Assembly: GCA_024653575.1 (NCBI GenBank)
Contig: JANLIJ010000068.1
Span: 1 to 43,950, forward strand
Direction: 5' to 3'
Origin: Candidatus Kaiserbacteria bacterium
Lineage (GTDB): Bacteria; Patescibacteriota; Minisyncoccia; Phycocordibacterales; UBA918
Length of the DNA stretch: 43,950 nucleotides
Shown: positions 1 to 43,950 of the stretch, piece by piece
Layout of the letters: each line of letters starts with the position of its first letter
Numbering within the stretch: the stretch's first letter is position 1
Made by a program: the position numbers and the translations under genes
The notes under the pieces: model-generated
Databases searched by the model: none
What the model was told of the DNA's origin: nothing
The model's input: the letters and a program-made list of their open reading frames with translations, nothing else

Positions 1-144
1 CTTTATAAAGGACATGCGCACGATGTGGCTTAATAGAGCCGTATATTAACCAATCAAATCTTTAGTGAAAATAATGATATGACAACAACTACATATTTAT
101 TTTTGCCGCTTGACTTATTTGTGTTTAGTGTGATTATTTGCACC

Positions 145-930
145 CTACAATTCCTTCCAAACCAACTCAAAAAAGAGTTTGATCATGTTGTAAATTGTCT
201 CATCTTCAATAATGATTCCCACAAAATGTGGTTCATTGAAATTGATGATAGATACTTTATTTTTGGCATACAGCGTGAGGTCTGCTTTGAAAGGGAATTC
301 GCCTTCTGCAAGATGCTTCATCTCTAAGTGTAACCGCTTTTCGAATGCACTGTACTCATCCTCGATTGTGCGCGAATCAAACGGAACAATTGCGCGCGTA
401 GTTATCCCAGCCTGTGCTTTTCGCTTTAAATAGTTCTGTTTGAATTCACCATCAACGAGCGGTAACAAGTCTGCAGTGTTACTAAATGCAAGCATTTCAT
501 ATTTGCTTTCTCCACTGACGTGATCTTCATATATAGTTAAAATTCCCTCTTTTCCGTTGAAAAACCTAATTACGGGCTTATTTGACGAACTTTTATATAT
601 GCCATCAAGAAGTGGCATAATGATGCCTAATTTTTCTTTGGCTTCTTTTGCAAGAGAAACCTGCATATCGGCATATTTTTCAAGGTATTGTGGGTTCTCT
701 GCTTGATAAAAGAACTTTTTGCGTTTTTCGTATTCTGTTACAAGCCCTTTTACTGAAAGTGTTGTGAGTACCTTGTACACGGTTGTGCGGTTAAGGCCTG
801 TCTCATGTGCAACGGTCGAAGGAAAAGCCCCTCCAGATTCTAGAAGATATGCGTATGTTATTGCCTCTTTATCACTAAGGCCAACTTTGTGTAGCTTTGA
901 AGTAAGTGCGCTATTAAATTCCTTTTTCAT
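145..930 (-). CDS. TrmB-family transcriptional regulator
   Basis: ORF 145..948. The N-terminal winged-HTH stretch GLSDKEAITYAYLLESGGAFPSTVAHETGLNRTTVYKVLTTLSVKGLV is typical of TrmB. Start moved to the second Met (MKKEF). A paralogue lies at 9099..9866. Confidence 0.8.
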   Translation of the reverse strand: MKKEFNSALTSKLHKVGLSDKEAITYAYLLESGGAFPSTVAHETGLNRTTVYKVLTTLSVKGLVTEYEKRKKFFYQAENPQYLEKYADMQVSLAKEAKEKLGIIMPLLDGIYKSSSNKPVIRFFNGKEGILTIYEDHVSGESKYEMLAFSNTADLLPLVDGEFKQNYLKRKAQAGITTRAIVPFDSRTIEDEYSAFEKRLHLEMKHLAEGEFPFKADLTLYAKNKVSIINFNEPHFVGIIIEDETIYNMIKLFFELVWKEL

Positions 931-1147
931 ACAAAAATGATAGCACACATTTTGTTACTTTTTATGCACAGAATATACTTTTTCTTGTTTTTTTCTTAAT
1001 TAAAGCCATTTTTTGGACTAGAATTGATATTTAAAATACACAAAATATATTCGCACAGTATGATGAGTCTCTGTTTGCCATAAGAGTAAATAGAGTAGCA
1101 CGATGGGGGCAAACCCATTCAAATAAACCATTACAGGAGAGCCAGAA

Positions 1148-1519
1148 ATGAAACCTCGAGTTCTTTTGATTGACGATGACTCAATCATGCTTCTTGAAAA
1201 ATACCTCCATGCAATGTCGAGCATTACTTTGGTGGCGCCCGTAGATTACAAGGAAGCAATAATGATGGCGAAACACGAACAGTTTGACGCTATTCTCATG
1301 GATGGTAGCTTCGGTGACTATACGATGGATAATGGTCCTGGAGTTGTACGTAGCCTTCGTACCTTGAAAATTTCAACACGGATAGTGATGTTCTCATCAT
1401 CATTTTTTAGCAACATGGCAGGCATCAACAACGGGGCTAACGATGTTTGGAATAAGGACCGCCTAGGTTCACCCGGTTGGGAAAAAAGTCTCCTCGAAGT
1501 GCTTTTCTTGAAGAAATAA
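1148..1519 (+). CDS. single-domain response-regulator receiver (CheY-like)
   Basis: SD caggagag precedes the ATG. Receiver motifs present: LLIDDD acidic pocket, FDAILMDG putative phosphoacceptor Asp, IVMFSSS, WNK Lys. No output domain. Confidence 0.7.
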   Translation: MKPRVLLIDDDSIMLLEKYLHAMSSITLVAPVDYKEAIMMAKHEQFDAILMDGSFGDYTMDNGPGVVRSLRTLKISTRIVMFSSSFFSNMAGINNGANDVWNKDRLGSPGWEKSLLEVLFLKK

Positions 1520-1552
1520 CGAGTCATTTTTCTTCCCACAAGGAGGTTCTTT

Positions 1553-1936
1553 ATGGAGCGGCTAAGAGTTCTTTTGATCGATGATCCATCAACATCCGTA
1601 GGTGATTACATTGCTAGCCATATGACCAATATCGACTTAATCGCACTACATCCTCACGAGGCGTGCATGCTCATACTTGCAGAAAATGAGCGTTTCGATG
1701 TCATTTTGATGGGTGGCGCTTTTGGTTTTGACTTTGACTTGGGTGACAATGGGATACATTACGTTACTCTGTTTCGTGCAGTAGGCGTTACCACCCACAT
1801 TGTTATGTTTTCTTCATCTAATTTTTTCAATTCTGAAGGACGTGCAGCGGGAGCAACTGCAGAATGGAACAAGAATAACCTTTGGCTCCAGTCTTGGGAA
1901 GATTCTTTGTACAAAGTACTTACTGCTAAAACGTAA
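1553..1936 (+). CDS. receiver-like domain protein, paralogue of 1148..1519 lacking the phosphoacceptor Asp (pseudo-receiver)
   Basis: SD aaggagg. Aligns with the upstream paralogue, but reads LLIDDP and FDVILMGG (Gly where the Asp is expected). Confidence 0.65.
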   Translation: MERLRVLLIDDPSTSVGDYIASHMTNIDLIALHPHEACMLILAENERFDVILMGGAFGFDFDLGDNGIHYVTLFRAVGVTTHIVMFSSSNFFNSEGRAAGATAEWNKNNLWLQSWEDSLYKVLTAKT

Positions 1937-1964
1937 AGTAAGGAACCCCACTGGACAAACTAGT

Positions 1965-1993
1965 AAAAAGCGTCGCCATCGACGCTTTTTTTT
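1965..1993. terminator. bidirectional intrinsic terminator between convergent genes
   Basis: aaaaaGCGTCGccatCGACGCtttttttt; an A-run and a T-run flank a 6-bp GC stem. Confidence 0.8.
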
Positions 1994-1999
1994 GTTTAT

Positions 2000-2794
2000 T
2001 TATAAAGCAATGTCAACAGAAACAGGGCAGTGGTCACTTCCTAAAATTTGTGGATGAATTTGTGCGCGAGATATGAGAGGGGTAAGCGTTGGTGATGCCA
2101 TGATGTAGTCAATTCTCCATCCCACATTACGTTCACGTGCACCTCCCCAATGTGACCACCAGGTGTAGTGCCCATTGCCCTTTATGAACATCCTGAACGT
2201 GTCCACGAAGCCCGCCTGTACCATCGCGTCAAAGCCTGCTCGCTCTTCTTTGGTAAAGCCTTTGTTCCCGACATTCTCCTTTGGGCGGGCGAGGTCGTCC
2301 TCGGTATGCGCAACATTGAAGTCACCACAATATATGACTGGCTTTTTCTTTTCGAGAGATTTCATGAATTCAAGATATGCTGGATCCCACGCTTCTCGCA
2401 TCGGTATGCGTGACAAATCGTCCTTAGCATTTGGGGTATACACCGTACTCACATAAAATGGTTCGAATTCGAGGGTGAGCACTCTTCCTTCTTTCGTTGT
2501 GTCGCCATATGTATCAGAAAGTTCGTATTTTTGTGCTATTTCTGGAGGAATCCCCTCAATAACGGTGAGTGGTGCGTGTTTTGTAAAGATTGCAGTACCA
2601 GAATAGCCCTTTTTCTCTGCTGAACTCCAGTATTCGTCATAATCTCCCAAATCTATCTCCACCTGTTCTCGATTTGCCTTTGTCTCCTGAATACAGAGTA
2701 TGTCGGGGTCATATTTTTCAATAAACCGAGCAAAATCGCCCTTTTTTATCACTGCACGTATTCCATTCACATTCCAAGAGAAGATTTTTATCAT
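2000..2794 (-). CDS. xth: exodeoxyribonuclease III (AP endonuclease, EEP family)
   Basis: MIKIFSWNVNGIRA...DILCIQETK...CGDFNVAH...SDHCPV are hallmark ExoIII motifs over the full length. Confidence 0.92.
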   Translation of the reverse strand: MIKIFSWNVNGIRAVIKKGDFARFIEKYDPDILCIQETKANREQVEIDLGDYDEYWSSAEKKGYSGTAIFTKHAPLTVIEGIPPEIAQKYELSDTYGDTTKEGRVLTLEFEPFYVSTVYTPNAKDDLSRIPMREAWDPAYLEFMKSLEKKKPVIYCGDFNVAHTEDDLARPKENVGNKGFTKEERAGFDAMVQAGFVDTFRMFIKGNGHYTWWSHWGGARERNVGWRIDYIMASPTLTPLISRAQIHPQILGSDHCPVSVDIAL

Positions 2795-2831
2795 ATTTAA
2801 ACTTTAATACATAAAGCGTAAAGGGGCAAAG

Positions 2832-2854
2832 AAAAAGCCCGCCAGTGACGGGCT
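2832..2854 (-). terminator. intrinsic terminator of 2900..3433
   Basis: Minus strand reads AGCCCGtcactggCGGGCTTTTTC. Confidence 0.65.
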
Positions 2855-2899
2855 CTCGCAAAGCGAGAAATGGGAGATCTCATCGCAGACCTCGTTTGA

Positions 2900-3433
2900 C
2901 TATCCGACGGTCTCCATCGTACGTGGGTACGGGAAAGTGCACAAGAGTGACAGTCCCACTTCCTTTGCCTTCTTGAACAGGATCCCGAGTTTCACCATAT
3001 CGCTAGGGATAGGCACCCCATGGGGAACAATGACGGAATGACAGCCTTGATTTCGGGCGAACGCCACCGCCCGATCGAAAGCTTCGTCGTCGGTCTCCGA
3101 AGCGACGTTGAGCCACAAGACTCGGCCCTTATCGACCAATGTCTTGAGATTTTCGACAACCGCCTTCGACGTGGGGGTAAGGATATGCTCGGGAGGATTT
3201 TCTCCCGGCAAAATAACCCATTCACCAACTTCGACGTCCTGGTTGCGTTCTTCAGTCTTTGCGCATCGAGTCAGGATGAGAACCTTCTGCACAGGACTCC
3301 TTTGCGCAGAAAGAACATCGAGAACCGACGAACAGACTTCGTTCCAGAACATCGGCCATTTGAACGTCTTGCAATCTGCACCAGGTTGCCACGAGCAAAC
3401 GATGAGGCAACCACCTACCTGTTGTGTATTCAT
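2900..3433 (-). CDS. hypothetical protein (orphan, visibly GC-richer than neighbours)
   Basis: ORF 2900..3439. Start set at the ATG 8 nt downstream of GGAGGAG. Has its own promoter-like element and terminator. No family recognised. Confidence 0.6.
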   Translation of the reverse strand: MNTQQVGGCLIVCSWQPGADCKTFKWPMFWNEVCSSVLDVLSAQRSPVQKVLILTRCAKTEERNQDVEVGEWVILPGENPPEHILTPTSKAVVENLKTLVDKGRVLWLNVASETDDEAFDRAVAFARNQGCHSVIVPHGVPIPSDMVKLGILFKKAKEVGLSLLCTFPYPRTMETVG

Positions 3434-3467
3434 TTCCACTACTCCTCCAGAACATGGGCCAACCCAG

Positions 3468-3496
3468 ACAATAGTTCTAAAATCATCTCATGTCAA
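3468..3496 (-). promoter_or_regulatory. sigma70-like promoter for 2900..3433
   Basis: Minus strand reads TTGACA, 17 nt, TATTGT, about 30 nt upstream of the SD. Confidence 0.45.
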
Positions 3497-3647
3497 CAGG
3501 CTACACCTTATCGGTGCATGATACAATAATCGAAATTACTTGAACGAATTGTATATGAAAATGAGAAGGGCGTGCGAGATATAAAGACTATCTTCTGCAA
3601 ATACTGAAAGGTTGGATAGAATTTATTTTTACTAATAATTTTGATAC

Positions 3648-4361
3648 ATGAATAATGAATCGGGGAAAAGTCACGGACAAAGCTCTCTGAAATATTCTGA
3701 CGGGCTTGTTGATAATTACACGAATACTCGAGAACGCTTCAACGAAACTGATAGTATACTTTTTTCAAAAATACATCGAGAGGGTGGCGTGATGGGGAAG
3801 CGGGTACTTGACCTTGGTTGTGGAGACGGTTCTCATGCAATAGTGCTAAAAGAAATGGGCGCTTGTGAAGTCTTTGGCATTGATATCAATGAAGCAATGC
3901 TAAGAAGGGCGAATCAAAAATTAGATGGAGTTGAGGGAGTCTCACTTATCCTTGCAAATGGGGCAAGCCTACCGTTTCAGAATGATTCCTTTGATTTTAT
4001 CATTTCAAATTATGTAATTCAGTATTTTAAAGACGTGACAAAAGTTTTTGCTGAAATCGGAAGAGTGCTTAACTCTGGCGGAACGTTCATTGGAACAATA
4101 AACGTCATTGAAGTAGAAGCCGGGTACGAAAACCTACACAATACAGAAATACCTATTCGCTTGGGCAGTACTGCCTCGCCGGTCATTGTACGTTTTTTTG
4201 TTAAGTCAGTTGATGAAATTTCCATGGCTATTGAAAATTCTGGACTTACAGTTGTCGAAGAAGAAGAAATGACGCATCCAAACTCAGTTATCGATGAGTC
4301 ATACCCACACCATACGCATGTCAAAAAACATGCAATGATCTATACATTAAGAAAAATCTAA
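3648..4361 (+). CDS. class I SAM-dependent methyltransferase
   Basis: Motif I VLDLGCGDGSHA and a post-I acidic residue (FGIDIN); Methyltransf_11-like layout. Confidence 0.8.
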   Translation: MNNESGKSHGQSSLKYSDGLVDNYTNTRERFNETDSILFSKIHREGGVMGKRVLDLGCGDGSHAIVLKEMGACEVFGIDINEAMLRRANQKLDGVEGVSLILANGASLPFQNDSFDFIISNYVIQYFKDVTKVFAEIGRVLNSGGTFIGTINVIEVEAGYENLHNTEIPIRLGSTASPVIVRFFVKSVDEISMAIENSGLTVVEEEEMTHPNSVIDESYPHHTHVKKHAMIYTLRKI

Positions 4362-4472
4362 GCCATCACAAATACTTGCTAACGCATATATTTGTCAACA
4401 GAGTTTTAGCAAAATGCATCAACATGCGTGATATTCTATATATAAGACTTATCAGTCTAATTATAGAGAAAT

Positions 4473-4535
4473 ATGGCAGAACGAGTTGCTCACAAGAAGG
4501 AAAAGAAGAAGCCAAAGAAAGCTACGAAGAAGTAA
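4473..4535 (+). CDS. candidate 20-aa lysine-rich micro-ORF (MAERVAHKKEKKKPKKATKK), possible leader peptide
   Basis: ATG..TAA in frame, below the ORF-track cutoff. Ends 5 nt before the terminator stem. Only a weak SD (gagaaat). Confidence 0.3.
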   Translation: MAERVAHKKEKKKPKKATKK

Positions 4536-4540
4536 AAAAC

Positions 4541-4569
4541 AAAAATGCCCCAAGGGGCATTTTTGTTTT
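4541..4569 (+). terminator. intrinsic terminator / possible attenuator upstream of the ABC-F gene
   Basis: AAAAATGCCCCaaGGGGCATTTTTgtttt; an 11-bp stem plus T-run, 44 nt before the ATG at 4613. Confidence 0.75.
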
Positions 4570-4612
4570 ATGTCTTTCTTTTGGTTCAAAAATGCGTTAG
4601 TGTAGAGCTCTT

Positions 4613-6067
4613 ATGGCAAGAGAAGCAGGGCTCATCACCTTTAGTGATGTCACATTTGAATACACGCACAACAAGCCAATTCTCGTTGGGGCTAATTTTG
4701 TGATTCGCCGTGGAGCAAAGTTTACCCTTATGGGCCAAAACGGTGCAGGGAAGAGTACTATCTTTGGACTCATTACAGGGAAATATACGCACAACGCTGG
4801 AGACCTCAACATCATGCCTCGCACGACGATAGCACTCTCACGTCAGGTAATTCCTCGCGATGAGCTCGAGCTCACTGTGCGAGAATTTTTTGAAAAATGT
4901 TTCTCTGAAAAAGTGTACAACATTGACCCAAAGATTGATGAGGTACTTGAAGTGGTGAACCTCAATGCCCCCCACGACCGCATCGTGAAATCATTCTCAG
5001 GTGGACAACAGGCACGGCTTCTCCTCGCCTCTGCACTCATTCAAGACCCCGACCTCCTCCTCCTCGATGAACCGACCAATAACCTTGATGTTGCTGGTAT
5101 TGCGCACCTCACTGATTTCCTTCGAGCATATAAGAAGACTGTGGTGGTTATTTCTCACGATGCAGACTTTCTCAACGCATTCACCCACGGAGTCCTTTAC
5201 CTCGACGTCCACACACACATCATTGAGCAATATGACGGAAACTATCACGACGTGGTGAAAGAAATTGCACTCCGTATCGAAAAGGAAAATCGCAAGAACG
5301 CACAGTACGCAAAGGAGATTCAGGCAAACAAAGACAAAGCAAACTTCTTCGCTATGAAGGGAGGGAAGATGCGCCTCGTTGCAAAGAAACTTCGTGAGGA
5401 AGTGGAGGAGTATGAAGAGAGTAAGGTAGATGTACGCAAAGAAGACAGGACGATTCGTCCGTTTACCATTGGTGTGCCTGAAGGGCTCCCTCCAAAGATT
5501 CTCACAATATCTTCTTATAAAGTCATCAAGAACCACAAGCCCACTGAGCAGACGTGCAATATAGAGCTCAAGAAGAACCACCACCTTCAGCTCGTCGGAC
5601 CAAACGGCATCGGGAAGAGCACACTTCTTGAGGCACTCGCCTCAGGACATGCGAAGGGCGAGACGATCGCTCCTCATGTAAAGATTGGATACTACCGACA
5701 GGATTTTTCCACGCTCAATTTTGACGACACCGTCTATGACGCGCTCACCAATGTCATGGAGAAGAAAATTGAAGAGGATATGCGTTCATGCGCCGCGGGA
5801 TTTCTCTTGGGACGCGATGTCATGCAGACAAGGATAGGAAGCCTCTCAGAAGGGCAGAAGGGGCTCGTCGCATTCGCACAGCTCGTCCTCATGAAGCCGG
5901 GTCTCCTCATTCTCGATGAGCCAACCAACCACATCAACTTCCGCCATCTTCCCATCATTGCTGAGGCACTCAATAAATATGAAGGTGCAATGATCCTCGT
6001 CTCCCACGTCCCCGACTTTGTGGAGAAGATTCGTATTGATGAAGTGCTCGATTTAGGAAAGAAATAG
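4613..6067 (+). CDS. ABC-F family ATPase (two ABC domains, no TM domain)
   Basis: Two Walker A motifs (GQNGAGKST, GPNGIGKST), two signature motifs (FSGGQQ, LSEGQK), two Walker B motifs (LLLLDEP, LLILDEP), and a charged inter-domain linker. Confidence 0.9.
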   Translation: MAREAGLITFSDVTFEYTHNKPILVGANFVIRRGAKFTLMGQNGAGKSTIFGLITGKYTHNAGDLNIMPRTTIALSRQVIPRDELELTVREFFEKCFSEKVYNIDPKIDEVLEVVNLNAPHDRIVKSFSGGQQARLLLASALIQDPDLLLLDEPTNNLDVAGIAHLTDFLRAYKKTVVVISHDADFLNAFTHGVLYLDVHTHIIEQYDGNYHDVVKEIALRIEKENRKNAQYAKEIQANKDKANFFAMKGGKMRLVAKKLREEVEEYEESKVDVRKEDRTIRPFTIGVPEGLPPKILTISSYKVIKNHKPTEQTCNIELKKNHHLQLVGPNGIGKSTLLEALASGHAKGETIAPHVKIGYYRQDFSTLNFDDTVYDALTNVMEKKIEEDMRSCAAGFLLGRDVMQTRIGSLSEGQKGLVAFAQLVLMKPGLLILDEPTNHINFRHLPIIAEALNKYEGAMILVSHVPDFVEKIRIDEVLDLGKK

Positions 6068-6216
6068 CTATTTGGCGTTGTTAGAACACACGTCCTCTTG
6101 CCGACTGACAAAATGGGGTGTACAGTTTTAATTGACATATCGTGGTTTTGGTCATATTCCACTATACACGTGCGTCACAAGAAATTGTTCTTTGTCTAGC
6201 TAGCATGGAGTAAAAA

Positions 6217-6465
6217 ATGGGTGCCCTGACAGCAACCAACGTAGGTACGGGTAATACTGTCCGCAACAGCGACGACGCGTCAGCATTTGTACCGATTCGT
6301 GAATGCTGTGAATGCGGTAAACACAGGCCGGTGTTCGCATGGTGGGAGCATGGAAATGCCGCCGTTTGTTGTGAGGTCTGCAACGCACTGAAAACTCAGC
6401 ACGAGCGTGACCGACCTCACTATTGGCCGGACAACGTTCAACCCCAACTCAGGGTGGTTACCTGA
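6217..6465 (+). CDS. small Cys-rich (zinc-ribbon-like) hypothetical protein
   Basis: SD GGAG 7 nt upstream. Contains CCECGK...WW...CCEVC. Followed by its own terminator. Visibly GC-rich. Confidence 0.55.
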   Translation: MGALTATNVGTGNTVRNSDDASAFVPIRECCECGKHRPVFAWWEHGNAAVCCEVCNALKTQHERDRPHYWPDNVQPQLRVVT

Positions 6466-6481
6466 GAAATTCCTCTAAAAC

Positions 6482-6514
6482 AGGCCCCGCTTTGGTGGGG
6501 CCTTTAACATTTTC
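6482..6514 (+). terminator. intrinsic terminator
   Basis: AGGCCCCgctttggtGGGGCCTtt..tttt. Confidence 0.65.
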
Positions 6515-6596
6515 AACGATTAATTCTTCCATTGCATACTTATAGAACAATGGTACGCTGTACACTACATTTATTTACATACGTTTAAGATATTTT

Positions 6597-7412
6597 ATGG
6601 AATCAAATCAGGAAAAAGATGTTGTGGGTGCAACAACAGGAACTATCGCACTGGAAATTACTCCGGCGGAAACCGTTACTCCTACAATCTCTGAAGTCGC
6701 ATCACTCCCAACCGAAACAGCACTCGCTCTCGAGGCACCACTTCCATTTTACAAGAAACACCCGACGCTTCTCGCAAGCATTTTTGCGGGAATTGTTATC
6801 CTTGGAGCAGGATACTTTGCATATGCGACCTACTACGCACACGGCGGAACGGTAGCCGTGGTAAATGGAAAGCACATCTATCGTGATGAGTTCAACGAAA
6901 GTGTTGCACTTATCATACAAGGAGCCACAGCGCAGGGGGCGGACATCGCACAGGAATCCGTACAAGCCGAAATTCGCACACAGGCGCTCGACATACTCGT
7001 CAACAACGCACTCATTACCTCAGCGGCAACCGACGCAGGCATTGTCGCAACTGACGAGGAGGTGCAATCAAAGTATGATGAGATAATTACACAACTCGGT
7101 TCAAAAGAAGAACTTGCGAAGCGCATGGCAGAAGTTGGCCTCACTGAGGAAAAACTTCGCAGTAACATAAGCGATCGCATACTCGCTGATGCGTACATCA
7201 ATTCAAAAGCGACCATCAAGGATCTTGCGGTAACTGAGGAAGAGGTGAATGCGTTCATACTCGGACTTGGTGCAGGAGCGGGAGAACTTCCACCACTTGA
7301 GGAAATACGCCCACAAATCGAAGAACAGATACTTGGACAGAAGCAACAGCAATTGATTACTGACATTATCACGAAACTCCGAGAGGAGGGGAACATTGAT
7401 ATTCGGATATAA
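6597..7412 (+). CDS. membrane-anchored SurA N-terminal-domain chaperone-like protein (no parvulin domain seen)
   Basis: One TM segment (LLASIFAGIVILGAGYFAYA), then a SurA_N-like helical region (IRTQALDILVNNALI...EEVQSKYDEI...). Confidence 0.6.
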   Translation: MESNQEKDVVGATTGTIALEITPAETVTPTISEVASLPTETALALEAPLPFYKKHPTLLASIFAGIVILGAGYFAYATYYAHGGTVAVVNGKHIYRDEFNESVALIIQGATAQGADIAQESVQAEIRTQALDILVNNALITSAATDAGIVATDEEVQSKYDEIITQLGSKEELAKRMAEVGLTEEKLRSNISDRILADAYINSKATIKDLAVTEEEVNAFILGLGAGAGELPPLEEIRPQIEEQILGQKQQQLITDIITKLREEGNIDIRI

Positions 7413-7422
7413 GTTTGACGCA

Positions 7423-7469
7423 TACTACTAAACCCCGCGCGACCGGAGGTCGCGCGGGGTTTAGTAGTA
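7423..7469. terminator. 22-bp perfect hairpin (terminator-like)
   Basis: TACTACTAAACCCCGCGCGACCggaGGTCGCGCGGGGTTTAGTAGTA; every position pairs. Confidence 0.6.
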
Positions 7470-7527
7470 TGAAACCTTAAAATAAACAGCGGTAAGAAAA
7501 GCAGGCGTCTTGCGTCACAATGAATAT

Positions 7528-7779
7528 ATGTACGAGCGATTCAATAATTACACACTCACACGCCCCCGCACTAAAAAAATCGTCGGGTGGTTTCTTGTTG
7601 TTTTTGGTTTCATCGCACTCATTACTCCACTCACCCCTGGAGGACTGCTCTTTTTCATCGGCCTAGAAATACTCGGACTTCGTTTCATCGGTACAGAAAA
7701 AGTGAAAAGCTTTTTTACACGACGTACCCCATTTGTTGCCCCCGAAACGATTACTGTTGATACCCAAACAAACTCCTAA
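7528..7779 (+). CDS. small membrane protein, PGPGW-like
   Basis: Two TM segments with the TPLTPGGLLFFIGLEILG motif. Start placed at the first ATG; the ORF track opens at a TTG at 7510. Confidence 0.55.
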   Translation: MYERFNNYTLTRPRTKKIVGWFLVVFGFIALITPLTPGGLLFFIGLEILGLRFIGTEKVKSFFTRRTPFVAPETITVDTQTNS

Positions 7780-7799
7780 ATTTACGGTATACTTGAAGA

Positions 7800-8444
7800 A
7801 TGAGAACACGAATCTTCACAGTCATAGTTATGACGCTCTGCGTCACCCTCGTGTGGCTCTTCTTTACGGAAGAACACACGATAGTAAAACGCTCACTCTG
7901 CACCGATGAATCTTTGATGTGCCCCGACGGAACAATCGTCGGAAAAGTTGCACCGAGCTGTGCATTTGCACCATGTCCCACAGTGAACACCCCTCCTGAC
8001 GTTGTTGTAGAAGATGATTTTGTCGCCTGTACCATGGATGCAAAAATATGCCCCGATGGAAGTGCGGTCGGGAGGACTGCTCCAAATTGTGAATTTGCAG
8101 AATGCCCACAACCCACCATGCCTATAGTCGTGACTTCTCCACTACGAGACCAAGAAATTACTTCACCGGTTATCATCTCAGGCAACGCCCGAGGCACATG
8201 GTTCTTTGAGGGGTCATTTCCTATTTCAATCGTCAACTGGGATGGACTCATCATTGGTGAAGGAATCGCACAGGCACAGGGGGAATGGATGACTGAGGAC
8301 TATGTTCCATTCACCGCCACTCTTTCGTACACTCTTGCAACAGGAACTCCATACAACCGTGGTGCAATCATCCTTAAAAAAGACAACCCTTCAGGTCTCC
8401 CGGAACATGACGCTTCAATAGAAATTCCGGTTATACTTCGATAG
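7800..8444 (+). CDS. secreted/anchored protein: two CPDG Cys-rich modules plus a C-terminal Gmad2-like Ig domain
   Basis: N-terminal TM segment. Tandem modules CTDESLMCPDGTIVGKVAPSCAFAPCP and CTMDAKICPDGSAVGRTAPNCEFAECP. The C-terminal stretch ISGNARGTWFFEGSFPI...ATLSY is Gmad2-like. Confidence 0.65.
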   Translation: MRTRIFTVIVMTLCVTLVWLFFTEEHTIVKRSLCTDESLMCPDGTIVGKVAPSCAFAPCPTVNTPPDVVVEDDFVACTMDAKICPDGSAVGRTAPNCEFAECPQPTMPIVVTSPLRDQEITSPVIISGNARGTWFFEGSFPISIVNWDGLIIGEGIAQAQGEWMTEDYVPFTATLSYTLATGTPYNRGAIILKKDNPSGLPEHDASIEIPVILR

Positions 8445-8487
8445 AAGTAACATATTGGCACCGCCGTATATAATTCACTTTTATTGT

Positions 8488-9000
8488 ATGAAATATATTT
8501 TAATTGCACTGATTGCTATTATTGGAGGAATTATTTGGTTAAACACATTACCAGGTGCTGAGGCTCCCGTACCTGTCGCTACAGAAACCCCAGTACGCAC
8601 AGAACCCGTTACAACCCCAACAGCAGAGGATTCCCCGACAGACTCTCAAGAAATCCCAACAGGAAATGATGTTGGCATGGAGTACCCTGAAACTGATATG
8701 AGTGTACCGACCCCATCTGCAACTGATGCAAAAGTATACGAAATTTCAGGAAAGAATTTCGAGTTTGATATTAAAGAAATTCGCATAAAGAAAAATGAAA
8801 CTGTGGTCATTAAATTCACCAGCACGGACGGATTCCATGATTTTGTCATTGATGAGTTCGATGCACAAACAGAAAGAATCAGGACTGGTGACACAACTTC
8901 AGTTACTTTTGTCGCCGACAAAGCAGGAACCTTCGAATACTACTGTTCCGTCGGCTCTCATCGTGTAAGCGGAATGACCGGAAAGATTGTTGTTGAGTAG
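8488..9000 (+). CDS. cupredoxin (plastocyanin/azurin-like) copper-binding protein, membrane-anchored
   Basis: Type-1 Cu ligand pattern: H (GFHDF) ... C-x4-H-x4-M (YYCSVGSHRVSGM). N-terminal TM segment. Start at MKYIL. Confidence 0.75.
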   Translation: MKYILIALIAIIGGIIWLNTLPGAEAPVPVATETPVRTEPVTTPTAEDSPTDSQEIPTGNDVGMEYPETDMSVPTPSATDAKVYEISGKNFEFDIKEIRIKKNETVVIKFTSTDGFHDFVIDEFDAQTERIRTGDTTSVTFVADKAGTFEYYCSVGSHRVSGMTGKIVVE

Positions 9001-9006
9001 AGCAAC

Positions 9007-9055
9007 CAGAAACAAACACCCTCGAACGCTTCACGTTCGAGGGTGTTTGTTTCTG
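9007..9055. terminator. 22-bp perfect hairpin terminator
   Basis: CAGAAACAAACACCCTCGAACGcttcaCGTTCGAGGGTGTTTGTTTCTG. Confidence 0.75.
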
Positions 9056-9098
9056 CATCCATGGCAAAATACAAATTTCCCTGTAGAATATAAACATT

Positions 9099-9866
9099 AT
9101 GTTTGAAAAATTTCTTGAAGAAATAGGCCTTTCTGAAAAAGAGGCAAAAATATATCTCGCACTTCTTCAGGTTGATAGCGATTCAATCCATGACATCGCC
9201 ACCAAAACAAAAATCAATCGCACGACAGTGTATCCTGTTCTTGAGTCTCTAGGAAAAAAAGGTCTCGTGAGTGAAACTCAAGATGGCAAAAAAACGCTTT
9301 ACCAAGCAGCCGCTCCAGAACGGCTTGAAACCTATATGGAGCGGCAGAAAGTAGTGCTTCAAGAACAATCTGCCCGTCTTAAAGACATAATCCCGCAAAT
9401 CAAAAGTATCCAAAGAGAACAAGGTGAAAGACCAATAATAAAATACTTTGATGGTCGTGACGGAGCCATTTCAGCATATGAAGAGTTTTATAGCTTTGAT
9501 CCAAAGAAAAATGAAACTGGTTACTTTATATATAACAGAGATCTTGTGAGCGAAACATTCACTGAGGAAGAGAGAAAGAAATTTTTAACAATTCGCTATA
9601 CCAAAACGGTAATTCCCAACTCAATATACACAAACAAAGATGGTAAAATGGAATTTACTACACCTGGTATACGGACTAGAATTGACAGTGGCGAAAAATA
9701 TCCAATTTTAGCTGATATTACTATTATTGAAGATAGGATTATTGCGGTAACACTCGGAAACGTCATATCATCTGTTCTAATCAAAAGCAAAGACCTCGCA
9801 GTAACGCTAAGCTCTCTTGTGCGCTATATTAACGATACATCAAAAAATGAAAAGGGCGGGAAGTAA
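9099..9866 (+). CDS. TrmB-family transcriptional regulator (paralogue of 145..930)
   Basis: GLSEKEAKIYLALLQVDSDSIHDIATKTKINRTTVYPVLESLGKKGLV, with a C-terminal domain collinear with the first copy. Confidence 0.8.
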   Translation: MFEKFLEEIGLSEKEAKIYLALLQVDSDSIHDIATKTKINRTTVYPVLESLGKKGLVSETQDGKKTLYQAAAPERLETYMERQKVVLQEQSARLKDIIPQIKSIQREQGERPIIKYFDGRDGAISAYEEFYSFDPKKNETGYFIYNRDLVSETFTEEERKKFLTIRYTKTVIPNSIYTNKDGKMEFTTPGIRTRIDSGEKYPILADITIIEDRIIAVTLGNVISSVLIKSKDLAVTLSSLVRYINDTSKNEKGGK

Positions 9867-9888
9867 TCAAACTTCCCGCCCCTGTTTT
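9854..9888. terminator. bidirectional terminator overlapping the stop codon of 9099..9866
   Basis: GGGCGGGAAGTaatcaaACTTCCCGCCC, with T-runs on both strands (ctgtttt on plus; ttttcatttttt on minus). Confidence 0.75.
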
Positions 9889-10137
9889 GCCATGTTTCAC
9901 ATAAACGTTTTGTTATGCGTCAATGCTGAAACTACACAAGTCGCGTTCGCGCGAACTGATGAACCACTAGGAATCACCCACGATTTTCACTCCTTACTTA
10001 AGAACAAATGCGCATGATGCGCCCTTCACTCACTCTAATTTAAACTCCACAGGGTCGTTTTAGTCCTTCTTTTCCAAGCAAAGCTTGGAAAAGAAGGGTT
10101 AGAAGTCGCCCATGACGTTCTCCTTAAAGATGAACTT
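9889..10137 (-). ncRNA. candidate leftward non-coding transcript of about 250 nt with two 4-codon mini-ORFs
   Basis: Bounded by the minus-strand promoter at 10144..10171 and the terminator at 9854..9888. The only reading frames with a strong SD are the mini-ORFs: AAGGAG-n6-ATGGGCGACTTCTAA (10099..10113) and AAGGAG-n8-GTGGGTGATTCCTAG (9967..9981). Confidence 0.45.
10065..10097. repeat. 15-bp perfect hairpin (CCTTCTTTTCCAAGC aaa GCTTGGAAAAGAAGG)
   Basis: Read directly from the sequence. On the minus strand it starts 1 nt after the stop codon of mini-ORF 1. Confidence 0.8.
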
Positions 10138-10143
10138 ATTGCT

Positions 10144-10171
10144 AGTATATCAGGTTCTTTTATTGTGTCAA
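10144..10171 (-). promoter_or_regulatory. near-consensus sigma70 promoter (leftward)
   Basis: Minus strand reads aatattgcTTGACA, 16 nt, TATACT. Confidence 0.6.
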
Positions 10172-10306
10172 GCAATATTAACTACATATGTCAACTTTGT
10201 GAACGAATTAATGTTATTTTGTTAGTATAAATAGTCTATTTTAATAGGCTATTTTCTTTATTTATCAACGTTTTTGTGAATAATTGACTTTTCTTGTCAA
10301 TATTGC

Positions 10307-10334
10307 TTGACAAGATTTTAAATAGGAGTATAAT
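10307..10334 (+). promoter_or_regulatory. consensus sigma70 promoter (rightward)
   Basis: aatattgcTTGACA, 16 nt, TATAAT. An 8-bp inverted repeat (CTTGTCAA/TTGACAAG) overlaps the -35 element. Confidence 0.65.
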
Positions 10335-10340
10335 ACCCGT

Positions 10341-11109
10341 GTCAGGTTAGAAAAACATTTGGTTGCCACCGTAAGGGCACAAGACCAAATATTCACTGGC
10401 TATAAATTAAGTTTTCTAAGATGTATCGGTTGCCGAGCATATCGACAGCCGAATACATCCCAGAAAATGAGTTCTTTGAAAAAATGCGGACTTTCCGCAG
10501 CTGCGCCTCGGGTACTGGGGTAGGGGACTGTTATGCTCGTACAGAAAAATGGCCGTTGGTACTACTACTCCTGGACAACTGGGTATGTGGCTATCAAGCC
10601 TCCACGTAAGTGAGGCGGTGCAGTAGACGTTGGAGGTGTGTTACGTAGCAACAGAACCCTCCCGTTTGTCCCCGTTCGTTATATGGAGAGTCCAAGGGAA
10701 GCAGAACCCTCCGGTATAGACTCCGAGACAAAAGTCACAAAATGGTGAGTGAGTGCATTCCGCACGCTCACCACCTTTATCAGGTTCATCACTCAGTGGT
10801 GAGTCTGTAGAGATTTGTTCTTTGCAAGATGAAGATACGCCCACAGTACTGTGTTTGCATATATCACTATGTCATCACAGTACTGTGGGTGTTTGGAGAG
10901 AACGCACATAGGTAACCCGTATCGGACGGTCGCTTTGCCAAGAGCGAATGCCGATTAATGCGGTGGTGACATGGTCACGGTTGGACGGCTGGTTTGTCTA
11001 ACCAAACTACCTTCGCGAGGGTAGTGGGCATCAAAGTATCGATGCAGTCCCTTTGGCGGGGACATCTCTCTGGGGAAAGGTGGTAATTCCGCCCCTTTCC
11101 CCTTCTGTC
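10341..11109 (+). ncRNA. candidate large structured non-coding RNA or processed leader (about 770 nt), 3' end defined by hammerhead cleavage
   Basis: Lies downstream of the consensus promoter. No convincing ORF. Many perfect helices, for example 10840-10853/10876-10889 (14 bp) and 11072-11080/11094-11102 (9 bp). Family not recognised. Confidence 0.5.
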
Positions 11110-11157
11110 CACGAGTGTGTACTCGTGCTGATGAGCTCGAAAGAGCGAAACAGATGG
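11101..11157 (+). ncRNA. hammerhead ribozyme, type III topology
   Basis: CCUUCUG-UC|CACGAGUguguACUCGUG-CUGAUGA-GCUCgaaaGAGC-GAAA-CAGAUGG. All invariant core nucleotides are present, all three helices are correctly placed, and there is a GUC cleavage triplet. Confidence 0.9.
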
Positions 11158-11177
11158 TCTTTGAATATTTTTCTTGG

Positions 11178-11220
11178 TTGGTGGAATCAGTTTGTACACA
11201 GTACTGATTGATTCCACCAA
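11178..11220 (+). promoter_or_regulatory. strong hairpin immediately 5' of the RBS of 11234..11596
   Basis: TTGGTGGAATCAGT (11178-11191) pairs with 11207-11220 (about 14 bp including one G-U). SD GAGGAG at 11222. Confidence 0.6.
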
Positions 11221-11233
11221 CGAGGAGAAAAAA

Positions 11234-11596
11234 ATGAAAAACTGGCTCAAAGGTTTTGGTATCGGGTTACTCATGATTATTGTTGCGTTCGTGACTGCTT
11301 TTGTCGCGGACCTCACGGTAATCGTGCAGACTGGGGACCAGGTACCGCTGTATCATCTTTTCGTGATACTTCTGGTAACTTGGTTTTGCGAAGTGATTGT
11401 CCTCATTCCGTACGGATCAATACCACGCAAAGTCACATGGGATGCCTTTTTGGCACGAAGTGTATTTGTGTGGTTGCCTGTCGGTGCGGGATGGTACCTC
11501 GCTCACAACGTGTCGGCCTCTGCATTTTTGGTGGGACTCATAATCTCGTCAACTTGTGTGGGGTACAACATCGTGGTGACCAACGTCGAGAGATAG
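11234..11596 (+). CDS. small integral membrane protein (about 4 TM), unknown function
   Basis: SD gaggag 6 nt upstream of the ATG. 120 aa with four hydrophobic spans. ORF track 11174..11596. Confidence 0.6.
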   Translation: MKNWLKGFGIGLLMIIVAFVTAFVADLTVIVQTGDQVPLYHLFVILLVTWFCEVIVLIPYGSIPRKVTWDAFLARSVFVWLPVGAGWYLAHNVSASAFLVGLIISSTCVGYNIVVTNVER

Positions 11597-11678
11597 TAGT
11601 TCGACGATAAACCTCTCCGCGATTCTCTTCCGCGTGTAGATGAGAAAGGTTTTGTGATACACCTTAAAAAGGCCACAT

Positions 11679-11699
11679 GGAGAAAACATCGTTTTCTCC
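11679..11699 (+). terminator. hairpin of inter-cassette module A (terminator-like)
   Basis: GGAGAAAACatcGTTTTCTCC, followed by tcttcatacacttttt. Confidence 0.5.
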
Positions 11700-11803
11700 T
11701 CTTCATACACTTTTTGGAGTTTCGGAGATTGTTAGAGATTACGTTCTTTGAATACCGCGAATTCCTTCGCACCGCGCCTCGGGTACTGGGGTAGGAGACC
11801 GTC

Positions 11804-12064
11804 ATGGCTGAGAAACAAGTCTGCGCTGTGTGCCGTACCACTGGGAAGCTTGGTGCTGAGTGGACTGCGCAAATCGGCGATGACCGACTCCGCGTCCACA
11901 AGCCCTGTGGCCAGCGCCTCGCAGAGACCGCGCCCGTGGGAGTTGTCGTCAAACTCTCCCCCAGTCCGGAGCTTCGCGAAAGCTGGAAACAGCAATCCCG
12001 CGAACGCCAAGTGCGCGACTTCTGGAAAGGGAAGTTTGCGTCGGCAGGAGCTCGCGCGCCGTGA
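11804..12064 (+). CDS. small hypothetical protein with CxxC...HxxC motif (zinc-ribbon-like?)
   Basis: SD AGGAG 7 nt upstream. MAEKQVCAVCRTTG...W...HKPC. GC-rich. Confidence 0.5.
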   Translation: MAEKQVCAVCRTTGKLGAEWTAQIGDDRLRVHKPCGQRLAETAPVGVVVKLSPSPELRESWKQQSRERQVRDFWKGKFASAGARAP

Positions 12065-12077
12065 GGCGCGCGGTTCA

Positions 12078-12097
12078 GGAGAAACACCCGTTTCTCC
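12078..12097 (+). terminator. hairpin of inter-cassette module B (paralogue of 11679..11699)
   Basis: GGAGAAACacccGTTTCTCC, followed by actttatacagttt. Confidence 0.45.
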
Positions 12098-12168
12098 ACT
12101 TTATACAGTTTCTAAATAGTTTGGAGATTGTTAGAGAACTGTTCTTTCATCACACAAAGGAGACTCAT

Positions 12169-12450
12169 ATGCACACGACACAGATTGAGCTTTTCATCGG
12201 GTACGAGAAAGTGCCGACGGCACTTCAGGACGGTGACGTTCTTGTCGTGACCGAGCGCCATGGGACCGTCGGTTTCGTCCGAAATGGTACCCCCCTCAAA
12301 CGGAAAGAGGGGGACGACAAGTTCATCGCATGTGGCGCCTGCGTCACACAAGCTCTGATGTTCTTCGGCATCAGTACCGAGCTCGTGTCCGATGTGGACG
12401 GTGTCAAACTTTACCAGCTCCATATGCGGAGCGAAGAGACCCCATCGTGA
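12169..12450 (+). CDS. small hypothetical protein (93 aa)
   Basis: SD AAAGGAG 7 nt upstream of the ATG at 12169. ORF track 12061..12450. No family recognised. Confidence 0.5.
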   Translation: MHTTQIELFIGYEKVPTALQDGDVLVVTERHGTVGFVRNGTPLKRKEGDDKFIACGACVTQALMFFGISTELVSDVDGVKLYQLHMRSEETPS

Positions 12451-12464
12451 TGGGACAGCCTCTC

Positions 12465-12492
12465 GCGCGTGACCAACGGTCGCGCGCTTTTT
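12465..12492 (+). terminator. intrinsic terminator closing the cassette
   Basis: GCGCGTGACCaacGGTCGCGCGC plus TTTTT. Confidence 0.75.
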
Positions 12493-12567
12493 CTTGGAAG
12501 TATTCTGTACTGAACCCAAGTCAAACCATCTTAGTAAAGCATTGGTGCATTGTGCTACTATATTTTT

Positions 12568-12981
12568 ATGGAAATACGGAATTGTTTTTATCGCATTAGC
12601 ATCAAAGCGCTCGTGCTCAACGAAAATCGAGATAAGTTTTTAATTGTGAAAGAGGATGATGGTCGTTGGGAACTTCCCGGTGGTGGTCTCGATTGGGGTT
12701 CGACTCCACATGAGGACCTTCCGCGAGAAATTAGTGAGGAAATGGGAGTGAATGTGACGTGGATAGCAGACCGCCCTTCATATTTTTTAACATGCCAAAA
12801 TAGCAATCATGAAATTTGGATTGCAAATGTTCTCTATGAGACAAAGCTTGAAAGTCTTGATTTTACTGCATCGAGTGAATGTACTGAAGTACGTTTTGTG
12901 AATGTAGAAGAACTCAAAGAACTTAATACGTTTCCAAACCTTAAGATATTTGGAGAGATGTTTGACCCTAAGAATCACTAG
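12568..12981 (+). CDS. NUDIX hydrolase
   Basis: Nudix box: GGGLDWGSTPHEDLPREISEEMGV. Start at the first ATG (MEIRN). Confidence 0.85.
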   Translation: MEIRNCFYRISIKALVLNENRDKFLIVKEDDGRWELPGGGLDWGSTPHEDLPREISEEMGVNVTWIADRPSYFLTCQNSNHEIWIANVLYETKLESLDFTASSECTEVRFVNVEELKELNTFPNLKIFGEMFDPKNH

Positions 12982-13024
12982 AATCTATCGAGTCTCTCTG
13001 AACACAGTATTTTAATAAAAAACA

Positions 13025-13057
13025 AGCCCGGGGTGCGTGAGCACCTCGGGCTTTTTT
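13025..13057. terminator. bidirectional terminator between the NUDIX gene and thrC
   Basis: AGCCCGGGGTG..CACCTCGGGCT plus TTTTTT. Confidence 0.7.
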
Positions 13058-13084
13058 GAAACTGGGCATTGCGCCCAGAGTTGG

Positions 13085-14518
13085 TCAAACGTTGTCCGCG
13101 ATGAAGGACTTCACTTCGGCGGAACTTGCGGGGATGATTACGACGCGCTGAGGCAAATCCTCAATTCCGATGAAGTCAGCGTGACTGGCAGGGTAGGAAC
13201 CAGTTGCTTCACGAATTGTTTCCTCGAACTTCATGGCCTGCGCCGTCTCGAGAACGATGACATTGTCCCCAGGCCGACGAAGGCGACGAGCGACCGTAAG
13301 CGCATCGGCGGTATGGGTATCGATCATAAGACGATAATTTTTCCACACCGAGCGAATCGTTGCGAGACGGTCGGCATGGGTACTCACGCCGGAGACAAAG
13401 CCAAAGTCCTTGATTCTGGTACATGCCCACCACGTGGTACCGCTAAGATCGAACTGACCCTTGTCCTTGAGGATCTTCCACAACTCGCTTACCACAGATG
13501 GGTCGCCATCAATGAAATCGTGGACGAACCGCTCGAAGTTGGATGCCTTCGAGATATCCATCGACGGGCTTGAGGTAACGTGCGTCTCGGAGTTTTTCCG
13601 CGGGCGATACACGCCCGTACGAACAAACTCGTCGAGCACATCGTTCTCGTTCGTGGAGAGAATGAGTCTGTCAATTGGCAAACCCATCATGCGCGCAATA
13701 TGCCCTGCGCAGATGTTGCCGAAGTTGCCCGTGGGAACGGCAAAGTCGACGACCTCGTCATTGTTCTTCGTCGCGGAGAAATACCCCTTGAAGTAGTAGA
13801 CAATTTGGGCGAGGACGCGTGCCCAGTTGATGGAGTTCACGGCACCAATCTTGTACTTCGCCTTGAACTCAGCATCATCCGAGACAGCCTTCACAATATC
13901 CTGCGCATCATCGAACATGCCGTGAACAGCGAGGTTGAAAATGTTCGGGTCCTGAAGGGAATACATCTGCGCACGTTGGAAGGGGCTCATCTTGCCCTCC
14001 GGTGAGAGCATGAACACCTTGATACCCTTCTTGCCGAGCATTGCGTACTCTGCTGCCGAGCCTGTGTCGCCCGACGTCGCGCCGAGAATATTCATCACCT
14101 CGCCACGCCGTCCAAGCTCGTACTCGAAGAGGTTACCCAAAAGTTGCAGGGCAATATCCTTGAAGGCGAGCGTCGGCCCATTCGAAAGCTCGAGAAGGTG
14201 AAGACCCGAATCGAGCGTGACGAGTGGCGTAATGTCCTCGGGGTTGTACCCGTCGCGACAATACTTGTAGACATCGGCCGTGTACGTCCTCTCGCAGATT
14301 GCCCGCAAATCCTTGTGCGGAATGTCAACGATGTAGAGCGAAAGAATTTCATACGCAAGTTCTGCGTACGACAACTCTCGCCAGTCATTGAGCATGTTTG
14401 CTGTCACGCGTGGGTACGACATCGGCAAGTAGAGACCTCCGTCCGGCGCCAACCCTCCGAGGAGGATGTCGCAAAACGATTCTGGCTTTCCACCGCCACG
14501 GGTTGAAAGGTACTTCAT
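13085..14518 (-). CDS. thrC: threonine synthase (PLP-dependent)
   Basis: MKYLSTRGG N-terminus. PLP-lysine motif GPTLAFKD. GATSGDTGSAA. Strong SD GAGGAGG before the ATG at 14518. Confidence 0.88.
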   Translation of the reverse strand: MKYLSTRGGGKPESFCDILLGGLAPDGGLYLPMSYPRVTANMLNDWRELSYAELAYEILSLYIVDIPHKDLRAICERTYTADVYKYCRDGYNPEDITPLVTLDSGLHLLELSNGPTLAFKDIALQLLGNLFEYELGRRGEVMNILGATSGDTGSAAEYAMLGKKGIKVFMLSPEGKMSPFQRAQMYSLQDPNIFNLAVHGMFDDAQDIVKAVSDDAEFKAKYKIGAVNSINWARVLAQIVYYFKGYFSATKNNDEVVDFAVPTGNFGNICAGHIARMMGLPIDRLILSTNENDVLDEFVRTGVYRPRKNSETHVTSSPSMDISKASNFERFVHDFIDGDPSVVSELWKILKDKGQFDLSGTTWWACTRIKDFGFVSGVSTHADRLATIRSVWKNYRLMIDTHTADALTVARRLRRPGDNVIVLETAQAMKFEETIREATGSYPASHADFIGIEDLPQRVVIIPASSAEVKSFIADNV

Positions 14519-14614
14519 GAGAATCCTCCTCAAAAAATTGTCGAAGACCATGGCCCAAAAAGAACCATGTAATCTGTGAGGAAGCGTACTATTACATACC
14601 AGCGAAGTCAAACG

Positions 14615-14655
14615 AGAGCCACCCGCACATGACTCTGTCATGTGCGGGTGGCTCT
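14615..14655 (-). terminator. 19-bp perfect hairpin between the toxin gene stop and the thrC start
   Basis: AGAGCCACCCGCACATGACtctGTCATGTGCGGGTGGCTCT. On the minus strand it is followed by cgttt. Confidence 0.6.
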
Positions 14656-14686
14656 TAGGATATCTTACACTCTTAAATAAGAAATA

Positions 14687-14962
14687 TTAGTTATAGATAT
14701 CATGGGTGCCAATCGCAAGAAAGGCGACGGTATTTTTGTCTTCCCAAGAAAAGACAATCCGGTGGGAATACGTGACGGAGAAGCTGTAACAACCCTTCAG
14801 TACTCCCGTGAGTTTATGAACACGAAGTCTTTCATGGTTTGCCTCATTTTTAAAAAGTTCCATTTTCTCTCGTGCTTCCACTTGGATTTTCTTTTCGAGT
14901 TTTTTAAACTCGCGTAGAAATGATGGTTTATATACGATGGTTATATCTCGCATATCACTCAT
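14687..14962 (-). CDS. type II toxin, RelE/ParE superfamily
   Basis: 91 aa. FLREFKKL...KLTG.LKGCYSF.V.YSHRIVF pattern. 4-nt ATGA overlap with the upstream antitoxin gene. Confidence 0.75.
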   Translation of the reverse strand: MSDMRDITIVYKPSFLREFKKLEKKIQVEAREKMELFKNEANHERLRVHKLTGVLKGCYSFSVTYSHRIVFSWEDKNTVAFLAIGTHDIYN

Positions 14963-15162
14963 ATGGATTTTAATAGGTCATCAAGATTGCCTGAAAGAGA
15001 TGGCTCCTTCATAGCACGGAGAACTTTTTGAACCGCAATGTCTTCGTTGTAATGCTTGAGTGCATTGCGCACCACCGCTGCACGACTTGCACCAGTCTCC
15101 TCAGCCACTTCAGCGAGGCGCTTTTCAAGCTCTGGGGTGAGGGGAACAGATATAGTAGACAT
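14959..15162 (-). CDS. ribbon-helix-helix (CopG-like) antitoxin
   Basis: MSTISVPLTPELEKRLAEVAEETGASRAAVVRNALKHY is an RHH fold signature. Start at the internal Met. Confidence 0.75.
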   Translation of the reverse strand: MSTISVPLTPELEKRLAEVAEETGASRAAVVRNALKHYNEDIAVQKVLRAMKEPSLSGNLDDLLKSI

Positions 15163-15180
15163 AATATATGTATGATAACT

Positions 15181-15214
15181 TAGTATGATAATATCATATG
15201 ATATTATCATACTA
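15181..15214. promoter_or_regulatory. 34-nt perfect palindrome, probable TA operator
   Basis: TAGTATGATAATATCAT|ATGATATTATCATACTA, 19 nt upstream of the antitoxin start. Confidence 0.6.
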
Positions 15215-15263
15215 ATTGCAAGGAGATTAAAAACGGGCGTGGCCGAAGGACACACCAGTTTTT

Positions 15264-16190
15264 CTACCCCCTCGAATGAAACTTCTTGTGAATATCTCTG
15301 AGGTGTTTGTCGGTGACGTGGGTGTATATTTGCGTCGTTGCAATGTTGGCGTGGCCGAGGAGCGCCTGCACGGAACGAAGGTCAGCGCCGTTACTCAAGA
15401 GGTCGGTAGCGAAGCAATGTCGGAGTTTGTGGGGAGTGACTTTACGCGTGATGCCTGAGATTGTTGCATACCGCTTGATGATGCGTTGTACGCTACGGGG
15501 AGTGAGGCGGAGGTCGATGTTTTTTTCATCATTATGCTTTGCATTTTTTCCATACTGAATGAACATTGCATCATCAAAGTCTTTTCGCTCCTTGAGGTAC
15601 GCCTTAATAGCATCTCGTGCGGTGTCTGAAAGAAACACTACACGGACTTTGTCACCCTTCCCTCGAATTGAAAATTCGTCACGAGTAAGATCAACGTCCT
15701 CCTGAGAAAGGGAACAGAGTTCTGAGACACGGAGGCCAGTCGAGAAGAGGAGTTCGAGAATTGCGCGGTCTCGAAGACCACTCAGTGTATTGGAATCAGG
15801 TGCCTCGATGAGACGCGTGAGCTCGGCAGGGGAGATGAGGTCAAGTGAACGCTCGGGAACCTTCGCAAGTTCAATGCGCTCGGGGTTGAGCGACTCTATA
15901 CCACGCTTGCGAAGATATTTAAGGAAGGCACGAAGCGCGATGAGGTAATAGTTCTGTGTTTTGCGCTTCAGTGTCTCCACATTTCGACCAACTTTTGTTC
16001 CTTGTTGCCGATTGAGCCAGAGGCGGTACTCACGTACCTGTGTTTCAGTAACATCCTTTGGGCCGTCTACCTTTGCATACTCTAAAAAGCGAGTGAGGTA
16101 GTGATCGTAGTTCCTGACAGTGAGAATACTGCGCCCCTTTTCAATTTCGAGGTATTCAAGAAACTCACGTTTTAGTTCTTTGAGCGTCAT
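15264..16190 (-). CDS. xerC: tyrosine recombinase, XerC/XerD-like
   Basis: N-terminal SAM-like core-binding domain. Catalytic residues R...HKLRHCFAT...LLGH...TQIYTHV. Confidence 0.85.
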   Translation of the reverse strand: MTLKELKREFLEYLEIEKGRSILTVRNYDHYLTRFLEYAKVDGPKDVTETQVREYRLWLNRQQGTKVGRNVETLKRKTQNYYLIALRAFLKYLRKRGIESLNPERIELAKVPERSLDLISPAELTRLIEAPDSNTLSGLRDRAILELLFSTGLRVSELCSLSQEDVDLTRDEFSIRGKGDKVRVVFLSDTARDAIKAYLKERKDFDDAMFIQYGKNAKHNDEKNIDLRLTPRSVQRIIKRYATISGITRKVTPHKLRHCFATDLLSNGADLRSVQALLGHANIATTQIYTHVTDKHLRDIHKKFHSRG

Positions 16191-16290
16191 ACCTATATAT
16201 AGTACACGAGAAGTGTCGCAAAATATTGCTTCATTCCACACCAATATCCTAAAATGTAAAAGCCCGAAAGCGGTGGGCTTTTACGGGCTT

Positions 16291-16416
16291 TTAGCGGATG
16301 GAATCATTGATAGATCGGTAGCACTGACCGCACTCTGTGTGATCATTTTTCTGTGTTACCCAGCGACCACAAATCTTCACTTTGATTTCACGCCCGCATT
16401 CACAGTATTTAGGCAT
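16291..16416 (-). CDS. 41-aa zinc-ribbon micro-protein (MPKYCECGREIKVKICGRWVTQKNDHTECGQCYRSINDSIR)
   Basis: Below the ORF-track cutoff. SD AAAGGAG 7 nt upstream. CxC...CxxC pattern. Terminator-like hairpin at 16260-16292. Confidence 0.5.
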   Translation of the reverse strand: MPKYCECGREIKVKICGRWVTQKNDHTECGQCYRSINDSIR

Positions 16417-16491
16417 GTTCAGACTCCTTTCTATAGATTTTTATACCACAAAATTTTATTGTCCTCAAGCATTTTGTAGCTATGAAGCCTC

Positions 16492-16520
16492 TTGCAAAGC
16501 TTGTCAATATGTGATATAGT
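16492..16520 (+). promoter_or_regulatory. sigma70-like promoter of rpsO
   Basis: TTGCAA, 17 nt, TATAGT. Confidence 0.45.
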
Positions 16521-16596
16521 ACTCATAACCTTCGCAGGTTAGATCTAACAGCGCCGTACGTGCTATCTACATGTACTGACGCATTTTTTAAACACT

Positions 16597-16863
16597 ATGC
16601 TTACAAAACGAAAGAAAGAGAACGTAATCAAGGAGGTTCGCCGACATGACAGCGATACTGGTTCACCAGAAGCACAGGTTGCGATACTCACGAAACAAAT
16701 TGATGAGCTCTCAAAGCACCTCAAAAAGAATTTGAAGGATTTCCACTCACGACGTGGACTACTCCAGATGGTTGCCGACAGACGAAAGCACCTCAAGTAT
16801 CTCGAGAAGAAGGATGAGAAATCATACAAGTCCCTCATCAAGAAGCTTGATCTCAAGAAGTAG
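16597..16863 (+). CDS. rpsO: 30S ribosomal protein uS15
   Basis: DTGSPEAQVAILTKQI..L..HLKKN.KD.HSRRGLL.MV..RR..L.YL are canonical S15 motifs. Confidence 0.95.
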   Translation: MLTKRKKENVIKEVRRHDSDTGSPEAQVAILTKQIDELSKHLKKNLKDFHSRRGLLQMVADRRKHLKYLEKKDEKSYKSLIKKLDLKK

Positions 16864-16879
16864 CCGGTAGGAGAAGATG

Positions 16880-16917
16880 AACATGCGCCAAGTCCTTACG
16901 GACTCGGCGCATGTTTT
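16880..16917 (+). terminator. intrinsic terminator
   Basis: AACATGCGCC..GGCGCATGTT plus TTT, with a nested AGTCC/GGACT stem. Confidence 0.75.
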
Positions 16918-16997
16918 CTATCTGTTATACTAGCAGAAGACCATTGTTCCTTTTTTAAACGTATTTTTAAACAATTCATTTTTTAAAACAAATTTTT

Positions 16998-17570
16998 ATG
17001 ACCGTAATCAAACACAAAGAACAGCGCGTCGCTATTTTTATCGACACACAAAATCTCTATCACAGTGCAAAGAATATCTATCGGGCAAAAGTCAATTTTG
17101 ACGCAGTTATTAAGGCGGCGCTCGGCGACCGAAAGCTCATTCGTGCTATTGCATATGTGGTCACCACCGAGAGCGGGGAGGAGCAGTCCTTTTTTGAAGC
17201 GCTTGAAAAGATTGGTATTGAGGTAAAGACAAAAGACCTCCAAATCTTTTTTGGTGGGGCAAAGAAAGCGGACTGGGACGTTGGGCTCGCAGTCGATGCA
17301 ATCAAACACTCCCAGAAGGTGGACTCTATTGTTCTCGCCTCAGGCGACGGCGACTTTGTCCCTCTTGCTGAATATGTGAAATCACAGGGATGTCAGGTTG
17401 AATGTATTGCCTTTGGAAAATCGAGTTCATCACGACTCCGTGAAACGGTTGACGACTTTATCGACATGGACGACGCGCCACACAACTTCCTCATCGGACT
17501 CAGGCCGAACAACAAACTCAAAAGACAGGTTCGAAAGATTGTCGGGACCGACACTGACGATAACGATTAG
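16998..17570 (+). CDS. NYN-domain (LabA/DUF88-like) putative RNase
   Basis: RVAIFIDTQNLYHS...IAYVV...VLASGDGDFVPL are NYN/PIN-like acidic motifs. Confidence 0.8.
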   Translation: MTVIKHKEQRVAIFIDTQNLYHSAKNIYRAKVNFDAVIKAALGDRKLIRAIAYVVTTESGEEQSFFEALEKIGIEVKTKDLQIFFGGAKKADWDVGLAVDAIKHSQKVDSIVLASGDGDFVPLAEYVKSQGCQVECIAFGKSSSSRLRETVDDFIDMDDAPHNFLIGLRPNNKLKRQVRKIVGTDTDDND

Positions 17571-17581
17571 CAATATTACAC

Positions 17582-17616
17582 AAAACACCCCACGGCATAA
17601 GCCGTGGGGTGTTTTT
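17582..17616 (+). terminator. intrinsic terminator
   Basis: AAAACACCCCACGGCataaGCCGTGGGGTGTTTT plus TT. Confidence 0.8.
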
Positions 17617-17856
17617 TATTCCCATCTTTGATACACTCTGTTCATTATAAGGAGTGATTTGGATAGGTGGGTTTCAAGCATGTTGTTTGAAATTCAAAAT
17701 TCAAATCACTCAATAACGTAATAAATTAGAACGTTCATAGGTGGATACAGTTTGAGGAGAAACAAATTTTTCGAGTGACACGTACTCAAATGTACGATGA
17801 ACGAGAAAAATGAAGATTCAACGAAAAAATGTGCCACCTATGGGCGTTATAACAAT

Positions 17857-19992
17857 ATGGAAAAGAAATCATATACCGTTGACCTCGAAGGGAAAACACT
17901 CACCGCCACCTTTACCAACCTCACCAATCAAGCGCATGGTTCTGTCATGGTGGGCATGGGTGAGACGGTTGTCCTCGTCACCGCAGTCATGAGCAAGCAC
18001 ACCGCAGGGAACATGTCGTACTTCCCACTCTCTGTAGAATTTGAGGAAAAGTTTTATGCTACCGGACAGATTCTCGGGAGCAGGTTCCAAAGACGTGAAG
18101 GCCGTCCGAGCGACGGTGCTGTCCTTTCGGCGCGTATTGTCGACCGTACCATTCGGCCACTCTTCAACCATGGTATTCGAAACGAAGTGCAGGTGGTTGC
18201 AACCGTGCTCAGCGCTGGTGAAGATGATCCTGATGTACTCGCTGTTATCGGAGCATCACTCGCACTCGGTGTCTCAGATATTCCATGGGACGGACCAATC
18301 GGCGCTGTGCGTATTGGGAAGCGAAAGGATACGGGAGAGATTGTAATAAACCCAATGTATACCGAGCGTGAAGCGGGAATACTCACCTATGAAGTGCTCG
18401 CCTGTGGAAAGGACAACACCATCAATATGATTGAAACGGCTGGATTTGAAATCAGTGAGGGGGAAGTCGTACACGCACTCGAACATGCAGTGACACTCAT
18501 TACGAAACTCCAGGAATTCCAGAACACGATTATTCAGGAAATTGGAAAAACAAAACGTGATGTTGCAATTCCCGAGCTCGATGAAGCAACGCTCGCGCTC
18601 TTCACGGAGCGTATTGCTCCAAAGCTCACAACTACTCTCTTCAGCAACCAATCGGGGAAGGCACACCTCTACGAACTCAAGGATGAATGGCTCACACTTT
18701 TGGGCGAGGCTATTCCTGATGCATCAGCGAGTCTTGCAGGAGAATATTTTGAACATGCAGTGGATGTGGAGCTCCATCGTGGCGTCATTCACGACAAGGT
18801 CCGTCCCGATGGGCGCGGTATGGATGAGGTGCGTCCACTCTTTGCACAAGCTGGAGGCATTAGCCCCGCACTCCATGGATCGGGTATTTTCTATCGTGGT
18901 GAAACGCACATCTTTTCTGCACTCACCTTGGGTGGCCCTGATGATTCTCAAATACTCGACTCCATAGAAGAGAACGGTACGAAGAAACACTTCATGCACC
19001 ACTACAACTTCCCACCATTCTCAGTCGGAGAGACGGGACGCGTGGGAGGACAAAATCGCCGTATGATTGGTCATGGTGCACTCGCTGAGAAAGCACTCTT
19101 TGCCGTCATTCCAGAAAAGACAGAGTTCCCGTACACCATCCGACTCGTTTCAGAAACGATGGCGTCGAATGGTTCGAGCTCTATGGGTTCGGTCTGTGCA
19201 TCGACACTCGCACTCATGGATGGAGGAGTTCCTATCAAGCGACCTGTCGCAGGTATTGCATCGGGGCTCATGATGGATGACCACAATACCTATCAGCTCA
19301 TCACCGATATCCAAGGACCCGAAGATGAACATGGCGATATGGACTTCAAAGTAGCGGGGACGCGCGAAGGAATTACCGCAATTCAAATGGATGTAAAGGT
19401 GGGAGGTATCCCCGTACCTGTTCTCGCCGAAGCACTCGAGAAAGCACGCGTTGCCAGACTCCACATTCTTGAAACACTCGAAGCTGAAATCGGCGCACCG
19501 CGACCTGACATCTCACCGCGTGCACCAAAGATTATTGTGATGCAAATTAATCCTGATCAAATCGGACTCGTCATTGGTGGAGGTGGAAAAACCATCAACG
19601 GCATTAAGGATGAAACTGGTGTCGATGAAATCACCATCGAAGATGACGGCACGGTATATATCACCGGAAAGGCGGGCGCTCCAGAACTTGCGCGTGCGCG
19701 CATCGCTGACCTTACGAGAGTCTTCGCAATTGGTGAAAGACTTGATGCTGAAATAACACGCATAGCGACATTCGGCGCATTTGCACGAATTGGTGGGCAG
19801 AGCGAAGGGCTCATCCACATCTCTGAGATTGTGTCATGGCGCCTTGAAAATCTCGATGGCATTCTCAAAGTCGGAGACGTTGTCCCTATTGTCGTCTCAA
19901 AAATTGAAGATGGGAAAATCGGTCTCTCAATTAAAAAGGCAGACCCCGAGTGGGCAGAGAAGAAGGGACTCAAGGCTCCCGAGAAGAAATAA
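17857..19992 (+). CDS. pnp: polyribonucleotide nucleotidyltransferase (PNPase)
   Basis: Two RNase PH domains, then KH (VIGGGGKTI) and S1 (GLIHISE) domains. Start chosen at MEKKSY; the ORF opens at 17797. Confidence 0.93.
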   Translation: MEKKSYTVDLEGKTLTATFTNLTNQAHGSVMVGMGETVVLVTAVMSKHTAGNMSYFPLSVEFEEKFYATGQILGSRFQRREGRPSDGAVLSARIVDRTIRPLFNHGIRNEVQVVATVLSAGEDDPDVLAVIGASLALGVSDIPWDGPIGAVRIGKRKDTGEIVINPMYTEREAGILTYEVLACGKDNTINMIETAGFEISEGEVVHALEHAVTLITKLQEFQNTIIQEIGKTKRDVAIPELDEATLALFTERIAPKLTTTLFSNQSGKAHLYELKDEWLTLLGEAIPDASASLAGEYFEHAVDVELHRGVIHDKVRPDGRGMDEVRPLFAQAGGISPALHGSGIFYRGETHIFSALTLGGPDDSQILDSIEENGTKKHFMHHYNFPPFSVGETGRVGGQNRRMIGHGALAEKALFAVIPEKTEFPYTIRLVSETMASNGSSSMGSVCASTLALMDGGVPIKRPVAGIASGLMMDDHNTYQLITDIQGPEDEHGDMDFKVAGTREGITAIQMDVKVGGIPVPVLAEALEKARVARLHILETLEAEIGAPRPDISPRAPKIIVMQINPDQIGLVIGGGGKTINGIKDETGVDEITIEDDGTVYITGKAGAPELARARIADLTRVFAIGERLDAEITRIATFGAFARIGGQSEGLIHISEIVSWRLENLDGILKVGDVVPIVVSKIEDGKIGLSIKKADPEWAEKKGLKAPEKK

Positions 19993-20002
19993 CACACTAC
20001 CA

Positions 20003-20038
20003 AAAAAAACACGTCCACATAGGTGGACGTGTTTTTTT
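20003..20038 (+). terminator. intrinsic terminator
   Basis: AAAAAAACACGTCCACatagGTGGACGTGTTTTTTT. Confidence 0.85.
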
Positions 20039-20087
20039 AAATTCATGAGATACTAGTAGTAGTTCGACCGCATGGTCACAAAATCGA

Positions 20088-21848
20088 ATGGAAAATAAAC
20101 CCCCACAAAATACACATACTGATGTACCACTTCCGTCGTCATCTGGTCGCGTGCAAAAACAAATTGACATGGACGCCCCCATCGGGCTCGGAGGGGATTC
20201 AAAGCACCTGAAGAAAGAGAACGTATTCGACGTGACAAAGGCCTTTGAAAACCCCAACGGTGAGACCGGCGTCATTGTGAGCGACAAGCGAAGATCTGGC
20301 CCAAGTGTGGGAGAAAGTTTTGTCTCTGCTATTTCAGAATGGTGGGGAGGGGGTGATGCCCCAAAATCAACAACGGAAGTGAATATTCAAAATGTTCCAC
20401 CAAAACTCCCCGTCAAAGCTCTTCCGACTACCCCACAGAGAGCAGAGATTATTGCAGAGAAGCCGATCATTGCTGGAAAGATTGAACGAAAGCCTGAGGA
20501 GCAGAAACCAGAAACGACACAGCCGGAAATAGTCCATCCCCACCATCACGTTGTTGTTGAAAAAACCCGCACATTTAAGAAAGATGTCGCACGCCTCACA
20601 GAGCAAAAGGGTGACATTGCAAACGATACCGACAAAGGTACCGGGAAGGAAGTGGCTCTGCCTGACACAAAGGTTACTCCCCCTAAGGCGGTGCGCATGG
20701 GACCACTTACCGTACCCGATGTACGGACCTCAACCATTGCTCCACTTGTGCAAACGCGAACTGAGATGCCTGATGTTCCTAAGGAGAAGGCTATTCCTGA
20801 AGAACCAACCGTACGGGCAGAGCGTGTTTCTGTACCACCACCGATTCCAAGACCTCCAGTTGAGGTGGCTCCTCAGAGGTTCGTGCGCCGAGAACCGATT
20901 GTTACCGCACCAATAGTGGAACAAGTCTCTGAACCATTAAAACGGCAACGGACATTTTCTTCACCGATCACCCTACGTGAACCCGTGAAACACGACGAGA
21001 TATTTTCTGAGGAGGAATCTATTGAGGACACCACCATCACCGATGAGCTTCCGACACTTGAAGATAAATTAGAGTTTCACAGTACACTTGATCAAACATT
21101 GCTCGAGAGACGAAAAAATGAGGTCTTGGAGAGCCAACGTAAAAATACAAAGTCGTCGCCTACATGGGTTTCACTCCTTCAAGAGACATCCACTTCATGG
21201 ATGGCGCTGTTTGCGCTCATGGTACTTGGTGCTGTTATGGCAATTGTAGTGAGTGTTTATATACACATGTCAGAGAACGCTACTGAGGTTGTGCCTCCGC
21301 CTATTACCGCCCCATCATTTTTTGAAACTGAAGCTCAGACAACTGTTGCATTCACTAGTGACGGATCTCTGTTCCTCACCACGCTCGAGGAGAATGTCAG
21401 GACTGCGAAACCAGGTGTGACACAACTCTACCCAACGATATTTGAAAATGGTGTGGAACGTCCGGTGACAAGCGGTGAATTTTTCACCTCAATACATGCC
21501 ACACTCGATGAGGGGGCAGTTCGTACTCTTGATGACACCATAATGATGGGGAGTGTAACGACACTGGTCAATGAGCCTTATCTTATTCTCCGCACAAATG
21601 ACTTCGATACGCTTTTCTCTGCATTCCTCTCATGGGAACAAACAATGCAGGCAGACCTCTCTCCGCTCTTTGGAGTAGCGCTCTCATCCGAAACACACTT
21701 CAGCGACAGTGTTTGGAACAATCGGTCAACACGTACCCTCAAGGGGGCCGAGGGACAGACCGTCCTCCTCTATTCATTTGTAGACCAAAATACCGTCGTG
21801 ATTACACAATCTGAAGAGGCGCTTTCTATCCTCCTCGAAAAGTTCTAG
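20088..21848 (+). CDS. large hypothetical membrane protein (Pro-rich disordered N-terminal half, one central TM, globular C-terminal domain)
   Basis: Long ORF. TM segment WMALFALMVLGAVMAIVVSVYI. No family recognised. Confidence 0.6.
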   Translation: MENKPPQNTHTDVPLPSSSGRVQKQIDMDAPIGLGGDSKHLKKENVFDVTKAFENPNGETGVIVSDKRRSGPSVGESFVSAISEWWGGGDAPKSTTEVNIQNVPPKLPVKALPTTPQRAEIIAEKPIIAGKIERKPEEQKPETTQPEIVHPHHHVVVEKTRTFKKDVARLTEQKGDIANDTDKGTGKEVALPDTKVTPPKAVRMGPLTVPDVRTSTIAPLVQTRTEMPDVPKEKAIPEEPTVRAERVSVPPPIPRPPVEVAPQRFVRREPIVTAPIVEQVSEPLKRQRTFSSPITLREPVKHDEIFSEEESIEDTTITDELPTLEDKLEFHSTLDQTLLERRKNEVLESQRKNTKSSPTWVSLLQETSTSWMALFALMVLGAVMAIVVSVYIHMSENATEVVPPPITAPSFFETEAQTTVAFTSDGSLFLTTLEENVRTAKPGVTQLYPTIFENGVERPVTSGEFFTSIHATLDEGAVRTLDDTIMMGSVTTLVNEPYLILRTNDFDTLFSAFLSWEQTMQADLSPLFGVALSSETHFSDSVWNNRSTRTLKGAEGQTVLLYSFVDQNTVVITQSEEALSILLEKF

Positions 21849-21895
21849 AGCATACTCCCAAAACCCACAAATCCTGTGTAATTTTGGAGCGTTAA

Positions 21896-21939
21896 CCCCT
21901 GATACTGTAGTGTCAGGCCGGACATTACAGTATCAGGGG
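21896..21939. repeat. 14-bp perfect hairpin (CCCCTGATACTGTA..TACAGTATCAGGGG)
   Basis: Read directly from the sequence. An inner TGTC/GACA extension is possible. No flanking T-run. Confidence 0.6.
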
Positions 21940-21997
21940 AAAAGAGTGAAGAAAAGTGTATGGACATATTACAAAAAACGCATGATATACTGGTGCT

Positions 21998-22372
21998 ATG
22001 AAAGATACACATGTATACAAAACAGCACTTGAAGAGATGCTGAAAAATATTACTGAGGAGCTCAAGACTATTGGTATTCATAACCCCAACAATCCAAGCG
22101 ACTGGATCGCAGTCCCTGAGGACCTCGATACAGAGGAGCCCGACCTCAATCTCGCCGCAGACAGCGTCGAGGAATGGAACGAGCGCACTGCGATTGTTGC
22201 AACACTTGAGACACGGTACAACGGGATACAGAGTGCGCTCGCTCGCATCGAGACAGGAACGTTCGGTATCTGCGAGGTCTGCAAAAATGAAATCGAAGAG
22301 AAGCGACTTGCAGTAAGTCCAACGGCTCGCACCTGTATGGTGCATCTCGAAGAAGAAAACAGCCTTTCATAA
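21998..22372 (+). CDS. TraR/DksA-family zinc-finger protein
   Basis: C-terminal FGICEVCKNEIEEKRL...ARTCMVH preceded by a coiled-coil region. Confidence 0.75.
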   Translation: MKDTHVYKTALEEMLKNITEELKTIGIHNPNNPSDWIAVPEDLDTEEPDLNLAADSVEEWNERTAIVATLETRYNGIQSALARIETGTFGICEVCKNEIEEKRLAVSPTARTCMVHLEEENSLS

Positions 22373-22383
22373 AAATTATTGTT

Positions 22384-23910
22384 ATGGCAGTCGCACGCGT
22401 CTACGGAGCACAACCATCCCTCATGAGCGCCGACATCGTGACCTTAGAAACAGACCTCTCACGAGGTCTGTATGCGTTTGCGATTGTCGGTCTCGCAGGG
22501 AAGGCGGTGGAGGAAGCGCGCGACCGCATCAGTAGTGCAATTAAAAATACCGGACTCACCTCACCGAAGAGTGAGAATCACAAAGTGGTCATTTCACTTG
22601 CACCGGCAGACTTGAAAAAAGAAGGACCACTCTTCGATCTCCCCATGGCTATTTCCTACCTCATTGCCTCGGAGGAAATCTCTGCTGATGTATCAAAAAC
22701 TATTTTCATCGGGGAGCTCTCCCTCGACGGAGAACTCCGTCCGGTGCGTGGCGTACTGCCCATCGTCCGTAAGGCAAAGGAAGCAGGCTTTACTGAAGTT
22801 GTCATTCCGTTGGGGAATGTCGAAGAGGCTGGGCTCATTCCTGGCATCCGCATCACTCCCGCAAAGACGCTCCGTGAAGTCATCGCACACATCGACACAA
22901 AACGTGATGATCATGTGCGTATAGAGGAAGCGCCCCTCACACAAATAACAACGCTCTGGAGTGAAGGGAATGTTCGCCTTGAGGATGTCCGTGGGCAAGA
23001 GTCGGCAAAGCGTGGACTCATGATTGCTGCAGCAGGAAGACACAACGTTATTATGGTCGGACCACCGGGAACAGGAAAAACGATGCTCGCGCGCGCCTTC
23101 CAAGGAATACTTCCAGCGCTCACCCTCGAAGAGGCGCTTGAAGTGACGTCGATTCATTCGGTCGCGGGGACAGGTGAGGGTATTTCACTCCGTCCACCAT
23201 TTCGTGCCCCACATCACACCGCCTCATACACTGCACTCGTGGGAGGAGGTTCACACCCAAAGCCTGGTGAGGTCACACTTGCCCACAAGGGAGTGCTCTT
23301 CTGTGACGAATTTCCAGAATTCGAACGACGAGCAATTGATGCGCTTCGCCAACCGCTTGAGGATAGAGTCGTCTCTATTTCTCGCGTCCATTCGACAGCC
23401 CTCTTTCCAGCAGATTTCATTCTCGTCGCTGCAATGAATCCAACTCGAGGAGGTGATGAGAAAGGCGACTACGCGCACCAGATGATTGAGACATACAAAA
23501 ACAAAATCTCAGGACCAATCCTCGACCGCATCGACCTCTGGCTCTCTGTCCCGCATGTGGACTATGATACGCTCACGGAGAAACGTGCCCCGAGCCCCGA
23601 AGGGGCGAGGAGTGAGACCGACATCGCCCGTGAGAAAATCGCACAGGCACGCGAGCGACAGTACTCACGCTTCAAAGGGTCTGGCATCCAAACCAACGGA
23701 GAAATGTCCGCCCGTGATATCGAAGAGCAAATCGAGATGACCAAGCCCGTCCGCGAACTCTTGAAGCGCTCCGCCGAAAAGCTCAATCTCTCTCCCCGGA
23801 GCTACCACCGCCTCATCAAAGTCAGCAGAACCATAGCAGACCTAGAAAACTCCGACGACCTCAAAGAATCCCACGTCCTTGAGGCGCTCCATTTTCGATC
23901 AAAGGCATAG
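22384..23910 (+). CDS. comM: YifB/ComM-family Mg-chelatase-like AAA+ ATPase
   Basis: Lon-like N-terminal domain. Walker A GPPGTGKTM. VLFCDEFPEF. C-terminal S.RSYHR..KV.RTIADL. Confidence 0.9.
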   Translation: MAVARVYGAQPSLMSADIVTLETDLSRGLYAFAIVGLAGKAVEEARDRISSAIKNTGLTSPKSENHKVVISLAPADLKKEGPLFDLPMAISYLIASEEISADVSKTIFIGELSLDGELRPVRGVLPIVRKAKEAGFTEVVIPLGNVEEAGLIPGIRITPAKTLREVIAHIDTKRDDHVRIEEAPLTQITTLWSEGNVRLEDVRGQESAKRGLMIAAAGRHNVIMVGPPGTGKTMLARAFQGILPALTLEEALEVTSIHSVAGTGEGISLRPPFRAPHHTASYTALVGGGSHPKPGEVTLAHKGVLFCDEFPEFERRAIDALRQPLEDRVVSISRVHSTALFPADFILVAAMNPTRGGDEKGDYAHQMIETYKNKISGPILDRIDLWLSVPHVDYDTLTEKRAPSPEGARSETDIAREKIAQARERQYSRFKGSGIQTNGEMSARDIEEQIEMTKPVRELLKRSAEKLNLSPRSYHRLIKVSRTIADLENSDDLKESHVLEALHFRSKA

Positions 23911-23993
23911 TAGGGAGTATACTTATTTAATCGCTGACTGAACGTCTGTTTGAGCTGCATTCCGCGGATTGTTACAATTAATTTTTTAAAACC

Positions 23994-24479
23994 ATGAGCA
24001 AAACAAGTATTACCAAGGACTTCGAGAACAAACGAGTGACCATTGTACGTGAATTCAGTGCACCAAAAAGTGCGGTGTGGCACGCATGGACAACGGGTGA
24101 AGAACTTGAAAAGTGGTGGGCACCACTGCCATATAAGGCGGTGACGGGCACATTCGAGTTCCGAGAAGGAGGACACTGGCACTACTACATGCAGAGCCCA
24201 GAGGGGGAGAAGACGTGGTGCTATGTAGGGTACGAGAGTATCGATATAGAGAAGAGCTTTAGCGCATCGGACGGATTTTGTGACGAGAACATGAATCTCT
24301 CACCCGACATGCCCCACATGCACTGGCGAAATGAATTTGAAGAACACGATGGAAAAACAAAGATGACGGTCGAGGTGACTTTTGCATCGTCTGCCGACCT
24401 CCAAAAGATTGTCGACATGGGTTTTGAGGAGGGCTTCACCATGGGACTCAATCAACTTGAGGAATTACTCACACAATAA
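23994..24479 (+). CDS. SRPBCC/AHSA1-family protein
   Basis: Reads APKSAVWHAWTTGEELEKWWAP, matching the pattern ...VW.A.T..E.L.KWW.P that is typical of AHSA1-like START folds. Confidence 0.7.
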   Translation: MSKTSITKDFENKRVTIVREFSAPKSAVWHAWTTGEELEKWWAPLPYKAVTGTFEFREGGHWHYYMQSPEGEKTWCYVGYESIDIEKSFSASDGFCDENMNLSPDMPHMHWRNEFEEHDGKTKMTVEVTFASSADLQKIVDMGFEEGFTMGLNQLEELLTQ

Positions 24480-24487
24480 ACTTCCGC

Positions 24488-24949
24488 ATGACAAACCCCA
24501 CTCAGTATGAAGGGAAAGACTTGTACTTTGTCGCAGTGAAACTTTTCCTTGAGCGTGATGATACATTCCTCATCACAAAAGACATTTTTAAAGATGGCTG
24601 GGATCTTCCCGGAGGAAGAATCAGGAAAGAAGAATTTGATGCATCACTTGATGATGTGGTTGAGCGTAAGGTGCGTGAGGAACTCGGAGACGACATCGCC
24701 TACACCCTCGGTGCGCCTACTGTCTTCTTCCGCCATGAACGTATCGAAGCAATAACTGGACTACCAGTTCGCATTTTTGCGATTGGATATCGTGCAACAT
24801 ACAATGGCGGTGAGATCCACCTCGGTGATCATCATGAGTCATATGAGTGGGTAAACATCCACACGTTTAATCCAGAGAGATATTTCACCGGCGGATGGAA
24901 AAAGGGTGTGGAGGAATACCTAGCACAGAGAAGGTCAATTACTCAATAA
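24488..24949 (+). CDS. NUDIX hydrolase
   Basis: Nudix box: GGRIRKEEFDASLDDVVERKVREELGD. Confidence 0.8.
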   Translation: MTNPTQYEGKDLYFVAVKLFLERDDTFLITKDIFKDGWDLPGGRIRKEEFDASLDDVVERKVREELGDDIAYTLGAPTVFFRHERIEAITGLPVRIFAIGYRATYNGGEIHLGDHHESYEWVNIHTFNPERYFTGGWKKGVEEYLAQRRSITQ

Positions 24950-24957
24950 ATGTATCT

Positions 24958-25407
24958 ATGGAAAAATCGCATTACGAAATATTAATCAATGCATCGCGAG
25001 AAAAGGTGTGGGACACCATGCTCGAGGATGCGACCTACAGAGAATGGACGAGGATCTTCAATGCAGACTCACACTATATAGGTGACTGGAGTCAGGGTTC
25101 TAAAATTCTCTTCGTTGGATCAGGAGAAGATGGTGAGCAAGGAGGAATGGTCGCGCGCATAAAGGAAAATCGAAAATATGAATTCATTTCGATTGAGCAT
25201 CTTGGGATGATAAAGAATGGCATCGAAGACACGACGAGCGAGGAAGTGCGGTCGTGGACCCCCGCATTCGAGAACTACACGTTCACAGAAAAGGATGGTG
25301 GAGTCCTCCTTGAAGTAGACATGGAGATCAGTGCAGATTTCAAAGCCATGTTTGACGACCTCTGGCCTCAGTCACTTAAAGTACTTAAGGTGTTAGCAGA
25401 AAAATAA
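24958..25407 (+). CDS. SRPBCC/AHSA1-family protein (second copy)
   Basis: INASREKVWDTMLEDATYREW. Start at MEKSHY. Confidence 0.65.
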   Translation: MEKSHYEILINASREKVWDTMLEDATYREWTRIFNADSHYIGDWSQGSKILFVGSGEDGEQGGMVARIKENRKYEFISIEHLGMIKNGIEDTTSEEVRSWTPAFENYTFTEKDGGVLLEVDMEISADFKAMFDDLWPQSLKVLKVLAEK

Positions 25408-25414
25408 AAATCAT

Positions 25415-25852
25415 ATGGGAAACGTAAGTGTCTATCTAAATTTTCGAAGGAACACAGAGGAAGCATTCAATTTTTATAAGTCAGTATTCAAGACAGAGTT
25501 CATAGGAGGTATTGCTCGCATGGGTGATGTGCCCATGCAGGAAGGGCAAACACCGATTGCTGACGCTGATAAAAATCTCGTGATGCATGTGGCTCTCCCG
25601 CTTCTTGGAGACTTCGTCCTCATGGGAACTGACGCCCCTGAATCGATGGGATTCACAGTGGTAGAAGGGAATAACGTCCATATCAATCTCCTCCCCGACA
25701 CCCGCGCTGAAGCAGAACGTATCTTCACCGCACTCGGTGAAGAAGGGACTATTGATATGCCTCTCCAAGACATGTTTTGGGGGGACTACTTCGGCTCCCT
25801 CACCGACAAATTCGGCATCCATTGGATGGTGAACTGCTCTGAGAAGAAATAA
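25415..25852 (+). CDS. VOC-superfamily (PhnB/glyoxalase-like) protein
   Basis: YLNF..N..EAF.FYKSVF...VMH..L.....LMG.D...MFWGDYFG.L.D.FG..WM. Confidence 0.75.
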   Translation: MGNVSVYLNFRRNTEEAFNFYKSVFKTEFIGGIARMGDVPMQEGQTPIADADKNLVMHVALPLLGDFVLMGTDAPESMGFTVVEGNNVHINLLPDTRAEAERIFTALGEEGTIDMPLQDMFWGDYFGSLTDKFGIHWMVNCSEKK

Positions 25853-25870
25853 ACGTCACTACACAAAGGG

Positions 25871-25899
25871 AACCCTCGCGCCGTAAACGCGGGGGTTTT
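25871..25899. terminator. terminator between convergent genes
   Basis: AACCCTCGCGccgtaaaCGCGGGGGTT plus TT. Confidence 0.65.
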
Positions 25900-25919
25900 G
25901 AACATCAATCTAAAAACAC

Positions 25920-26255
25920 TTAAGACAAATGTTTTACTCCGTACTGCTCCATTGCGTGAATGACGCGGAGGAGGCCTTTGCCCTTTTTTGTGAGCGCATA
26001 TTCTACGCGAGGAGGGAATTCTGGATACTTGCACTTGGAGATGAGCCCTTCTTTCTGGAGTATATCGAGCTTCTTCGTAAGTGTGCGAGAGCTCACGCCG
26101 GCCGATGATGCCTGCAATTCAGTAAATCGCTGGGGCGCTTTCGCAAGATCACGAACAATGAGGAGAATGGTTGAATCTCCAATGAGGTCTGCCGTCCTTG
26201 CAATAGGGCAACTCTGACACGCAGTATGCTGTACTTTCGTTCTGAACATATACAT
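25920..26255 (-). CDS. HxlR-family transcriptional regulator
   Basis: CPIARTADLIGD....LIVRDL...P.RF.EL......VS.RTLT..L..L...GLI....Y.E.PPRVEY.LT.KG. Start ambiguous (26267, 26255 or 26249). Confidence 0.85.
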   Translation of the reverse strand: MYMFRTKVQHTACQSCPIARTADLIGDSTILLIVRDLAKAPQRFTELQASSAGVSSRTLTKKLDILQKEGLISKCKYPEFPPRVEYALTKKGKGLLRVIHAMEQYGVKHLS

Positions 26256-26267
26256 GCATAGTACCAC

Positions 26268-26306
26268 ATACCCCCTATACTTTACATAGTAAAGTATAGG
26301 GGGTAT
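26268..26306. promoter_or_regulatory. 18-bp perfect inverted repeat in the divergent hxlR/FMN-reductase promoter region
   Basis: ATACCCCCTATACTTTACataGTAAAGTATAGGGGGTAT. Confidence 0.65.
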
Positions 26307-26339
26307 ACTATGGCTCTTATTTTAGATAATTGTATCAAC

Positions 26340-26864
26340 ATGAATGTATTAGGTATTGTCGGAAGTCTTCGAAAGCAGTCATTTAATCGCTCACTCATGA
26401 CGGCCTTCGTGAATCAAAAGCCTGAAGGTGTCACCATGGAAATTGCAGACATCAGCACCCTTCCATTTTTTAATGAAGATGATGAGGTCTCATTCCCACA
26501 GTCTGCACAGAACCTCAAGGCACAGGTAGAGAATGCTGATGTTATCATCATTGCGACTCCTGAATACAATCGCTCTGTCCCCGGTGTTCTCAAGAATGCT
26601 ATTGATTGGCTTTCACGACCATACGGAAAAAATTCATTTTCAGGAAAAAAAGTCTTTGTCGTCGGGGCATCAGTGGGCCCGATCGGTGCAAGTATGGCAC
26701 AGTATGATTTGAAGAAAATGCTCCTCCATGGAAATGCAACAGTCCTCGGACAACCTGAATTTTTTGTGGGTGTCGCTGGAAATAAATTTAACGAGAGCGG
26801 GGAGCTCACTGATGAAGCAACTCAAGATCACATCACCTCGGCTTGGGGAGTGCTCACTCAATAA
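26340..26864 (+). CDS. NAD(P)H-dependent FMN reductase
   Basis: GIVGSLRK.SFNR......ATPEYNRSVPGVLKNAIDWLSRP. Confidence 0.85.
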   Translation: MNVLGIVGSLRKQSFNRSLMTAFVNQKPEGVTMEIADISTLPFFNEDDEVSFPQSAQNLKAQVENADVIIIATPEYNRSVPGVLKNAIDWLSRPYGKNSFSGKKVFVVGASVGPIGASMAQYDLKKMLLHGNATVLGQPEFFVGVAGNKFNESGELTDEATQDHITSAWGVLTQ

Positions 26865-26880
26865 TCAGAAACCCTCACCT

Positions 26881-26929
26881 CACACAAATAAAATCCCCGA
26901 GCCGTAGGCCCGGGGGTTTTATTTGTGTG
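26881..26929. terminator. long hairpin terminator (19 bp including one G-U) between convergent genes
   Basis: CACACAAATAAAATCCCCG..CGGGGGTTTTATTTGTGTG. Confidence 0.75.
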
Positions 26930-26941
26930 AGATTTATTTAA

Positions 26942-27970
26942 TTAAAAAGGATTGCGGGCTCCTCGTACCTCAAAGTGCAGGTGATTTCCTGTTGAACGCC
27001 CAGTACTTCCAACATATCCAACCACCTCACCTGCAGTGACGGTATCACCGACGGCAACTGCGTTTCGCGAACAGTGTGCATAGAGTGTCTGTGTTCCATT
27101 TGGATGTTTCACTACCACGTAGAGCCCATACCCACCGTTCCAACCAGAACTCTTTGCAACAATCACTTCCCCAGATGCGGCTGCAAGTATTGGTGTTCCT
27201 GCTGGAGCACCGAAATCAACTCCGTTGTATCCATGGATACCTTGCGTTCGAACTGAGCCAGGAAGCGGGTGTGCGTATCCTGCACTACCATTACCTGTTG
27301 CAACTTTCCCACTTGCTTTTGATGTGCCCTTCTTTGAAGGTGCTGGTGTAGAAATGACTCCTCCAGGGACAACAATAGTATCTCCAACACTTACATCCTC
27401 AGCAGACGCAAGTTGGTTATATGCAAGGATATCATCGACATCACCATCATACTTCTTTGCAATGGATGCGAGTGTATCGCCCTTCTTCACCACGTGGCGA
27501 ACCCCGGTAATCGGAAGGATAATGAGTGAGTCGCCTGGGCGGATCTTGCTTGGGCTTCCAATATCATTTGCCCAGAGAATCGTCTTTGAACTCACATCAA
27601 ACATTTCTGCAATCTGTGAGAGTGTATCGCCTTCGCGAACAACGTAAAGACTAATCTCACCGTTTACCGTCTTTATATTTATTGAATCAGTCTTCCCATC
27701 AATGTCACCAGCAGGAACAAGGGCGCCATCTGACACAATGATGTCACCACCCCCTTTTGCGGGATTTGGATCAATATTGAGTGCGGCACGGAGGAGGGGA
27801 ACTGTCTGGGCGCTTGCGCCTGTCGCAAACTCCTCAGCTTGAACTGACGATATAGATACCGTACTAAAAAGTGTGGTGAGCAGACCCGCATTCACAAGGA
27901 AAGGTATTGAAAGGGCACCGACAACAAGGCTCACGGAGACAATGCGTCCCATCATATATATGTATGTCAT
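26942..27970 (-). CDS. LysM-domain M23-family metallopeptidase (cell-wall hydrolase)
   Basis: Two LysM repeats (YVVREGDTLSQIAEMF, HVVKKGDTLASIAKKY). M23 motifs HxxxD-like and GSTGRSTGNHLHFEV. Start ambiguous within the first 7 codons. Confidence 0.88.
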   Translation of the reverse strand: MTYIYMMGRIVSVSLVVGALSIPFLVNAGLLTTLFSTVSISSVQAEEFATGASAQTVPLLRAALNIDPNPAKGGGDIIVSDGALVPAGDIDGKTDSINIKTVNGEISLYVVREGDTLSQIAEMFDVSSKTILWANDIGSPSKIRPGDSLIILPITGVRHVVKKGDTLASIAKKYDGDVDDILAYNQLASAEDVSVGDTIVVPGGVISTPAPSKKGTSKASGKVATGNGSAGYAHPLPGSVRTQGIHGYNGVDFGAPAGTPILAAASGEVIVAKSSGWNGGYGLYVVVKHPNGTQTLYAHCSRNAVAVGDTVTAGEVVGYVGSTGRSTGNHLHFEVRGARNPF

Positions 27971-28344
27971 CTGTTCGATACTCGTACTGAGATTTCGAAA
28001 GTCAGAATCTTGTATAGTCTGTTTTATATGCGATTGTTTAAGGGCTCACCGCCTTGCATCCATCACGGTCATTCTGAAACAAAAAGAGCGGTCTTTGAAA
28101 CGCTCCCATTCGGCGCCCACACGAGGCACGGTCATAATGATAACCGAGTGAGAAATAGGGTCAACCTTGCCAAACTCTGTTGTCCACAGGGTAGCAAAAA
28201 GTGGTTTTTTAGGCCTAGAATCGGCCGTATTTGGGCTATTCCTAAGTCAAATAATTTATTGTGTAATAATTTTACTCATTGTACGGCTTAAGCACTAAGA
28301 ATTCCCCAGGAGCATGCTATAGTTGATGCCGAGAATATCAATAT

Positions 28345-30288
28345 ATGCATACGAATGATCATCTGAAAGGACTCAACGAGGCGCAAAAAAACGCGGTTTT
28401 AAGCGCCGAAGGGCCACTTTTGGTACTTGCGGGGGCTGGTTCGGGGAAAACACGAGTCATCACACACCGCATCATTCATCTCGTACTTCAAGGGGTTGCA
28501 CCGGAGAAAATCCTCGCGGTAACCTTCACCAACAAAGCAGCAAAGGAAATGCGTGAGCGCGTGCTTTCGCTTCTCTCGAAGTATCACGGTAGCGAACGTG
28601 CAACTGATGGTGGAGTCCCCTTGGTGACAACCTTCCACGCGCTCGGTGTGCGTATGTTGCGGGAACACCATGAGGTCTTTGGTCTTCGAAAACAATTTAC
28701 CATCTATGACCGAAGCGACTCCGTCAGTGCCCTGAAGAAAGGGATGGAAAAAGCGGGTGTTGACCCAAAACAATTTGAGCCACGAAAAATCCTCTCTATT
28801 ATTTCCCGTGCGAAGGGAGACGCGGTGACCCAGACCGACTTCGCAAGTAGCGCACGCACCTACCCTGAACGGGTTGCGAGTGAGGTGTGGGTTCACTATG
28901 AGCACATTTTGAAGGAAGAACACGCACTCGATTTTGATGACCTCCTCGCGAAGACACTCTCGATGCTCAAGAGTCATCCACCAATTCTTGAAGAGTATCG
29001 AAAGCGTTTTACCTATGTCCACATCGATGAGTATCAGGATACCAACAGGGTACAGTATGAGATTGCACGACTCATTGTGGGAGAGCGCGCGAACCTCTGT
29101 GTCGTGGGAGATGTCGATCAAAACATCTACTCGTGGCGCGGTGCAGATATCAAAAACATTCTTCAATTCGAACGACACTTTCCATCGACAAAAATCATTA
29201 TGCTTGAGGAAAATTATCGCTCGACGCAGACCATCATCACGGCCTCCAATGACATCATTGAGAAGAATATCAATCGACCACTCAAAAAAGTATTTACGAA
29301 AAATCACGAGGGTGAACTCATCTCACTCTATGTGGCAATGGGTGGACAGGAGGAAGCAGAGCATGTAGCACTCACCGCAAAAGACCTTGTGAAAAACGGC
29401 GCAAACCCGAGCGATATTGCAGTTCTCTTTCGTACAAATTTCCAATCACGTGCACTTGAGGAGGCCTTCATCAACTACGACGTTCCCTACCAAATGCTCG
29501 GCACAAAATTCTTCGATAGAAGGGAGGTGAAGGACGTTCTCGCTTTCTTGCGGTATGCGCTCAACCCCAGTGGTACCGGGGATTTGGTACGCATCATCAA
29601 CACTCCAGCGCGAGGAATTGGTAAGGTGACCGTGCTTAAAATTGTGGAAGGAAAGATGGCTGACCTCCCCGCAAAAACACACGAGAAGGTGTCTGCATTT
29701 TTTAATCTCATTGAAGAGATTGCAAACTTTGCAAAGGAACATCCGGTGCATGAGACGCTCGCGTTCATCATGAAGCGAACGGGCATGGAGGATGAATTTA
29801 AAACTGGCGGGGAAGAGGGGCTCGAGCGACTTGAGAACGTACGCGAGCTCGTTTCTCTTGGGACGAAGTATGCTGAGTATGAGCCAGAGGAAGCTATCGA
29901 ACATCTCCTCGAAGATTCTGCGCTCGGAAGTGATCAGGACGAGTTGAAAGATAAAGAAGAATTTGATGCGGTACGCCTCATGACCATCCACTCATCGAAA
30001 GGGCTCGAGTTTCCCTATGTATTTATTACTGGGCTCGAGGAGGGGCTCTTCCCCCACGAGCGACTCGGGGATGAAAAGACCGATGAGGAAGAGGAACGAC
30101 GACTCTTTTACGTAGCACTGACGCGAGCAAAGAAAAAAGTGTTTCTCTCCTACGCACACATTCGCACCATCTTCGGAACACAGCGAGTCAACACCCCATC
30201 CTCATTCCTCAAGGATATTCGAAGTGAACTCCTCGAAAGTGAAAACCCCGCTGAATCAGGGTACGAACGCACAATTTATTTGGATTAG
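28345..30288 (+). CDS. pcrA: UvrD/PcrA-type superfamily 1 DNA helicase
   Basis: GAGSGKTRV (Ia). TFHALG. DEYQDTN. YRS. VALTRAKK. 647 aa, which is on the short side for the family. Confidence 0.9.
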   Translation: MHTNDHLKGLNEAQKNAVLSAEGPLLVLAGAGSGKTRVITHRIIHLVLQGVAPEKILAVTFTNKAAKEMRERVLSLLSKYHGSERATDGGVPLVTTFHALGVRMLREHHEVFGLRKQFTIYDRSDSVSALKKGMEKAGVDPKQFEPRKILSIISRAKGDAVTQTDFASSARTYPERVASEVWVHYEHILKEEHALDFDDLLAKTLSMLKSHPPILEEYRKRFTYVHIDEYQDTNRVQYEIARLIVGERANLCVVGDVDQNIYSWRGADIKNILQFERHFPSTKIIMLEENYRSTQTIITASNDIIEKNINRPLKKVFTKNHEGELISLYVAMGGQEEAEHVALTAKDLVKNGANPSDIAVLFRTNFQSRALEEAFINYDVPYQMLGTKFFDRREVKDVLAFLRYALNPSGTGDLVRIINTPARGIGKVTVLKIVEGKMADLPAKTHEKVSAFFNLIEEIANFAKEHPVHETLAFIMKRTGMEDEFKTGGEEGLERLENVRELVSLGTKYAEYEPEEAIEHLLEDSALGSDQDELKDKEEFDAVRLMTIHSSKGLEFPYVFITGLEEGLFPHERLGDEKTDEEEERRLFYVALTRAKKKVFLSYAHIRTIFGTQRVNTPSSFLKDIRSELLESENPAESGYERTIYLD

Positions 30289-30290
30289 AT

Positions 30291-30315
30291 AAATACAAGG
30301 CCTGGCCTTGTATTT
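30291..30315 (+). terminator. hairpin terminator of the helicase gene
   Basis: AAATACAAGGCCtgGCCTTGTATTT. Confidence 0.65.
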
Positions 30316-30356
30316 CAAAAACCCGGAAATCGTCCTCTGGAAGACTCCACATTAGG

Positions 30357-30383
30357 AAATACAGAGGCAAGACCTCTGTATTT
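30357..30383 (-). terminator. hairpin terminator of the yerC-like gene (same AAATACA..TGTATTT frame as 30291..30315)
   Basis: AAATACAGAGGcaagaCCTCTGTATTT. Confidence 0.6.
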
Positions 30384-30404
30384 TAACAACTCTACTCACT
30401 TCAT

Positions 30405-30426
30405 ATATCGTGATTAATCGCGATAT
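30405..30426. promoter_or_regulatory. 22-nt near-palindrome ATATCGtGATTAATCGCGATAT (copy 1, in the 3' UTR of the yerC-like gene)
   Basis: Read directly from the sequence. One mismatch from perfect dyad symmetry. Confidence 0.6.
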
Positions 30427-30443
30427 ATTTTAGTGTTACTTCT

Positions 30444-30875
30444 TTATTTAAGCTGAAATCTTGGTTTATCAGGAAGTTCGTAGAGCCATTTCCAACGTCC
30501 TTTGCCACGTGGTGGAAGCCCGCACTGAAGTATTTTTTCCAAAGTATCCCAAAAAGCATCTCTATCGAAGCTTTTTTTGCGAAGCACGGCAATTATTGAG
30601 TCGTAGTGACCGATTCTGTATGCACCACGGACAAGCCGAACGGTCGAGTCGCTCACAGCGAGTGTTTTTGCGATTGCATAGGTAGAACGCCCTTCAAGGA
30701 GCAAAAGTACTATAGCAAGACGCTTTGTTATCATAATGAGTTCTGTTTCAGTAAGAAGTGCTTCAAAAATTTTGCTCTGCTCTGTCTTTTTAACAGATGC
30801 CGTTAAGTCGACAAATTGAGTAAACAGGCCATCTTGCGTCTTTTTTGTAAGTCGTTTTTTTGAAATATGTGTCAT
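30444..30875 (-). CDS. TrpR-like YerC/YecD-family DNA-binding protein
   Basis: ELIMITKRLAIVLLLLEGRSTYAIAKTLAVSDSTVRLV (HTH). Start at MTHISKK; the longer ORF-track frame overlaps rsmA. Confidence 0.7.
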   Translation of the reverse strand: MTHISKKRLTKKTQDGLFTQFVDLTASVKKTEQSKIFEALLTETELIMITKRLAIVLLLLEGRSTYAIAKTLAVSDSTVRLVRGAYRIGHYDSIIAVLRKKSFDRDAFWDTLEKILQCGLPPRGKGRWKWLYELPDKPRFQLK

Positions 30876-30878
30876 AGG

Positions 30879-30898
30879 TATCGCGATTAATCGCGATA
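30879..30898. promoter_or_regulatory. 20-nt perfect palindrome TATCGCGATTAATCGCGATA (copy 2), probable operator
   Basis: Lies 3 nt upstream of the yerC-like ATG, in the divergent region shared with rsmA. Confidence 0.6.
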
Positions 30899-30942
30899 TT
30901 AGTGTACCATGGTTGTGTTTGATATTAAATCGACGTAGTCTA

Positions 30943-31770
30943 ATGAGTATGAAATTTGAGCATAAGAAGTCGCTTGGGCAACATTTTCTTAATAATACGA
31001 GCGTTCCTCGGGCTATGGCTGACGCGGGGGGTGTAGAAAAAGGAGATATTGTGCTTGAAATAGGGCCCGGAACCGGCGTCCTTACCCGTGAACTACTGAA
31101 TCGAGGTGCGAAAGTCATTGCCATCGAGGCTGATCTACGAGCAATTGAGTCCCTCAATAGATCGTTTAAATCTGAAATAATGGCTCAAAGCCTCATCATT
31201 CAGCATGGCGATGTGCGTACTATTGACCTTTCTGCGCTCGGCCTACGGGCGGGCGCATATAAGCTAATTGCCAACATCCCCTACTATCTCTCGGGTTTTC
31301 TCTTCCGTTTCTTCCTTGAACACGAAATCCAGCCCTCAAATCTTGTCTTTTTGGTACAAAAAGAGGTCGCGCTCCGTATAGCACGCGATAAAAAGGAGTC
31401 CCTTCTGTCCCTCTCCATTAAAGTCTTTGGTGAACCAAAGTATGTAAAGACGGTTGGGAAAGGAAATTTTACCCCTCCTCCGAAAATCGACTCGGCAATT
31501 ATAGCTATTTCAGGTATTTCAAAAGACAAATTCGATGCAATTCCTCAGGAAGATTTTTTCAAAATTCTCCACGAAGGTTTTAAGTCAAAGCGGAAGCAGC
31601 TCCTCGGGAACCTTGCTGACACACTCGACCGAGAGACACTTACCCACATCTTTTCCACACTCGACATCCCTCTCGACGTACGCGGGGAAGATGTCTCTCT
31701 CAGCACATGGCTCATACTCTCACGGGCGATACATACCCACACACATCCCCAAAACTATCCCCAGAGTTAA
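30943..31770 (+). CDS. rsmA: 16S rRNA (adenine1518/1519-N6)-dimethyltransferase
   Basis: KKSLGQHFL. EIGPGTGVLT. NIPYY. Start at 30943 or 30949. Confidence 0.9.
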   Translation: MSMKFEHKKSLGQHFLNNTSVPRAMADAGGVEKGDIVLEIGPGTGVLTRELLNRGAKVIAIEADLRAIESLNRSFKSEIMAQSLIIQHGDVRTIDLSALGLRAGAYKLIANIPYYLSGFLFRFFLEHEIQPSNLVFLVQKEVALRIARDKKESLLSLSIKVFGEPKYVKTVGKGNFTPPPKIDSAIIAISGISKDKFDAIPQEDFFKILHEGFKSKRKQLLGNLADTLDRETLTHIFSTLDIPLDVRGEDVSLSTWLILSRAIHTHTHPQNYPQS

Positions 31771-31843
31771 CCACAGCTTTTACAGCAAAAAACCACCGTT
31801 TACCCACACTACTTGGTATACTTTATGAGTAATCTACCTTCGT

Positions 31844-32725
31844 GTGAAAGGCAAAGTTCGTATAGGAGGAGCGCTCGGTGTGGGGGTTGTCATAATCCTC
31901 GGTGCTTTGGTGGCGAACAGTGTGGGGAACGAGACTCCCGTTGGAGCCGTTGTCGTCTCGAAGGCCCCAGAACGTCAATACATCGCATCACAGGACTCCG
32001 ATGGTGATGGGGTGAAGGACTGGGAGGAAAATTTGCAGGGAAAAGTCTTTGAGACAATTCCGACACCGACCTCGACATCCTTCACAAGCGGGGACGAACC
32101 CTATGAACCACCCACGACACTCACTGGTAAATTCTCCGAGGCATTTTTCCAAGACTATCTCCAGGGGAAAATAAACGGTGAGGACTTTAGTGACCCAACT
32201 GCGTTTATAGGGAATGCAGTGACTGCGATTGAGAAGAATACGGAGAGCAAAAAACATTCACGCAATGAACTCAACACTGTGTCCGATTCCCCGGAAGCTT
32301 TCCACATATATGGAAATGAATTTGCAAAAATAATGAACTCGAGTGTTGTCTCTGTTGAGAACGAGGCCATCATTCTGCAACAGGCACTCACCGCCAATGA
32401 CCCTACTATCCTTGAAAAACTCACCCCTATTCATGAGGCCTACGTATCGTACATTTCACAGGCACTTGTAATGGAGGTCCCCGAATCTTTTGCGCTTTTA
32501 CATGTCTCTGCACTCAATACTTTTGAATCAATCCTGACAGATGTTGAAGCGATGAGGCTCGCATTCACCGACCCGCTCTATGCACTTGCACGCACGAAAG
32601 GATATGAAGATGATGCTAAGGCACTTTACGAATCCCTTCAAAAGATAAATGAGAAGCTTTCTGAGAATAATGTAAGCTACACAAATGATGAGCCGGGGGT
32701 ATTTTTCTACCTTTTTGATATATGA
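31844..32725 (+). CDS. membrane-anchored hypothetical protein with DSDGDGVKDWEE (TSP3-like Ca-binding) motif; first gene of the T4SS-like operon
   Basis: GTG start. N-terminal TM segment. 4-nt overlap with the next gene. Confidence 0.6.
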   Translation: MKGKVRIGGALGVGVVIILGALVANSVGNETPVGAVVVSKAPERQYIASQDSDGDGVKDWEENLQGKVFETIPTPTSTSFTSGDEPYEPPTTLTGKFSEAFFQDYLQGKINGEDFSDPTAFIGNAVTAIEKNTESKKHSRNELNTVSDSPEAFHIYGNEFAKIMNSSVVSVENEAIILQQALTANDPTILEKLTPIHEAYVSYISQALVMEVPESFALLHVSALNTFESILTDVEAMRLAFTDPLYALARTKGYEDDAKALYESLQKINEKLSENNVSYTNDEPGVFFYLFDI

Positions 32726-34266
32726 AATTCCTCGCTTCTCAAAAAGGAAAATTCTTCTCTTCGATAATTGCAGGGTTTTTAACCCTTAGTTTTATCCTTG
32801 CACCAATTTCTCAGAATCTTGAGACAAGAAAGGTAGAGGCTGCCGTTGATTATGAAACCTTAAACACTTGGTGGAATGGTTTGTCTGCTGGTTCAGGTGG
32901 TGTATCTGCAATTGCAAACTCCGCTGCCGCTAAAGCGCAAGGGTGGCTTGTATTCAAGGAGTTTACACTTGACGGTATCGCATGGATGCTTATCAATATT
33001 ACAATTCAGGAAATGATTCGGAGTACCACGAGATGGGTGGCATCAGGATTTAAGGGAAGTCCGGCGTTCGTCACCGACCTTCAAGGGTTTCTTCTCAATA
33101 TTGCCGACAAGGTAGCGGGGAATTTCATTTATGGTTCAAATCTTGCCTTTTTATGTTCTCCCTTCAAGCTCAATATTCAGCTCGCACTGGATTTAAGCTA
33201 CGAAAGAACCCGTGGGTATGAAGCACAGTGCAGACTCAGCCGAGTAGTCGGGAATATGGACCGCTTCCTCAATGGAGATTTCTCGCAAGGGGGCTGGGAC
33301 GGATGGTTTGAAGTGGCAATGACTGATTCAAACCCATACGCAACAAAGCTTGAGGCGGAATCGGCAATGTATGCAAGTATCGGAAGTGCTCAGGGTATTC
33401 AAACGAAAAAACTTGATTTTGGTAAGGGATTCCTCTCAGTACAGGACCCAAGTTGTAATGTCGATATGGGACCTTGTCCTGATGTTACTCCTGGCGCAGC
33501 CGTTGAAAGTCTAGTCAATTCAACACTTCAACTCCCTGCCCAGCGACTCAATGTTGCCAAGGAAATCAATGAACTTGTCGGCACGCTTCTTACGCAACTT
33601 GGTAAGGAAGTCCTCAGTGGTGCCGGTGGGCTTCTCGGACTCACCGATTCAAGCTATGGGGATGGAAACTACTGGAGTCGAGTTGACGCAGACACCTCTG
33701 CCGTTGGATACGTTGGAAATTCACAGCCAATATTCGAATCGACCCTTGAGAATGAGAACAGGTTTATAACTCTCAATACCACGATTGTAGATATGGTCAA
33801 TGCTGTTCGTGGCTACAGAGAAGCTATGTATCCTGTGCGAACGTACACCGACCCCGACACAGGACGAACGGTCACCACGACACCCTGCGCCTCGGGCGAG
33901 CTTACCCCTTCACTAGAGAGAGCCCTTACCACTGCACAGAGAAATATCGCATCGACGACAGTACTCGTAGCAGAACTAACACTTCTTCAGACAGACTATA
34001 ATGCTGTACAAAATGTATCAATCGCATCAACAACACTGAGGACGCTTATGCGCACGTACAATGGCAACTCTGTCCCTGATACCAAATCAAAGATACTTGA
34101 TAGGTACCTTCAATATGAGTCTTCGGGAAGACTGCATGACGCGACAACGCTGGTCAACCTCGAGCTCCAAACGATTCGTTCACTTGGTGATGAAATCACT
34201 GCATTCAAGTCGTCGATTGACAACGCGTGTAGGAATTACAACGACAATAACTCGAATGGTCGTTAA
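32722..34266 (+). CDS. large secreted/anchored hypothetical protein of the T4SS-like operon
   Basis: N-terminal signal anchor. ATGA overlap with the upstream gene. No family recognised. Confidence 0.6.
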   Translation: MKFLASQKGKFFSSIIAGFLTLSFILAPISQNLETRKVEAAVDYETLNTWWNGLSAGSGGVSAIANSAAAKAQGWLVFKEFTLDGIAWMLINITIQEMIRSTTRWVASGFKGSPAFVTDLQGFLLNIADKVAGNFIYGSNLAFLCSPFKLNIQLALDLSYERTRGYEAQCRLSRVVGNMDRFLNGDFSQGGWDGWFEVAMTDSNPYATKLEAESAMYASIGSAQGIQTKKLDFGKGFLSVQDPSCNVDMGPCPDVTPGAAVESLVNSTLQLPAQRLNVAKEINELVGTLLTQLGKEVLSGAGGLLGLTDSSYGDGNYWSRVDADTSAVGYVGNSQPIFESTLENENRFITLNTTIVDMVNAVRGYREAMYPVRTYTDPDTGRTVTTTPCASGELTPSLERALTTAQRNIASTTVLVAELTLLQTDYNAVQNVSIASTTLRTLMRTYNGNSVPDTKSKILDRYLQYESSGRLHDATTLVNLELQTIRSLGDEITAFKSSIDNACRNYNDNNSNGR

Positions 34267-34271
34267 ACATT

Positions 34272-36488
34272 ATGTTTGCAAAGATTAACAACCTCATAAC
34301 GAAAAAGACCTTCCTCGGTCTACTCTTGTGTGTGATTGTTTTCTTGACACCGGTATCTGCGACGTACATACCGAGTAATGATGCTACCGTACAGAAGATA
34401 GAAGGGGAAGTGCTTGTTGCTTTTGCAAAGGACCCGAACGACAAGGGGTTGGGGTATCTGACTGATTCAGAATTACTTGGTATGGCGAAAGGATCTTATT
34501 ATGAAATGTGGAAATCTCTTGGCCTCTGGATTGGAAACACAATCCTTGCAGTAGCATCTATGTTTACCTACGTTGGAGGAACATTCCTTGATATGTCTCT
34601 TAAGATAACGGTATTTAAAATGGGAGACCTCATCAACGGTGGCGTCGGGAATGCAATAAACAACACGTGGAAAATCATTCGAGATATCTGCAACCTCGCA
34701 TTCATCTTTGGTTTTGTATACATCGGTATCCGCACTATCATCGACCCCGAGAGCGCATCCACGAAGCGCTTCCTCTCAAAGATTATTATCGGGGCACTCC
34801 TCATCAACTTCAGTCTCTTCTTTGTAAAATTCATTGTTGATTTTTCCAATTTCACCGCGTACCACATCTATAATGCGATGGTAAGTGGAGAAGGATCTCT
34901 CTCTGCAACGGTTGCGAACATGCTTGGCATTGTCTCTCTTTTTAAAGCCCCTGACCCTGCTCAATTTGCTCAACTTACAAATGGAGCATCCTTTTGGTTT
35001 TTCGTATTTGGAGCAATTCTCCTCCTTATTGTCGCGTTCGTATTTTTTGCTGCTGCGATACACCTTATAACCAGGTTTGTTGCCCTTGTACTTATCATGG
35101 TTGGCTCACCCATCCTCTTCGCAGCGACCGTCTTCCCCCAGACAGAACACTACGCAAGTGATATGTGGAAGAAACTCATTTCATACGCATTCTTCGCTCC
35201 GGTATTTCTACTCCTCATTCTTATATCCCTCACACTCGTGCAGGGACTGGGTACTGCTATCGCGCCCAATGGTTCTTCTTTCGTAACAGCCCTTAAACAG
35301 GGCAGTAACTCGTCTGTAGGACAAACAGGCTCAATGGGTATTATCTTAAATTTTGCGGTCATTATCTTCTTCTTCATCCAATCTCTCCTCCTTGCACAGA
35401 AGATGGGTGTTGCAGGAGGAGATGCCGCGGTGAGCATGGGGAACAAAATACGAGGAAATGTCCAGAGTGCAATAGGAAGAAATACCATTGGCGCAGCTTC
35501 ACATAAAATCCGTGAGAAATATGAAGAATTTGATGCAAAAACCAAAGATAGTAAAAATTGGAATCGCCTAAAAACTGTTGGGAAAATTGCGACGCTTGGT
35601 GCTGTTGATGACAGGACGATACGCCAAACCCTAGAAGCTGGAGAACATGCAAAATTTGGTGGGTCGTATTCTTATGAAGATGATAAGAAATACAGTGACT
35701 CACGTACAGCTCGTCAGGCAAAGACGCTCGAGACAGAAAAGATAAAAGCTACGATAGAAGCAGGCGCCTCTACACCTGTCGGAGACCCCGCAAGAATTCC
35801 GATGGAGAGAGCTATCGCAGGAGCTTCTTCCGAACAGATTCTGTCGCTCTTGGCTGACCCTGAGTATAAACACGGCACTCCTAAATATAATGAACTTGTT
35901 GGGCATCTCTCTTCAAGCCAATTTGAGAATGTCATGAAAGCAAAACCAGAAGACTTTGATGATGCAAAAAAGGCTCAGGTCTCGGCTAGTCGTGCATCAT
36001 TTATAAAGACCAAACATGGTGTGGTTGGGGGAGCCGTAGGAGCAACACCAGGAACTATTGGAAAGGCTGATGCGAGCGATCTTGATGCAATGGACTTTGA
36101 TACGGTCGTTCAACATGCTGGTCACATAAGTGCAAAACAAATTGATGACATGAAGGGGCTTACGCCGACTGCGAAAAAGACGCTCAAGGACGCAAGAAAT
36201 AACGCACTCATTAAGGAATTTAAACCTGCAGGAGTCTCAACTCCAGCTTCTGCAACGAGTTTGTTCAATAGAATAACAAATGATACTGAACGTTCAAAGC
36301 TTCCTCCAGAAATATTAACTGATACAAAAGCAGCTCAGCATCTTAACGCAAATGTGCTCACAAAAATTCTTGATAATGATTCTATTGACTCTGTTAAAAG
36401 AAACACCATTAAGACAAATGTTCAGATGATCCATGGAAATAATGCTTTTAATAACTTCTTTACCACACCTGCAGGTAGTAGATACTAA
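34272..36488 (+). CDS. polytopic membrane protein, TrbL/VirB6-like, with a long soluble C-terminal tail
   Basis: About 7 hydrophobic spans in residues 80-380, followed by a Lys-rich tail of about 330 aa. Sits beside VirB3/VirB4 homologues. Confidence 0.55.
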   Translation: MFAKINNLITKKTFLGLLLCVIVFLTPVSATYIPSNDATVQKIEGEVLVAFAKDPNDKGLGYLTDSELLGMAKGSYYEMWKSLGLWIGNTILAVASMFTYVGGTFLDMSLKITVFKMGDLINGGVGNAINNTWKIIRDICNLAFIFGFVYIGIRTIIDPESASTKRFLSKIIIGALLINFSLFFVKFIVDFSNFTAYHIYNAMVSGEGSLSATVANMLGIVSLFKAPDPAQFAQLTNGASFWFFVFGAILLLIVAFVFFAAAIHLITRFVALVLIMVGSPILFAATVFPQTEHYASDMWKKLISYAFFAPVFLLLILISLTLVQGLGTAIAPNGSSFVTALKQGSNSSVGQTGSMGIILNFAVIIFFFIQSLLLAQKMGVAGGDAAVSMGNKIRGNVQSAIGRNTIGAASHKIREKYEEFDAKTKDSKNWNRLKTVGKIATLGAVDDRTIRQTLEAGEHAKFGGSYSYEDDKKYSDSRTARQAKTLETEKIKATIEAGASTPVGDPARIPMERAIAGASSEQILSLLADPEYKHGTPKYNELVGHLSSSQFENVMKAKPEDFDDAKKAQVSASRASFIKTKHGVVGGAVGATPGTIGKADASDLDAMDFDTVVQHAGHISAKQIDDMKGLTPTAKKTLKDARNNALIKEFKPAGVSTPASATSLFNRITNDTERSKLPPEILTDTKAAQHLNANVLTKILDNDSIDSVKRNTIKTNVQMIHGNNAFNNFFTTPAGSRY

Positions 36489-36492
36489 AAAT

Positions 36493-37020
36493 ATGCCAGA
36501 TATTGAACAAGTAAGAATCAACACGTACAGAGCGTCAAATGATGCTACAAAAGATCTCTATGGGGATGTCGAACTTGGTGAAGCTTTAGGAACAATCTCT
36601 GAGCGGTTTCATCTTGATGAAAATATTAAACGTATATTCATCGATGTAATCGGTGATGCAATTCTTGGTTTGTTTCCAAAAGAAAATATTGAGAAACAAC
36701 TCATTGAACAAATTCACCTTCCTGAGAGCTCTGCAAAGGGTATCGTCAAAGAACTTGAGAGTTTCATAGCTCGTATTACTACTCAAAGGCCTGAGGGAAA
36801 TATGGTCGCTGTAAATGCGCCAACGCCCCAGATTCAACAAAATCAGCTCGCCGGAGAACCCCGCCCACTCACCCGAGAAGAGCTCATGCAGAAGCTCTCT
36901 CCGCGTCGGACGATGGTTCAGGATGTTGCCTCAGTGCAACATCCTACTGCATCGCAACCCGCAAGTGCCCCAGCCCAAGGATACGATGCCTATCAAAAAA
37001 ACGTGCAGGGCGGAGGATAG
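36493..37020 (+). CDS. hypothetical protein
   Basis: ATG at 36493 lies 5 nt after the upstream stop codon. 175 aa with a Q/P-rich C-terminus. Confidence 0.5.
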   Translation: MPDIEQVRINTYRASNDATKDLYGDVELGEALGTISERFHLDENIKRIFIDVIGDAILGLFPKENIEKQLIEQIHLPESSAKGIVKELESFIARITTQRPEGNMVAVNAPTPQIQQNQLAGEPRPLTREELMQKLSPRRTMVQDVASVQHPTASQPASAPAQGYDAYQKNVQGGG

Positions 37021-37093
37021 TGTGGGCGGGCATTAACTATCCGCACACACACCCTCGGTGAGCATGCGGAATGCGGTACAATACAATCATGAG

Positions 37094-37211
37094 TCCCGTT
37101 AGAGATAGCGGGTACACAAAATTAAAATACATACATGGGGTCGGAAATTATCACAAAAAATAACCTGGGGCTCTCTACACACGTGGTGTACGTGCCCTAT
37201 CTCTAACGGGA
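37094..37211. repeat. inverted-repeat element (15-bp perfect arms, extendable to about 23 bp) enclosing 68 nt; MITE-like or a regulatory helix
   Basis: TCCCGTTAGAGATAG (37094-37108) is the reverse complement of CTATCTCTAACGGGA (37197-37211). ATGAG is present on both flanks (37089-37093 and 37211-37215). Confidence 0.6.
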
Positions 37212-37609
37212 TGAGATTTGAAGTCCCACAATTTATTGAGATTGAGGACAAGATTGTCGGTCCGCTGACATGGCGCCAGTTTGTGTATGTCGCGGGTGGA
37301 GTGGGGATTATCACCATTCTCTATCTCAGCACATCCTTCATGATTACTATCCTCCTTGGCCTCCCCATCGGAGCACTCTCTGCTTCGCTCGCATTCCACA
37401 AGGTCAACAATCGCCCATTCTCAATCTTCCTTGAAGCACTTGTGTCATACACCGCAAAGAAAAAACTGTATCTCTGGAGGAAGGAAACTCCATCATCGGT
37501 TATAGAAAAGAATTACGAAGCAGTATCACCAGCACCAAAACTTTCAAATACGTATGGGCAAACCATCACTTCACTTTCTCACAAACTAGAACATCATCTA
37601 CCTGAATAA
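37211..37609 (+). CDS. PrgI-family (VirB3-like) T4SS membrane protein
   Basis: VPQFIEIEDKIVGPLTWRQFVYV followed by two TM segments, the classic PrgI N-terminal pattern. Confidence 0.75.
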   Translation: MRFEVPQFIEIEDKIVGPLTWRQFVYVAGGVGIITILYLSTSFMITILLGLPIGALSASLAFHKVNNRPFSIFLEALVSYTAKKKLYLWRKETPSSVIEKNYEAVSPAPKLSNTYGQTITSLSHKLEHHLPE

Positions 37610-37610
37610 C

Positions 37611-38228
37611 ATGGCAAAAAGCTCAGCAACACAACACTTCGTCCCAATTGCAGACATCCATGATGATGTGGTGGTTCTTAAGGATGGACAACTCTGCATG
37701 GTACTCCTCGCCTCTTCAATAAACTTTGCACTGAAGTCGAGCGAGGAACAACAAGCAATTCTCTCCCAGTTCCAAGCATTCTTGAATGCAATTGATTTCT
37801 CAATGCAGGTATACGTGCAGTCACGACGCCTCGATATTCGCCCCTACCTTGAAATTCTTCGGACACGTGAAGGTATACAGGACAATGAGCTCATGCGTAT
37901 TCAACTTCGTGAATACATGGAATTTATTGGAACATTCACTGACCAAGTCGAAATCATGACCAAAAACTTCTTTGTCGTTATCCCATATTCACCGAGCACG
38001 CTCAATACGAGCAGTATGCCAAGTTTTTTAAAAAAGAAAGTATCAGAAGAAAAACGAGCGGACAAATTTTTTGAGGACAGAACACAGCTTGAGCAACGCA
38101 TCTCAGTTGTGGAGCAGGGGCTTTCTCGCATTGGGGTACGAACAGCGCTCCTCGGGACAAATGAACTCGTCGAACTCTTTTACCACATCTTTAATCCGAG
38201 CGATTTAGCAGACGCACCAAAACAATAA
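37611..38228 (+). CDS. hypothetical protein; N-terminus resembles the VirB4 N-terminal domain
   Basis: FVPIADIHDDVVVLKDGQLCMVLLASSINF...EEQQAIL.QF..FLN is collinear with residues about 25-100 of the downstream VirB4-like protein. Confidence 0.5.
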   Translation: MAKSSATQHFVPIADIHDDVVVLKDGQLCMVLLASSINFALKSSEEQQAILSQFQAFLNAIDFSMQVYVQSRRLDIRPYLEILRTREGIQDNELMRIQLREYMEFIGTFTDQVEIMTKNFFVVIPYSPSTLNTSSMPSFLKKKVSEEKRADKFFEDRTQLEQRISVVEQGLSRIGVRTALLGTNELVELFYHIFNPSDLADAPKQ

Positions 38229-38230
38229 TT

Positions 38231-40021
38231 ATGGGACTTCTTGACTTCATCCAACAAAAGAAACAAGCGTCGACTGAAGTAGTCGCTGACACAAACACAC
38301 TCTCTCTTCCTGATGTGGTTGCCCCTTCGGCAATCAGTATCAACCCAAAGAGTATTAGTGTGAGCGGTCGTCTCTCTCGCGTTTTCTTTGCCGTCTCATA
38401 CCCACGGACACTCACTGATGGATGGCTCGAACCAATCCTCAATATCGAAAAGGAAATCGATGTTTCAATAGTCATCCATCCCATCGATACTGCAGAAACA
38501 CTCAAAAAATTCCAAAAGAAGGTTGCAGAAGTACAGAGTCAAATCAATGAACGGGCAAATGAGGGAAAGGTCCGCGACCCACAGCTCGATGCCGCATACC
38601 GCAACCTCGAGGACCTCAGAGATAAGCTCCAGCAGGCTGAGGAAAAACTCTTTAATGTGGGGCTCTACATAGCCCTCTACGGCGAGACGGAAGCTGACCT
38701 CAACAAGACCGAGTCGGAGATTCGTGCAATCCTCGACGCGCGTATGGTGTACATCAAGCCGGCCCTCTTCCAACAAGAGGAGGGGTTCCTCAGTGTCATC
38801 CCTACAGTCACCGACAAACTTCTCGTACACACAAAATTCAACTCGTCTCCGCTCTCGAGCTTTTTCCCGTTCACCTCCTTCGACCTCACCTCTGACACCG
38901 GGATTCTCTATGGCATCAATCGTCACAACAGCTCTCTCGTACTCTTCGACCGCTTTACCCTTACGAACTACAACTCAGTCACCTTCGCCACCTCGGGAGC
39001 AGGGAAGTCGTACACCACAAAACTCGAAATCCTCCGTTCACTCATGTTTGGGACTGAGGTCATCGTCATAGACCCAGAACATGAATATGAACAATTGGCA
39101 GAGGCGACTGGTGGACGATTCTTCAACATCTCACTCTCCTCAAACCACCACATCAATCCATTTGACCTTCCTGTCCCGCTTCCCGATGAAAATCCTAAAG
39201 AACTCCTTCGCTCCCACATCATTGAACTCATCGGGCTCTTCAAACTCATGCTCGGGGGCCTCTCTCCTGAGGAGGATGCGGTCATTGATGCTGCGCTTCA
39301 CGAAGTATATGCACTCAAGGACATTACGGGCTCTGGTGATTATCGCGATCTCGAACCACCACTTCTCTCAGACTTTGAGATGGTGCTTGCAGGAATGGAG
39401 GGGAGTGAGTCCCTCGTCCAGCGCCTCACAAAGTACACATCGGGAACGTGGGCAGGCTTTATGAACGAAGCAACGAACGTGGACATCAATCAAAAGTTTG
39501 TGGTTTTCTCACTCCGCGATATGGAAGAAGATTTGAAGACGATTGCCATGTACATTATTACGAATCACATTTGGGGAGCGGTGCGCAGGGAACTGAAGAA
39601 ACGTCTCCTCGTTATCGATGAGGCATGGTGGATGCTCAAGTCTGAGGACACCGCTGCCTTCCTCCACAACATTGCAAAACGTGGTCGCAAATACTACCTT
39701 GGTCTCTCTACTATCACGCAAGACGTCGATGACTTCCTCAGGTCACCCTATGGCGTACCGATGATTACCAACTCGTCGATACAGCTTCTCATGAAACAAT
39801 CTCCGACCGCGGTGGATACGCTCCAAAATGTCTTTAATCTCACTGATGAAGAACGTCTCACCCTCCTCGAATCGAGCGTTGGAGAAGGAATATTCTTCGT
39901 CGGACTCAAGCACGTTGCCATCAAGGTAATCGCTTCGTACACCGAAGACCAAATCATCACCTCCGACCCCTCACAACTTCTCCAAATACAACAGGCTCGC
40001 GCTGAGCTGGGGAGAAATTAA
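38231..40021 (+). CDS. virB4: VirB4/TrbE-family T4SS ATPase
   Basis: Walker A ATSGAGKSYT. Walker B LLVIDEAWWML. Downstream RKYYLGLSTITQ. Confidence 0.88.
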   Translation: MGLLDFIQQKKQASTEVVADTNTLSLPDVVAPSAISINPKSISVSGRLSRVFFAVSYPRTLTDGWLEPILNIEKEIDVSIVIHPIDTAETLKKFQKKVAEVQSQINERANEGKVRDPQLDAAYRNLEDLRDKLQQAEEKLFNVGLYIALYGETEADLNKTESEIRAILDARMVYIKPALFQQEEGFLSVIPTVTDKLLVHTKFNSSPLSSFFPFTSFDLTSDTGILYGINRHNSSLVLFDRFTLTNYNSVTFATSGAGKSYTTKLEILRSLMFGTEVIVIDPEHEYEQLAEATGGRFFNISLSSNHHINPFDLPVPLPDENPKELLRSHIIELIGLFKLMLGGLSPEEDAVIDAALHEVYALKDITGSGDYRDLEPPLLSDFEMVLAGMEGSESLVQRLTKYTSGTWAGFMNEATNVDINQKFVVFSLRDMEEDLKTIAMYIITNHIWGAVRRELKKRLLVIDEAWWMLKSEDTAAFLHNIAKRGRKYYLGLSTITQDVDDFLRSPYGVPMITNSSIQLLMKQSPTAVDTLQNVFNLTDEERLTLLESSVGEGIFFVGLKHVAIKVIASYTEDQIITSDPSQLLQIQQARAELGRN

Positions 40022-40035
40022 ATATACATATTACT

Positions 40036-40695
40036 ATGAGCGACGCCGACAACACGAGAGGCATCCAAAATGCGGAGGCGCGCTATCCAACCGCTGAAGA
40101 CCGTCAGACTACGCGCTCAAATGAACGCCTCACGAGTGCACAGCTTCGTCGTCCGCGTGGTAGGCGGGTACGGTCAGGTGATACTGAAGAAGCTGTCTCT
40201 CCTTATTTTGATGACCCAAACGATCTTAGTCCTTCAACAATAAAGGAATTTGGTGATATTTTTGAAAAGGGTGGAGTAAGACTTGATGATTCTGAACTAC
40301 GCGAGGCGCTTGAAATGAAGCTCAAGGATGTGACCGCCCCCGGTTTCCCTTATTTTATATTTTTCATTGCGCTCACTAAGGATATTGTGGATGTGGTTGT
40401 AACAGTAACGGTAATTGGTATCGTGATTTCAATGGCGTTGTCATTTCTCTGTGCCCTCATTTTATTTATTTGGACAATGGAAAAATTGGGTGTAAGTGGG
40501 GGTAAATTACAAAAAAAGCGCGTTCAGGGAATTTTAATCAAATATGGCCTTTCCACGGGAATTGAGTTTATTCCAGGGATTAATGTCATCCCAACAACCA
40601 CGATATTTGTACTCCTGACCTATTTGCAGGAAGCAAAAATATCAAGACTACATAAATTTGCACTCAATAAAATCCAGCGTCGGTTGGTACGATAA
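40036..40695 (+). CDS. membrane protein (basic disordered N-terminus, 3-4 TM), unknown function
   Basis: Hydrophobic spans FPYFIFFIAL..VVTVTVIGIVISMALSFLCALILFIW. Confidence 0.55.
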   Translation: MSDADNTRGIQNAEARYPTAEDRQTTRSNERLTSAQLRRPRGRRVRSGDTEEAVSPYFDDPNDLSPSTIKEFGDIFEKGGVRLDDSELREALEMKLKDVTAPGFPYFIFFIALTKDIVDVVVTVTVIGIVISMALSFLCALILFIWTMEKLGVSGGKLQKKRVQGILIKYGLSTGIEFIPGINVIPTTTIFVLLTYLQEAKISRLHKFALNKIQRRLVR

Positions 40696-40760
40696 TTCCT
40701 AATTATTATCCAGAAACGCCACCGCAATTCGTTTTGTGCCGTGATACACTATTAGTATAT

Positions 40761-41765
40761 ATGGGGTCACAAAGTAGACATTCTCTCTCTATCATACTGG
40801 CTGTTCTTCTGATTGGGTGCGTGTGGACACTCTTCTTTTCTATGAGCGATGCCCACGCGCAATCATTCGGCATGGGAGGAGATGGGCTTAGTCTTGTGTT
40901 GAAACCAGAATTTCCAAAACCCTATGGAACCATCGAGGTGTCCGTGAATGACTACAGCATCGATACCCTCGGGTCGACTATCACATGGTACATTGACGGA
41001 GAAGAACTTCCTGACTCGAAAAATGAACGAGCAATTACTCTCGACGCAAAGGGTCTTGGTGAGAAGAGTGAAGTAAGTGTTCTCATAACAAATCCCAAGA
41101 TGCCCGCCTTTTCTGCAACACAAACTATTATCCCTGTTGCAATCGATACCATTCTTGAAGCTGATACCTACGTTCCCACTTTTTATAGGGGAAGGGCACT
41201 CCCGAGCAGAGAAGCGACCGTCCGTGCCATTGCAGTGGTACACGACGGCACAGAAGCTCCTGACACTCGCTATACCTATAAATGGACACTCAATGATTCC
41301 GTGCTCTATGGTGGTCCGGTGACGGGGAAGAATGTTGCCGAGTTCACCTTACCCCACTATGATGGCGCACGACTTACCGTCGATGTTTTCAATAAAGATT
41401 CTGTGAATGTGGGAAGACAATCTTTCATTCTCAAGCCCGCTGACCCTGAAATGCACTTTTATGAAAACAGCGCCCTCCGTGGCCTTTCACAAAAAGAAAT
41501 CGGTTCCTCATACGCACTTACTAAAGATGAAGTGAGCGTATTCGCAGAACCATACTTTATGAACACCAATACCATTACCCAGTCTTTTGCTGATGTCACG
41601 TGGAAAATAAACGGTATAGAATCAGAGGCAGATACACAGATACCCAATGCGATTACCCTCAAGCGTGTGGGCGAGGCAGGGGATGCACTCATTGAGTGTA
41701 GTATAGTAACAAAGAGTCGTATCCCTCAGTATGTAACATCATCATTCCAAGCATTCTTCCAATAA
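40761..41765 (+). CDS. secreted protein with three Ig-like repeats
   Basis: Signal peptide ending AHAQ. Recurring [IV]TW.I[DN]G / YKWTLN repeat starts. Confidence 0.55.
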   Translation: MGSQSRHSLSIILAVLLIGCVWTLFFSMSDAHAQSFGMGGDGLSLVLKPEFPKPYGTIEVSVNDYSIDTLGSTITWYIDGEELPDSKNERAITLDAKGLGEKSEVSVLITNPKMPAFSATQTIIPVAIDTILEADTYVPTFYRGRALPSREATVRAIAVVHDGTEAPDTRYTYKWTLNDSVLYGGPVTGKNVAEFTLPHYDGARLTVDVFNKDSVNVGRQSFILKPADPEMHFYENSALRGLSQKEIGSSYALTKDEVSVFAEPYFMNTNTITQSFADVTWKINGIESEADTQIPNAITLKRVGEAGDALIECSIVTKSRIPQYVTSSFQAFFQ

Positions 41766-41766
41766 T

Positions 41767-42498
41767 ATGAACGCTATCCAAAAAAATCGACACGCCCTCT
41801 CCAAAACACTTATGCTGTGTTCATCCTTAATCTTCTACTTCCTTCTCGTGTCTTTTGCTGAGGCGGCGGGAGAATATATCCCCATCGTTGCAATCCCTGG
41901 GCTCAATAACCAAAAAATCGCAAGTCTCCCCGAATATATAAACAAGATTTATTTCTTCACCATCACGATTGGCGCGCTCTATGGCGTTGTGAAGATTGCT
42001 TTTGCCGGAGTGAAGTACAGCATGAGTGACATCATCACGAGTAAAGAATCTGCAAAAGAAGATATCAAGGGAGTACTCCTCGGTCTCGCCATTCTCCTTA
42101 TACCATTTATCGTCCTCAGGACAATCAACCCAGAACTCACCCGACTTGATGTACTCAGCAGTGTAAGTGTAAAAAATAAAATAAATTTAATAAGTGGTTC
42201 AGTAAAAGATGGTAAATCTACACCAAGGTATCAGGAAGGTGATCTTAAAACTGTAGGTACTCAAATAAGTACCGCCTCAAAAACAAGTAGCACATCATCT
42301 CAGAGTGGGTCTGTCACAAGTAACAATACCTCAAATACTAATGGCACTATGAATAGAGAAATCCTCATCCCAATAAGAGCCGGCACTGAACAAGAACTTG
42401 AAAATGTAAAAGAAGAATGTCGCGCAAATATGCCCGGTGGAACGGCAAATTTCTTGAAAGATCCTGCACGGGGAAAATACGTGTGCACAAATTATTAA
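41767..42498 (+). CDS. T4SS pilin (VirB2/TrbC-like, CPR type) with an S/T-rich linker and a Cys-containing C-terminal extension
   Basis: Signal sequence ending AEAAG. Two TM helices flank AGVKYSMS...ESAKEDIKGVLLGLAILLIPFIVLRTINPEL. About 110 additional residues follow. Confidence 0.65.
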   Translation: MNAIQKNRHALSKTLMLCSSLIFYFLLVSFAEAAGEYIPIVAIPGLNNQKIASLPEYINKIYFFTITIGALYGVVKIAFAGVKYSMSDIITSKESAKEDIKGVLLGLAILLIPFIVLRTINPELTRLDVLSSVSVKNKINLISGSVKDGKSTPRYQEGDLKTVGTQISTASKTSSTSSQSGSVTSNNTSNTNGTMNREILIPIRAGTEQELENVKEECRANMPGGTANFLKDPARGKYVCTNY

Positions 42499-42510
42499 CA
42501 CTGGATACAT

Positions 42511-43686
42511 ATGAAAAAACCTATCTTTGTTACATTGAGCATTATCGTTACCATCCTCATATTGGGTATCTGGGCATACCTTTTCACCTTTGGTACACCA
42601 AAGGATGGCGCTGAGATTTTTACCAACTTCGGGTTGGGCAATAATGAGGGAGTATCTCCTGTTATTGTAGATTCCACAACAGTAGATGTAAGCGACGCTA
42701 CGCAGGAAGGAGCGCCTCAAGCACTCAAGCAACTTACACTCCGCCCTGTTGCAGGGGCAACATTTACTGGAAATGATGACGTGGTGCGATATGTTGAGCA
42801 GGGGACGGGACACATATATTCTATTAACCTTGTAAGCGGAGCAGAGTCACTTATAAGCGGAACGACACTCCCGGGGACACGAGAGGCACTCTTCGCGAAA
42901 GACGGTGCCCAAGTCGCAATTTCTATATTTGATGGAGCAGAACTAAAAACACTTGTCGGTAGTGCGGGAGAGAGTGCGACACAGAGCTTTACGGGAGTCA
43001 CTCTCCCAAAGGGGGCACAGAACATTTACTTTGACACTGCAACAAACACGCTCATGTATACCCTGAAGAGCGAGACGGGGATTTCTGGATACTCATACAA
43101 CACAAAGAAGGAGACCGGCATACAATTATTCTCAATACCACTTCGAGATGTGACTGTACTCTGGGGAGGGGAGAGTATTCATGTGTACACCACACCAACA
43201 GCAAGCCAAACGGGGTACTTATACAAGATTTCAAAAAATGAACTCACGTATGTCGCAGAAGGGGGGAGGGGACTTATGGGTTTTGTATTTAACGATGCTC
43301 CTATCGTCACCACGTCAGAAGAGACGGGTATTATCTCCTCAATAGTTACTTCCGGTATAAAAACTCCTCTCCCTGTGGCAGTGATACCAGAAAAGTGTGT
43401 TGGTGATGAGACCTTCCTCTACTGTGCTGTCCCTCGTGATTTCGGAAACATGGAAACCTTCCCTGACAATTGGTACAAAGGTGTGACTTCCTATAGTGAC
43501 ACTCTCTGGGAGATTGATATAGATAACAGCATCGCAACCGTACTGAGTAATTTTGAACTTGAAAGTGGGCGACAAATCGACGTTTCAAAAATCGGAATCT
43601 CAGAAGATAACACTCGCCTCTACTTCATCAACAAAAACGACAACACCCTCTGGATGTTCGACTCAAGAGTACTTTCTGGAGAATAA
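42511..43686 (+). CDS. membrane-anchored beta-propeller-like (TolB/PD40-like) hypothetical protein
   Basis: N-terminal TM segment. Repetitive beta-strand-rich sequence (RYVEQGTGHIYSINL...). Confidence 0.5.
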   Translation: MKKPIFVTLSIIVTILILGIWAYLFTFGTPKDGAEIFTNFGLGNNEGVSPVIVDSTTVDVSDATQEGAPQALKQLTLRPVAGATFTGNDDVVRYVEQGTGHIYSINLVSGAESLISGTTLPGTREALFAKDGAQVAISIFDGAELKTLVGSAGESATQSFTGVTLPKGAQNIYFDTATNTLMYTLKSETGISGYSYNTKKETGIQLFSIPLRDVTVLWGGESIHVYTTPTASQTGYLYKISKNELTYVAEGGRGLMGFVFNDAPIVTTSEETGIISSIVTSGIKTPLPVAVIPEKCVGDETFLYCAVPRDFGNMETFPDNWYKGVTSYSDTLWEIDIDNSIATVLSNFELESGRQIDVSKIGISEDNTRLYFINKNDNTLWMFDSRVLSGE

Positions 43687-43829
43687 CCCTCCACTCATAA
43701 AAAAGAGAGGCCTCTCAGTCTCTTTGTTTGTAATCACACTACCAATCAACGAGCTTGTAACAAGCACTAGATACCTACCTTATACCATAAGCAACACCTG
43801 TCGCTTATGGTATAAATCTCAAAAAGTAC

Positions 43830-43950
43830 TCAGAGTAAAAATTCTTTTCGAAGATGTTTATCATTTTCTATATAATTTGCTTTAATATAGAGAACATCAT
43901 TTGAAACGCCGAGGTGGCTTTTAACAACCTTGATGAAATCGTCACAAGGA
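43830..43950 (-). CDS. 3' end of a gene that runs off the window (…DDFIKVVKSHLGVSNDVLYIKANYIENDKHLRKEFLL*)
   Basis: Open frame from the window edge to the TGA at 43830-43832. Too short to classify. Confidence 0.3.
   Translation of the reverse strand, partial: PCDDFIKVVKSHLGVSNDVLYIKANYIENDKHLRKEFLL

Follow-up and report, generated by a model that had tools for sequence, protein, structure and literature searches.

The DNA downstream of the TrmB-family gene in the window, a stretch of 43,950 nt (44 kb) from a groundwater bacterium of the candidate phyla radiation (CPR), is probably a TrmB-linked operon of small, strain-variable genes, whose single transcript is punctuated by modules for RNA processing and insulation. 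Sequence prediction places one transcription unit between the TrmB-family gene and a NUDIX gene. A single promoter (10307-10334) and a single terminator (12465-12487) frame four small genes, namely pep26 and those of the 4-TM, CxxC and 93-aa proteins (Table 1), and motif prediction finds no further good promoter or terminator on the + strand from 10334 to 12465. The transcript probably begins near 10341. All genes follow one grammar, in which the terminal hairpin of the previous cistron is succeeded by a boundary element, motif M (GUUCUUUGAA), a 5′UTR, a Shine-Dalgarno sequence (SD) and the ATG. Either of two elements can mark the boundary, a type III hammerhead ribozyme or a long bulged hairpin, here called X. 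As the window holds only one hammerhead, part of the punctuated picture depends on X, for which cleavage is putative. The same module grammar is found in more than 100 Patescibacteria loci, where hypervariable small genes follow the hammerheads.

Table 1. Coordinates of the features of the unit, in positions of the window.
Feature	Position	Strand	Description
TrmB-family regulator	9099..9866	+	255 aa; PF01978, 61.8 bits (cut-off 25.6)
Bidirectional terminator hairpin	9852..9883	both	11-13 pairs, T runs on each strand
Mini-ORF	10099..10113	-	ATG GGC GAC TTC TAA (MGDF), behind strong AAGGAG
Divergent promoter P(-)	10144..10171 (10171-10144)	-	Sigma-70-type, 11/12 matches, TG extension
Operator-like half-dyad	10166-10181		GTCAAGCAATATTAAC; over -35 box of P(-)
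Dyad, candidate TrmB operator	10296..10311		GTCAATATTGCTTGAC (GTCAA-N6-TTGAC); overlaps -35 box of P(+)
Promoter P(+)	10307..10334	+	Sigma-70-type, TTGACA-16-TATAAT, 12/12 positions matched
5′ leader	10341..10470	+	Conserved hairpins ~10357-10391 and ~10421-10460 (minimum-free-energy fold)
Motif M and leader L, copy 1	10471..10532	+	M: GTTCTTTGA
pep26	10533..10613	+	26-aa gene, MLVQKNGRWYYYSWTTGYVAIKPPRK
Motif Y	10665..10737	+	Pseudoknotted
Cistron-boundary module 1	10744..10824	+	Terminal hairpin 10744-10772, X 10775-10813, M-like GTTCTTTGC 10816-10824
Long hairpin	10837..10892	+	25-nt arms; within ORF-free spacer
Hairpin abutting hammerhead	11072..11102	+	GGGGAAAGG...CCUUUCCCC (minimum-free-energy fold)
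Type III hammerhead	11103..11155	+	75.1 bits, E 3.7e-20 (covariance model)
M-like element and 5′UTR hairpin	11156..11230	+	M-like GGTCTTTGAA 11156-11165; hairpin 11168-11230 (~25 bp)
4-TM protein	11234..11596	+	ORF; 120 aa, four predicted membrane helices
Boundary module 2	11679..11803	+	Hairpin 11679-11699, X 11701-11738, M 11743-11751, leader L copy 2
CxxC protein	11804..12064	+	86-aa zinc-knuckle (C7-x2-C10 ... H32-x2-C35), long basic C-terminal helix
Boundary module 3	12078..12149	+	Hairpin 12078-12097, X 12099-12137, M 12141-12149
93-aa protein	12169..12450	+
Intrinsic operon terminator	12465..12487	+	10 pairs (8 G-C), then TTTTTCTT

An earlier reading of these letters (the sequence-only reading) had described a self-contained cassette between the TrmB and NUDIX genes, with terminators at both edges and a bidirectional promoter region. 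The terminators are found, at 9854-9881 (bidirectional) and 12465-12487, and both promoters are conserved in relatives: P(+) is kept in loci L225, L226 and L054, and the sequence of P(-) is invariant across L225, L226 and L227. The left boundary after TrmB was wrong. The TrmB gene belongs to the conserved unit, because a TrmB-like gene is the commonest neighbour of this hammerhead type (46/122 loci) and comes with the dyad and the divergent mini-ORF transcript; nor is a self-contained cassette supported, since these three travel with the arrays across the phylum. Orthologues of the TrmB gene, with 41-84% identity, lie co-oriented 1-3.5 kb upstream of hammerheads in other loci.

The GTCAA-N6-TTGAC dyad is present in 12 of about 19 TrmB-orthologue loci, where it keeps its position over the -35 box, 350-650 nt past the TrmB stop and before the first hammerhead, against a chance expectation of about 0.004 per kb. 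This position and conservation point to binding by the TrmB-family protein, which would be a repressor of the promoters downstream of its own gene. On the divergent strand the mini-ORF opens a transcript of about 250-290 nt and is followed by a long hairpin (10058-10104); the left terminator-like hairpin, 9854-9881 on the + strand and read as 9883-9852 on the - strand, ends both this short transcript and that of TrmB. The same divergent pattern, consisting of an SD, ATG-GGN-GAC, 0-4 further codons, a stop and a G+C-rich hairpin, is seen in about 16 TrmB-linked loci, some with two to three tandem copies.

The hammerhead is genuine and has a canonical core, as the sequence-only reading had it. 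A covariance model built from 146 related copies gives a single match in the window, at the score listed in Table 1, whereas Rfam's own hammerhead models reach 20.5 bits there against a gathering score of 52. Stem III is UCUGU/ACAGA, with the cleavage triplet GUC at 11107-11109 and a predicted cut between C11109 and C11110. Stem I (11110-11127, loop GUGU) is followed by CUGAUGA (11128-11134), stem II (11135-11146, loop GAAA) and GAAA (11147-11150). In the family, stem I is paired in 99.4% with 6/7 pairs covarying, and stem II in 96% with 3/4 covarying. A variable hairpin, like that at 11072-11102, stands right before essentially all of 159 related hammerheads. Hairpin X (CUUUAUCAGG...CUGUAGAGA with a bulged U in module 1) occurs three times in the unit, in the slot where relatives carry hammerheads. 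Its 17-copy alignment has 17 pairs, 10 of them with compensatory changes, and its structure is strand-specific because of G-U pairs. The GTTCTTTGAA motif M stands behind 111 of 206 CPR hammerheads, and behind X as well.

The same hammerhead type has 187 occurrences in 100 CPR loci (218 copies in 124 loci by nhmmer); in the nhmmer set neighbouring copies lie on the same strand in 90/90 cases and are 627 nt apart in the median. Behind 137 copies stand ORFs with a median of about 105-109 aa, which group into 126 clusters unrelated to one another. The RNA and the proteins that the sequence-only reading joined in one unit do co-occur elsewhere: L225 has all of the RNA elements and proteins; in L226 pep26, Y, X and the hammerhead accompany CxxC and the 93-aa gene; L005 combines pep26, Y and hammerheads with CxxC and the 4-TM gene, and in L001 hammerheads occur with these same two protein genes. 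Among close relatives TrmB, promoter, pep26, Y, X and hammerhead are constant and the gene content varies; the unit is accessory and strain-variable, as had been claimed.

This variability raises a rather unlikely reading in which hammerhead or X together with M are primarily swap joints of a cassette-exchange platform, a CPR counterpart of the integron with TrmB as platform gene. Exchange could proceed by homologous recombination between the repeated 50-60-nt elements, or through an RNA intermediate that is cut out at a pair of ribozyme sites, closed into a circle and then copied back. Variable genes behind a constant TrmB/promoter platform fit this picture, and so do the order of shared genes (CxxC before 4-TM in L001 and L005, after it in the window) and contigs of other samples, in which modules are joined in other orders and similarity breaks at M, hammerhead and X. 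In L005, moreover, the 4-TM gene is flanked on both sides by identical 45-nt sequences and hammerheads. A tyrosine recombinase lies beside the L226 array and 2.8 kb away in the window, but a recombinase is present in just 10/122 loci, within a conserved recombinase/ribosomal protein S15 neighbourhood that looks like housekeeping Xer. Integron integrase and attC-like sites are absent, no reverse transcriptase is among the recurrent neighbours, and a search by Perreault et al. for circles or spliced forms arising from clustered hammerheads was negative (PMC3088659). Cassette exchange would in any case be an addition to RNA processing, with which it is compatible and which it does not exclude.

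An exceptional degree of structure marks the 769 nt at 10341-11109 (z -8.0 versus +1.0 for a coding control of equal length), which bears out one half of the earlier claim of a structured RNA of about 770 nt. The other half, a single "ribozyme-processed large RNA", is not supported: the region is the modular, structured front part of a polycistronic mRNA and not one RNA gene, because it contains a conserved 26-codon gene and modules that recur independently elsewhere. That it is instead one large non-coding RNA comparable to GOLLD, ROOL or OLE, released by the hammerhead and partner of the three proteins, is very unlikely, even though, besides its structure, it is 81-90% conserved in L225 and L226, equal to or above neighbouring coding sequence, and stops exactly at the hammerhead. 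The pep26 gene inside has its own SD and leader and shows clear purifying selection: its peptide is identical in L225 and L226 (1 + 5 substitutions, all synonymous) and has a homologue of 64% identity at the same position in L005. L, Y, X and the hairpins recur separately in other orders and numbers (L061 is an example), the L226 counterpart is interrupted by insertions of about 150 nt, only local hairpins appear in the predicted fold, and no Rfam family is matched even at E 10.

The single modules of this front part are conserved each in its own way. The 5′ leader shares 70% identity with L226, stems retained. Copy 1 of leader L has a hairpin (10485-10499), then CCUCGGGUACUGGGGUAGGGGAC with the SD; copy 2 spans 11753-11803 (hairpin 11757-11770), and the two lie in a 73-nt repeat (10462-10535 matching 11734-11806). 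The L hairpin shows compensatory changes across six loci and stands before unrelated ORFs. Motif Y, without a match in Rfam, is built of a closing stem (UUUGUC/GACAAA), a variable hairpin P1, the invariant junction AGYCCAA-GGGAAGCAGARCCCUCC and a hairpin P3 whose loop pairs with the bases after GAGACAAA. Across its 17-18 distinct copies in 12 loci, P1 and P3 covary, and the pseudoknot is formed by 11 different helices, with at least 4 bp in 82% of copies versus 22% in cross-sequence controls. The ORF-free spacer of about 250 nt (10825-11071) holds the hairpin 10837-10892, which is kept in L225 and L226 and matches generic hairpin (miRNA) models only in Rfam. Behind the hammerhead, the 3′ arm of the hairpin 11168-11230 overlaps the SD of the 4-TM gene (GAGGAG, 11222-11227). 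Its structure and covariation are kept in five other loci (L225, L052, L054, L001 and L005), in agreement with the earlier description of a hairpin-guarded gene, and its counterpart precedes different ORFs in L052 and L054.

The three larger ORFs had been proposed as real genes of no recognised family, and the comparison with relatives agrees. Synonymous/non-synonymous codon differences are 11/1 for 4-TM (versus L225), and 10/3 and 25/10 for CxxC and 11/10 and 30/19 for the 93-aa gene (versus two relatives each), which indicates purifying selection on all three; a few assembled contigs of an RNA run span 11229-11516, over the 4-TM gene. None of the proteins matches a Pfam, PHROG, PADLOC or NCBIfam family, and they are not common housekeeping proteins either: 5.8 billion sequences hold seven close homologues of 4-TM, all CPR, one of CxxC and four of the 93-aa protein (78-93% identity). 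An exhaustive profile search extends the CxxC family to 58 clusters, in which C7, C10 and H32 never vary and C35 is kept in at least 90%; homologues lie in the TrmB/hammerhead loci L005, L001, L089, L226, L231 and L233. Its AlphaFold2 model (mean pLDDT 84) has no PDB match with an E-value below 0.45. The 93-aa product is a small alpha/beta protein (pLDDT 79) with a weak likeness to GFRP, the GTP cyclohydrolase I feedback regulatory protein (TM 0.5, E 0.13). The genes had also been called GC-richer than their surroundings; against a mean of 0.466 +/- 0.048 for window genes this is true of CxxC (0.625) and the 93-aa gene (0.56), whereas 4-TM (0.488) is ordinary. The contrast with the flanks is large in part because these are unusually AT-rich (TrmB 0.374, NUDIX 0.391).

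Small variable accessory genes, including a membrane protein with hairpin-gated translation, might suggest a toxin-antitoxin, abortive-infection or other defence island with the membrane protein as effector. HicAB adjoins the array in L001-L004, and one hammerhead-led ORF elsewhere looks PemK/MazF-like by eye. Such a role has little probability, given the lack of PADLOC, Pfam and NCBIfam matches; the 126 unrelated families behind hammerheads speak against one dedicated function, and membrane segments are not enriched among the ORFs there (21% versus 16-20%). It is highly improbable that a prophage, a satellite or another mobile element once entered between TrmB and NUDIX and left the unit as its remnant. 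In favour of such an origin, 99 stretches of IMG/VR viral contigs carry the same hammerhead type, two genes are GC-rich against AT-rich flanks, the L005 array includes a STIV_B116-like protein and clustered hammerheads are classically prophage-borne (PMC3088659). Against it, the unit contains no integrase, transposase, phage structural or replication gene (as the earlier reading had largely noted) and no PHROG match, three related genomes have the array in the same location, following cupredoxin and TrmB, TrmB, dyad, mini-ORF and array are linked in distant CPR lineages amid housekeeping genes (ClpP, CCA-adding enzyme, S15, RNase Y), and the viral copies lack TrmB (0/99) and motif M (0/130).

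In the TrmB-linked operon with a punctuated transcript, the TrmB-family protein would bind the dyad over the -35 box and the related site at the divergent promoter, keeping the operon repressed. Once the operon is transcribed, the hammerhead would cut at C11109/C11110. The upstream product would end in the hairpin 11072-11102 with a 2′,3′-cyclic phosphate, and the 4-TM mRNA would begin with a 5′-OH, the folded ribozyme and the 25-bp hairpin gating the ribosome-binding site. For the X hairpins, with their 17-20 bp of duplex RNA, cleavage by RNase III or another endonuclease specific for double strands, or binding of a protein, may have the same effect. The outcome would be single-gene RNAs whose stability and translation are independent of the upstream cassette, which matters where the gene content of a locus is reshuffled between strains. 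Clustered hammerheads process polycistronic RNA in vitro and in vivo in other bacteria (PMC3088659).

The sequence-only reading had known of no described system of this kind. For prophages, however, polycistronic RNAs with hammerheads grouped around single genes were described in 2011, and cutting of the RNA into gene-length pieces was proposed and shown for three cases (Perreault et al., PMC3088659). The claim holds for the TrmB-linked chromosomal arrays of CPR and the motifs X, Y and M, which are apparently new, as far as a description could be found in the literature. The prophage clusters and the present arrays share co-oriented hammerheads within a few kb, between short genes of inconstant identity. 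Conversely, the present arrays have a chromosomal, syntenic setting and go together with a TrmB-like regulator, a dyad operator and a divergent transcript with a mini-ORF; motif M follows the hammerhead, and the ribozyme is interchangeable with X, a hairpin that is no ribozyme. In the window itself there is one hammerhead and no cluster.

In the early polycistronic mRNA of phage T7, RNase III cuts long intercistronic hairpins and leaves each mRNA with a stabilising 3′ hairpin. The unit likewise has long hairpins between the cistrons of one transcript, with putative cleavage at X, but X differs from the T7 sites in its conserved base (CUUUAU.../...UAGAGA, bulged U included), and its host belongs to the CPR. 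Archaeal TrmB/TrmBL regulators act on dyad operators near promoters. The window protein shares with TrmB and TrmBL2 of Thermococcales (PDB 3QPH, 5BOX) the N-terminal winged helix and dimerisation helix, over residues 3-138 only (E-values 7e-4 to 5e-3); unlike them it is bacterial, its C-terminal 120 residues match nothing, and its target is a candidate one. Integron arrays resemble the unit in their constant platform and promoter followed by variable, short, co-oriented, mostly orphan genes with structured repeats between them. The unit differs in having no IntI integrase, attI, attC or GTTRRRY core, and its repeats are RNA elements with G-U pairs and strand-specific structure, including one proven ribozyme class. 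RiboJ is a synthetic hammerhead-plus-hairpin insulator that frees gene expression from upstream sequence; its hammerhead removes the upstream RNA, and the following hairpin presents the ribosome-binding site. The window has the same order of hammerhead (11103-11155), hairpin (11168-11230) and SD in a natural version, whose hairpin partly masks the SD instead of presenting it and which carries an extra conserved motif, M, between ribozyme and hairpin.

The best-supported reading of the locus is a polycistronic operon of variable small genes under the control of a TrmB-like regulator, in which the cistrons are separated and insulated by hammerhead and hairpin elements. The accessory cassette described in the sequence-only reading is real and richer than that description; its framing as a single large RNA and as a unit excluding TrmB was wrong. 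The flanking genes are the expected ones, a TrmB-family gene and a NUDIX hydrolase gene, and ORF calling recovers the three small protein genes named earlier. Since no further good promoter or terminator is predicted on the + strand ahead of 12465, the segment 10341-12487 reads as one transcription unit. Three ORFs on the - strand (113, 198, and 135 aa) and a 28-codon ORF at 10829 were dismissed: none has an SD, and each overlaps either a hairpin or conserved genes of the + strand. The search for tRNA and tmRNA genes was negative.

Coordinates of the genes, signals, and RNA elements of the locus
Feature	Position	Strand	Remarks
TrmB-family gene	9099-9866		
Terminator-like hairpin	9852-9883		reads as terminator on both strands
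Hairpin of the divergent transcript	10058-10104		
Mini-ORF MGDF	10113-10099	-	
Divergent promoter	10171-10144	-	TTGACA-16-TATACT with TG extension, sigma-70-type, 11/12 positions
Related site	10166-10181		over the divergent -35 box
Dyad GTCAA-N6-TTGAC	10296-10311		candidate TrmB operator, over the -35 box of the + promoter
Promoter	10307-10334	+	TTGACA-16-TATAAT, sigma-70-type, 12/12 positions
26-codon ORF	10533-10613		26 aa
Motif Y	about 10665-10737	+	RNA element of ~75-100 nt, ~25 invariant junction nucleotides
Terminal hairpin	10744-10772	+	after Y, before X
ORF-free spacer with 25-bp hairpin	10837-10892 (hairpin)	+	after X and the M-like sequence
Hairpin abutting the hammerhead	11072-11102	+	
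Hammerhead ribozyme	11103-11155		self-cleavage predicted
4-TM protein gene	11234-11596		
CxxC protein gene	11804-12064		
93-aa protein gene	12169-12450		
Intrinsic terminator	12465-12487	+	clean
NUDIX hydrolase gene	12550-12981		
Threonine synthase gene	13085-14641	-	

The hammerhead has a type III core, as judged from the sequence and the model alignment, with the GUC triplet at 11107-11109, CUGAUGA at 11128-11134, and GAAA at 11147-11150. By eye, stem III is formed by UCUGU/ACAGA, stem I by CACGAGU-GUGU-ACUCGUG, and stem II by GCUC-GAAA-GAGC, which is followed by GAAA. The predicted cut lies between C11109 and C11110. A search pattern built from the window copy and its relatives was run on one-genome-per-species contigs and returned at least 119 stretches, nearly all from metagenome-assembled genomes of Patescibacteria (CPR). 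In an alignment of 146 distinct copies, 99.4% of the stem I cells are paired and 6 of the 7 pairs show compensatory changes; for stem II, the paired fraction is 96.2% and 3 of 4 pairs covary; stem III consists of four invariant pairs and two weaker ones. Three helices are supported by this covariation, I and II being capped by loops and III open. The observed covariation score was matched by none of 500 shuffles, and slid registers also fell far short; because the search pattern left the positions of stems I and II as N, circularity is avoided. Against a covariance model derived from the same alignment, the window copy scores 75.1 bits (E 3.7e-20), and the model finds no second hammerhead in the 44 kb, the next best match reaching 13 bits.

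At Rfam gathering scores, no match is obtained anywhere in the window, and the hammerhead families (RF00008, RF02275, and others) all stay below threshold; at E 10, a weak HH9 match appears at 11110-11182. This failure concerns curated models that under-score the variant, not the core itself. Because the Rfam 15 models place this abundant variant so far under their gathering scores (20.5 vs 52 bits), these ribozymes will escape standard annotation of CPR genomes.

In other loci, hammerheads of this kind are arranged in rows. Among the matches listed, the covariance model gives 187 copies in 100 loci (717 kb in all) and nhmmer 218 copies in 124 loci; the density is about 1.9 copies per 8-kb locus, and neighbouring copies less than 2.5 kb apart lie on the same strand in all 90 cases, at a median distance of 627 nt. 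Seven hammerheads are present in locus L007 and five in each of L005 and L019, which belong with L038, L089, and L094 to the loci holding four or five. Clusters of at least two co-oriented copies, in the sense of Perreault et al. 2011, are found in L005, L007, and L019; the window contains exactly one copy. When related copies are compared, a hairpin of variable sequence abuts the cleavage site ahead of every one. By blastp, the ORFs behind 137 copies, of median length near 105-109 aa, group into 126 unrelated clusters, and no enrichment of membrane segments or CxxC pairs is seen in the proteins encoded behind hammerheads.

Hammerheads of the same sequence type (GUGU loop I, 4-bp stem II, GAAACAG) are present in 99 viral stretches from IMG/VR, mostly as a single copy each and with a median spacing of 1.1 kb. 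In L005 (5857-6458), a homologue of the 4-TM gene lies between two hammerheads whose identical 45-nt upstream sequences form direct repeats. Cuts at both hammerheads would free a 549-nt RNA, the ends of which can rebuild a complete hammerhead; this RNA would be a candidate for circularisation. The L005 array also includes a STIV_B116-like protein (L005 5451-5762), and a HicAB toxin-antitoxin pair directly follows the L001-type array (L001-L004, about 7318-7710).

The stretch 10341-11109 had been taken for a single RNA gene of about 770 nt. It is indeed exceptionally structured, with an MFE of -305 kcal/mol vs -241 ± 8 in shuffles (z -8.0; opposite strand, z -5.8), and since an equal-length coding stretch of the PNPase gene gives z +1.0 as control, the observation of strong structure is real. 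What does not hold is the single gene, as the stretch resolves into modules when it is compared with close relatives (L225, ~90% identical over 9974-13634, and L226/L227, ~81%) and distant ones (L005, L052, L054, and L061). From the 5′ end, the modules are two leader hairpins, a short motif M (GTTCTTTGA, 10471), a leader L, the 26-codon ORF, the pseudoknotted motif Y, the terminal hairpin, the bulged hairpin X, an M-like sequence, the spacer, and the hairpin that abuts the hammerhead. L is a 73-nt element repeated at 11734-11806 ahead of the CxxC gene; its hairpin shows compensatory substitutions in six loci, and it stands before unrelated ORFs. No match to known large bacterial ncRNAs (GOLLD, ROOL, OLE, HEARO, raiA, and others in Rfam 15) was obtained even at E 10 with lax filters, and Rfam searches of three spans, at gathering scores and at E 10, gave only sub-threshold matches to HH9 and to generic hairpins (miRNA).

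The 26-codon ORF encodes a peptide that is identical in L225 and L226, where 1 and 5 codons differ, all synonymously; a homologue in L005, 64% identical, occupies the same place. The ORF is a genuine micro-gene. ORF-length cut-offs miss this gene (MLVQKNGRWYYYSWTTGYVAIKPPRK), which is strictly conserved as a peptide. Its NGxWYYxxxxG core presumably recalls a single cell-wall-binding repeat.

Two further elements mark the boundaries between cistrons. Among the matches listed, M (GWTCWTTGAAA) lies within 10 nt (1-10) behind the hammerhead in 91 of 154 copies by one count and in 111 of 206 by another; behind same-type viral hammerheads of IMG/VR contigs, it was found in 0 of 130. The exact motif occurs 7 times in the window vs 1.6 expected, three of these at cassette starts, and GUUCUUUGAA opens the 5′UTR of each cistron, behind either the hammerhead or X (10471, 10816, 11156, 11743, and 12141). 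The possibility that M serves as the -35 box of per-cassette promoters was rejected, since none of the 91 aligned copies is followed by a -10 box at a fixed distance. Pairing of M with the hammerhead, stem II, or the 16S 3′ end was also discarded after inspection by eye, which showed no consistent complementarity.

Element X (CUUUAU-CA...UG-UAGAGA) folds as a single hairpin of some 17-20 bp that contains a bulged U. The window has three copies (10775, 11701, and 12099; the first spans 10775-10813), all of them preceded by a G+C-rich hairpin and followed by M, and X takes the slot held by hammerheads in relatives. Both kinds of boundary are combined in L061, where the order is X-M-ORF78-Y-hammerhead-M-...-X-M-ORF169-Y-X-M-L-ORF220-Y-hammerhead-M-ORF103-X-M-ORF57. 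An alignment of 17 copies gives 17 consensus pairs with compensatory changes in 10. The structure is one of the sense RNA, since its near-invariant G-U pairs would turn into C-A mismatches on the opposite strand. A stem of about two helical turns, as in RNase III substrates, is provided both by X (17 pairs with one bulge) and by the 5′UTR hairpin of the 4-TM gene (~25 pairs). X may represent a processing site of a double-strand-specific RNase or a protein-binding site. Neither X nor Y matched the twister, twister-sister, pistol, hatchet, HDV-like, or hairpin ribozymes of Rfam (searched over 9700-12700 and 10330-11110).

Motif Y is composed of a closing stem UUUGUC/GACAAA, a variable hairpin P1, the invariant junction AGYCCAA-GGGAAGCAGARCCCUCC, a hairpin P3, and a pseudoknot. 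The MAFFT alignment was not in structural register; P0, P1, P3, and the pseudoknot were therefore analysed by scripts. P1 and P3 covary, the pairing of P3 shifting from CGG/CCG to CAG/CUG. In the pseudoknot, the P3 loop pairs with the 4-5 bases after GAGACAA(A), using 11 different helices among 17 distinct copies; at least 4 bp are formed in 82% of copies vs 22% when loops and tails are combined across copies. Y is rare, being found in only 15 stretches in a metagenome scan, often with several copies per contig. Its loci are the window, L005 (3520-3622), L061 (three copies), L226, and L235-L249. It always lies inside these arrays, 3′ of an ORF and just ahead of the terminal hairpin and boundary element, and it matches no Rfam family.

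The arrays are linked to a regulator. The TrmB winged helix is recognised by PF01978 at residues 6-74 (61.8 bits vs a cut-off of 25.6); no match to the C-terminal sugar-binding domain of TrmB/TrmBL1 was obtained, NCBIfam and PDB matches ending at about residue 130 with equivalog cut-offs far off. This TrmB-like family is by far the commonest neighbour among the matches listed, at 46 of 122 hammerhead loci, followed by ClpP with 12 (1235 ORFs clustered), and it is present in 0 of 99 viral loci of IMG/VR. Full-length orthologues (41-84% identity) are co-oriented with the hammerheads and lie 1-3.5 kb upstream of them; shorter TrmB-like genes are oriented divergently. In 12 of about 19 orthologue loci, the GTCAA-N6-TTGAC dyad is located 350-650 nt past the TrmB stop, over the forward -35 box; its position and conservation suggest that TrmB may repress at this site. 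About 16 loci share a divergent layout consisting of a promoter, a strong SD, a mini-ORF of the form ATG-GGN-GAC plus 0-4 codons and a stop, and a long G+C-rich hairpin. Since the TrmB gene, dyad, and divergent layout travel with the arrays, the unit starts with the TrmB gene and not after it, and the placement of the unit between the TrmB and NUDIX genes is to be revised.

The mini-ORF has 3-7 codons and sometimes stands in 2-3 tandem copies; its second codon varies, and the ATG, the GAC, and the nearby stop are kept. The layout also occurs in L005, L010, L029, L054, L076, L089, L094, and others. Alignment to L225 fails over 9492-9974, which covers the 3′ portion of the TrmB gene plus the terminator region, although both flanks are 82-90% identical; L226, otherwise a more distant relative, does align there. 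Comparison of these sequences shows a mosaic regulator gene and suggests recombination inside the platform formed by the TrmB-like gene, the dyad, and the divergent transcript.

Gene content behind the platform is variable. In L225, gene content and position are unchanged (cupredoxin, TrmB, array, and NUDIX). L226 to L230 keep cupredoxin, TrmB, promoter, 26-codon ORF, Y, X, and hammerhead, with different genes thereafter: 71 and 85 aa, optionally 59 and 86 aa, CxxC, 100/117 aa, a receiver-like protein of 150 aa, and a homologue of the 93-aa protein. A tyrosine recombinase and the ribosomal protein S15 gene close these arrays. In L001 and L005, CxxC stands ahead of the 4-TM gene, the reverse of the order in the window. 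In contigs from other samples, the modules of the window are joined in different orders, and the breaks fall at 10469 (M), 11104 (hammerhead), 11153-11163, and 11740 (M). The changed order and the breaks at M and the hammerhead, together with the constant platform, indicate that the array is reshuffled at its boundary elements and the platform kept.

An integron would have an IntI-type integrase beside attI, and attC sites between its cassettes; no integrase lies in the unit, and the elements between the genes are structures of RNA type. The earlier remark that the unit has no integrase is borne out, the nearest tyrosine recombinase being at 15264-16244. A prophage context is contradicted by housekeeping neighbours, a syntenic position, and the lack of any PHROG match. 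A defence or toxin-antitoxin system finds no PADLOC or Pfam match. The recombinase (-), 2.8 kb beyond the array, is judged Xer-like by its neighbourhood and directly adjoins the array in L226; PNPase comes next (17797-19992), and type IV secretion genes lie farther along the window, TrbL/VirB6-like (34272-36488) and a TraG P-loop/VirB4-like ATPase (38231-40021).

The small proteins belong, as had been noted, to no recognised family: Pfam, PHROGs, PADLOC, and NCBIfam give no match. The 4-TM protein has seven homologues, all in CPR, and differs from that of L225 by 11 synonymous and 1 non-synonymous changes. Five other loci conserve its 5′UTR hairpin (~25 bp, over the SD), with covariation; in two of them, the ORF behind it is unrelated. 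The window sequence occurs in DNA metagenomes and in one RNA run, in the latter as assembled contigs only, which cover 11229-11516 in the 4-TM region; a search for RNA evidence with L019 was unproductive. For the CxxC protein, a family of 58 clusters was found among 1.84 billion representatives; C7, C10, and H32 are invariant in this family and C35 nearly so, and it has members in the TrmB/hammerhead loci L005, L001, L089, L226, L231, and L233. The AlphaFold2 model of the protein (pLDDT 84) combines a predicted zinc knuckle with a small sheet and a long basic helix; a fold search gave no significant PDB match and a weak likeness to ZZ/RING knuckles (E 0.45). The 93-aa protein has four homologues, and its fold search gave nothing significant, with a weak likeness to GFRP (E 0.13). 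The higher GC content ascribed to all three genes applies to CxxC (0.625) and 93-aa (0.56), compared with 0.466 ± 0.048, whereas 4-TM, at 0.488, is ordinary and the flanks have unusually low values.

CPR (Patescibacteria) make up a large share of bacterial diversity, and to our knowledge almost nothing is known of their gene regulation or RNA handling. Neither the ribozyme class nor the concept of operons punctuated by hammerheads is new. Full-text literature searches found no description of CPR-wide arrays, the regulator platform, the interchange of hammerhead and X, or motifs Y and M; as their coverage was incomplete, this absence is no proof of novelty. It is conceivable, if rather unlikely, that CPR hold an undescribed phylum-wide cassette operon system, in which a platform of TrmB-like repressor, dyad, and divergent mini-ORF RNA drives a hypervariable row of small genes bounded by hammerhead, X, and M, with Y as a new functional RNA class. 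Within that reading, self-cleavage is one possible activity of Y, which lies next to hammerheads, a setting where new ribozyme classes have come to light before; the other possibility is binding of a ligand or protein.

The locus matters in several respects. A well-known ribozyme is used at scale in CPR chromosomes, in arrays missed by curated Rfam models. The arrays are tied to a specific regulator and operator, which opens the regulon of a bacterial TrmB-like factor to testing. The locus also contains at least three conserved RNA elements with no known function (X, Y, and M), and covariation supports the pseudoknot of Y. As the small proteins are strain-variable, they may, speculatively, bear on the host-attached lifestyle of CPR.

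Among known systems, the CPR arrays resemble the prophage clusters of Perreault et al. 2011 (PMC3088659), in which multiple hammerheads flank individual genes of inconstant identity; processing of polycistronic RNA by such hammerheads was proposed and partly demonstrated in that study. Insulation of genes by a ribozyme plus a hairpin, the logic of the synthetic RiboJ, has a natural example in the locus, placed in a shuffled array.

Follow-up and report, generated by a model that had tools for sequence, protein, structure and literature searches.

The window is the whole 43,950-nt stretch of DNA analysed, an NCBI MAG contig labelled Candidatus Kaiserbacteria. The nearest relatives of the locus belong to Candidatus Lloydbacteria, in keeping with the CPR-like host suggested by the original prediction. 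The features found are listed in Table 1. Only one promoter-like site was found on the + strand between the gene for a TrmB-family regulator, which is a conserved neighbour, and the gene for a small membrane protein, and no other + strand promoter was found between 10334 and 11234. Equivalent promoters occupy the matching relative place in three related loci (L001, 2142-2169; L005, ~1087-1115; L165, ~1573-1600). This promoter puts the transcript start ~770 nt 5' of the predicted cleavage site of a hammerhead ribozyme, the length of upstream RNA that had been predicted.

The upstream RNA had been described as a long non-coding transcript. The RNA 5' of the hammerhead does look untranslated, but it includes a conserved 26-aa ORF, a recurrent intercistronic motif and a structured module. 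The micro-ORF product is 64 % identical over 25 aa to the translation of L005 1394-1468 (tblastn, E=7e-8), and 7 of the 16 identical residues use synonymous codons that differ in the third position (codon series read by eye). It has no PHROG or Pfam match. The next conserved segment corresponds to one that, in L005, leads up to the first hammerhead of that locus. Matches to the intercistronic motif, a putative leaky terminator or processing signal, were found by regular expression in L060 (two), L113, L068, L165 (two), L168 and the window, and it is also present in L007 (1-90). In relatives, the motif fills the place held elsewhere by a hammerhead.

In relatives, a long hairpin comes after hammerheads or motif b, and the perfect hairpin at 10840-10889 corresponds to it. 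Alignment A4 contains 16 covarying pairs in 4 lineages. No ORF was found in the multi-hairpin domain that comes next (10895-11071). Its closing helix and overall layout are common to L007, L005 unit 3 and L054, and the structured module as a whole (10840-11102, ~270 nt) has positional counterparts in L007, L005 and L054. A search with nhmmer found no link between window positions 10890-11109 and the L005 unit 3/L054 module, and what is shared is architecture and short motifs alone. From 4 sequences in an uncertain alignment, 10895-11071 is a modest candidate for a structured RNA module, the 3' end of which would be made by the hammerhead. The hairpin immediately 5' of the hammerhead would cap the 3' end of the upstream product. 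There was no Rfam match to the upstream RNA as a group I or II intron, RNase P, tmRNA, GOLLD, ROOL or HEARO, and a tRNA or tmRNA search on it found none.

Downstream, the hairpin, the Shine-Dalgarno (SD) sequence and the start codon (ATG 11234) lie where they had been predicted. The hairpin is sequence-conserved in Lloydbacteria-like relatives, and the same hairpin is found 3' of hammerheads in L001 (two), L005, L007, L165 and L168. The extended base of the window hairpin pairs with part of the SD. The 120-aa protein encoded looks, on reading its sequence, like a four-helix membrane protein. As first proposed, the hammerhead is between an untranslated-looking upstream RNA and the mRNA for a small membrane protein. 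Only 7 relatives of this protein were found, and an exact-sequence look-up showed that it is not on record. An 86-aa Cys-rich ORF likewise belongs to no Pfam or PHROG family. The small hairpin motif that follows the membrane-protein gene is found in L005 immediately 5' of hammerheads #4 and #5, and the hammerhead expected 3' of it in the window is absent and has apparently been lost. A prophage context was rejected as no recognisable phage genes were found at the locus. The earlier statement that there are no phage genes nearby is broadly true, but a ParE/RHH toxin-antitoxin pair and a tyrosine recombinase are located 3.5-5 kb downstream.

Table 1. Features of the hammerhead locus in the window
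Feature	Coordinates	Strand	Basis or remark
Sigma-70-type promoter, TTGACA-16 nt-TATAAT (12/12)	10307-10334	+	Transcript would start near 10341
Conserved micro-ORF, 26 aa (MLVQKNGRWYYYSWTTGYVAIKPPRK); RBS context GGGUACUGGGGUAGGGGACUGUU 5' of ORF	10533-10613	+	
Segment conserved with L005 1523-1608	10648-10731	+	blastn, 76 % identity over 88 nt
Recurrent intercistronic motif, irregular hairpin then UGUAGAGAUUUGUUCUUUG	10774-10824	+	Regex matches in relatives
Perfect 14-bp hairpin (CCCACAGUACUGUG ... CACAGUACUGUGGG)	10840-10889	+	Scored by Rfam only as miRNA-like hairpins
Multi-hairpin domain, closed by GGAGAGA (10895-10901) with UCUCUCU (11065-11071)	10895-11071	+	MFE fold
Stable hairpin directly 5' of hammerhead (GGGGAAAGG.GGU ... 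CCGCCCCUUUCCCC)	11072-11102	+	Overlaps two outermost stem III pairs
Type III hammerhead ribozyme	11101-11157	+	Core read from sequence, MFE fold, covariance model, RF00008, homologue covariation
Hammerhead stem III, CCUUCUG (11101-11107) and U11108 with 11150-11157 (CAGAUGG, 11151-11157)	11101-11108 / 11150-11157	+	
Hammerhead C17	11109	+	Predicted cleavage between 11109 and 11110
Hammerhead stem I, CACGAGU/ACUCGUG, 7 bp, loop GUGU	11110-11116 / 11121-11127	+	
Hammerhead core C3-A9, CUGAUGA	11128-11134	+	
Hammerhead stem II, GCUC-GAAA-GAGC, loop GAAA	11135-11138 / 11143-11146	+	
Hammerhead GAAA	11147-11150	+	G12 A13 A14 are 11147-11149
Long hairpin, GUUGGUGGAAUCAGU ... ACUGAUUGAUUCCACCAAC, between hammerhead and SD	11177-11221	+	
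Shine-Dalgarno, GAGGAG	11222-11227	+	
Gene for 120-aa protein	11234-11596	+	No Pfam or PHROG family
Post-gene small hairpin motif, AAACCUCUCCGCG-N-CGCGUGUAG	11609-11639	+	

A complete type III hammerhead

The sequence of 11101-11157 is identical to the base-by-base description given in the original prediction and contains every invariant core base, namely CUGAUGA, the GAA of G12 to A14, the A11150-U11108 pair, and C11109 as H17. As in type III hammerheads, stem III is the open helix and stems I and II each end in a loop, and the alignments to RF00008 and to the lineage model R1 are in matching register. Stem III consists of A15.1-U16.1 and 4 more pairs, followed by a U-U mismatch and 2 C-G pairs, and the upstream hairpin (11072-11102) is a competing structure for these two outermost pairs. 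The MFE fold of 71 nt (11095-11165) is this three-way junction. When 206 nt of context are folded, stems I and II are kept in the MFE structure and the short stem III gives way to a local alternative. In an alignment of 88 homologues, the core columns are invariant or nearly so. We conclude that 11101-11157 is a genuine, complete type III hammerhead.

The R1 covariance model was made from 88 hammerheads of other genomes, with the window excluded. It scored the window hammerhead at 77.7 bits (E=2.5e-21) and the next match at 10.6 bits, and with filters off no second or degenerate hammerhead was detected in the 43,950-nt window. Our own type III finder recovered 0.12 loose matches per dinucleotide-shuffled window, and stems as good as 7/4/5 bp were found in 0/2000 shuffles. 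A chance resemblance to the hammerhead consensus might be argued from the silence of Rfam at its gathering threshold, and from CUGAUGA...GAAA alone, which is expected 1.35 times per window. However, the R1 score, the shuffles and the retention of the element at the orthologous position in relatives (see below) effectively refute this explanation, and its probability is close to nil. That the motif was unlikely to arise by chance had been correctly anticipated.

At the gathering threshold, Rfam detected no hammerhead in the whole window, nor in L001, L005 or L007, and the element was reported in neither the whole-window nor the 1.2-kb scans. In evalue mode, the sole match in the 1.2 kb was a misregistered Hammerhead_HH9 (20.5 bits). 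Only when 65 nt (11096-11160) were scanned alone was RF00008 matched in the correct register, at 37.8 bits (E=1.4e-7) compared with a gathering score of 48.5. The original prediction had named a score below the gathering threshold as grounds for rejecting it, and formally this is what was found. The hammerheads of relatives also score only 32-43.5 bits with RF00008. RF00008 has a shorter stem I and a longer stem II loop that fit this lineage poorly, which is a limit of the model and not of the fold. The gathering criterion is too strict for the lineage, and the comparative evidence outweighs the low score. This ribozyme is missed by standard annotation because it scores under the Rfam threshold.

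The comparative evidence includes alignment A2, which comprises 88 distinct homologues collected using a core-plus-loop pattern and a stem-requiring finder. The collection pattern itself set no pairing requirement, and the stem-requiring finder recovered a hammerhead in all but two of the loci derived from the pattern. Stems I and II are each 99.7 % paired, with double changes at 6 of the 7 and 3 of the 4 pairs, respectively. Counting outward from A15.1-U16.1, the inner four stem III pairs are formed in 98-100 % of cases, with double changes at three of them. The covariation score was 0.619, compared with 0.07-0.13 for slid controls, and exceeded that of 500/500 shuffles. These compensatory changes support the hammerhead helices. 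In the family, U-GUGU-A in loop I and RAAA in loop II are near-invariant and resemble the UGUGCUU and GUGA loops of the tobacco ringspot virus satellite RNA (sTRSV). This invariance is compatible with a contact between them and offers no covariation.

Hammerheads in related loci and in CPR genomes

The relatives are Lloydbacteria- and Kaiserbacteria-like CPR genomes, in which the hammerhead is kept ahead of the orthologous membrane-protein gene. With filters off, R1 scores at the orthologous position were 68.9 bits in L001, 63.3 in L005, 62.6 in L165, 64 in L167/L168 and 28.2 in L007. The membrane proteins of the lineages that share this position are only 55-67 % identical. Operons in relatives include from 2 (L001) to 5 (L005) hammerheads, each between cistrons or RNA units. 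The window has one copy, which is intergenic and lies between the promoter at 10307 and the gene at 11234. In L166, the membrane-protein gene has its own promoter (TTGACA-17-TATTAT) and no hammerhead, and this counterpart is a natural contrast that bears on whether the ribozyme punctuates or insulates the operon.

Placement was examined across 250 non-redundant hammerheads, made up of those in all fetched loci and the window. The median hammerhead lies 54 nt past an ORF on the same strand and 76 nt ahead of the next, and in 103 of 162 cases the neighbours on either side are both co-oriented with it. Few of the 140 proteins encoded directly downstream match anything. The 70 nt upstream of family hammerheads fold at -20.4 kcal/mol, compared with -12.6 kcal/mol for shuffles, and this flank is much more structured than the downstream flank.

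ORF-less structured RNAs in relatives are also bordered by hammerheads, at one end or at both (L005 unit 3, L054, L007). In L005 (1638-2592 and 2593-2926), L054 and L100 (427-1216), two near-identical type III hammerheads flank units of 330-950 nt, a retrozyme- or viroid-like arrangement that is not present in the window. A large RNA of ~700-950 nt was found using nhmmer in 7 loci (L001, L005, L017, L068, L073, L100 and L101), and not in the window, and it was rejected as an identity for the window's upstream RNA. It contains 65 compensatory pairs in the 7 loci and has no Rfam match, and a search of viral contigs with its conserved-block pattern found nothing. The window hammerhead gave a lead to a set of hammerhead-bounded structured RNAs that includes a large, strongly covarying RNA absent from Rfam.

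The structured upstream flanks, the ORF-less RNAs bordered by hammerheads and the large RNA would all suit a ribozyme that serves chiefly to define the precise 3' terminus of a functional upstream RNA, either the module at 10840-11102 or the whole promoter-proximal RNA, with mRNA release as a by-product. This overlaps with a role in punctuating the transcript, and the difference is which product matters. However, L167/L168, the closest relative, encodes a membrane protein that is 99 % identical and retains the hammerhead, but its sequence upstream of ~11095 is unrelated. Conservation of the ribozyme thus does not extend to the particular upstream RNA of the window. As the nhmmer search did not connect 10890-11109 with the L005/L054 module and the shared architecture comes from 4 sequences, we consider a primary role in 3'-end formation rather unlikely.

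Copies of the hammerhead have been both duplicated and lost. In L005, the flanks upstream of hammerheads #4 and #5 are identical over at least 40 nt, and #4 has a C10.1/A11.1 mismatch. Together with the hairpin at 11609-11639 that lacks a ribozyme and the absence of a hammerhead from L166, this might point to the window motif being the leftover of a repeated cassette, intact in sequence and with no present function or consequence for the host. Against this, all core bases are intact, stems I and II are perfect, the stems covary with no decay, and the position is conserved despite the divergence of the membrane proteins. A functionless remnant is, in our estimation, very improbable. We note that, because copies are gained and lost (none after the gene in the window, the mismatch in L005 #4, none in L166), any given copy may be dispensable.

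This sTRSV-like subtype was found in at least 119 stretches of species-representative genomes, and CPR genomes account for ~86 % of the named matches (81 of 94 among the matches listed). It was also found in 34 viral contigs. In metagenome contigs, a pattern with 12 N for stem II matched 4 marine contigs (L008-L011), whose stem II has 5 bp. In CPR genomes, the subtype is very common, and hammerheads flanking small unannotated ORFs are an arrangement already described for bacteria (PMC3088659, PMC6155905). The rarity implied by the original prediction therefore does not hold. In literature on hammerhead or self-cleaving RNA together with CPR names, we found no published report of hammerheads in CPR/Patescibacteria. 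The abundance of a single subtype there is of interest, as tiny genomes are unlikely to retain useless elements.

Proposed transcript punctuation and comparison with known systems

We propose, with a probability of roughly 80 %, that the window hammerhead is an active type III ribozyme of the sTRSV-like subtype and acts to punctuate the transcript. From established hammerhead chemistry, we infer that it cleaves itself, leaving a 2',3'-cyclic phosphate and a 5'-OH. RNA polymerase would start at the strong promoter (10307-10334) and read into the membrane-protein gene, which lacks a promoter of its own. The emerging hammerhead would fold co-transcriptionally and cut after C11109. The upstream product, ~770 nt with the micro-ORF and the structured 3' module, would end in the 11072-11102 hairpin, UCUGUC (11104-11109) and the cyclic phosphate. 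The downstream product would begin with the 5'-OH at C11110 and carry the two compact hammerhead hairpins, the 11177-11221 hairpin, the SD and the ATG. Both halves would gain independent, defined and protected ends, and their stability and translation would be uncoupled. Any such stabilising or insulating benefit is, at this stage, a supposition. The order of parts, pre-hairpin, hammerhead, post-hairpin, SD and gene, is a simple conserved module. In favour of punctuation are the complete and non-random motif, its retention at this position in relatives, its covarying helices, its intercistronic placement, the lack of another promoter and the L166 locus, where the gene has a promoter and no hammerhead. 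Weighing against it are the gain and loss of copies noted above, the short stem III (5 pairs before the U-U), which is out-competed in the 206-nt MFE fold and has outer pairs that overlap the 11072-11102 hairpin, and the RF00008 score of 37.8 bits, under the gathering score of 48.5.

The overlap of stem III with the upstream hairpin and its loss from the 206-nt MFE fold could also indicate conditional cleavage, in which that hairpin or an alternative pairing of stem III gates folding and switches membrane-protein expression. The partial sequestration of the SD by the downstream hairpin in the window, and a TrmB-family regulator as conserved neighbour, would be in line with a switch. However, no ligand-binding or sensor element is evident, a core stem III of 4-5 bp is the family norm and such hammerheads are normally constitutive, and sequestration of the SD does not appear, by eye, to be conserved in L001 or L168. 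A switch is accordingly improbable.

Punctuation of single operons may be part of something wider. In a CPR-wide cassette system, sTRSV-like hammerheads would dice long transcripts into mRNAs for tiny orphan proteins and ORF-less structured RNAs, units with two hammerheads might be circularised, and cassettes would recombine at the ribozyme. Recombination of this kind would account for the breakpoint at ~11095 between the window and L167/L168, and the system would include an undescribed class of RNA of ~700-950 nt. We put this forward tentatively, as it is on balance doubtful.

Among the closest known systems is the sTRSV (+) hammerhead (GenBank accession number M14879, RF00008; sequence for comparison from PMC9519601). 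The core CUGAUGA ... GAAA, the GUC triplet and the stem III CUGU/ACAG are identical. Stem I is ACCGGA-UGUGCUU-UCCGGU in sTRSV and CACGAG-UGUGUA-CUCGUG in the window, with 6-7 bp and a loop that begins UGUG in both. Stem II has 4 bp and a purine-rich tetraloop in sTRSV (GUCC-GUGA-GGAC), in the family consensus (GUCC-AAAA-GGAC) and in the window (GCUC-GAAA-GAGC). Loop-loop tertiary contacts have been described for the sTRSV type III structure (PMC6155905), and on the basis of the resemblance similar contacts may form in the window hammerhead. The differences are that loop I has 7 nt in sTRSV and 4-6 nt here, and that the window copy is encoded by a bacterial chromosome whereas sTRSV is a circular satellite RNA. 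A single copy cannot yield a unit-length circle.

Synthetic insulators of the RiboJ type, reportedly described by Lou et al. in 2012 (Nat Biotechnol), consist of the sTRSV hammerhead then a hairpin ahead of the RBS. This order gives the downstream mRNA a fixed 5' end irrespective of the upstream sequence transcribed. The window has the same order of parts (sTRSV-like hammerhead, hairpin, SD, start codon). However, the window element is natural, its hairpin is much longer (45 nt), is sequence-conserved and pairs partly with the SD, and insulation would be its predicted effect.

Retrozymes are genome-encoded units flanked by hammerheads that give rise to circular RNAs. The two-hammerhead units in L005, L054 and L100 are similar, and once excised they would have 5'-OH and 2',3'-cP ends from which a hammerhead could form again, whereas no such unit is possible with the one hammerhead of the window. 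Neither a reverse transcriptase nor target-site duplications were found in this comparison, nor was there any sign of circles. Circularisation has been raised for tandem hammerheads in bacteria, with no product detected (PMC3088659).

The clustered hammerheads of prokaryotes and prophages (Perreault et al. 2011, PMC3088659; de la Pena et al. 2017, PMC6155905) are likewise intergenic and co-oriented, with several per operon as in the relatives, and also flank small non-conserved ORFs of unknown function. Such hammerheads cut polycistronic RNAs both in vitro and in E. coli, and their suggested role is to process long transcripts into mRNAs of gene length (PMC3088659), though the purpose of bacterial hammerheads is still considered an open question (PMC6155905). 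The locus described here differs in its CPR/Patescibacteria host and in having no recognisable phage genes, and in relatives what lies between two hammerheads is in some cases a structured RNA with no ORF, not a gene. The kind of element was already known and its use in cutting operons had been proposed, and what is added here includes the abundance of this subtype in CPR.

The hammerhead in the window

The sequence at 11101-11157 (+) is exactly that originally predicted, CCUUCUG-U-C↓CACGAGU-GUGU-ACUCGUG-CUGAUGA-GCUC-GAAA-GAGC-GAAA-CAGAUGG (arrow, predicted cleavage site), and on re-reading the window every invariant hammerhead position was found to be filled, as claimed. Stem I (7 bp) and stem II (4 bp) have no mismatch, and stem III has five pairs, a U-U mismatch and two C-G pairs, these outer two overlapping the 3' arm of an upstream hairpin, 11072-11102. 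The three-way junction is the fold of 71 nt taken alone. In a 206-nt context, the thermodynamic model kept stems I and II and exchanged the short stem III for a local alternative.

The string CUGAUGA...GAAA by itself is expected 1.35 times per window, and a loose type III pattern (stems of at least 4, 3 and 3 bp) averages 0.12 occurrences per dinucleotide-shuffled window. Of 2000 such shuffles, none reached the 7/4/5 stems of the element. R1 is a covariance model based on 88 hammerheads from other genomes, with the window left out. It scored the element at 77.7 bits (E=2.5e-21); the next-best score in the window was 10.6 bits with filters off. The shuffles and the R1 score bear out the view that a chance origin is very unlikely.

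The whole-window Rfam scan gave no match at gathering score, and the sole match in a 1.2-kb scan in evalue mode was a misregistered Hammerhead_HH9 (20.5 bits). Scanned alone, 11096-11160 matched RF00008 (Hammerhead_3) in the correct register at 37.8 bits (E=1.4e-7), and the hammerheads of related loci scored 32-43.5 bits. The RF00008 gathering score is 48.5, and the original prediction had named a score below gathering as grounds for rejection. We do not accept this as a refutation, because RF00008 fits this lineage poorly (its stem I is shorter and its stem II loop longer) and the comparative evidence is far stronger. Judged from sequence and comparison, the element is a real type III hammerhead that is missed by the Rfam thresholds.

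Features in the window and in loci of other genomes (L numbers; coordinates are within each locus)
Feature	Location	Position	Strand	Remarks
Core C3-A9	window	11128-11134	+	
G12 A13 A14	window	11147-11149	+	
A15.1 paired with U16.1	window	11150, 11108	+	
C17	window	11109	+	
TrmB-family regulator gene	window	9099-9866		
Perfect promoter	window	10307-10334	+	
Intercistronic motif	window	10774-10824, ~11715-11750, ~12100-12150		..CUCUUUAUCAAG, irregular hairpin, UGUAGAGAUUUGUUCUUUG
AAACCYCYYCGCC-N8-12-GGCGUGUAG hairpin	window	11609-11639		
Same hairpin	L001	3763-3793, 4369-4399		
Same hairpin	L005	3363-3394, 3820-3851, 4369-4400		
Same hairpin	L165	2169-2199, 3226-3256		
Same hairpin	L054			two copies
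Hammerhead before membrane gene	L001			R1 68.9 bits
Hammerhead before membrane gene	L005			R1 63.3 bits; C10.1/A11.1 mismatch
Hammerhead before membrane gene	L165			R1 62.6 bits
Hammerhead before membrane gene	L167/L168			R1 64 bits
Hammerhead before membrane gene	L007			R1 28.2 bits; loop I different, stem II long
Large RNA	L001	2270-3037	+	
Large RNA	L005	1688-2591	+	
Large RNA	L100	480-1215	+	
Large RNA	L017	3290-4079	+	
Large RNA	L073	3981-4830	-	
Large RNA	L101	1132-1985	-	
Large RNA	L068	530-1250	+	

The locus and its proposed expression

Between the TrmB gene and the membrane-protein gene (9867-11233) there is no ORF of at least 80 aa except a spurious-looking one on the minus strand (10975-11316), and this gap contains only a few small conserved ORFs. 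The plus strand has no further promoter at 10334-11234. The upstream RNA, originally described as a long non-coding transcript, is composite: it includes a structured part, 10840-11102, and a conserved, W- and Y-rich ORF of 26 aa (MLVQKNGRWYYYSWTTGYVAIKPPRK) at 10533-10613 (+). The counterpart of this ORF in L005 is at 1388-1471, with 64 % identity over 1394-1468 (E=7e-8). Of the identical residues, 16 in all, 7 have synonymous third-position differences, and the RBS context on the 5' side is conserved too; we regard the ORF as a genuine small gene. Window 10648-10731 is also conserved with the L005 stretch leading into the first hammerhead of that locus. A 14-bp hairpin opens the structured part, followed by a multi-hairpin domain with GGAGAGA/UCUCUCU as its closing helix and by a terminal hairpin. 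L007, L054 and L005 (unit 3, an ORF-less RNA segment) have this architecture 5' of hammerheads, but nhmmer detected no sequence homology between the window and these counterparts.

The expected hairpin (45 nt, 11177-11221), SD (GAGGAG) and ATG (11234) follow the hammerhead. The 120-aa product has the look of a four-helix membrane protein and belongs to no family; its best named relative is from Candidatus Lloydbacteria. The PNPase encoded in the window matches an NCBI protein of a 'Candidatus Kaiserbacteria' MAG at 100 % identity, and the suspected CPR host is thereby confirmed. Beyond the membrane-protein gene there are small orphan ORFs and genes for a NUDIX protein, threonine synthase, a ParE/RHH pair, a tyrosine recombinase, an NYN-domain protein and PNPase. 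No recognisable phage genes were found around the locus, again as first noted. The ParE-like toxin, RHH antitoxin and tyrosine recombinase (Phage_integrase plus SAM-like N-terminal domain) occupy 14687-16244 (-), 3.1-4.7 kb downstream of the membrane gene and 3.5-5.1 kb from the hammerhead. They either mark an accessory island, or the recombinase is simply XerC/D.

On the minus strand, a near-perfect promoter (TTGACA-16-TATACT with TG, 10171 to 10144) faces a terminator (9883 to 9852), and the two predict a ~290-nt divergent transcript in the interval that separates the TrmB gene from the hammerhead operon. This RNA would carry a strong SD, a mini-ORF, MGDF* (10113 to 10099), and then a hairpin (10065-10097). 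On inspection by eye, L005 and L001 have similar mini-ORFs (MGDHITM*, MGDGS*, MGGDS*) in the corresponding position.

Motif, conservation, placement and promoter logic are established; cleavage in the window and its consequences we infer as follows. Transcription would start at the plus-strand promoter and read through, and the hammerhead would fold and cleave after C17. The 5' product would end in the 11072-11102 hairpin and a 2',3'-cyclic phosphate, and the 3' product would carry a 5'-OH at its start, followed by both hairpins of the hammerhead and then by the long one ahead of the SD. Each RNA would gain defined, protected ends, and the membrane-protein mRNA would be uncoupled from the upstream RNA. 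PNPase is encoded in the window itself, and RNase Y at a relative's locus.

Related loci and their hammerhead-bounded RNAs

Seven relatives of the membrane protein were found, and their contigs keep the order TrmB, long gap, membrane gene. R1 was used to locate the hammerheads directly upstream of these genes. L001 has two hammerheads and L005 five (cores at 1658, 2611, 2946, 3882 and 4431), the last two of which lie on either side of the membrane gene and are preceded by identical sequence over at least 40 nt. Stem I varies among copies with pairing kept (CACGAGU/ACUCGUG, UCGGGAU/AUUCCGA, UACAGAU/AUCUGUA, GUGCGAU/AUCGCAC, UCYAGAU/AUCUGGA). The L166 membrane gene is served by a TTGACA-17-TATTAT promoter of its own and lacks a hammerhead. 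It provides a natural contrast, with the ribozyme found where the gene is embedded in a longer transcript. In the closest relative, L167/L168, the membrane protein is 99 % identical and the hammerhead and downstream sequence are near-identical. Identity to the window is ~97 % from ~11095 on and the sequence upstream is unrelated. As the match starts there, the ribozyme plus gene is the conserved unit, with a recombination breakpoint at the 5' edge of the ribozyme, which suggests that cassettes are swapped by recombination at or near the hammerhead. L005 3451-3762, between the third and fourth hammerheads, encodes a 103-aa STIV_B116-like protein (PF08960; phrog_5063, E=5e-17). No other virus-linked family was seen in these loci.

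The more novel material is in the related loci and not in the window, namely hammerhead-bounded structured RNAs. In several CPR lineages, type III hammerheads adjoin or enclose a large ORF-less structured RNA (conserved core ~600 nt, units 700-950 nt). For this RNA, RNAalifold predicted 97 pairs, with compensatory double changes in 65, and the invariant blocks include UGGAGAG..CGAUAG, GCCAA, UGGAAAGU, a CGCAAG hairpin, UCAUGCRUGAA-helix-GAAUYGCAAUAAG and GGUCAAA. It had no Rfam 15 match at E<0.5, was found neither in the window nor in viral contigs, and is a candidate new class of large ncRNA. ORF-less units with near-identical type III hammerheads at both ends were seen at L005 2593-2926, L054 2520-2246 (-) and L100 427-1216. 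Cleaved at both hammerheads, such a unit could rebuild one from its two ends, which could then be ligated to give a circle.

The intercistronic motif listed in the table recurs in several CPR lineages (L060, L113, L068, L165, L168 and L007:1-90) and has no Rfam match. In relatives it occupies the spot held by the hammerhead in other copies, followed by the same GUUCUUUGAAUA and long hairpin. Its possible identities are a leaky terminator, a signal for RNase or other processing, and another self-cleaving motif. The small AAACCYCYYCGCC/GGCGUGUAG hairpin directly follows the stop codons of successive cistrons, and in L005 is immediately 5' of the fourth and fifth hammerheads. As it is kept after the window membrane gene with no hammerhead behind it, loss of a ribozyme there is suggested.

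The subfamily and known hammerheads

The subfamily was collected using the pattern TGTGTAYNNNNNCTGAYGAGN{10,12}CGAAACAG, which hit 34 viral contigs and, among species-representative genomes, at least 119 stretches. Among the genome matches listed, 81 of the 94 named ones were, by record title, from CPR lineages (Saccharibacteria, Paceibacterota/Parcubacteria, Kaiser-, Nomura-, Giovannoni-, Taylor-, Kerfeld- and Peregrinibacteria, Minisyncoccia) and 13 belonged elsewhere, with two archaeal MAGs among them (one DPANN, Pacearchaeota). A custom finder, which missed only two pattern-derived loci, located 268 hammerheads in all fetched loci plus the window, reduced to 250 by quality filtering and removal of duplicate loci. 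In 88 distinct sequences, pairing was 99.7 % both in stem I and in stem II, which the pattern left free. Double changes occurred at 6 of 7 pairs in the former and at 3 of 4 in the latter, and the covariation score was 0.619, against 0.07-0.13 with slid partners. The inner four stem III pairs (5'-CUGU-3' with 5'-ACAG-3') were conserved and the outer pairs variable; the pattern fixed the core, loop I and part of stem III, so invariance there is partly ascertainment.

The hammerheads follow a same-strand ORF at a median distance of 54 nt and precede the next ORF by a median of 76 nt, with both neighbours co-oriented for 103 of 162. The upstream 70 nt fold at -20.4 kcal/mol (shuffled, -12.6) and the downstream 70 nt at -12.1 (shuffled, -8.3), a weaker excess. 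Downstream proteins are mostly small (median 105 aa) and mostly without a Pfam or PHROG family, with scattered matches to DUF2201, response-regulator, SSB, DUF932, DUF3150, HNH and sigma-factor families. Marine contigs L008, L010 and L011 (JGI metagenome) and L009 (TARA) share the loop I subtype but have a stem II of 5 bp, and the first three include a second, different type III hammerhead ~353 nt away. Literature searches, including one recent CPR paper, found no published report of a CPR-enriched hammerhead subfamily resembling that of tobacco ringspot virus satellite RNA (sTRSV), and this abundant, CPR-enriched, sTRSV-like subfamily is apparently unreported.

The subfamily consensus is CUGUC↓nnnnGA-UGUGUA-UCnnnn-CUGAUGA-GUCC-AAAA-GGAC-GAAACAG, and the classic sTRSV hammerhead is (CUG)UC↓ACCGGA-UGUGCUU-UCCGGU-CUGAUGA-GUCC-GUGA-GGAC-GAAAC (PMC9519601), the structure of which has a loop-loop tertiary contact (PMC6155905). 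Loop I (UGUGUA) and loop II (RAAA) are near-invariant in the subfamily, and appear compatible with an sTRSV-like contact of this kind. The window shares its order of parts, hammerhead, hairpin and RBS, with the synthetic RiboJ insulators. The subfamily context agrees with that of the clustered hammerheads for which cleavage of polycistronic RNAs has been described both in vitro and in E. coli (PMC3088659), and the window hammerhead is probably used in the already-described manner of operon punctuation.

Follow-up and report, generated by a model that had tools for sequence, protein, structure and literature searches.

Introduction

Clusters of hammerhead ribozymes that flank variable genes have been described in prophages, and they cleave polycistronic constructs of about 2 kb in vitro (Perreault et al. 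2011, PMC3088659). The part played by self-cleaving ribozymes in bacteria has for the most part still to be worked out (PMC6765202). In the full-text literature we found no paper linking hammerheads to CPR, Parcubacteria or Patescibacteria genomes.

We analysed a Candidatus Kaiserbacteria (CPR) contig, a stretch of 43,950 nucleotides referred to here as the window, with the + strand of positions 10341-11109 as the interval under study. The original prediction had read this interval as one candidate structured ncRNA of about 770 nt, driven by a promoter, lacking any convincing gene and resembling GOLLD, ROOL, OLE and HEARO in size. We found that it is probably the front end of a hammerhead-punctuated cassette operon adjoining a TrmB-like regulator in Parcubacteria. 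It is best read as a cassette operon processed by hammerheads, a kind already known in prophages, with the CPR host, the link to TrmB and the ORF-free RNA cassettes as its new elements. Transcription, cleavage and translation at the array are all inferred from sequence.

Results

The interval is a mosaic

We compared the interval with syntenic Parcubacteria loci, in which a TrmB-like regulator is followed by an array and a hammerhead. It splits into five segments: (a) 10341-10532, (b) 10533-10613, (c) 10614-10735, (d) 10736-10823 and (e) 10824-11109; all features described below lie on the + strand. For 10341-11165, the MFE z relative to shuffled sequences is -9.4 (+ strand); the - strand, too, folds well, at -7.5. 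Stability is uneven by segment, at z = -8.3 to -8.6 for (e), -4.7 for (d), -3.4 for (a) and +0.3 for 10533-10735; 286-nt tiles over the whole window served as background (mean z -0.7, sd 1.9). Much of the interval is structured non-coding RNA, as had been proposed: the leader hairpins covary and (e) is exceptionally stable. It is not, however, a single evolutionary unit.

All eight helices of the original prediction are complementary, with 7/7 pairs in 10357-63/10384-90, 6/6 in 10485-90/10494-99, 7/7 in 10743-49/10767-73, 14/14 in 10840-53/10876-89 and 9/9 in 11072-80/11094-102; the two bulged helices pair with a bulge allowed. The eighth, the proposed pseudoknot helix 11055-59/11089-93, is likewise complementary (5/5 pairs), but it is not retained in the homologue L147. 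Both internal repeats were found, CAGAACCCTCC in two copies (10652 and 10702) and CACAGTACTG in three (10842, 10876 and 11197). The third CACAGTACTG copy is absent from the 94%-identical L016, and L147 has no equivalent hairpin there. Since CACAGTACTGTG is its own reverse complement, the 14-bp perfect helix consists of two copies of a palindrome. A tRNA/tmRNA scan of the window found none, and BLASTN of 10300-11240 against phage and plasmid collections gave no match.

The neutral background between loci is saturated, with 64-70% of four-fold sites differing in the flanking TrmB and cupredoxin genes, so identities as high as the 83-94% found in (b), in (c) and in the 5' part of (e) are not neutral. 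Recent cassette transfer, instead of constraint, could account for the high identity between the window and L147 from (b) to the 5' part of (e). For the micro-ORF in (b), constraint is indicated because its nucleotide differences from L147 are all synonymous.

A conserved promoter and leader follow a TrmB-like regulator

The conserved left neighbour of the array is a TrmB/BlaI-like winged-helix regulator gene (9099-9866; Pfam TrmB, E = 5e-17). In L010, L013, L018, L147, L150 and L152 it adjoins the array; in L004 and L019 the two are divergent. A protein encoded in a Candidatus Kaiserbacteria MAG matches its product at 100%, and its homologues at E < 1e-30 number more than 450.

The array promoter and an overlapping palindrome occupy 10292-10334. 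The predicted TTGACA-16-TATAAT at 10307-10334 matches the consensus at 12/12 positions, and the operator-like palindrome CTTGTCAA-N6-TTGACAAG at 10292-10315, which overlaps it, is identical in L150. Palindromes of the TTGACA/TGTCAA type are contained in 10160-10320. The same promoter type was found in the equivalent place in L013, L010, L018, L150 and L152. The interval is thus promoter-driven and sense-strand as first proposed: the promoter is kept in these five loci and substitutions of the G.U type fit the + strand. We conclude that this is a conserved sigma-70-type promoter with an overlapping palindrome, 5' of a covarying structured leader. The TrmB-like protein is probably the repressor of this promoter and would act on it through the palindrome.

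The operon leader (10341-10465) is built of an outer helix, GUCAG/CUGGC, and hairpins at 10357-10390 and 10420-10459. RNAalifold on the window, L147, L150 and L152 gave 28 pairs, five of them with compensatory double changes and few broken. In L152 the same leader stands ahead of a different first gene. It is followed by a 5'-UTR motif (10485-10532), in which a small covarying hairpin (10485-10499) precedes GCGCCTCGGGTACTGGGGTAGG and a Shine-Dalgarno (SD) sequence. This motif forms a 33-nt repeat with 11774-11806 and lies just 5' of different start codons in L001, L004, L018, L019, L150 and L013. Its hairpin stems vary yet stay complementary (TGCGGA/TCCGCA, GCGAA/TTCGC, GCGAC/GTCGC, TGCC/GGCA).

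The first cistron is a micro-gene of 26 codons

The view that the interval holds no convincing gene is contradicted by the 26-aa ORF at 10533-10613, MLVQKNGRWYYYSWTTGYVAIKPPRK, which has a conserved frame and a synonymous excess. In L147 and L148 the peptide is identical at 26/26 residues, and all five nucleotide differences are at synonymous third positions, with 0 non-synonymous. More distant homologues are MLVKINGVWYVYTWASGYVRVQPPRK in L150 and MQLVKRNGQWYVYSWVKGYVPVKIPPR in L013; changes in length in both are whole-codon indels only, three of them in L013 relative to the window. The L013 and window genes differ by 7 synonymous and 8 non-synonymous sense codons and by a stop swap (TAA in L013, TGA in the window). 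Start, stop and SD are kept in four lineages, with the SD (AGGGG/AGGAG) 8-9 nt upstream in the window and in all homologues. Residues W-Y-x-Y-[ST]-W..G-Y-V..P-P-R are invariant. This pattern of substitution shows 10533-10613 to be, as judged from the alignments, a genuine 26-aa gene under purifying selection and the first cistron of the operon. Pfam returned no family for the 26-aa product, and a degenerate DNA pattern of the micro-ORF gave only seven chance matches in viral contigs.

The stop codon lies inside a conserved hairpin, with CCUCC repeats downstream. We suggest with low confidence that the product could be a regulatory (arrest-type) leader peptide and not a free-standing effector; it could equally be a functional small protein. 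The conserved 3' segment (c) of the micro-gene unit (10614-10735) comprises the stop-codon hairpin CCUC..GAGG and two CAGAACCCUCC repeats. It is 83% identical to L147, relative to which single-nucleotide indels rule it out as coding sequence, and 76% identical to L013 1523-1608, where a hammerhead comes directly next. Segment (c) is also present in L150, and its MFE z is about 0.

A junction module separates the cassettes

Segment (d), at 10736-10823, is an inter-cassette junction module, in which hairpin A (10743-10773) is followed in order by CUUUAUCAGGUU, another hairpin and UGUAGAGAU-UUG-UUCUUUG. It may be a terminator, a processing site, a promoter or the relic of a ribozyme. The module recurs at cassette boundaries in many loci, and within the window its motifs are confined to 10340-12500. 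We aligned eleven copies (window 10743, 11679 and 12078; L001, L004 x2, L016 x2, L017 and L018 x2). Hairpin A, which is out of register in the MAFFT alignment, differs in sequence in almost every copy, and the hairpin is always retained. Exact searches with the 20-mer GCCTCGGGTACTGGGGTAGG gave one real match (L001) and one chance match in genomes, and one real match (L004) and three chance matches in metagenomes; an 18-mer version had no matches in viral contigs. Translation of the module as protein (FLHFIxFLN..RELFF..APRVLG*) was considered and rejected, as the copies do not keep one frame and that of L001 is interrupted by a stop.

Beyond the hammerhead described below, the array continues with a 120-aa membrane protein gene (11234-11596). 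Homologues of this protein (P0001-P0007) are 55-99% identical, and in L010, L013, L016, L017 and L018 each gene has a hammerhead 5' of it. It belongs to no Pfam, PHROGs or PADLOC family, and PHROGs and PADLOC were uninformative on the cassette proteins. There follow a post-ORF element, AAACCUCUCCGCG-N9-CGCGUGUAGA (11606-11641), a junction module with leader motif (11679-11803), an 86-aa CxxC gene (11804-12064), a further junction module (12078-12160), a 93-aa gene (12169-12450) and a terminator (12465-12487). This remainder of the array (11606-12487) is 81-83% identical to L147 5752-6115 and 7043-7357, and small genes homologous to those in it are found in L013 and L010.

A type III hammerhead forms the 3' boundary

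The interval ends at a type III hammerhead (11104-11154), with predicted cleavage between C11109 and C11110. Stem I is formed by 11110-15/11122-27, stem II by 11135-38/11143-46 and stem III by 11104-08/11150-54; the core consists of CUGAUGA (11128-34), GAAA (11147-50) and GUC ending at 11109. Stems I and II are loop-closed and stem III is open. In an alignment of 17 related hammerheads, 96.5% of cells are paired, 12/15 pairs have compensatory changes and the core is invariant, and slid controls collapse. Covariation thus validates 11104-11154 as a type III hammerhead, for which self-cleavage is predicted.

The Rfam scores are low: the window hammerhead was hit only by HH9, at 20.5 bits against a gathering threshold of 52, and that of L010 is also sub-threshold with Hammerhead_3 (33-36 bits vs 48.5, E = 6e-5). 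Short stems and an unusual conserved loop 1 may be responsible. The IMG/VR viral contigs L007 and L008 carry related hammerheads as well; L008 has three in a span of about 2.6 kb.

Every hammerhead examined has a hairpin immediately 5' of the cleavage site. Downstream of the window ribozyme, 11168-11233 holds a long hairpin formed by an inverted repeat (UUGGUGGAAU..AUUCCACCAA) and then the SD GAGGAG, and the same hairpin-plus-SD arrangement follows hammerheads in L010 (x2), L013, L016, L017 and L018. The ribozyme would self-cleave the nascent polycistronic RNA at 11109/11110. The upstream product would end in the hairpin 11072-11102, seven nucleotides and a 2',3'-cyclic phosphate, with its 3' end protected. 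The downstream mRNA would start with the folded ribozyme and the long hairpin before the membrane-protein SD, which would protect its 5'-OH end.

Cassette content changes at the junctions and the ribozyme

Hammerheads are present in 9/11 independent arrays examined. The window array has one, its other boundaries carrying junction modules, while among the orthologous arrays L010 and L150 have two and L013 has five. The full length of 10105-11154 has its homologue in L147 3212-4509. In L150 the shared part is 10106-10823, which includes (a)-(d); a 102-aa gene then takes the place of (e). The micro-gene and (c) are also present in L013, which then runs straight into a hammerhead. L015 and L016 are 94% identical to the window downstream of 11096 and unrelated upstream. 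The content of the (e) slot is different in L016, L017, L150 and L013. By these comparisons slot (e) is a swappable cassette position, and the conserved junction and ribozyme sequences may serve as breakpoints for cassette exchange.

Segment (e) is a stable, ORF-free RNA cassette

Segment (e), the 286 nt from 10824 to 11109, is ORF-free and hairpin-rich, and its 3' end is the predicted ribozyme cleavage site; its 5' end is undefined, as the window array has only one hammerhead. At its 5' side is a long hairpin (10837-10892), followed by a domain of several hairpins, which helix 10896-10900/11066-11070 closes, and by the 3' hairpin 11072-11102; the MFE is -130.5 kcal/mol. The only homologue is in L147/L148, which are identical over the shared stretch and count as one independent sequence. 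Identity to it is 88% over 10824-10923, 48% over 10924-11033, where L147/L148 have a 66-nt insertion, and 70% over 11034-11109. The ends of (e) are conserved against the saturated neutral background and its centre is unconserved. A window plus L147 profile found no further homologues by nhmmer in all fetched loci. One-sided substitutions in the long hairpin (G.U<->A-U, C-G<->U.G) pair only on the + strand. The long-range helices are invariant, and pairing in them is putative.

In our view (e) most likely has a cis role, either that of a structured tail or that of a spacer for processing. Its hairpin, of 17 bp or more, is a plausible RNase III-type site. It may alternatively be released as a small structured RNA. 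That (e) is a free-standing, trans-acting RNA (an sRNA, a decoy or a protein-binding RNA), one of a family of ribozyme-released cargos, is possible but doubtful. Its extreme z (-8.6), the 88% conservation of the 5' hairpin and adjoining 30 nt, and the retention of the closing helices while the centre takes up the insertion all point this way. So do the junction module (d), which elsewhere precedes independent cistrons, and the analogous ORF-free cassettes in L017 (z -12.7), L013 (z -8.1 and -10.1), L010 (z -7.8) and L150, some with hammerheads on both sides. Against this, there is one independent homologue only and no defined 5' end in the window, near-perfect hairpins typify processing or stability elements more than tertiary-folded RNAs, and what L016 carries in this slot shows no unusual degree of structure (z -1.4). 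Moreover, the different cargos have no common sequence or motif: all-against-all BLASTN of the ORF-free cargos found no relationship except that of L010 with L013.

Other readings of the interval

The hairpins and palindromes could act mainly as DNA, as integron-like recombination or protein-binding sites, with RNA folding incidental. Cassette content does switch exactly at conserved junctions or the hammerhead, the self-complementary 12-mer CACAGTACTGTG is present twice, the - strand folds nearly as well as the +, and there is a tyrosine recombinase, which in L147 sits at the array's far end and in the window is about 3 kb off. We nevertheless consider this reading improbable. Substitutions preserve G.U pairs on the + strand only and the stems covary between copies, unlike a common protein recognition site; on reading the modules we saw no attC-type core sites, and the recombinase is distal and convergent, unlike intI.

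The original prediction offered a polycistronic small-peptide RNA as its fallback, and the three ORFs that it listed (10421-10609, 10533-10613 and 10829-10915) are present as described. The 26-aa ORF is real. That the RNA also encodes the 28-aa hydrophobic ORF (10829-10915), the 62-aa ORF (10421-10609) or both is very unlikely, even though the 28-aa ATG falls at the point where, behind the same module, a real gene begins in L150. The 28-aa ORF lacks an SD, and in L147 a TAG at codon 6 (CAG -> TAG) breaks it inside the 88%-identical stretch; the 62-aa ORF spans a region with insertions of about 170-250 nt in L147 and L150.

A single large structured ncRNA spanning 10341-11109, GOLLD/ROOL/OLE/HEARO-like and released by the hammerhead, is largely refuted and retains barely any likelihood. 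The strong promoter, the scarcity of long ORFs and the extreme z of the whole stretch are in its favour, as are the mutually related ORF-free RNAs of 870-950 nt at the same locus in L010 and L013. The interval has no sequence similarity to that large RNA, though, and no Rfam family was found at threshold or with a meaningful E-value. At gathering thresholds there was none in the window or nine related loci. The proposed Rfam search returned nothing beyond sub-threshold hammerhead and spurious hairpin matches: at E up to 10 on 9800-11800, HH9 was accompanied only by spurious miRNA-type hairpins, and L010 was searched at E up to 1. The interval also holds a selected micro-gene, so it is not non-coding throughout, 10533-10735 has a z of about 0, and the segments, which differ in evolutionary history, are distributed separately among relatives and not inherited as one unit. 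As for the L010/L013 RNA of ~900 nt, one pattern had no matches in viral contigs; the more than 120 matches of a second were treated as chance, because none has the upstream CATACATGAA motif.

A 141-codon gene at 10533-10958 with UGA read as glycine (genetic code 25), considered because the related contig L001 is labelled Gracilibacteria, is refuted and has practically no probability left: with TAA/TAG as the only stops the frame is open over 10524-10958, TGA is rare as a stop in the window (1/19 genes) and some module copies translate to similar peptides, but no real window gene has an in-frame TGA, threonine synthase stops at TGA, the L013 micro-ORF has TAA as the corresponding stop, single-nucleotide indels relative to L147 occur downstream of 10613, and the same nucleotides are in different frames among copies, with an in-frame TAG in L001.

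Discussion

The locus is a tractable, apparently widespread natural case in which to study what self-cleaving ribozymes do in bacteria. The ribozymes sit exactly at cassette-exchange breakpoints, and some cassettes are pure, very stable RNA. If confirmed, our reading would show ribozymes punctuating operons in minimal-genome CPR bacteria. CPR-specific RNA biology, so far a short list, would gain a conserved 26-aa protein together with several orphan structured RNAs, one of them about 900 nt long. It also carries a warning for annotation: ORF-poor, helix-dense intervals can conceal real micro-genes and need not be single ncRNAs.

A broader proposal, which we regard as speculative and rather unlikely, is that TrmB-linked Parcubacteria arrays form a widespread system for carrying and expressing exchangeable RNA cassettes, the ORF-free structured RNAs being functional, hammerhead-excised products. 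The putative cargos would be the 286-nt (e), cassettes of 290-350 nt in L013, L017 and L150, and the ~900-nt conserved RNA of L010 and L013. If this were true, cassettes with a hammerhead on either side, such as L013 1640-2592 and 2593-2927 and L150 about 7380-7770, would be left with 5'-OH and 2',3'-cyclic-phosphate ends, and ligation of these ends could yield circular RNAs. Ultra-small bacteria would then have a DNA-encoded, cellular counterpart to the way in which retrozyme or viroid-like circRNAs arise.

Among known systems, this type of array resembles the prophage clusters in having type III hammerheads between short cistrons of varying identity, which are predicted to divide a long transcript into RNAs the length of single genes (Perreault et al. 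2011, PMC3088659). It differs from them in its chromosomal location in CPR/Parcubacteria, in its tie to a TrmB-like regulator, itself widely conserved, and to the promoter and operator, in mixing a second recurring junction module with the hammerheads, and in carrying, besides genes, ORF-free and highly structured cassettes, of 286 nt here and of up to about 950 nt in relatives. With GOLLD, ROOL, OLE, HEARO and raiA the interval shares size range, an ORF-poor look, dense helices and a frequently mobile or prophage-like context. Unlike them, it has no useful covariance-model score and is a mosaic with a coding gene, and its helices are mostly long near-perfect hairpins, where theirs form irregular multi-domain folds.

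TnaC-type arrest peptides are regulatory leader peptides with conserved sequence. The micro-gene is similar in that a tiny ORF, of 24-26 codons, opens the operon at its 5' end, with structured RNA immediately downstream and a conserved peptide that includes Trp residues and a Pro near the stop. It has no sequence homology to them, and stalling, Rho- or terminator-coupled control here is a candidate idea only. T7-like phages have polycistronic early mRNAs that are processed by RNase III. The long inter-cistron hairpins of the array are alike and, after cutting, would leave protective stem-loops at mRNA ends; unlike in the phages, a self-cleaving ribozyme is predicted to do at least part of the cutting here, and a role of RNase III is speculation.

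Integron arrays, finally, also consist of short variable cassettes with conserved hairpin-forming junctions, and their content likewise differs between close relatives. In contrast to integrons, this array has no intI beside the promoter, the only tyrosine recombinase being 3 kb past the array and convergent, and on reading the junction alignment we saw no attC core pair (RYYYAAC / GTTRRRY). Its junctions look instead like RNA elements, with strand-specific G.U pairs and a ribozyme, and each cassette has its own 5'-UTR signals.

Results

Composition and folding of the interval

The interval at 10341-11109, originally predicted to be one large structured ncRNA, could not be upheld as such: it has no Rfam match and contains a real micro-gene. 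Comparison with related loci and contigs (L numbers below) showed it to be a mosaic, in which a conserved leader and the micro-gene are followed by a 3' segment that is also conserved, a junction module and a structured cassette that is exchangeable; the mosaic terminates at a validated hammerhead motif. It is placed between a TrmB/BlaI-like regulator gene (9099-9866) and the gene for a 120-aa membrane protein (11234-11596). The window's gene content is ordinary chromosomal (ABC-F, SurA-like, ComM, UvrD, PNPase, T4SS-like), and scanning it found no tRNA or tmRNA genes. Individual elements of the original prediction were recovered where expected: the promoter TTGACA-16-TATAAT (10307-10334) is a perfect 12/12 match, every helix listed there is complementary, CAGAACCCTCC occurs twice and CACAGTACTG three times, and the three small ORFs are present. 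The 14-bp 'perfect helix' is in fact two copies of a palindrome, since CACAGTACTGTG is self-complementary. The proposed H-type pseudoknot is not kept in L147.

Together with the adjoining ribozyme, the interval (10341-11165) has a predicted fold much more stable than those of its dinucleotide shuffles (MFE z -9.4 on the plus strand, -7.5 on the minus strand; 286-nt tiles across the whole contig average -0.7, sd 1.9). Stability is uneven: z is -8.3 to -8.6 for 10824-11109, -4.7 for 10736-10823, -3.4 for 10341-10532 and +0.3 for 10533-10735. No Rfam family reached threshold anywhere in the window, and a permissive scan of 9800-11800 gave only chance hairpin-type matches and, at 11110-11182, a low-scoring hammerhead (HH9, 20.5 bits). 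The interval belongs to no known large-ncRNA family. Elsewhere, the contig's most stable 286-nt tile (17447-17732, z -9.9) lies directly 5' of the PNPase gene (17797-19992) and is probably the pnp leader.

Syntenic loci and the hammerhead

We compared contigs encoding homologues of the membrane protein and of the regulator. A common layout was found in Parcubacteria, including Ca. Lloydbacteria: TrmB-like gene, AT-rich region, cassette array, hammerhead, long hairpin with SD, and next gene. The window's type III hammerhead (11104-11154) has GUC, with predicted cleavage after C11109. In an alignment of 17 related copies (one of them from L007 and three from L008, both IMG/VR viral contigs), 96.5% of cells were paired, 12 of 15 pairs had compensatory changes and the core CUGANGA/GAAA did not vary. 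This pairing signal was lost when partners were slid. All copies examined have a hairpin directly before the cleavage site. The L007 and L008 hammerheads (three within ~2.6 kb in L008) have a core near-identical to the window's and the same loop-1 pattern, suggesting a ribozyme type common to phages and these arrays.

The AT-rich region 3' of the TrmB-like gene carries TTGACA/TGTCAA palindromes and a near-consensus promoter. A divergent minus-strand promoter (TTGACA-16-TATACT with TG, 10171-10144) is directed away from the array and faces a good minus-strand terminator at 9883-9852 (region 9845-10171). The putative ~290-nt transcript holds two tiny minus-strand ORFs, each after a consensus SD: ATG GGC GAC TTC TAA (MGDF-stop, 10113-10099) and GTG GGT GAT TCC TAG (MGDS-stop, 9981-9967). 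Counterpart pairs, likewise ending in stops, were seen by eye in L150 (MGDG/MGDS), L013 (MGDG/MGDHITM), L152 (MGEG/MGEE) and L010 (MGDGS/MGGDS). At or near the distal array end is a tyrosine recombinase gene, ~3 kb off in the window (15264-16244, -) and abutting the array in L147 (7438-8010, -).

Leader, micro-gene and 3' segment

The conserved operon leader (10341-10465) has compensatory double changes in 5 of 28 predicted pairs (window, L147, L150, L152); in L152 this same leader stands before another first gene. A 5'-UTR motif and SD follow at 10485-10532. The micro-gene (10533-10613) encodes a 26-aa product identical in L147/L148, all five nucleotide differences being synonymous third positions. 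The L150 version (MLVKINGVWYVYTWASGYVRVQPPRK, read by hand) has 3 synonymous and 10 non-synonymous codons and is indel-free. The L013 version (MQLVKRNGQWYVYSWVKGYVPVKIPPR) has three whole-codon indels, 7 synonymous and 8 non-synonymous sense codons, and a TAA stop against TGA in the window. On this comparative evidence, 10533-10613 is a real gene, so the small-peptide fallback of the original prediction stands for this ORF. It fails for the 28-aa ORF, which a CAG to TAG change interrupts in L147. The micro-gene product may function as a small protein or else be a leader peptide of the arrest type, the latter idea resting on invariant aromatics, the PPR(K)-stop end, a conserved hairpin at the stop codon and CCUCC repeats downstream. 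The 3' segment (10614-10735; 83% identity to L147, 76% to L013, also in L150) is non-coding, given its single-nucleotide indels, and continues straight into a hammerhead in L013.

TGA is strongly avoided in the window (19 clear genes end in TAG 10, TAA 8 and TGA 1 times) and is still a functional stop, for threonine synthase and the micro-ORF. Reading of UGA as glycine, prompted by the Gracilibacteria label of L001, was rejected: in-frame TGA is absent from real window genes, one of which ends in TGA. Among overlapping spurious ORFs, two small genes are real, 11804-12064 (86-aa CxxC protein) and 12169-12450 (93-aa protein), both with SD and L147 homologues (81-83% nucleotide identity); the 86-aa gene has further homologues in L013 and L010.

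Recurring modules

Shared repeats tie the interval to 11600-12500, the ORF-poor stretch that comes next: one of 33 nt (10503-10535 vs 11774-11806, 91% identity) and other short ones. Within the window the repeat motifs are confined to these two regions. When public genomes and metagenomes were scanned for exact patterns, L001 and L004 were the only genuine relatives recovered. These revealed a junction module (hairpin A, CUUUAUAAAGUUU, second hairpin, UUAGAGAU-N3-GUUCUUU) and the layout of the 5'-UTR motif (small hairpin, GCGCCUCGGGUACUGGGGUAGGAG, 5 nt, AUG), both upstream of unrelated small genes. The stretch 10736-10823 is one of at least 11 junction-module copies; hairpin A varies in sequence in nearly every copy and is always formed. 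Peptide coding by the module was rejected, as the same nucleotides fall in different frames among copies and L001 has an in-frame TAG.

A post-ORF element, AAACCUCUCCGCG-N9-CGCGUGUAGA, forms a small hairpin with conserved flanks (window 11606-11641) and also follows many cassette ORFs in L004, L010, L013, L017, L018, L019 and L150. It runs directly into hammerheads in L013; no ribozyme follows the window copy. The whole of contig L004 (Ga0172373_10053581, 3443 nt) lies between terminal inverted repeats, each ~240 bp long. Besides a TrmB-like gene and a gene for an AAA-type kinase, it has a small cassette operon containing two junction/leader modules; the contig may itself be a mobile or linear element of small size bearing the same system.

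The ORF-free cassette and its slot

The ORF-free cassette (10824-11109) has a single homologue, in L147/L148. Identity is 88% across the long 5' hairpin plus the 30 nt after it, falls to 48% in the central part, where there is a 66-nt insertion, and is 70% at the 3' end. The long hairpin differs by two substitutions, G.U becoming A-U and C-G becoming U.G, which are consistent with plus-strand pairing. Of the four-fold degenerate sites in flanking genes, 64-70% differ between these genomes, so alignable non-coding sequence is either constrained or recently exchanged. Most simply, the cassette would act in cis, as a structured tail or a spacer for processing, and may be an RNase III-type site; that it is an RNA product in its own right is an alternative to be taken seriously, which we consider rather unlikely.

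The slot is exchangeable. In L015/L016, 94% identity to the window extends from 11096, at the edge of hammerhead stem III, as far as 11754; upstream the sequence is unrelated, and a junction module is followed by different cargo of ~280 nt. L017 has the junction module, a 320-nt ORF-free RNA (z -12.7) and a hammerhead; in L150 the same module is followed by a gene of 102 aa. ORF-free cassettes with hammerheads on both sides are present in L013 (~950 nt, ~335 nt) and L150 (~350 nt), the ~950-nt RNA having a ~870-nt homologue in L010. The ORF-free cargos of related loci have no Rfam match and no detectable sequence in common with the window cassette.

The homologous ORF-free RNAs at L010 2176-3038 and L013 1690-2592 (~870-900 nt; z -7.8 and -10.1) share blocks including TCATACATGAA..GGAATTGTAATAAGCC and GGCCGAG..AGGAATCTCGAAAAAA.TCCTTGCTGTY. 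Each has a hammerhead at its 3' end, the L013 copy is also preceded by one, and neither matches Rfam; this RNA makes a stronger case for a new large ncRNA than the window interval does. Very stable ORF-free cassettes also occur at L013 2593-2927, L150 ~7440-7770 and L017 86-407 (z -8 to -13 for the L013 and L017 copies). Products of the first two could in principle be circularised, because hammerheads bound them on both sides.

Discussion

We propose that the neighbouring TrmB-like protein controls the array promoter via the palindrome overlapping its -35 element, and that the hammerhead would cut the nascent RNA at 11109/11110. As a hairpin lies directly 5' of the cleavage site in all the copies examined, the upstream product would end in a protective stem-loop and cyclic phosphate. 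The downstream mRNA would begin with the folded ribozyme and the long hairpin just before the SD.

The interval itself is largely explained. Loci of this type offer a promising context for the study of bacterial ribozymes, and one that is apparently undescribed; our full-text literature search found no paper tying hammerheads to CPR, Parcubacteria or Patescibacteria genomes. A 2011 study (PMC3088659) described prophage clusters of hammerheads that flank variable genes and cleave polycistronic constructs; the biological role of such hammerheads is still open (PMC6765202). The present locus is of the same kind; what is new is the host lineage (CPR/Parcubacteria), the fixed link to a conserved regulator and leader, the second junction module and the ORF-free RNA cassettes.

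Follow-up and report, generated by a model that had tools for sequence, protein, structure and literature searches.

The eleven-gene cluster at 31844–43686 of the window (the whole stretch of DNA analysed, 43,950 nucleotides) is a Patescibacteria-clade, MPF-FATA-derived T4SS that has already been described (Wang et al. 2023, PMC10633639; Quinonero-Coronel et al. 2025, PMC12102498). The cluster is real, yet it is an ordinary member of the known pilin-bearing, relaxase-less T4SS reported for the phylum in 2023–2025. In this ultra-small CPR bacterium (Paceibacteria) it is a core chromosomal system located next to the replication origin, and not an ICE. With a probability of about 0.6, this origin-proximal system serves the cell-to-host (epibiotic) interface and not conjugation. 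The original prediction of a minimal non-conjugative T4SS, with analogues of VirB2, VirB3, VirB4 and VirB6 and with no T4CP, relaxase or VirB11, is supported by profiles. Reading of the ORFs confirmed all eleven co-directional genes where they had been placed, with two starts corrected (Table 1).

Table 1. Genes and other features of the T4SS cluster (positions in the window)
Feature	Coordinates	Strand	Basis
g1, 293 aa, N-terminal membrane anchor, DxDxDG-like motif DSDGDGVKDWEE, helical ectodomain	31844..32725	+	
g2, 514 aa, anchored or secreted	32722..34266	+	restricted to Paceibacteria
g3, extended VirB6/TrbL polytopic channel subunit	34272..36488	+	Pfam TrbL, TM segments
g4, 175 aa, soluble, helical N-terminus, low-complexity tail	36493..37020	+	
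Displaced putative promoter of core unit	37077..37091	+	-10 box TACAAT 37077-37082
MITE-like inverted-repeat element, 116 nt, at PrgI start codon	37095..37210	+	sequence read, fold
g5, PrgI/VirB3-like small membrane protein	37211..37609	+	Pfam PrgI
g6, TrsD/TraD-like, stand-alone VirB4 N-terminal domain	37611..38228	+	NCBIfam TrsD NF041427
g7, VirB4 ATPase, monoderm MPF-FATA type, C-terminal motor part	38231..40021	+	NF045971, P-loop_TraG
g8, 219-aa membrane protein, hydrophilic N-terminal region and 3 TM segments	40036..40695	+	
g9, 334 aa, secreted or anchored, three Ig-like repeats	40761..41765	+	Hoc profile match
Recombinant tract	41300..43600	.	divergence from contigs L001, L002
g10, VirB2-like pilin (predicted)	41767..42498	+	orthologue Pfam matches, AF2 helical hairpin
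g11, 391 aa, N-terminal anchor and TolB-like beta-propeller	42511..43686	+	profile matches to TolB
Terminator-like hairpin after g11	43704..43725	+	consensus scan

The cluster encodes a cytoplasmic-membrane translocon made of g5, a split VirB4 (g6 and g7) and the extended VirB6 g3. The VirB6/TrbL, PrgI/VirB3 and VirB4 calls were borne out by Pfam and NCBIfam profiles, with scores above the curated cut-offs; the pilin call came by way of orthologues. Specifically, g3 reaches 29.3 bits against Pfam TrbL (gathering score 25.9, E 8.8e-7) and has about seven TM segments followed by a hydrophilic C-terminal tail of roughly 360 aa. Across orthologues the TM core is conserved and the tail is not, and matches are found in 62 of the 82 loci searched with tblastn. 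The small protein g5 scores 38.8 bits against PrgI (threshold 27, E 1.3e-9) and lies immediately 5' of TrsD in 81/82 loci. While the VirB3, VirB4 and VirB6 assignments stand, the component list had overlooked g6, a separate TrsD/VirB4 N-terminal protein that is present in 82/82 loci. It matches NCBIfam TrsD with E 4.8e-9 over profile positions 16–200 of 201 and has a precomputed Pfam match to PF26593 (TraC-like). On VirB4 models it aligns with the N-terminal part, and g7 is collinear with it. The ATPase g7 exceeds the cut-off of NCBIfam NF045971 (VirB4-like CD1110 family; 362.8 bits, cut-off 325), matches Pfam P-loop_TraG with 92 bits (E 3e-26) and contains both Walker A (ATSGAGKS) and Walker B (LLVIDE). 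Among solved structures the nearest to g7 is a Firmicute VirB4, represented by the C-terminal domain of the Thermoanaerobacter protein (4AG5, E 6.6e-40). VirB4 identity is 66–99% across Paceibacteria and 66–82% in about 80 species-representative genomes.

Regarding the pilin, orthologues together with a predicted helical hairpin identify g10 as VirB2-like. PF18895 (T4SS_pilin) is matched by 30/35 positional orthologues (best E 9e-10) and TrbC/VirB2 by five of the 35, but g10 of the window itself stays below threshold (13.8 bits against 26.6, E 0.064; Pfam), so that the earlier call is upheld at the level of the family and not by the protein's own score. A signal peptide opens the protein; a hydrophobic hairpin of two helices follows, and after a Ser/Thr-rich linker comes a small C-terminal domain that contains Cys. 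In the AF2 model the helices span residues 54–86 and 91–120 (pLDDT about 80–92) and a C-terminal alpha/beta domain spans 185–242; a Foldseek search with this model gave no pilin match. Pilins of this type have variable, Cys-containing C-terminal extensions, and one orthologue has a VanY peptidase domain.

The remaining products are the anchored or secreted g1, g2, g9 and g11, the polytopic membrane protein g8 and the soluble g4; as far as searched, this accessory set has homologues only in Paceibacteria. g1 has a single TM-like segment (residues 5–23), no family in Pfam, NCBIfam or PHROGs, and tblastn matches in 39/82 loci. The Ca-binding-like motif ascribed to it is present, and in a 36-sequence alignment from the tblastn loci it is conserved only in part, as d.d..G..dW. 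g2 overlaps g1 by 4 nt. Its N-terminal half contains Cys and is conserved, whereas the C-terminal half varies. g2 has only 126 homologues, every one named hypothetical, some with F5/8 type C or DUF5011 domains. Its AF2 model is all-helical with pLDDT >90 only at about residues 340–500; Foldseek against PDB gave no match with E <0.1 and PDB profiles gave none. No TM segment is predicted in g4, which has no family in Pfam, NCBIfam or PHROGs, evolves fast and is detectable in only 13 loci. g8 varies between lineages and is missing from some, and its positional orthologues share two invariant prolines; g8 as a pilin was rejected (hhalign probability 7.6%). The three Ig-like repeats proposed for g9 agree with a profile match to T4 Hoc in its Ig-like domains (3SHS, E 2.5e-6) and a W..NG motif recurs at about 100-aa spacing; g9 is found in 76 loci. 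The beta-propeller-like nature of g11 is likewise supported by its match to TolB structures (E 1.4e-4). g11 is found in 70 loci, in a subset of which the g11/g10 order is inverted.

The pilin and beta-propeller genes are a 2.3-kb cassette swapped by recombination between otherwise identical strains, an observation that is new here. The recombinant tract covers the 3' part of g9, the whole of g10 and nearly the whole of g11. It holds about 390 differences from contigs L001 and L002 (15–25% divergence; dS 0.64–1.0, dN/dS 0.14), whereas 28231–41250 and the rest of the window beyond about 43750 show no differences. The exposed g10–g11 module is the only part replaced between these otherwise identical strains, as expected for a host-facing surface.

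With corrected starts the intergenic distances from g1 to g11 are -4, 5, 4, 190, 1, 2, 14, 65, 1 and 12 nt. The start of g4 is most likely ATG 36493, not 36433: this is where the gene is called in contig L001, which is identical here, and it leaves a 4-nt gap after g3, compared with a 56-nt overlap from 36433. Similarly, the most likely start of g9 is ATG 40761 in place of TTG 40734, and a gap of 65 nt then follows g8. Therefore the claim of packing within 15 nt save for one gap is nearly, not exactly, right, the gap before g9 being a second exception. In place of the single operon that had been proposed, the -10 boxes point to probably three transcription units. Judged from consensus matches, the cluster is probably transcribed from three promoters, each near a start codon (g1, g5, g9), which is new here; a look for RNA runs that contain the locus found none. 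A -10 box lies 4–11 nt before the start in 55/76 loci for g5, 21/35 for g1 and 27/72 for g9, as compared to 5–28% of loci at the other genes tested. In the window a -10-like box, TGGTATACT, is located upstream of g1 and the box TGATACACT 10 nt 5' of g9, while relatives have GGTACAAT or TGTATAAT 6–8 nt before the PrgI ATG. Here, 6 nt after the TACAAT box, stands a duplicated ATG (37089–37091) that now opens a 24-codon uORF. The predicted terminator, an 8-bp stem with GTTTGT after it, was called by consensus alone.

The 190-nt gap between g4 and g5 contains the 116-nt inverted-repeat element. Its terminal repeats, CCCGTTAGAGATAG and CTATCTCTAACGGG, are 14 nt long and perfect; TGAG stands on either side as a direct repeat (37090–37093 and 37212–37215), and the RNA fold of the element is -68.8 kcal/mol (z -3.65). 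The insert is missing in the relatives L083, L085, L004 and L005, and 95 further copies are found in metagenomes. It resembles bacterial MITEs, among them the Correia elements of Neisseria, in length (about 100–150 nt), terminal inverted repeats, short target duplication, many copies, intergenic gene-adjacent sites and a potential long RNA hairpin. Correia elements and other bacterial MITEs have a TA target duplication, whereas that of the present element is 4 nt long and TGAA-like. It also differs from them in that 73% of the copies sit precisely at an authentic start codon, the 34 classifiable copies all point the same way with respect to the gene, and no partner transposase was identified. 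Apparently it belongs to an undescribed family whose members sit precisely at start codons and always face the same way, which is new here.

Mobility genes were looked for in the 44-kb window and the 10 kb downstream. Families of T4CP, relaxase and VirB11 have no match among the other window ORFs scanned against Pfam, in line with the absence claimed earlier. Mobility genes just beyond the window had been named beforehand as refuting; within 10 kb past it there are instead a PaaX-like gene, yidC, rnpA, dnaA and dnaN. The order uvrD-ksgA-cluster-yidC-rnpA-dnaA is kept in most of about 80 Paceibacteria species-representative genomes, which makes the cluster a core chromosomal system and not an ICE. 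Upstream, the predicted positions of ComM (22384..23910), the LysM-M23 wall hydrolase (26942..27970; about 4 kb from the cluster, other strand), KsgA and UvrD were confirmed. It is very improbable that the cluster serves conjugation or mobilisation, as a chromosomal helper that exports DNA with a relaxase, oriT and coupling protein located elsewhere, be it in the genome or on a second element. Such a role would fit derivation from MPF-FATA conjugation machinery, the T4CP homologues that are common far from virB4 in Patescibacteria genomes, and the few genomes of the phylum with relaxases (PMC12102498). However, no relaxase or T4CP lies within 32 kb upstream or 10 kb downstream, the sole recombinase in the window is of XerC/D type in a housekeeping context about 16 kb upstream, and the position beside oriC is fixed in about 80 species with the GC content of the flanks. 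Moreover, the survey of Patescibacteria genomes turned up only 109 relaxase homologues, spread over 103 genomes, and T4CP was non-essential where tested (PMC12102498).

Of the two functions originally offered, host contact is favoured, and a ComB-like machine that imports environmental or host DNA and hands it to ComEC and ComM is unlikely. VirB2/3/4/6-type parts are kept and T4CP, relaxase and VirB11 are missing, as in H. pylori ComB; comM lies about 8 kb upstream; and the recombinant tract shows that the lineage takes up and recombines DNA. DNA uptake has also been proposed as a possible role of the Saccharibacteria T4SS (PMC11665869), and in class ABY1 the T4SS adjoins comF, recG and radA (PMC12102498). 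On the other hand, unrelated housekeeping genes separate comM from the cluster, and ComB7-10 equivalents are absent, as expected for a monoderm. In S. epibionticum, the one relative open to genetics, competence needs comEC and is reportedly conferred by type IV pili as well; comEC deletion abolishes transformation and leaves viable cells, whereas the T4SS is essential (PMC12857230). Therefore the essential role of that T4SS is not transformation. It is rather unlikely that VirB4, VirB6 and VirB3 merely build a decorated VirB2-type pilus for adhesion with no substrate translocation. The variable Cys-containing pilin extensions, the Ig-like and propeller ectodomains of g9 and g11, the exchange of the pilin-propeller cassette between strains and the lack of a coupling protein for substrate recruitment are consistent with it. 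Against this, type IV pili already serve adhesion and motility in Patescibacteria (PMC12857230), the VanY domain on one pilin orthologue suggests enzymatic action on a target wall, and Ptl and Brucella VirB, T4SSs without T4CP, still export proteins (PMC12102498).

If the cluster serves the epibiotic interface, VirB4 would power assembly of a VirB2-type filament or conduit via VirB6 and VirB3, with a single membrane to be crossed. The pilin C-terminal extension, g9 and g11 may form the exposed, host-facing part, and the machine could act in contact and in protein transfer or uptake of host molecules. Transcription would start from the three putative promoters a few nt before the start codons.

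The T4SS repertoire known from Patescibacteria comprises TrsD, PrgI, VirB4, VirB6 and VirB2-like pilins without relaxase in a ksgA/dnaA neighbourhood (PMC12102498), and Southlakia epibionticum cannot grow as an epibiont without the homologous cluster, nor without the pilin genes in it (PMC10633639; PMC12857230). With S. epibionticum ML1 (Saccharimonadia; SEML1_0006-0019) and the surveyed clade the present cluster has in common an MPF-FATA-type VirB4, separate TrsD, PrgI/VirB3, VirB6, VirB2-like pilin(s) inside the cluster, no adjacent relaxase or coupling protein, and a chromosomal, origin-proximal location with ksgA, rnpA and dnaA as neighbours. It differs in having one pilin gene with a long C-terminal extension, against six sequence-divergent pilins in an array, in having no peptidase or lysozyme gene directly 3' of virB4 (the LysM-M23 protein is the nearest wall hydrolase), and in its accessory set, found only in Paceibacteria as far as searched. 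Helicobacter pylori ComB, though similar in its retained and missing parts, is of the diderm MPF-T lineage with ComB7-10, whereas the cluster here is monoderm MPF-FATA. With the MPF-FATA conjugative T4SSs (pGO1/pSK41 trs, pIP501 tra, pCF10 prg, CTn2) it shares the PrgI-type VirB3, the VirB6-type channel and the absence of an outer-membrane core complex; g7 passes the equivalog cut-off set for the CD1110 family (CTn2), and a TrsD-like protein stands ahead of VirB4 as in pGO1. Unlike them it is not on a mobile element, has no relaxase, oriT, T4CP or VirB8-like (PrgL/TraM) and VirB1-like (PrgK/TrsG) proteins recognisable within the cluster, and includes a VirB2-like pilin, which the Gram-positive systems do not have.

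Eleven ORFs, all in one direction, were called in the T4SS-like cluster (g1–g11) and their coordinates checked, and the original prediction proved to be real and correctly read. Gene calls of an identical contig place the start of g4 better at ATG 36493 and that of g9 better at ATG 40761. After this correction the spacings from g1 to g11 are −4, 5, 4, 190, 1, 2, 14, 65, 1 and 12 nt. GC content of the cluster (0.44–0.49) is no different from that of its flanks. The earlier assignments of VirB3, VirB4 and VirB6 are supported by profile scores above the cut-offs, whereas g6, which had been left unassigned, is TrsD-like. The g7 protein aligns to profile positions 180–733 of 752 of NF045971, has intact Walker A (ATSGAGKS) and Walker B (LLVIDE) motifs, and its nearest solved structure is the C-terminal domain of Thermoanaerobacter VirB4 (4AG5, E 6.6e-40). 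At the level of profile comparison, g7 is a VirB4 of the monoderm MPF-FATA type. Since g6 and g7 cover successive parts of VirB4 models (positions 4–181 and 250–721 of TIGR00929, respectively), VirB4 is split over two adjoining genes, and a TrsD-like gene stands beside virB4 in 82/82 loci. The 120 best VirB4 database matches are 82–99% identical; the names attached to them and to the genome loci are without exception Patescibacteria-group labels or 'uncultured bacterium'. VirB8-like (PrgL/TraM) and VirB1-like (PrgK/TrsG) proteins gave no Pfam or NCBIfam match among the eleven products, a sequence-level comparison with structures predicted for g2 and g10 only.

Features of the window and of related loci. 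Positions refer to the window unless a locus is named; −10 boxes, many of them extended (TGnTAnnnT), were scored as consensus matches by comparing loci of relatives (L003–L082).
Feature	Position	Strand	Evidence or description	tblastn matches (of 82 loci)
Cluster g1–g11	31844–43686	+	eleven ORFs	
g1		+		39
g2	32722–34266	+		53
g3, TrbL/VirB6		+	Pfam 29.3 bits, gathering score 25.9	62
g5, PrgI/VirB3		+	Pfam 38.8 bits, gathering score 27	81
g6, TrsD/TraD, N-terminal part of VirB4		+	NF041427, E 4.8e-9	82
g7, VirB4 ATPase		+	P-loop_TraG, E 3e-26; NF045971 (CD1110 family equivalog) 362.8 bits, cut-off 325	
g9		+		76
g10		+		60
g11		+		70
−10 box before g1	31814–31822		21/35 loci	
−10 box before prgI (g5)	37077–37082		55/76 loci	
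−10 box before g9	40741–40749		27/72 loci	
−10 box before other genes tested			5–28%	
Inverted-repeat element	37095–37210		116 nt; 14-nt TIRs without mismatch (about 23 nt when extended)	
TGAG duplicated around the element	37090–37093; 37212–37215			
Further element copies	L086–L180; about L079:12980–13072			
Second element end directly upstream of duplicated ATG	L157, about 1540–1690; L166, about 1850–1990			
XerC/D-type tyrosine recombinase	15264–16244	−	Phage_integrase and SAM-like N-terminal domain	
LysM-LysM-M23 peptidoglycan hydrolase	26942–27970	−	upstream of uvrD	
Same hydrolase in a relative	L083:1–299	−	same place	
Intergenic hairpin palindromes	7421–7471; 9007–9055; 14615–14655; 26268–26306; 26879–26931		18–25 nt, loops 3–5 nt, perfect or near-perfect	
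Tract divergent from L001	about 41300–43600		about 390 differences from L001:13070–15370	
Pilin orthologue with C-terminal VanY domain	L061:13338–14108		E 5e-10	

The exact VirB4 of the window is present on a 221-kb ENA contig (ERZ27247358 k141_1151732) and on one Logan contig. Past the window end, the 10 kb downstream in L001 (a contig with the window's own VirB4) contain a PaaX-like gene, yidC, rnpA and then dnaA and dnaN, which places the cluster at the replication origin. Other larger ORFs of the window are housekeeping or small regulatory genes according to Pfam (ksgA, uvrD/pcrA, comM, pnp, thrC, the Xer-type recombinase, an ABC-ATPase and others). The reported absence of VirD4/TraG, relaxase and VirB11 holds in Pfam scans of the larger window ORFs, where none of the coupling protein, relaxase or VirB11 families was found, and among the genes called downstream in L001. 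No relaxase, oriT or T4CP is linked to the cluster in the 44-kb window and the following 10 kb; where mobility genes might have stood just beyond the window, there are yidC, rnpA, dnaA and dnaN instead.

The original prediction had proposed to follow the cluster and its gene order across Patescibacteria. Among GTDB species representatives 579 relatives were found in the first 600 candidates, and the best 80 were analysed; together with L001 and L002, the two contigs carrying the window's VirB4, they make up 82 loci compared by tblastn with all window proteins. The order uvrD-HTH(−)-ksgA-g1-g2-virB6-g4-prgI-trsD-virB4-(g8)-g9-g10/g11-yidC(−)-rnpA(−)-dnaA-dnaN is kept in most of the 82. VirB4 is 66–82% identical in the best 80 relatives, and in about 80 species the cluster keeps its place between ksgA and yidC-rnpA-dnaA. 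Such a fixed core-genome position at this level of VirB4 identity is unlike an ICE. None of the marks of residence in a mobile element is present, i.e. border integrase, variable location or atypical composition. The only recombinase of the window, the Xer-like gene, stands in housekeeping surroundings about 16 kb before the cluster, with nothing to suggest that it borders a mobile element. Note that the LysM-LysM-M23 hydrolase encoded upstream, also found in L083, a relative with 89% VirB4 identity, is a candidate VirB1 analogue outside the cluster.

The VirB2-like pilin call for g10 stands by way of its orthologues, while the window protein itself scores below threshold against T4SS_pilin (13.8 bits, E 0.064). 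PF18895 is matched by 30/35 g10 positional orthologues (best E 9e-10) and PF04956 (TrbC/VirB2) by 5/35. The 35 aligned orthologues have in common a signal peptide, a PL.GIPG motif and two long hydrophobic helices, and they carry a Cys-rich, highly variable C-terminal extension. In the AF2 model (70 sequences) g10 forms a two-helix hairpin (residues 54–86 and 91–120, pLDDT about 80–92), followed by a disordered Ser/Thr-rich linker and a small alpha/beta domain (residues 185–242). Orthologue matches together with the predicted signal peptide and two-helix hairpin argue for g10 being a VirB2-like pilin. The pilin profile found no match in the PDB, and Foldseek with the whole g10 model gave weak, unrelated matches only, none of them significant. 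A second pilin was sought in g8 and ruled out (hhalign probability 7.6%). Both ends of the pilin are exposed on the outside in F-type pili; by this analogy, the filament would probably display the C-terminal domain of g10. One pilin orthologue, in the relative's locus L061, has a C-terminal VanY (D-Ala-D-Ala carboxypeptidase) domain, which hints that displayed pilin domains are able to act on the target cell wall.

Signal or anchor segments are present in g1, g2, g8, g9, g10 and g11, with g4 excepted, so that most of the cluster encodes envelope or surface material. The orthologue profile of g9 matches the Ig-like domains in the Hoc protein of phage T4 (E 2.5e-6) and that of g11 matches TolB beta-propellers (E 1.4e-4). 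The g1 protein has an N-terminal anchor and a partly conserved DxDxDG-like motif, g4 is soluble and fast-evolving, and g8 has three TM segments, variable length and two invariant prolines and is missing in some lineages. For g2 there are 126 detectable homologues, all named hypothetical, and only its N-terminal half is conserved; some homologues align over only about 40–50% of g2, namely this conserved half. These latter homologues (P0211, P0213, P0224, P0227) carry domains of the F5/8 type C (discoidin) and DUF5011 types as well, which suggests a modular, binding-type surface protein. The AF2 model of g2 is all-helical, with confidence limited to a helical bundle at the C-terminus. VirB5-like and VirB1-like identities of g2 were dropped, as its profile found no match in the PDB and Foldseek returned generic helical matches only, with E above 0.1. 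PHROGs gave no match for g1, g2, g4, g8–g11 and one other window ORF.

The window and L001 agree at every position from 28231 to about 41250, and the identity resumes at about 43750 and lasts until the window ends. Between these stretches lies a tract that takes in the last part of g9, the whole of g10 (73% identical at the amino-acid level) and almost the whole of g11 (85%). In this tract the two contigs diverge by 15–25%; in the 13 kb compared upstream of it they are identical. With dS of 0.64–1.0 and dN/dS of 0.14 the tract has the character of an imported old allele; the same values rule out hypermutation or positive selection as the source of the divergence. An assembly chimera between co-occurring strains might, with lower probability, also account for the tract, since the window's allele is not confirmed by reads: it was found in no indexed read run, and the best run has 23% of its words, probably from the other allele. 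A search for RNA runs containing the locus gave none. The left boundary within g9 is patchy, which looks like recombination. The comparison of the two contigs thus indicates that the pilin-propeller cassette has been replaced between strains by recombination. Two loci with a 64%-identical pilin (L181, L182) are uniformly about 70% diverged and uninformative on mosaicism. A cassette swap between otherwise identical strains makes the pilin and the propeller protein likely determinants of host specificity.

Regarding the function, a T4SS of this kind has been described in Southlakia epibionticum as unusual and Gram-positive-like, with predicted pilins and without recognisable coupling or relaxase proteins, and it is essential for epibiotic growth, a requirement known for this species only (Wang et al. 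2023; PMC10633639). The function of Patescibacteria T4SS has been called completely unknown in the literature (PMC11665869). A ComB-like DNA-uptake machine, the alternative reading of the cluster, is weakened indirectly by genetic work on S. epibionticum, whose competence needs comEC; comEC deletion abolishes transformation and not viability (PMC12857230). As cells that have lost transformation are viable, the essential role of the T4SS in this species is not transformation. ComB-type systems are MPF-T machines with ComB2–4 and ComB6–10; here VirB4 is of FATA type and there are no VirB7–10 homologues. The role in epibiotic life is what gives the system its weight, as few other machines of these bacteria are known to be indispensable to it; in about 80 species the core of the system is accompanied by a class-specific accessory set (g1, g2, g8, Ig-repeat g9 and propeller g11).

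A −10 box matching TA[TCA][AC][AC]T, in many cases preceded by TG, occurs in related loci 4–11 nt 5' of start codons, with frequencies that differ between genes (see table). The distribution of these boxes suggests three transcription units, g1–g4, g5–g8 and g9–g11, and not one operon. Transcripts of the three units would then begin on, or very close to, the g1, prgI and g9 start codons. The intergenic hairpin palindromes elsewhere in the window are probably terminators. Rfam at gathering threshold gave no relevant match in the whole window, and no tRNAs were found there.

The original prediction had mentioned the 190-nt gap before prgI. Its size is confirmed, a further gap of 65 nt precedes g9, and the 190-nt gap is no mere spacer: it holds a copy of a 116-nt inverted-repeat element. 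The order here is GGTACAAT box (TACAAT), 6 nt, ATGAG, element, and the ATGAG opening the real prgI. Close relatives (L083, L085, L004, L005) have no insert at the PrgI start and read TACAAT-N6–7-ATG. As RNA, this stretch is predicted to form a long hairpin (−68.8 kcal/mol, z −3.65) that runs up to the start codon. Rfam searched over the gap with E up to 10 gave no relevant match.

A metagenome scan for both element ends 73–103 nt apart gave 95 stretches representing 73 non-redundant sites. Family members measure 101–123 nt and share the terminal sequences T-CCCGTTAGAGATAG...CTATCTCTAACGGG-A. At 50/73 sites there is a direct repeat of 4 nt, in most cases TGAA/TTCA, TCCA/TGGA or TGAG, and 53/73 sites (73%) abut an ATG opening an ORF of at least 50 codons. 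Nine of the ten scanned ORFs behind the element are recognisable full-length genes, including topA, secDF, lepA, murG, uvrB and a pilB-like ATPase. In topA, lepA and murG the first Pfam domain begins at residues 3–5, so the abutting ATG is clearly an authentic start. The start codon is rebuilt by the terminal A of the element and the duplicated TGNN. Orientation relative to the gene is identical in 34/34 classifiable copies of the main subfamily. A Zambryskiibacteriota MAG has a shorter copy within its T4SS cluster, where it follows a GGTACAAT box directly. The 44-kb window has one copy; two metagenomic contigs have two copies each, and extra copies are present in some loci. L157 and L166, two loci with a second element end, are tandem or nested insertions into one start-codon site. 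No full-length partner element with the same ends was found in the loci compared. Targeting of start-proximal promoters as a general rule was rejected, as only 16/53 gene-adjacent copies have a −10 box before the duplicated ATG. An outward promoter within the element is poorly supported too, with the consensus in 21/53 copies forward vs 10/53 reverse.

A literature search found no description of such elements in CPR. We give about even odds (0.5) to the reading that this is an apparently undescribed family which lands on the TGNN of the start codon in a single orientation and acts as a mobile 5'-leader module. If this is true, a transcript starting at or near the start codon would be converted into one with a hairpin leader, perhaps a novel means by which gene expression is rewired in CPR genomes. 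In the window the element stands ahead of the T4SS core genes prgI-trsD-virB4. Such an element would concern anyone who studies gene regulation or mobile elements in reduced genomes. Two side observations deserve further work: the exchange of the exposed pilin-propeller cassette and the element found at start codons.

As to how the machine could be built, PrgI/VirB3 and TrsD would hold the VirB4 hexamer at the membrane, the extended VirB6 would serve as the channel, and VirB4 would power extraction and polymerisation of the g10 pilin. The C-terminal extension of g10 might then be shown on the filament, as the termini are in F-type pili, with g9 (Ig repeats), g11 (propeller), g1 and g2 as putative extracellular partners.

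The start-codon element resembles MITEs in being short and non-coding, with terminal inverted repeats, a target-site duplication and empty sites in relatives. Unlike conjugative MPF-FATA T4SS and ICEs, the cluster has no relaxase, oriT or T4CP linked to it within the window and the 10 kb downstream and no VirB8- or VirB1-like match in Pfam or NCBIfam. VirB4 split into two adjoining genes is reminiscent of pGO1-type Gram-positive systems. A recent phylum survey (Quinonero-Coronel et al. 2025; PMC12102498) found that Patescibacteria VirB4 form a monophyletic clade, sister to MPF-FATA, with TrsD as the commonest associated component. PrgI/VirB3, VirB6 and VirB2-like pilins are encoded near virB4, relaxases are almost absent, T4CP is usually far away, and in Paceibacteria the neighbours are dnaA, dnaN, rnpA and ksgA (PMC12102498). 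In a 2025 review these systems figure among the recent additions to the T4SS superfamily. The system itself is thus already published, and our cluster adds another, typical Paceibacteria example. As far as sequence comparison can tell, it matches the features described for the Patescibacteria-clade T4SS: a FATA-type VirB4 with separate TrsD, VirB3 and VirB6, no adjacent relaxase or coupling protein, a VirB2-like pilin near virB4, and a chromosomal position near dnaA and ksgA.
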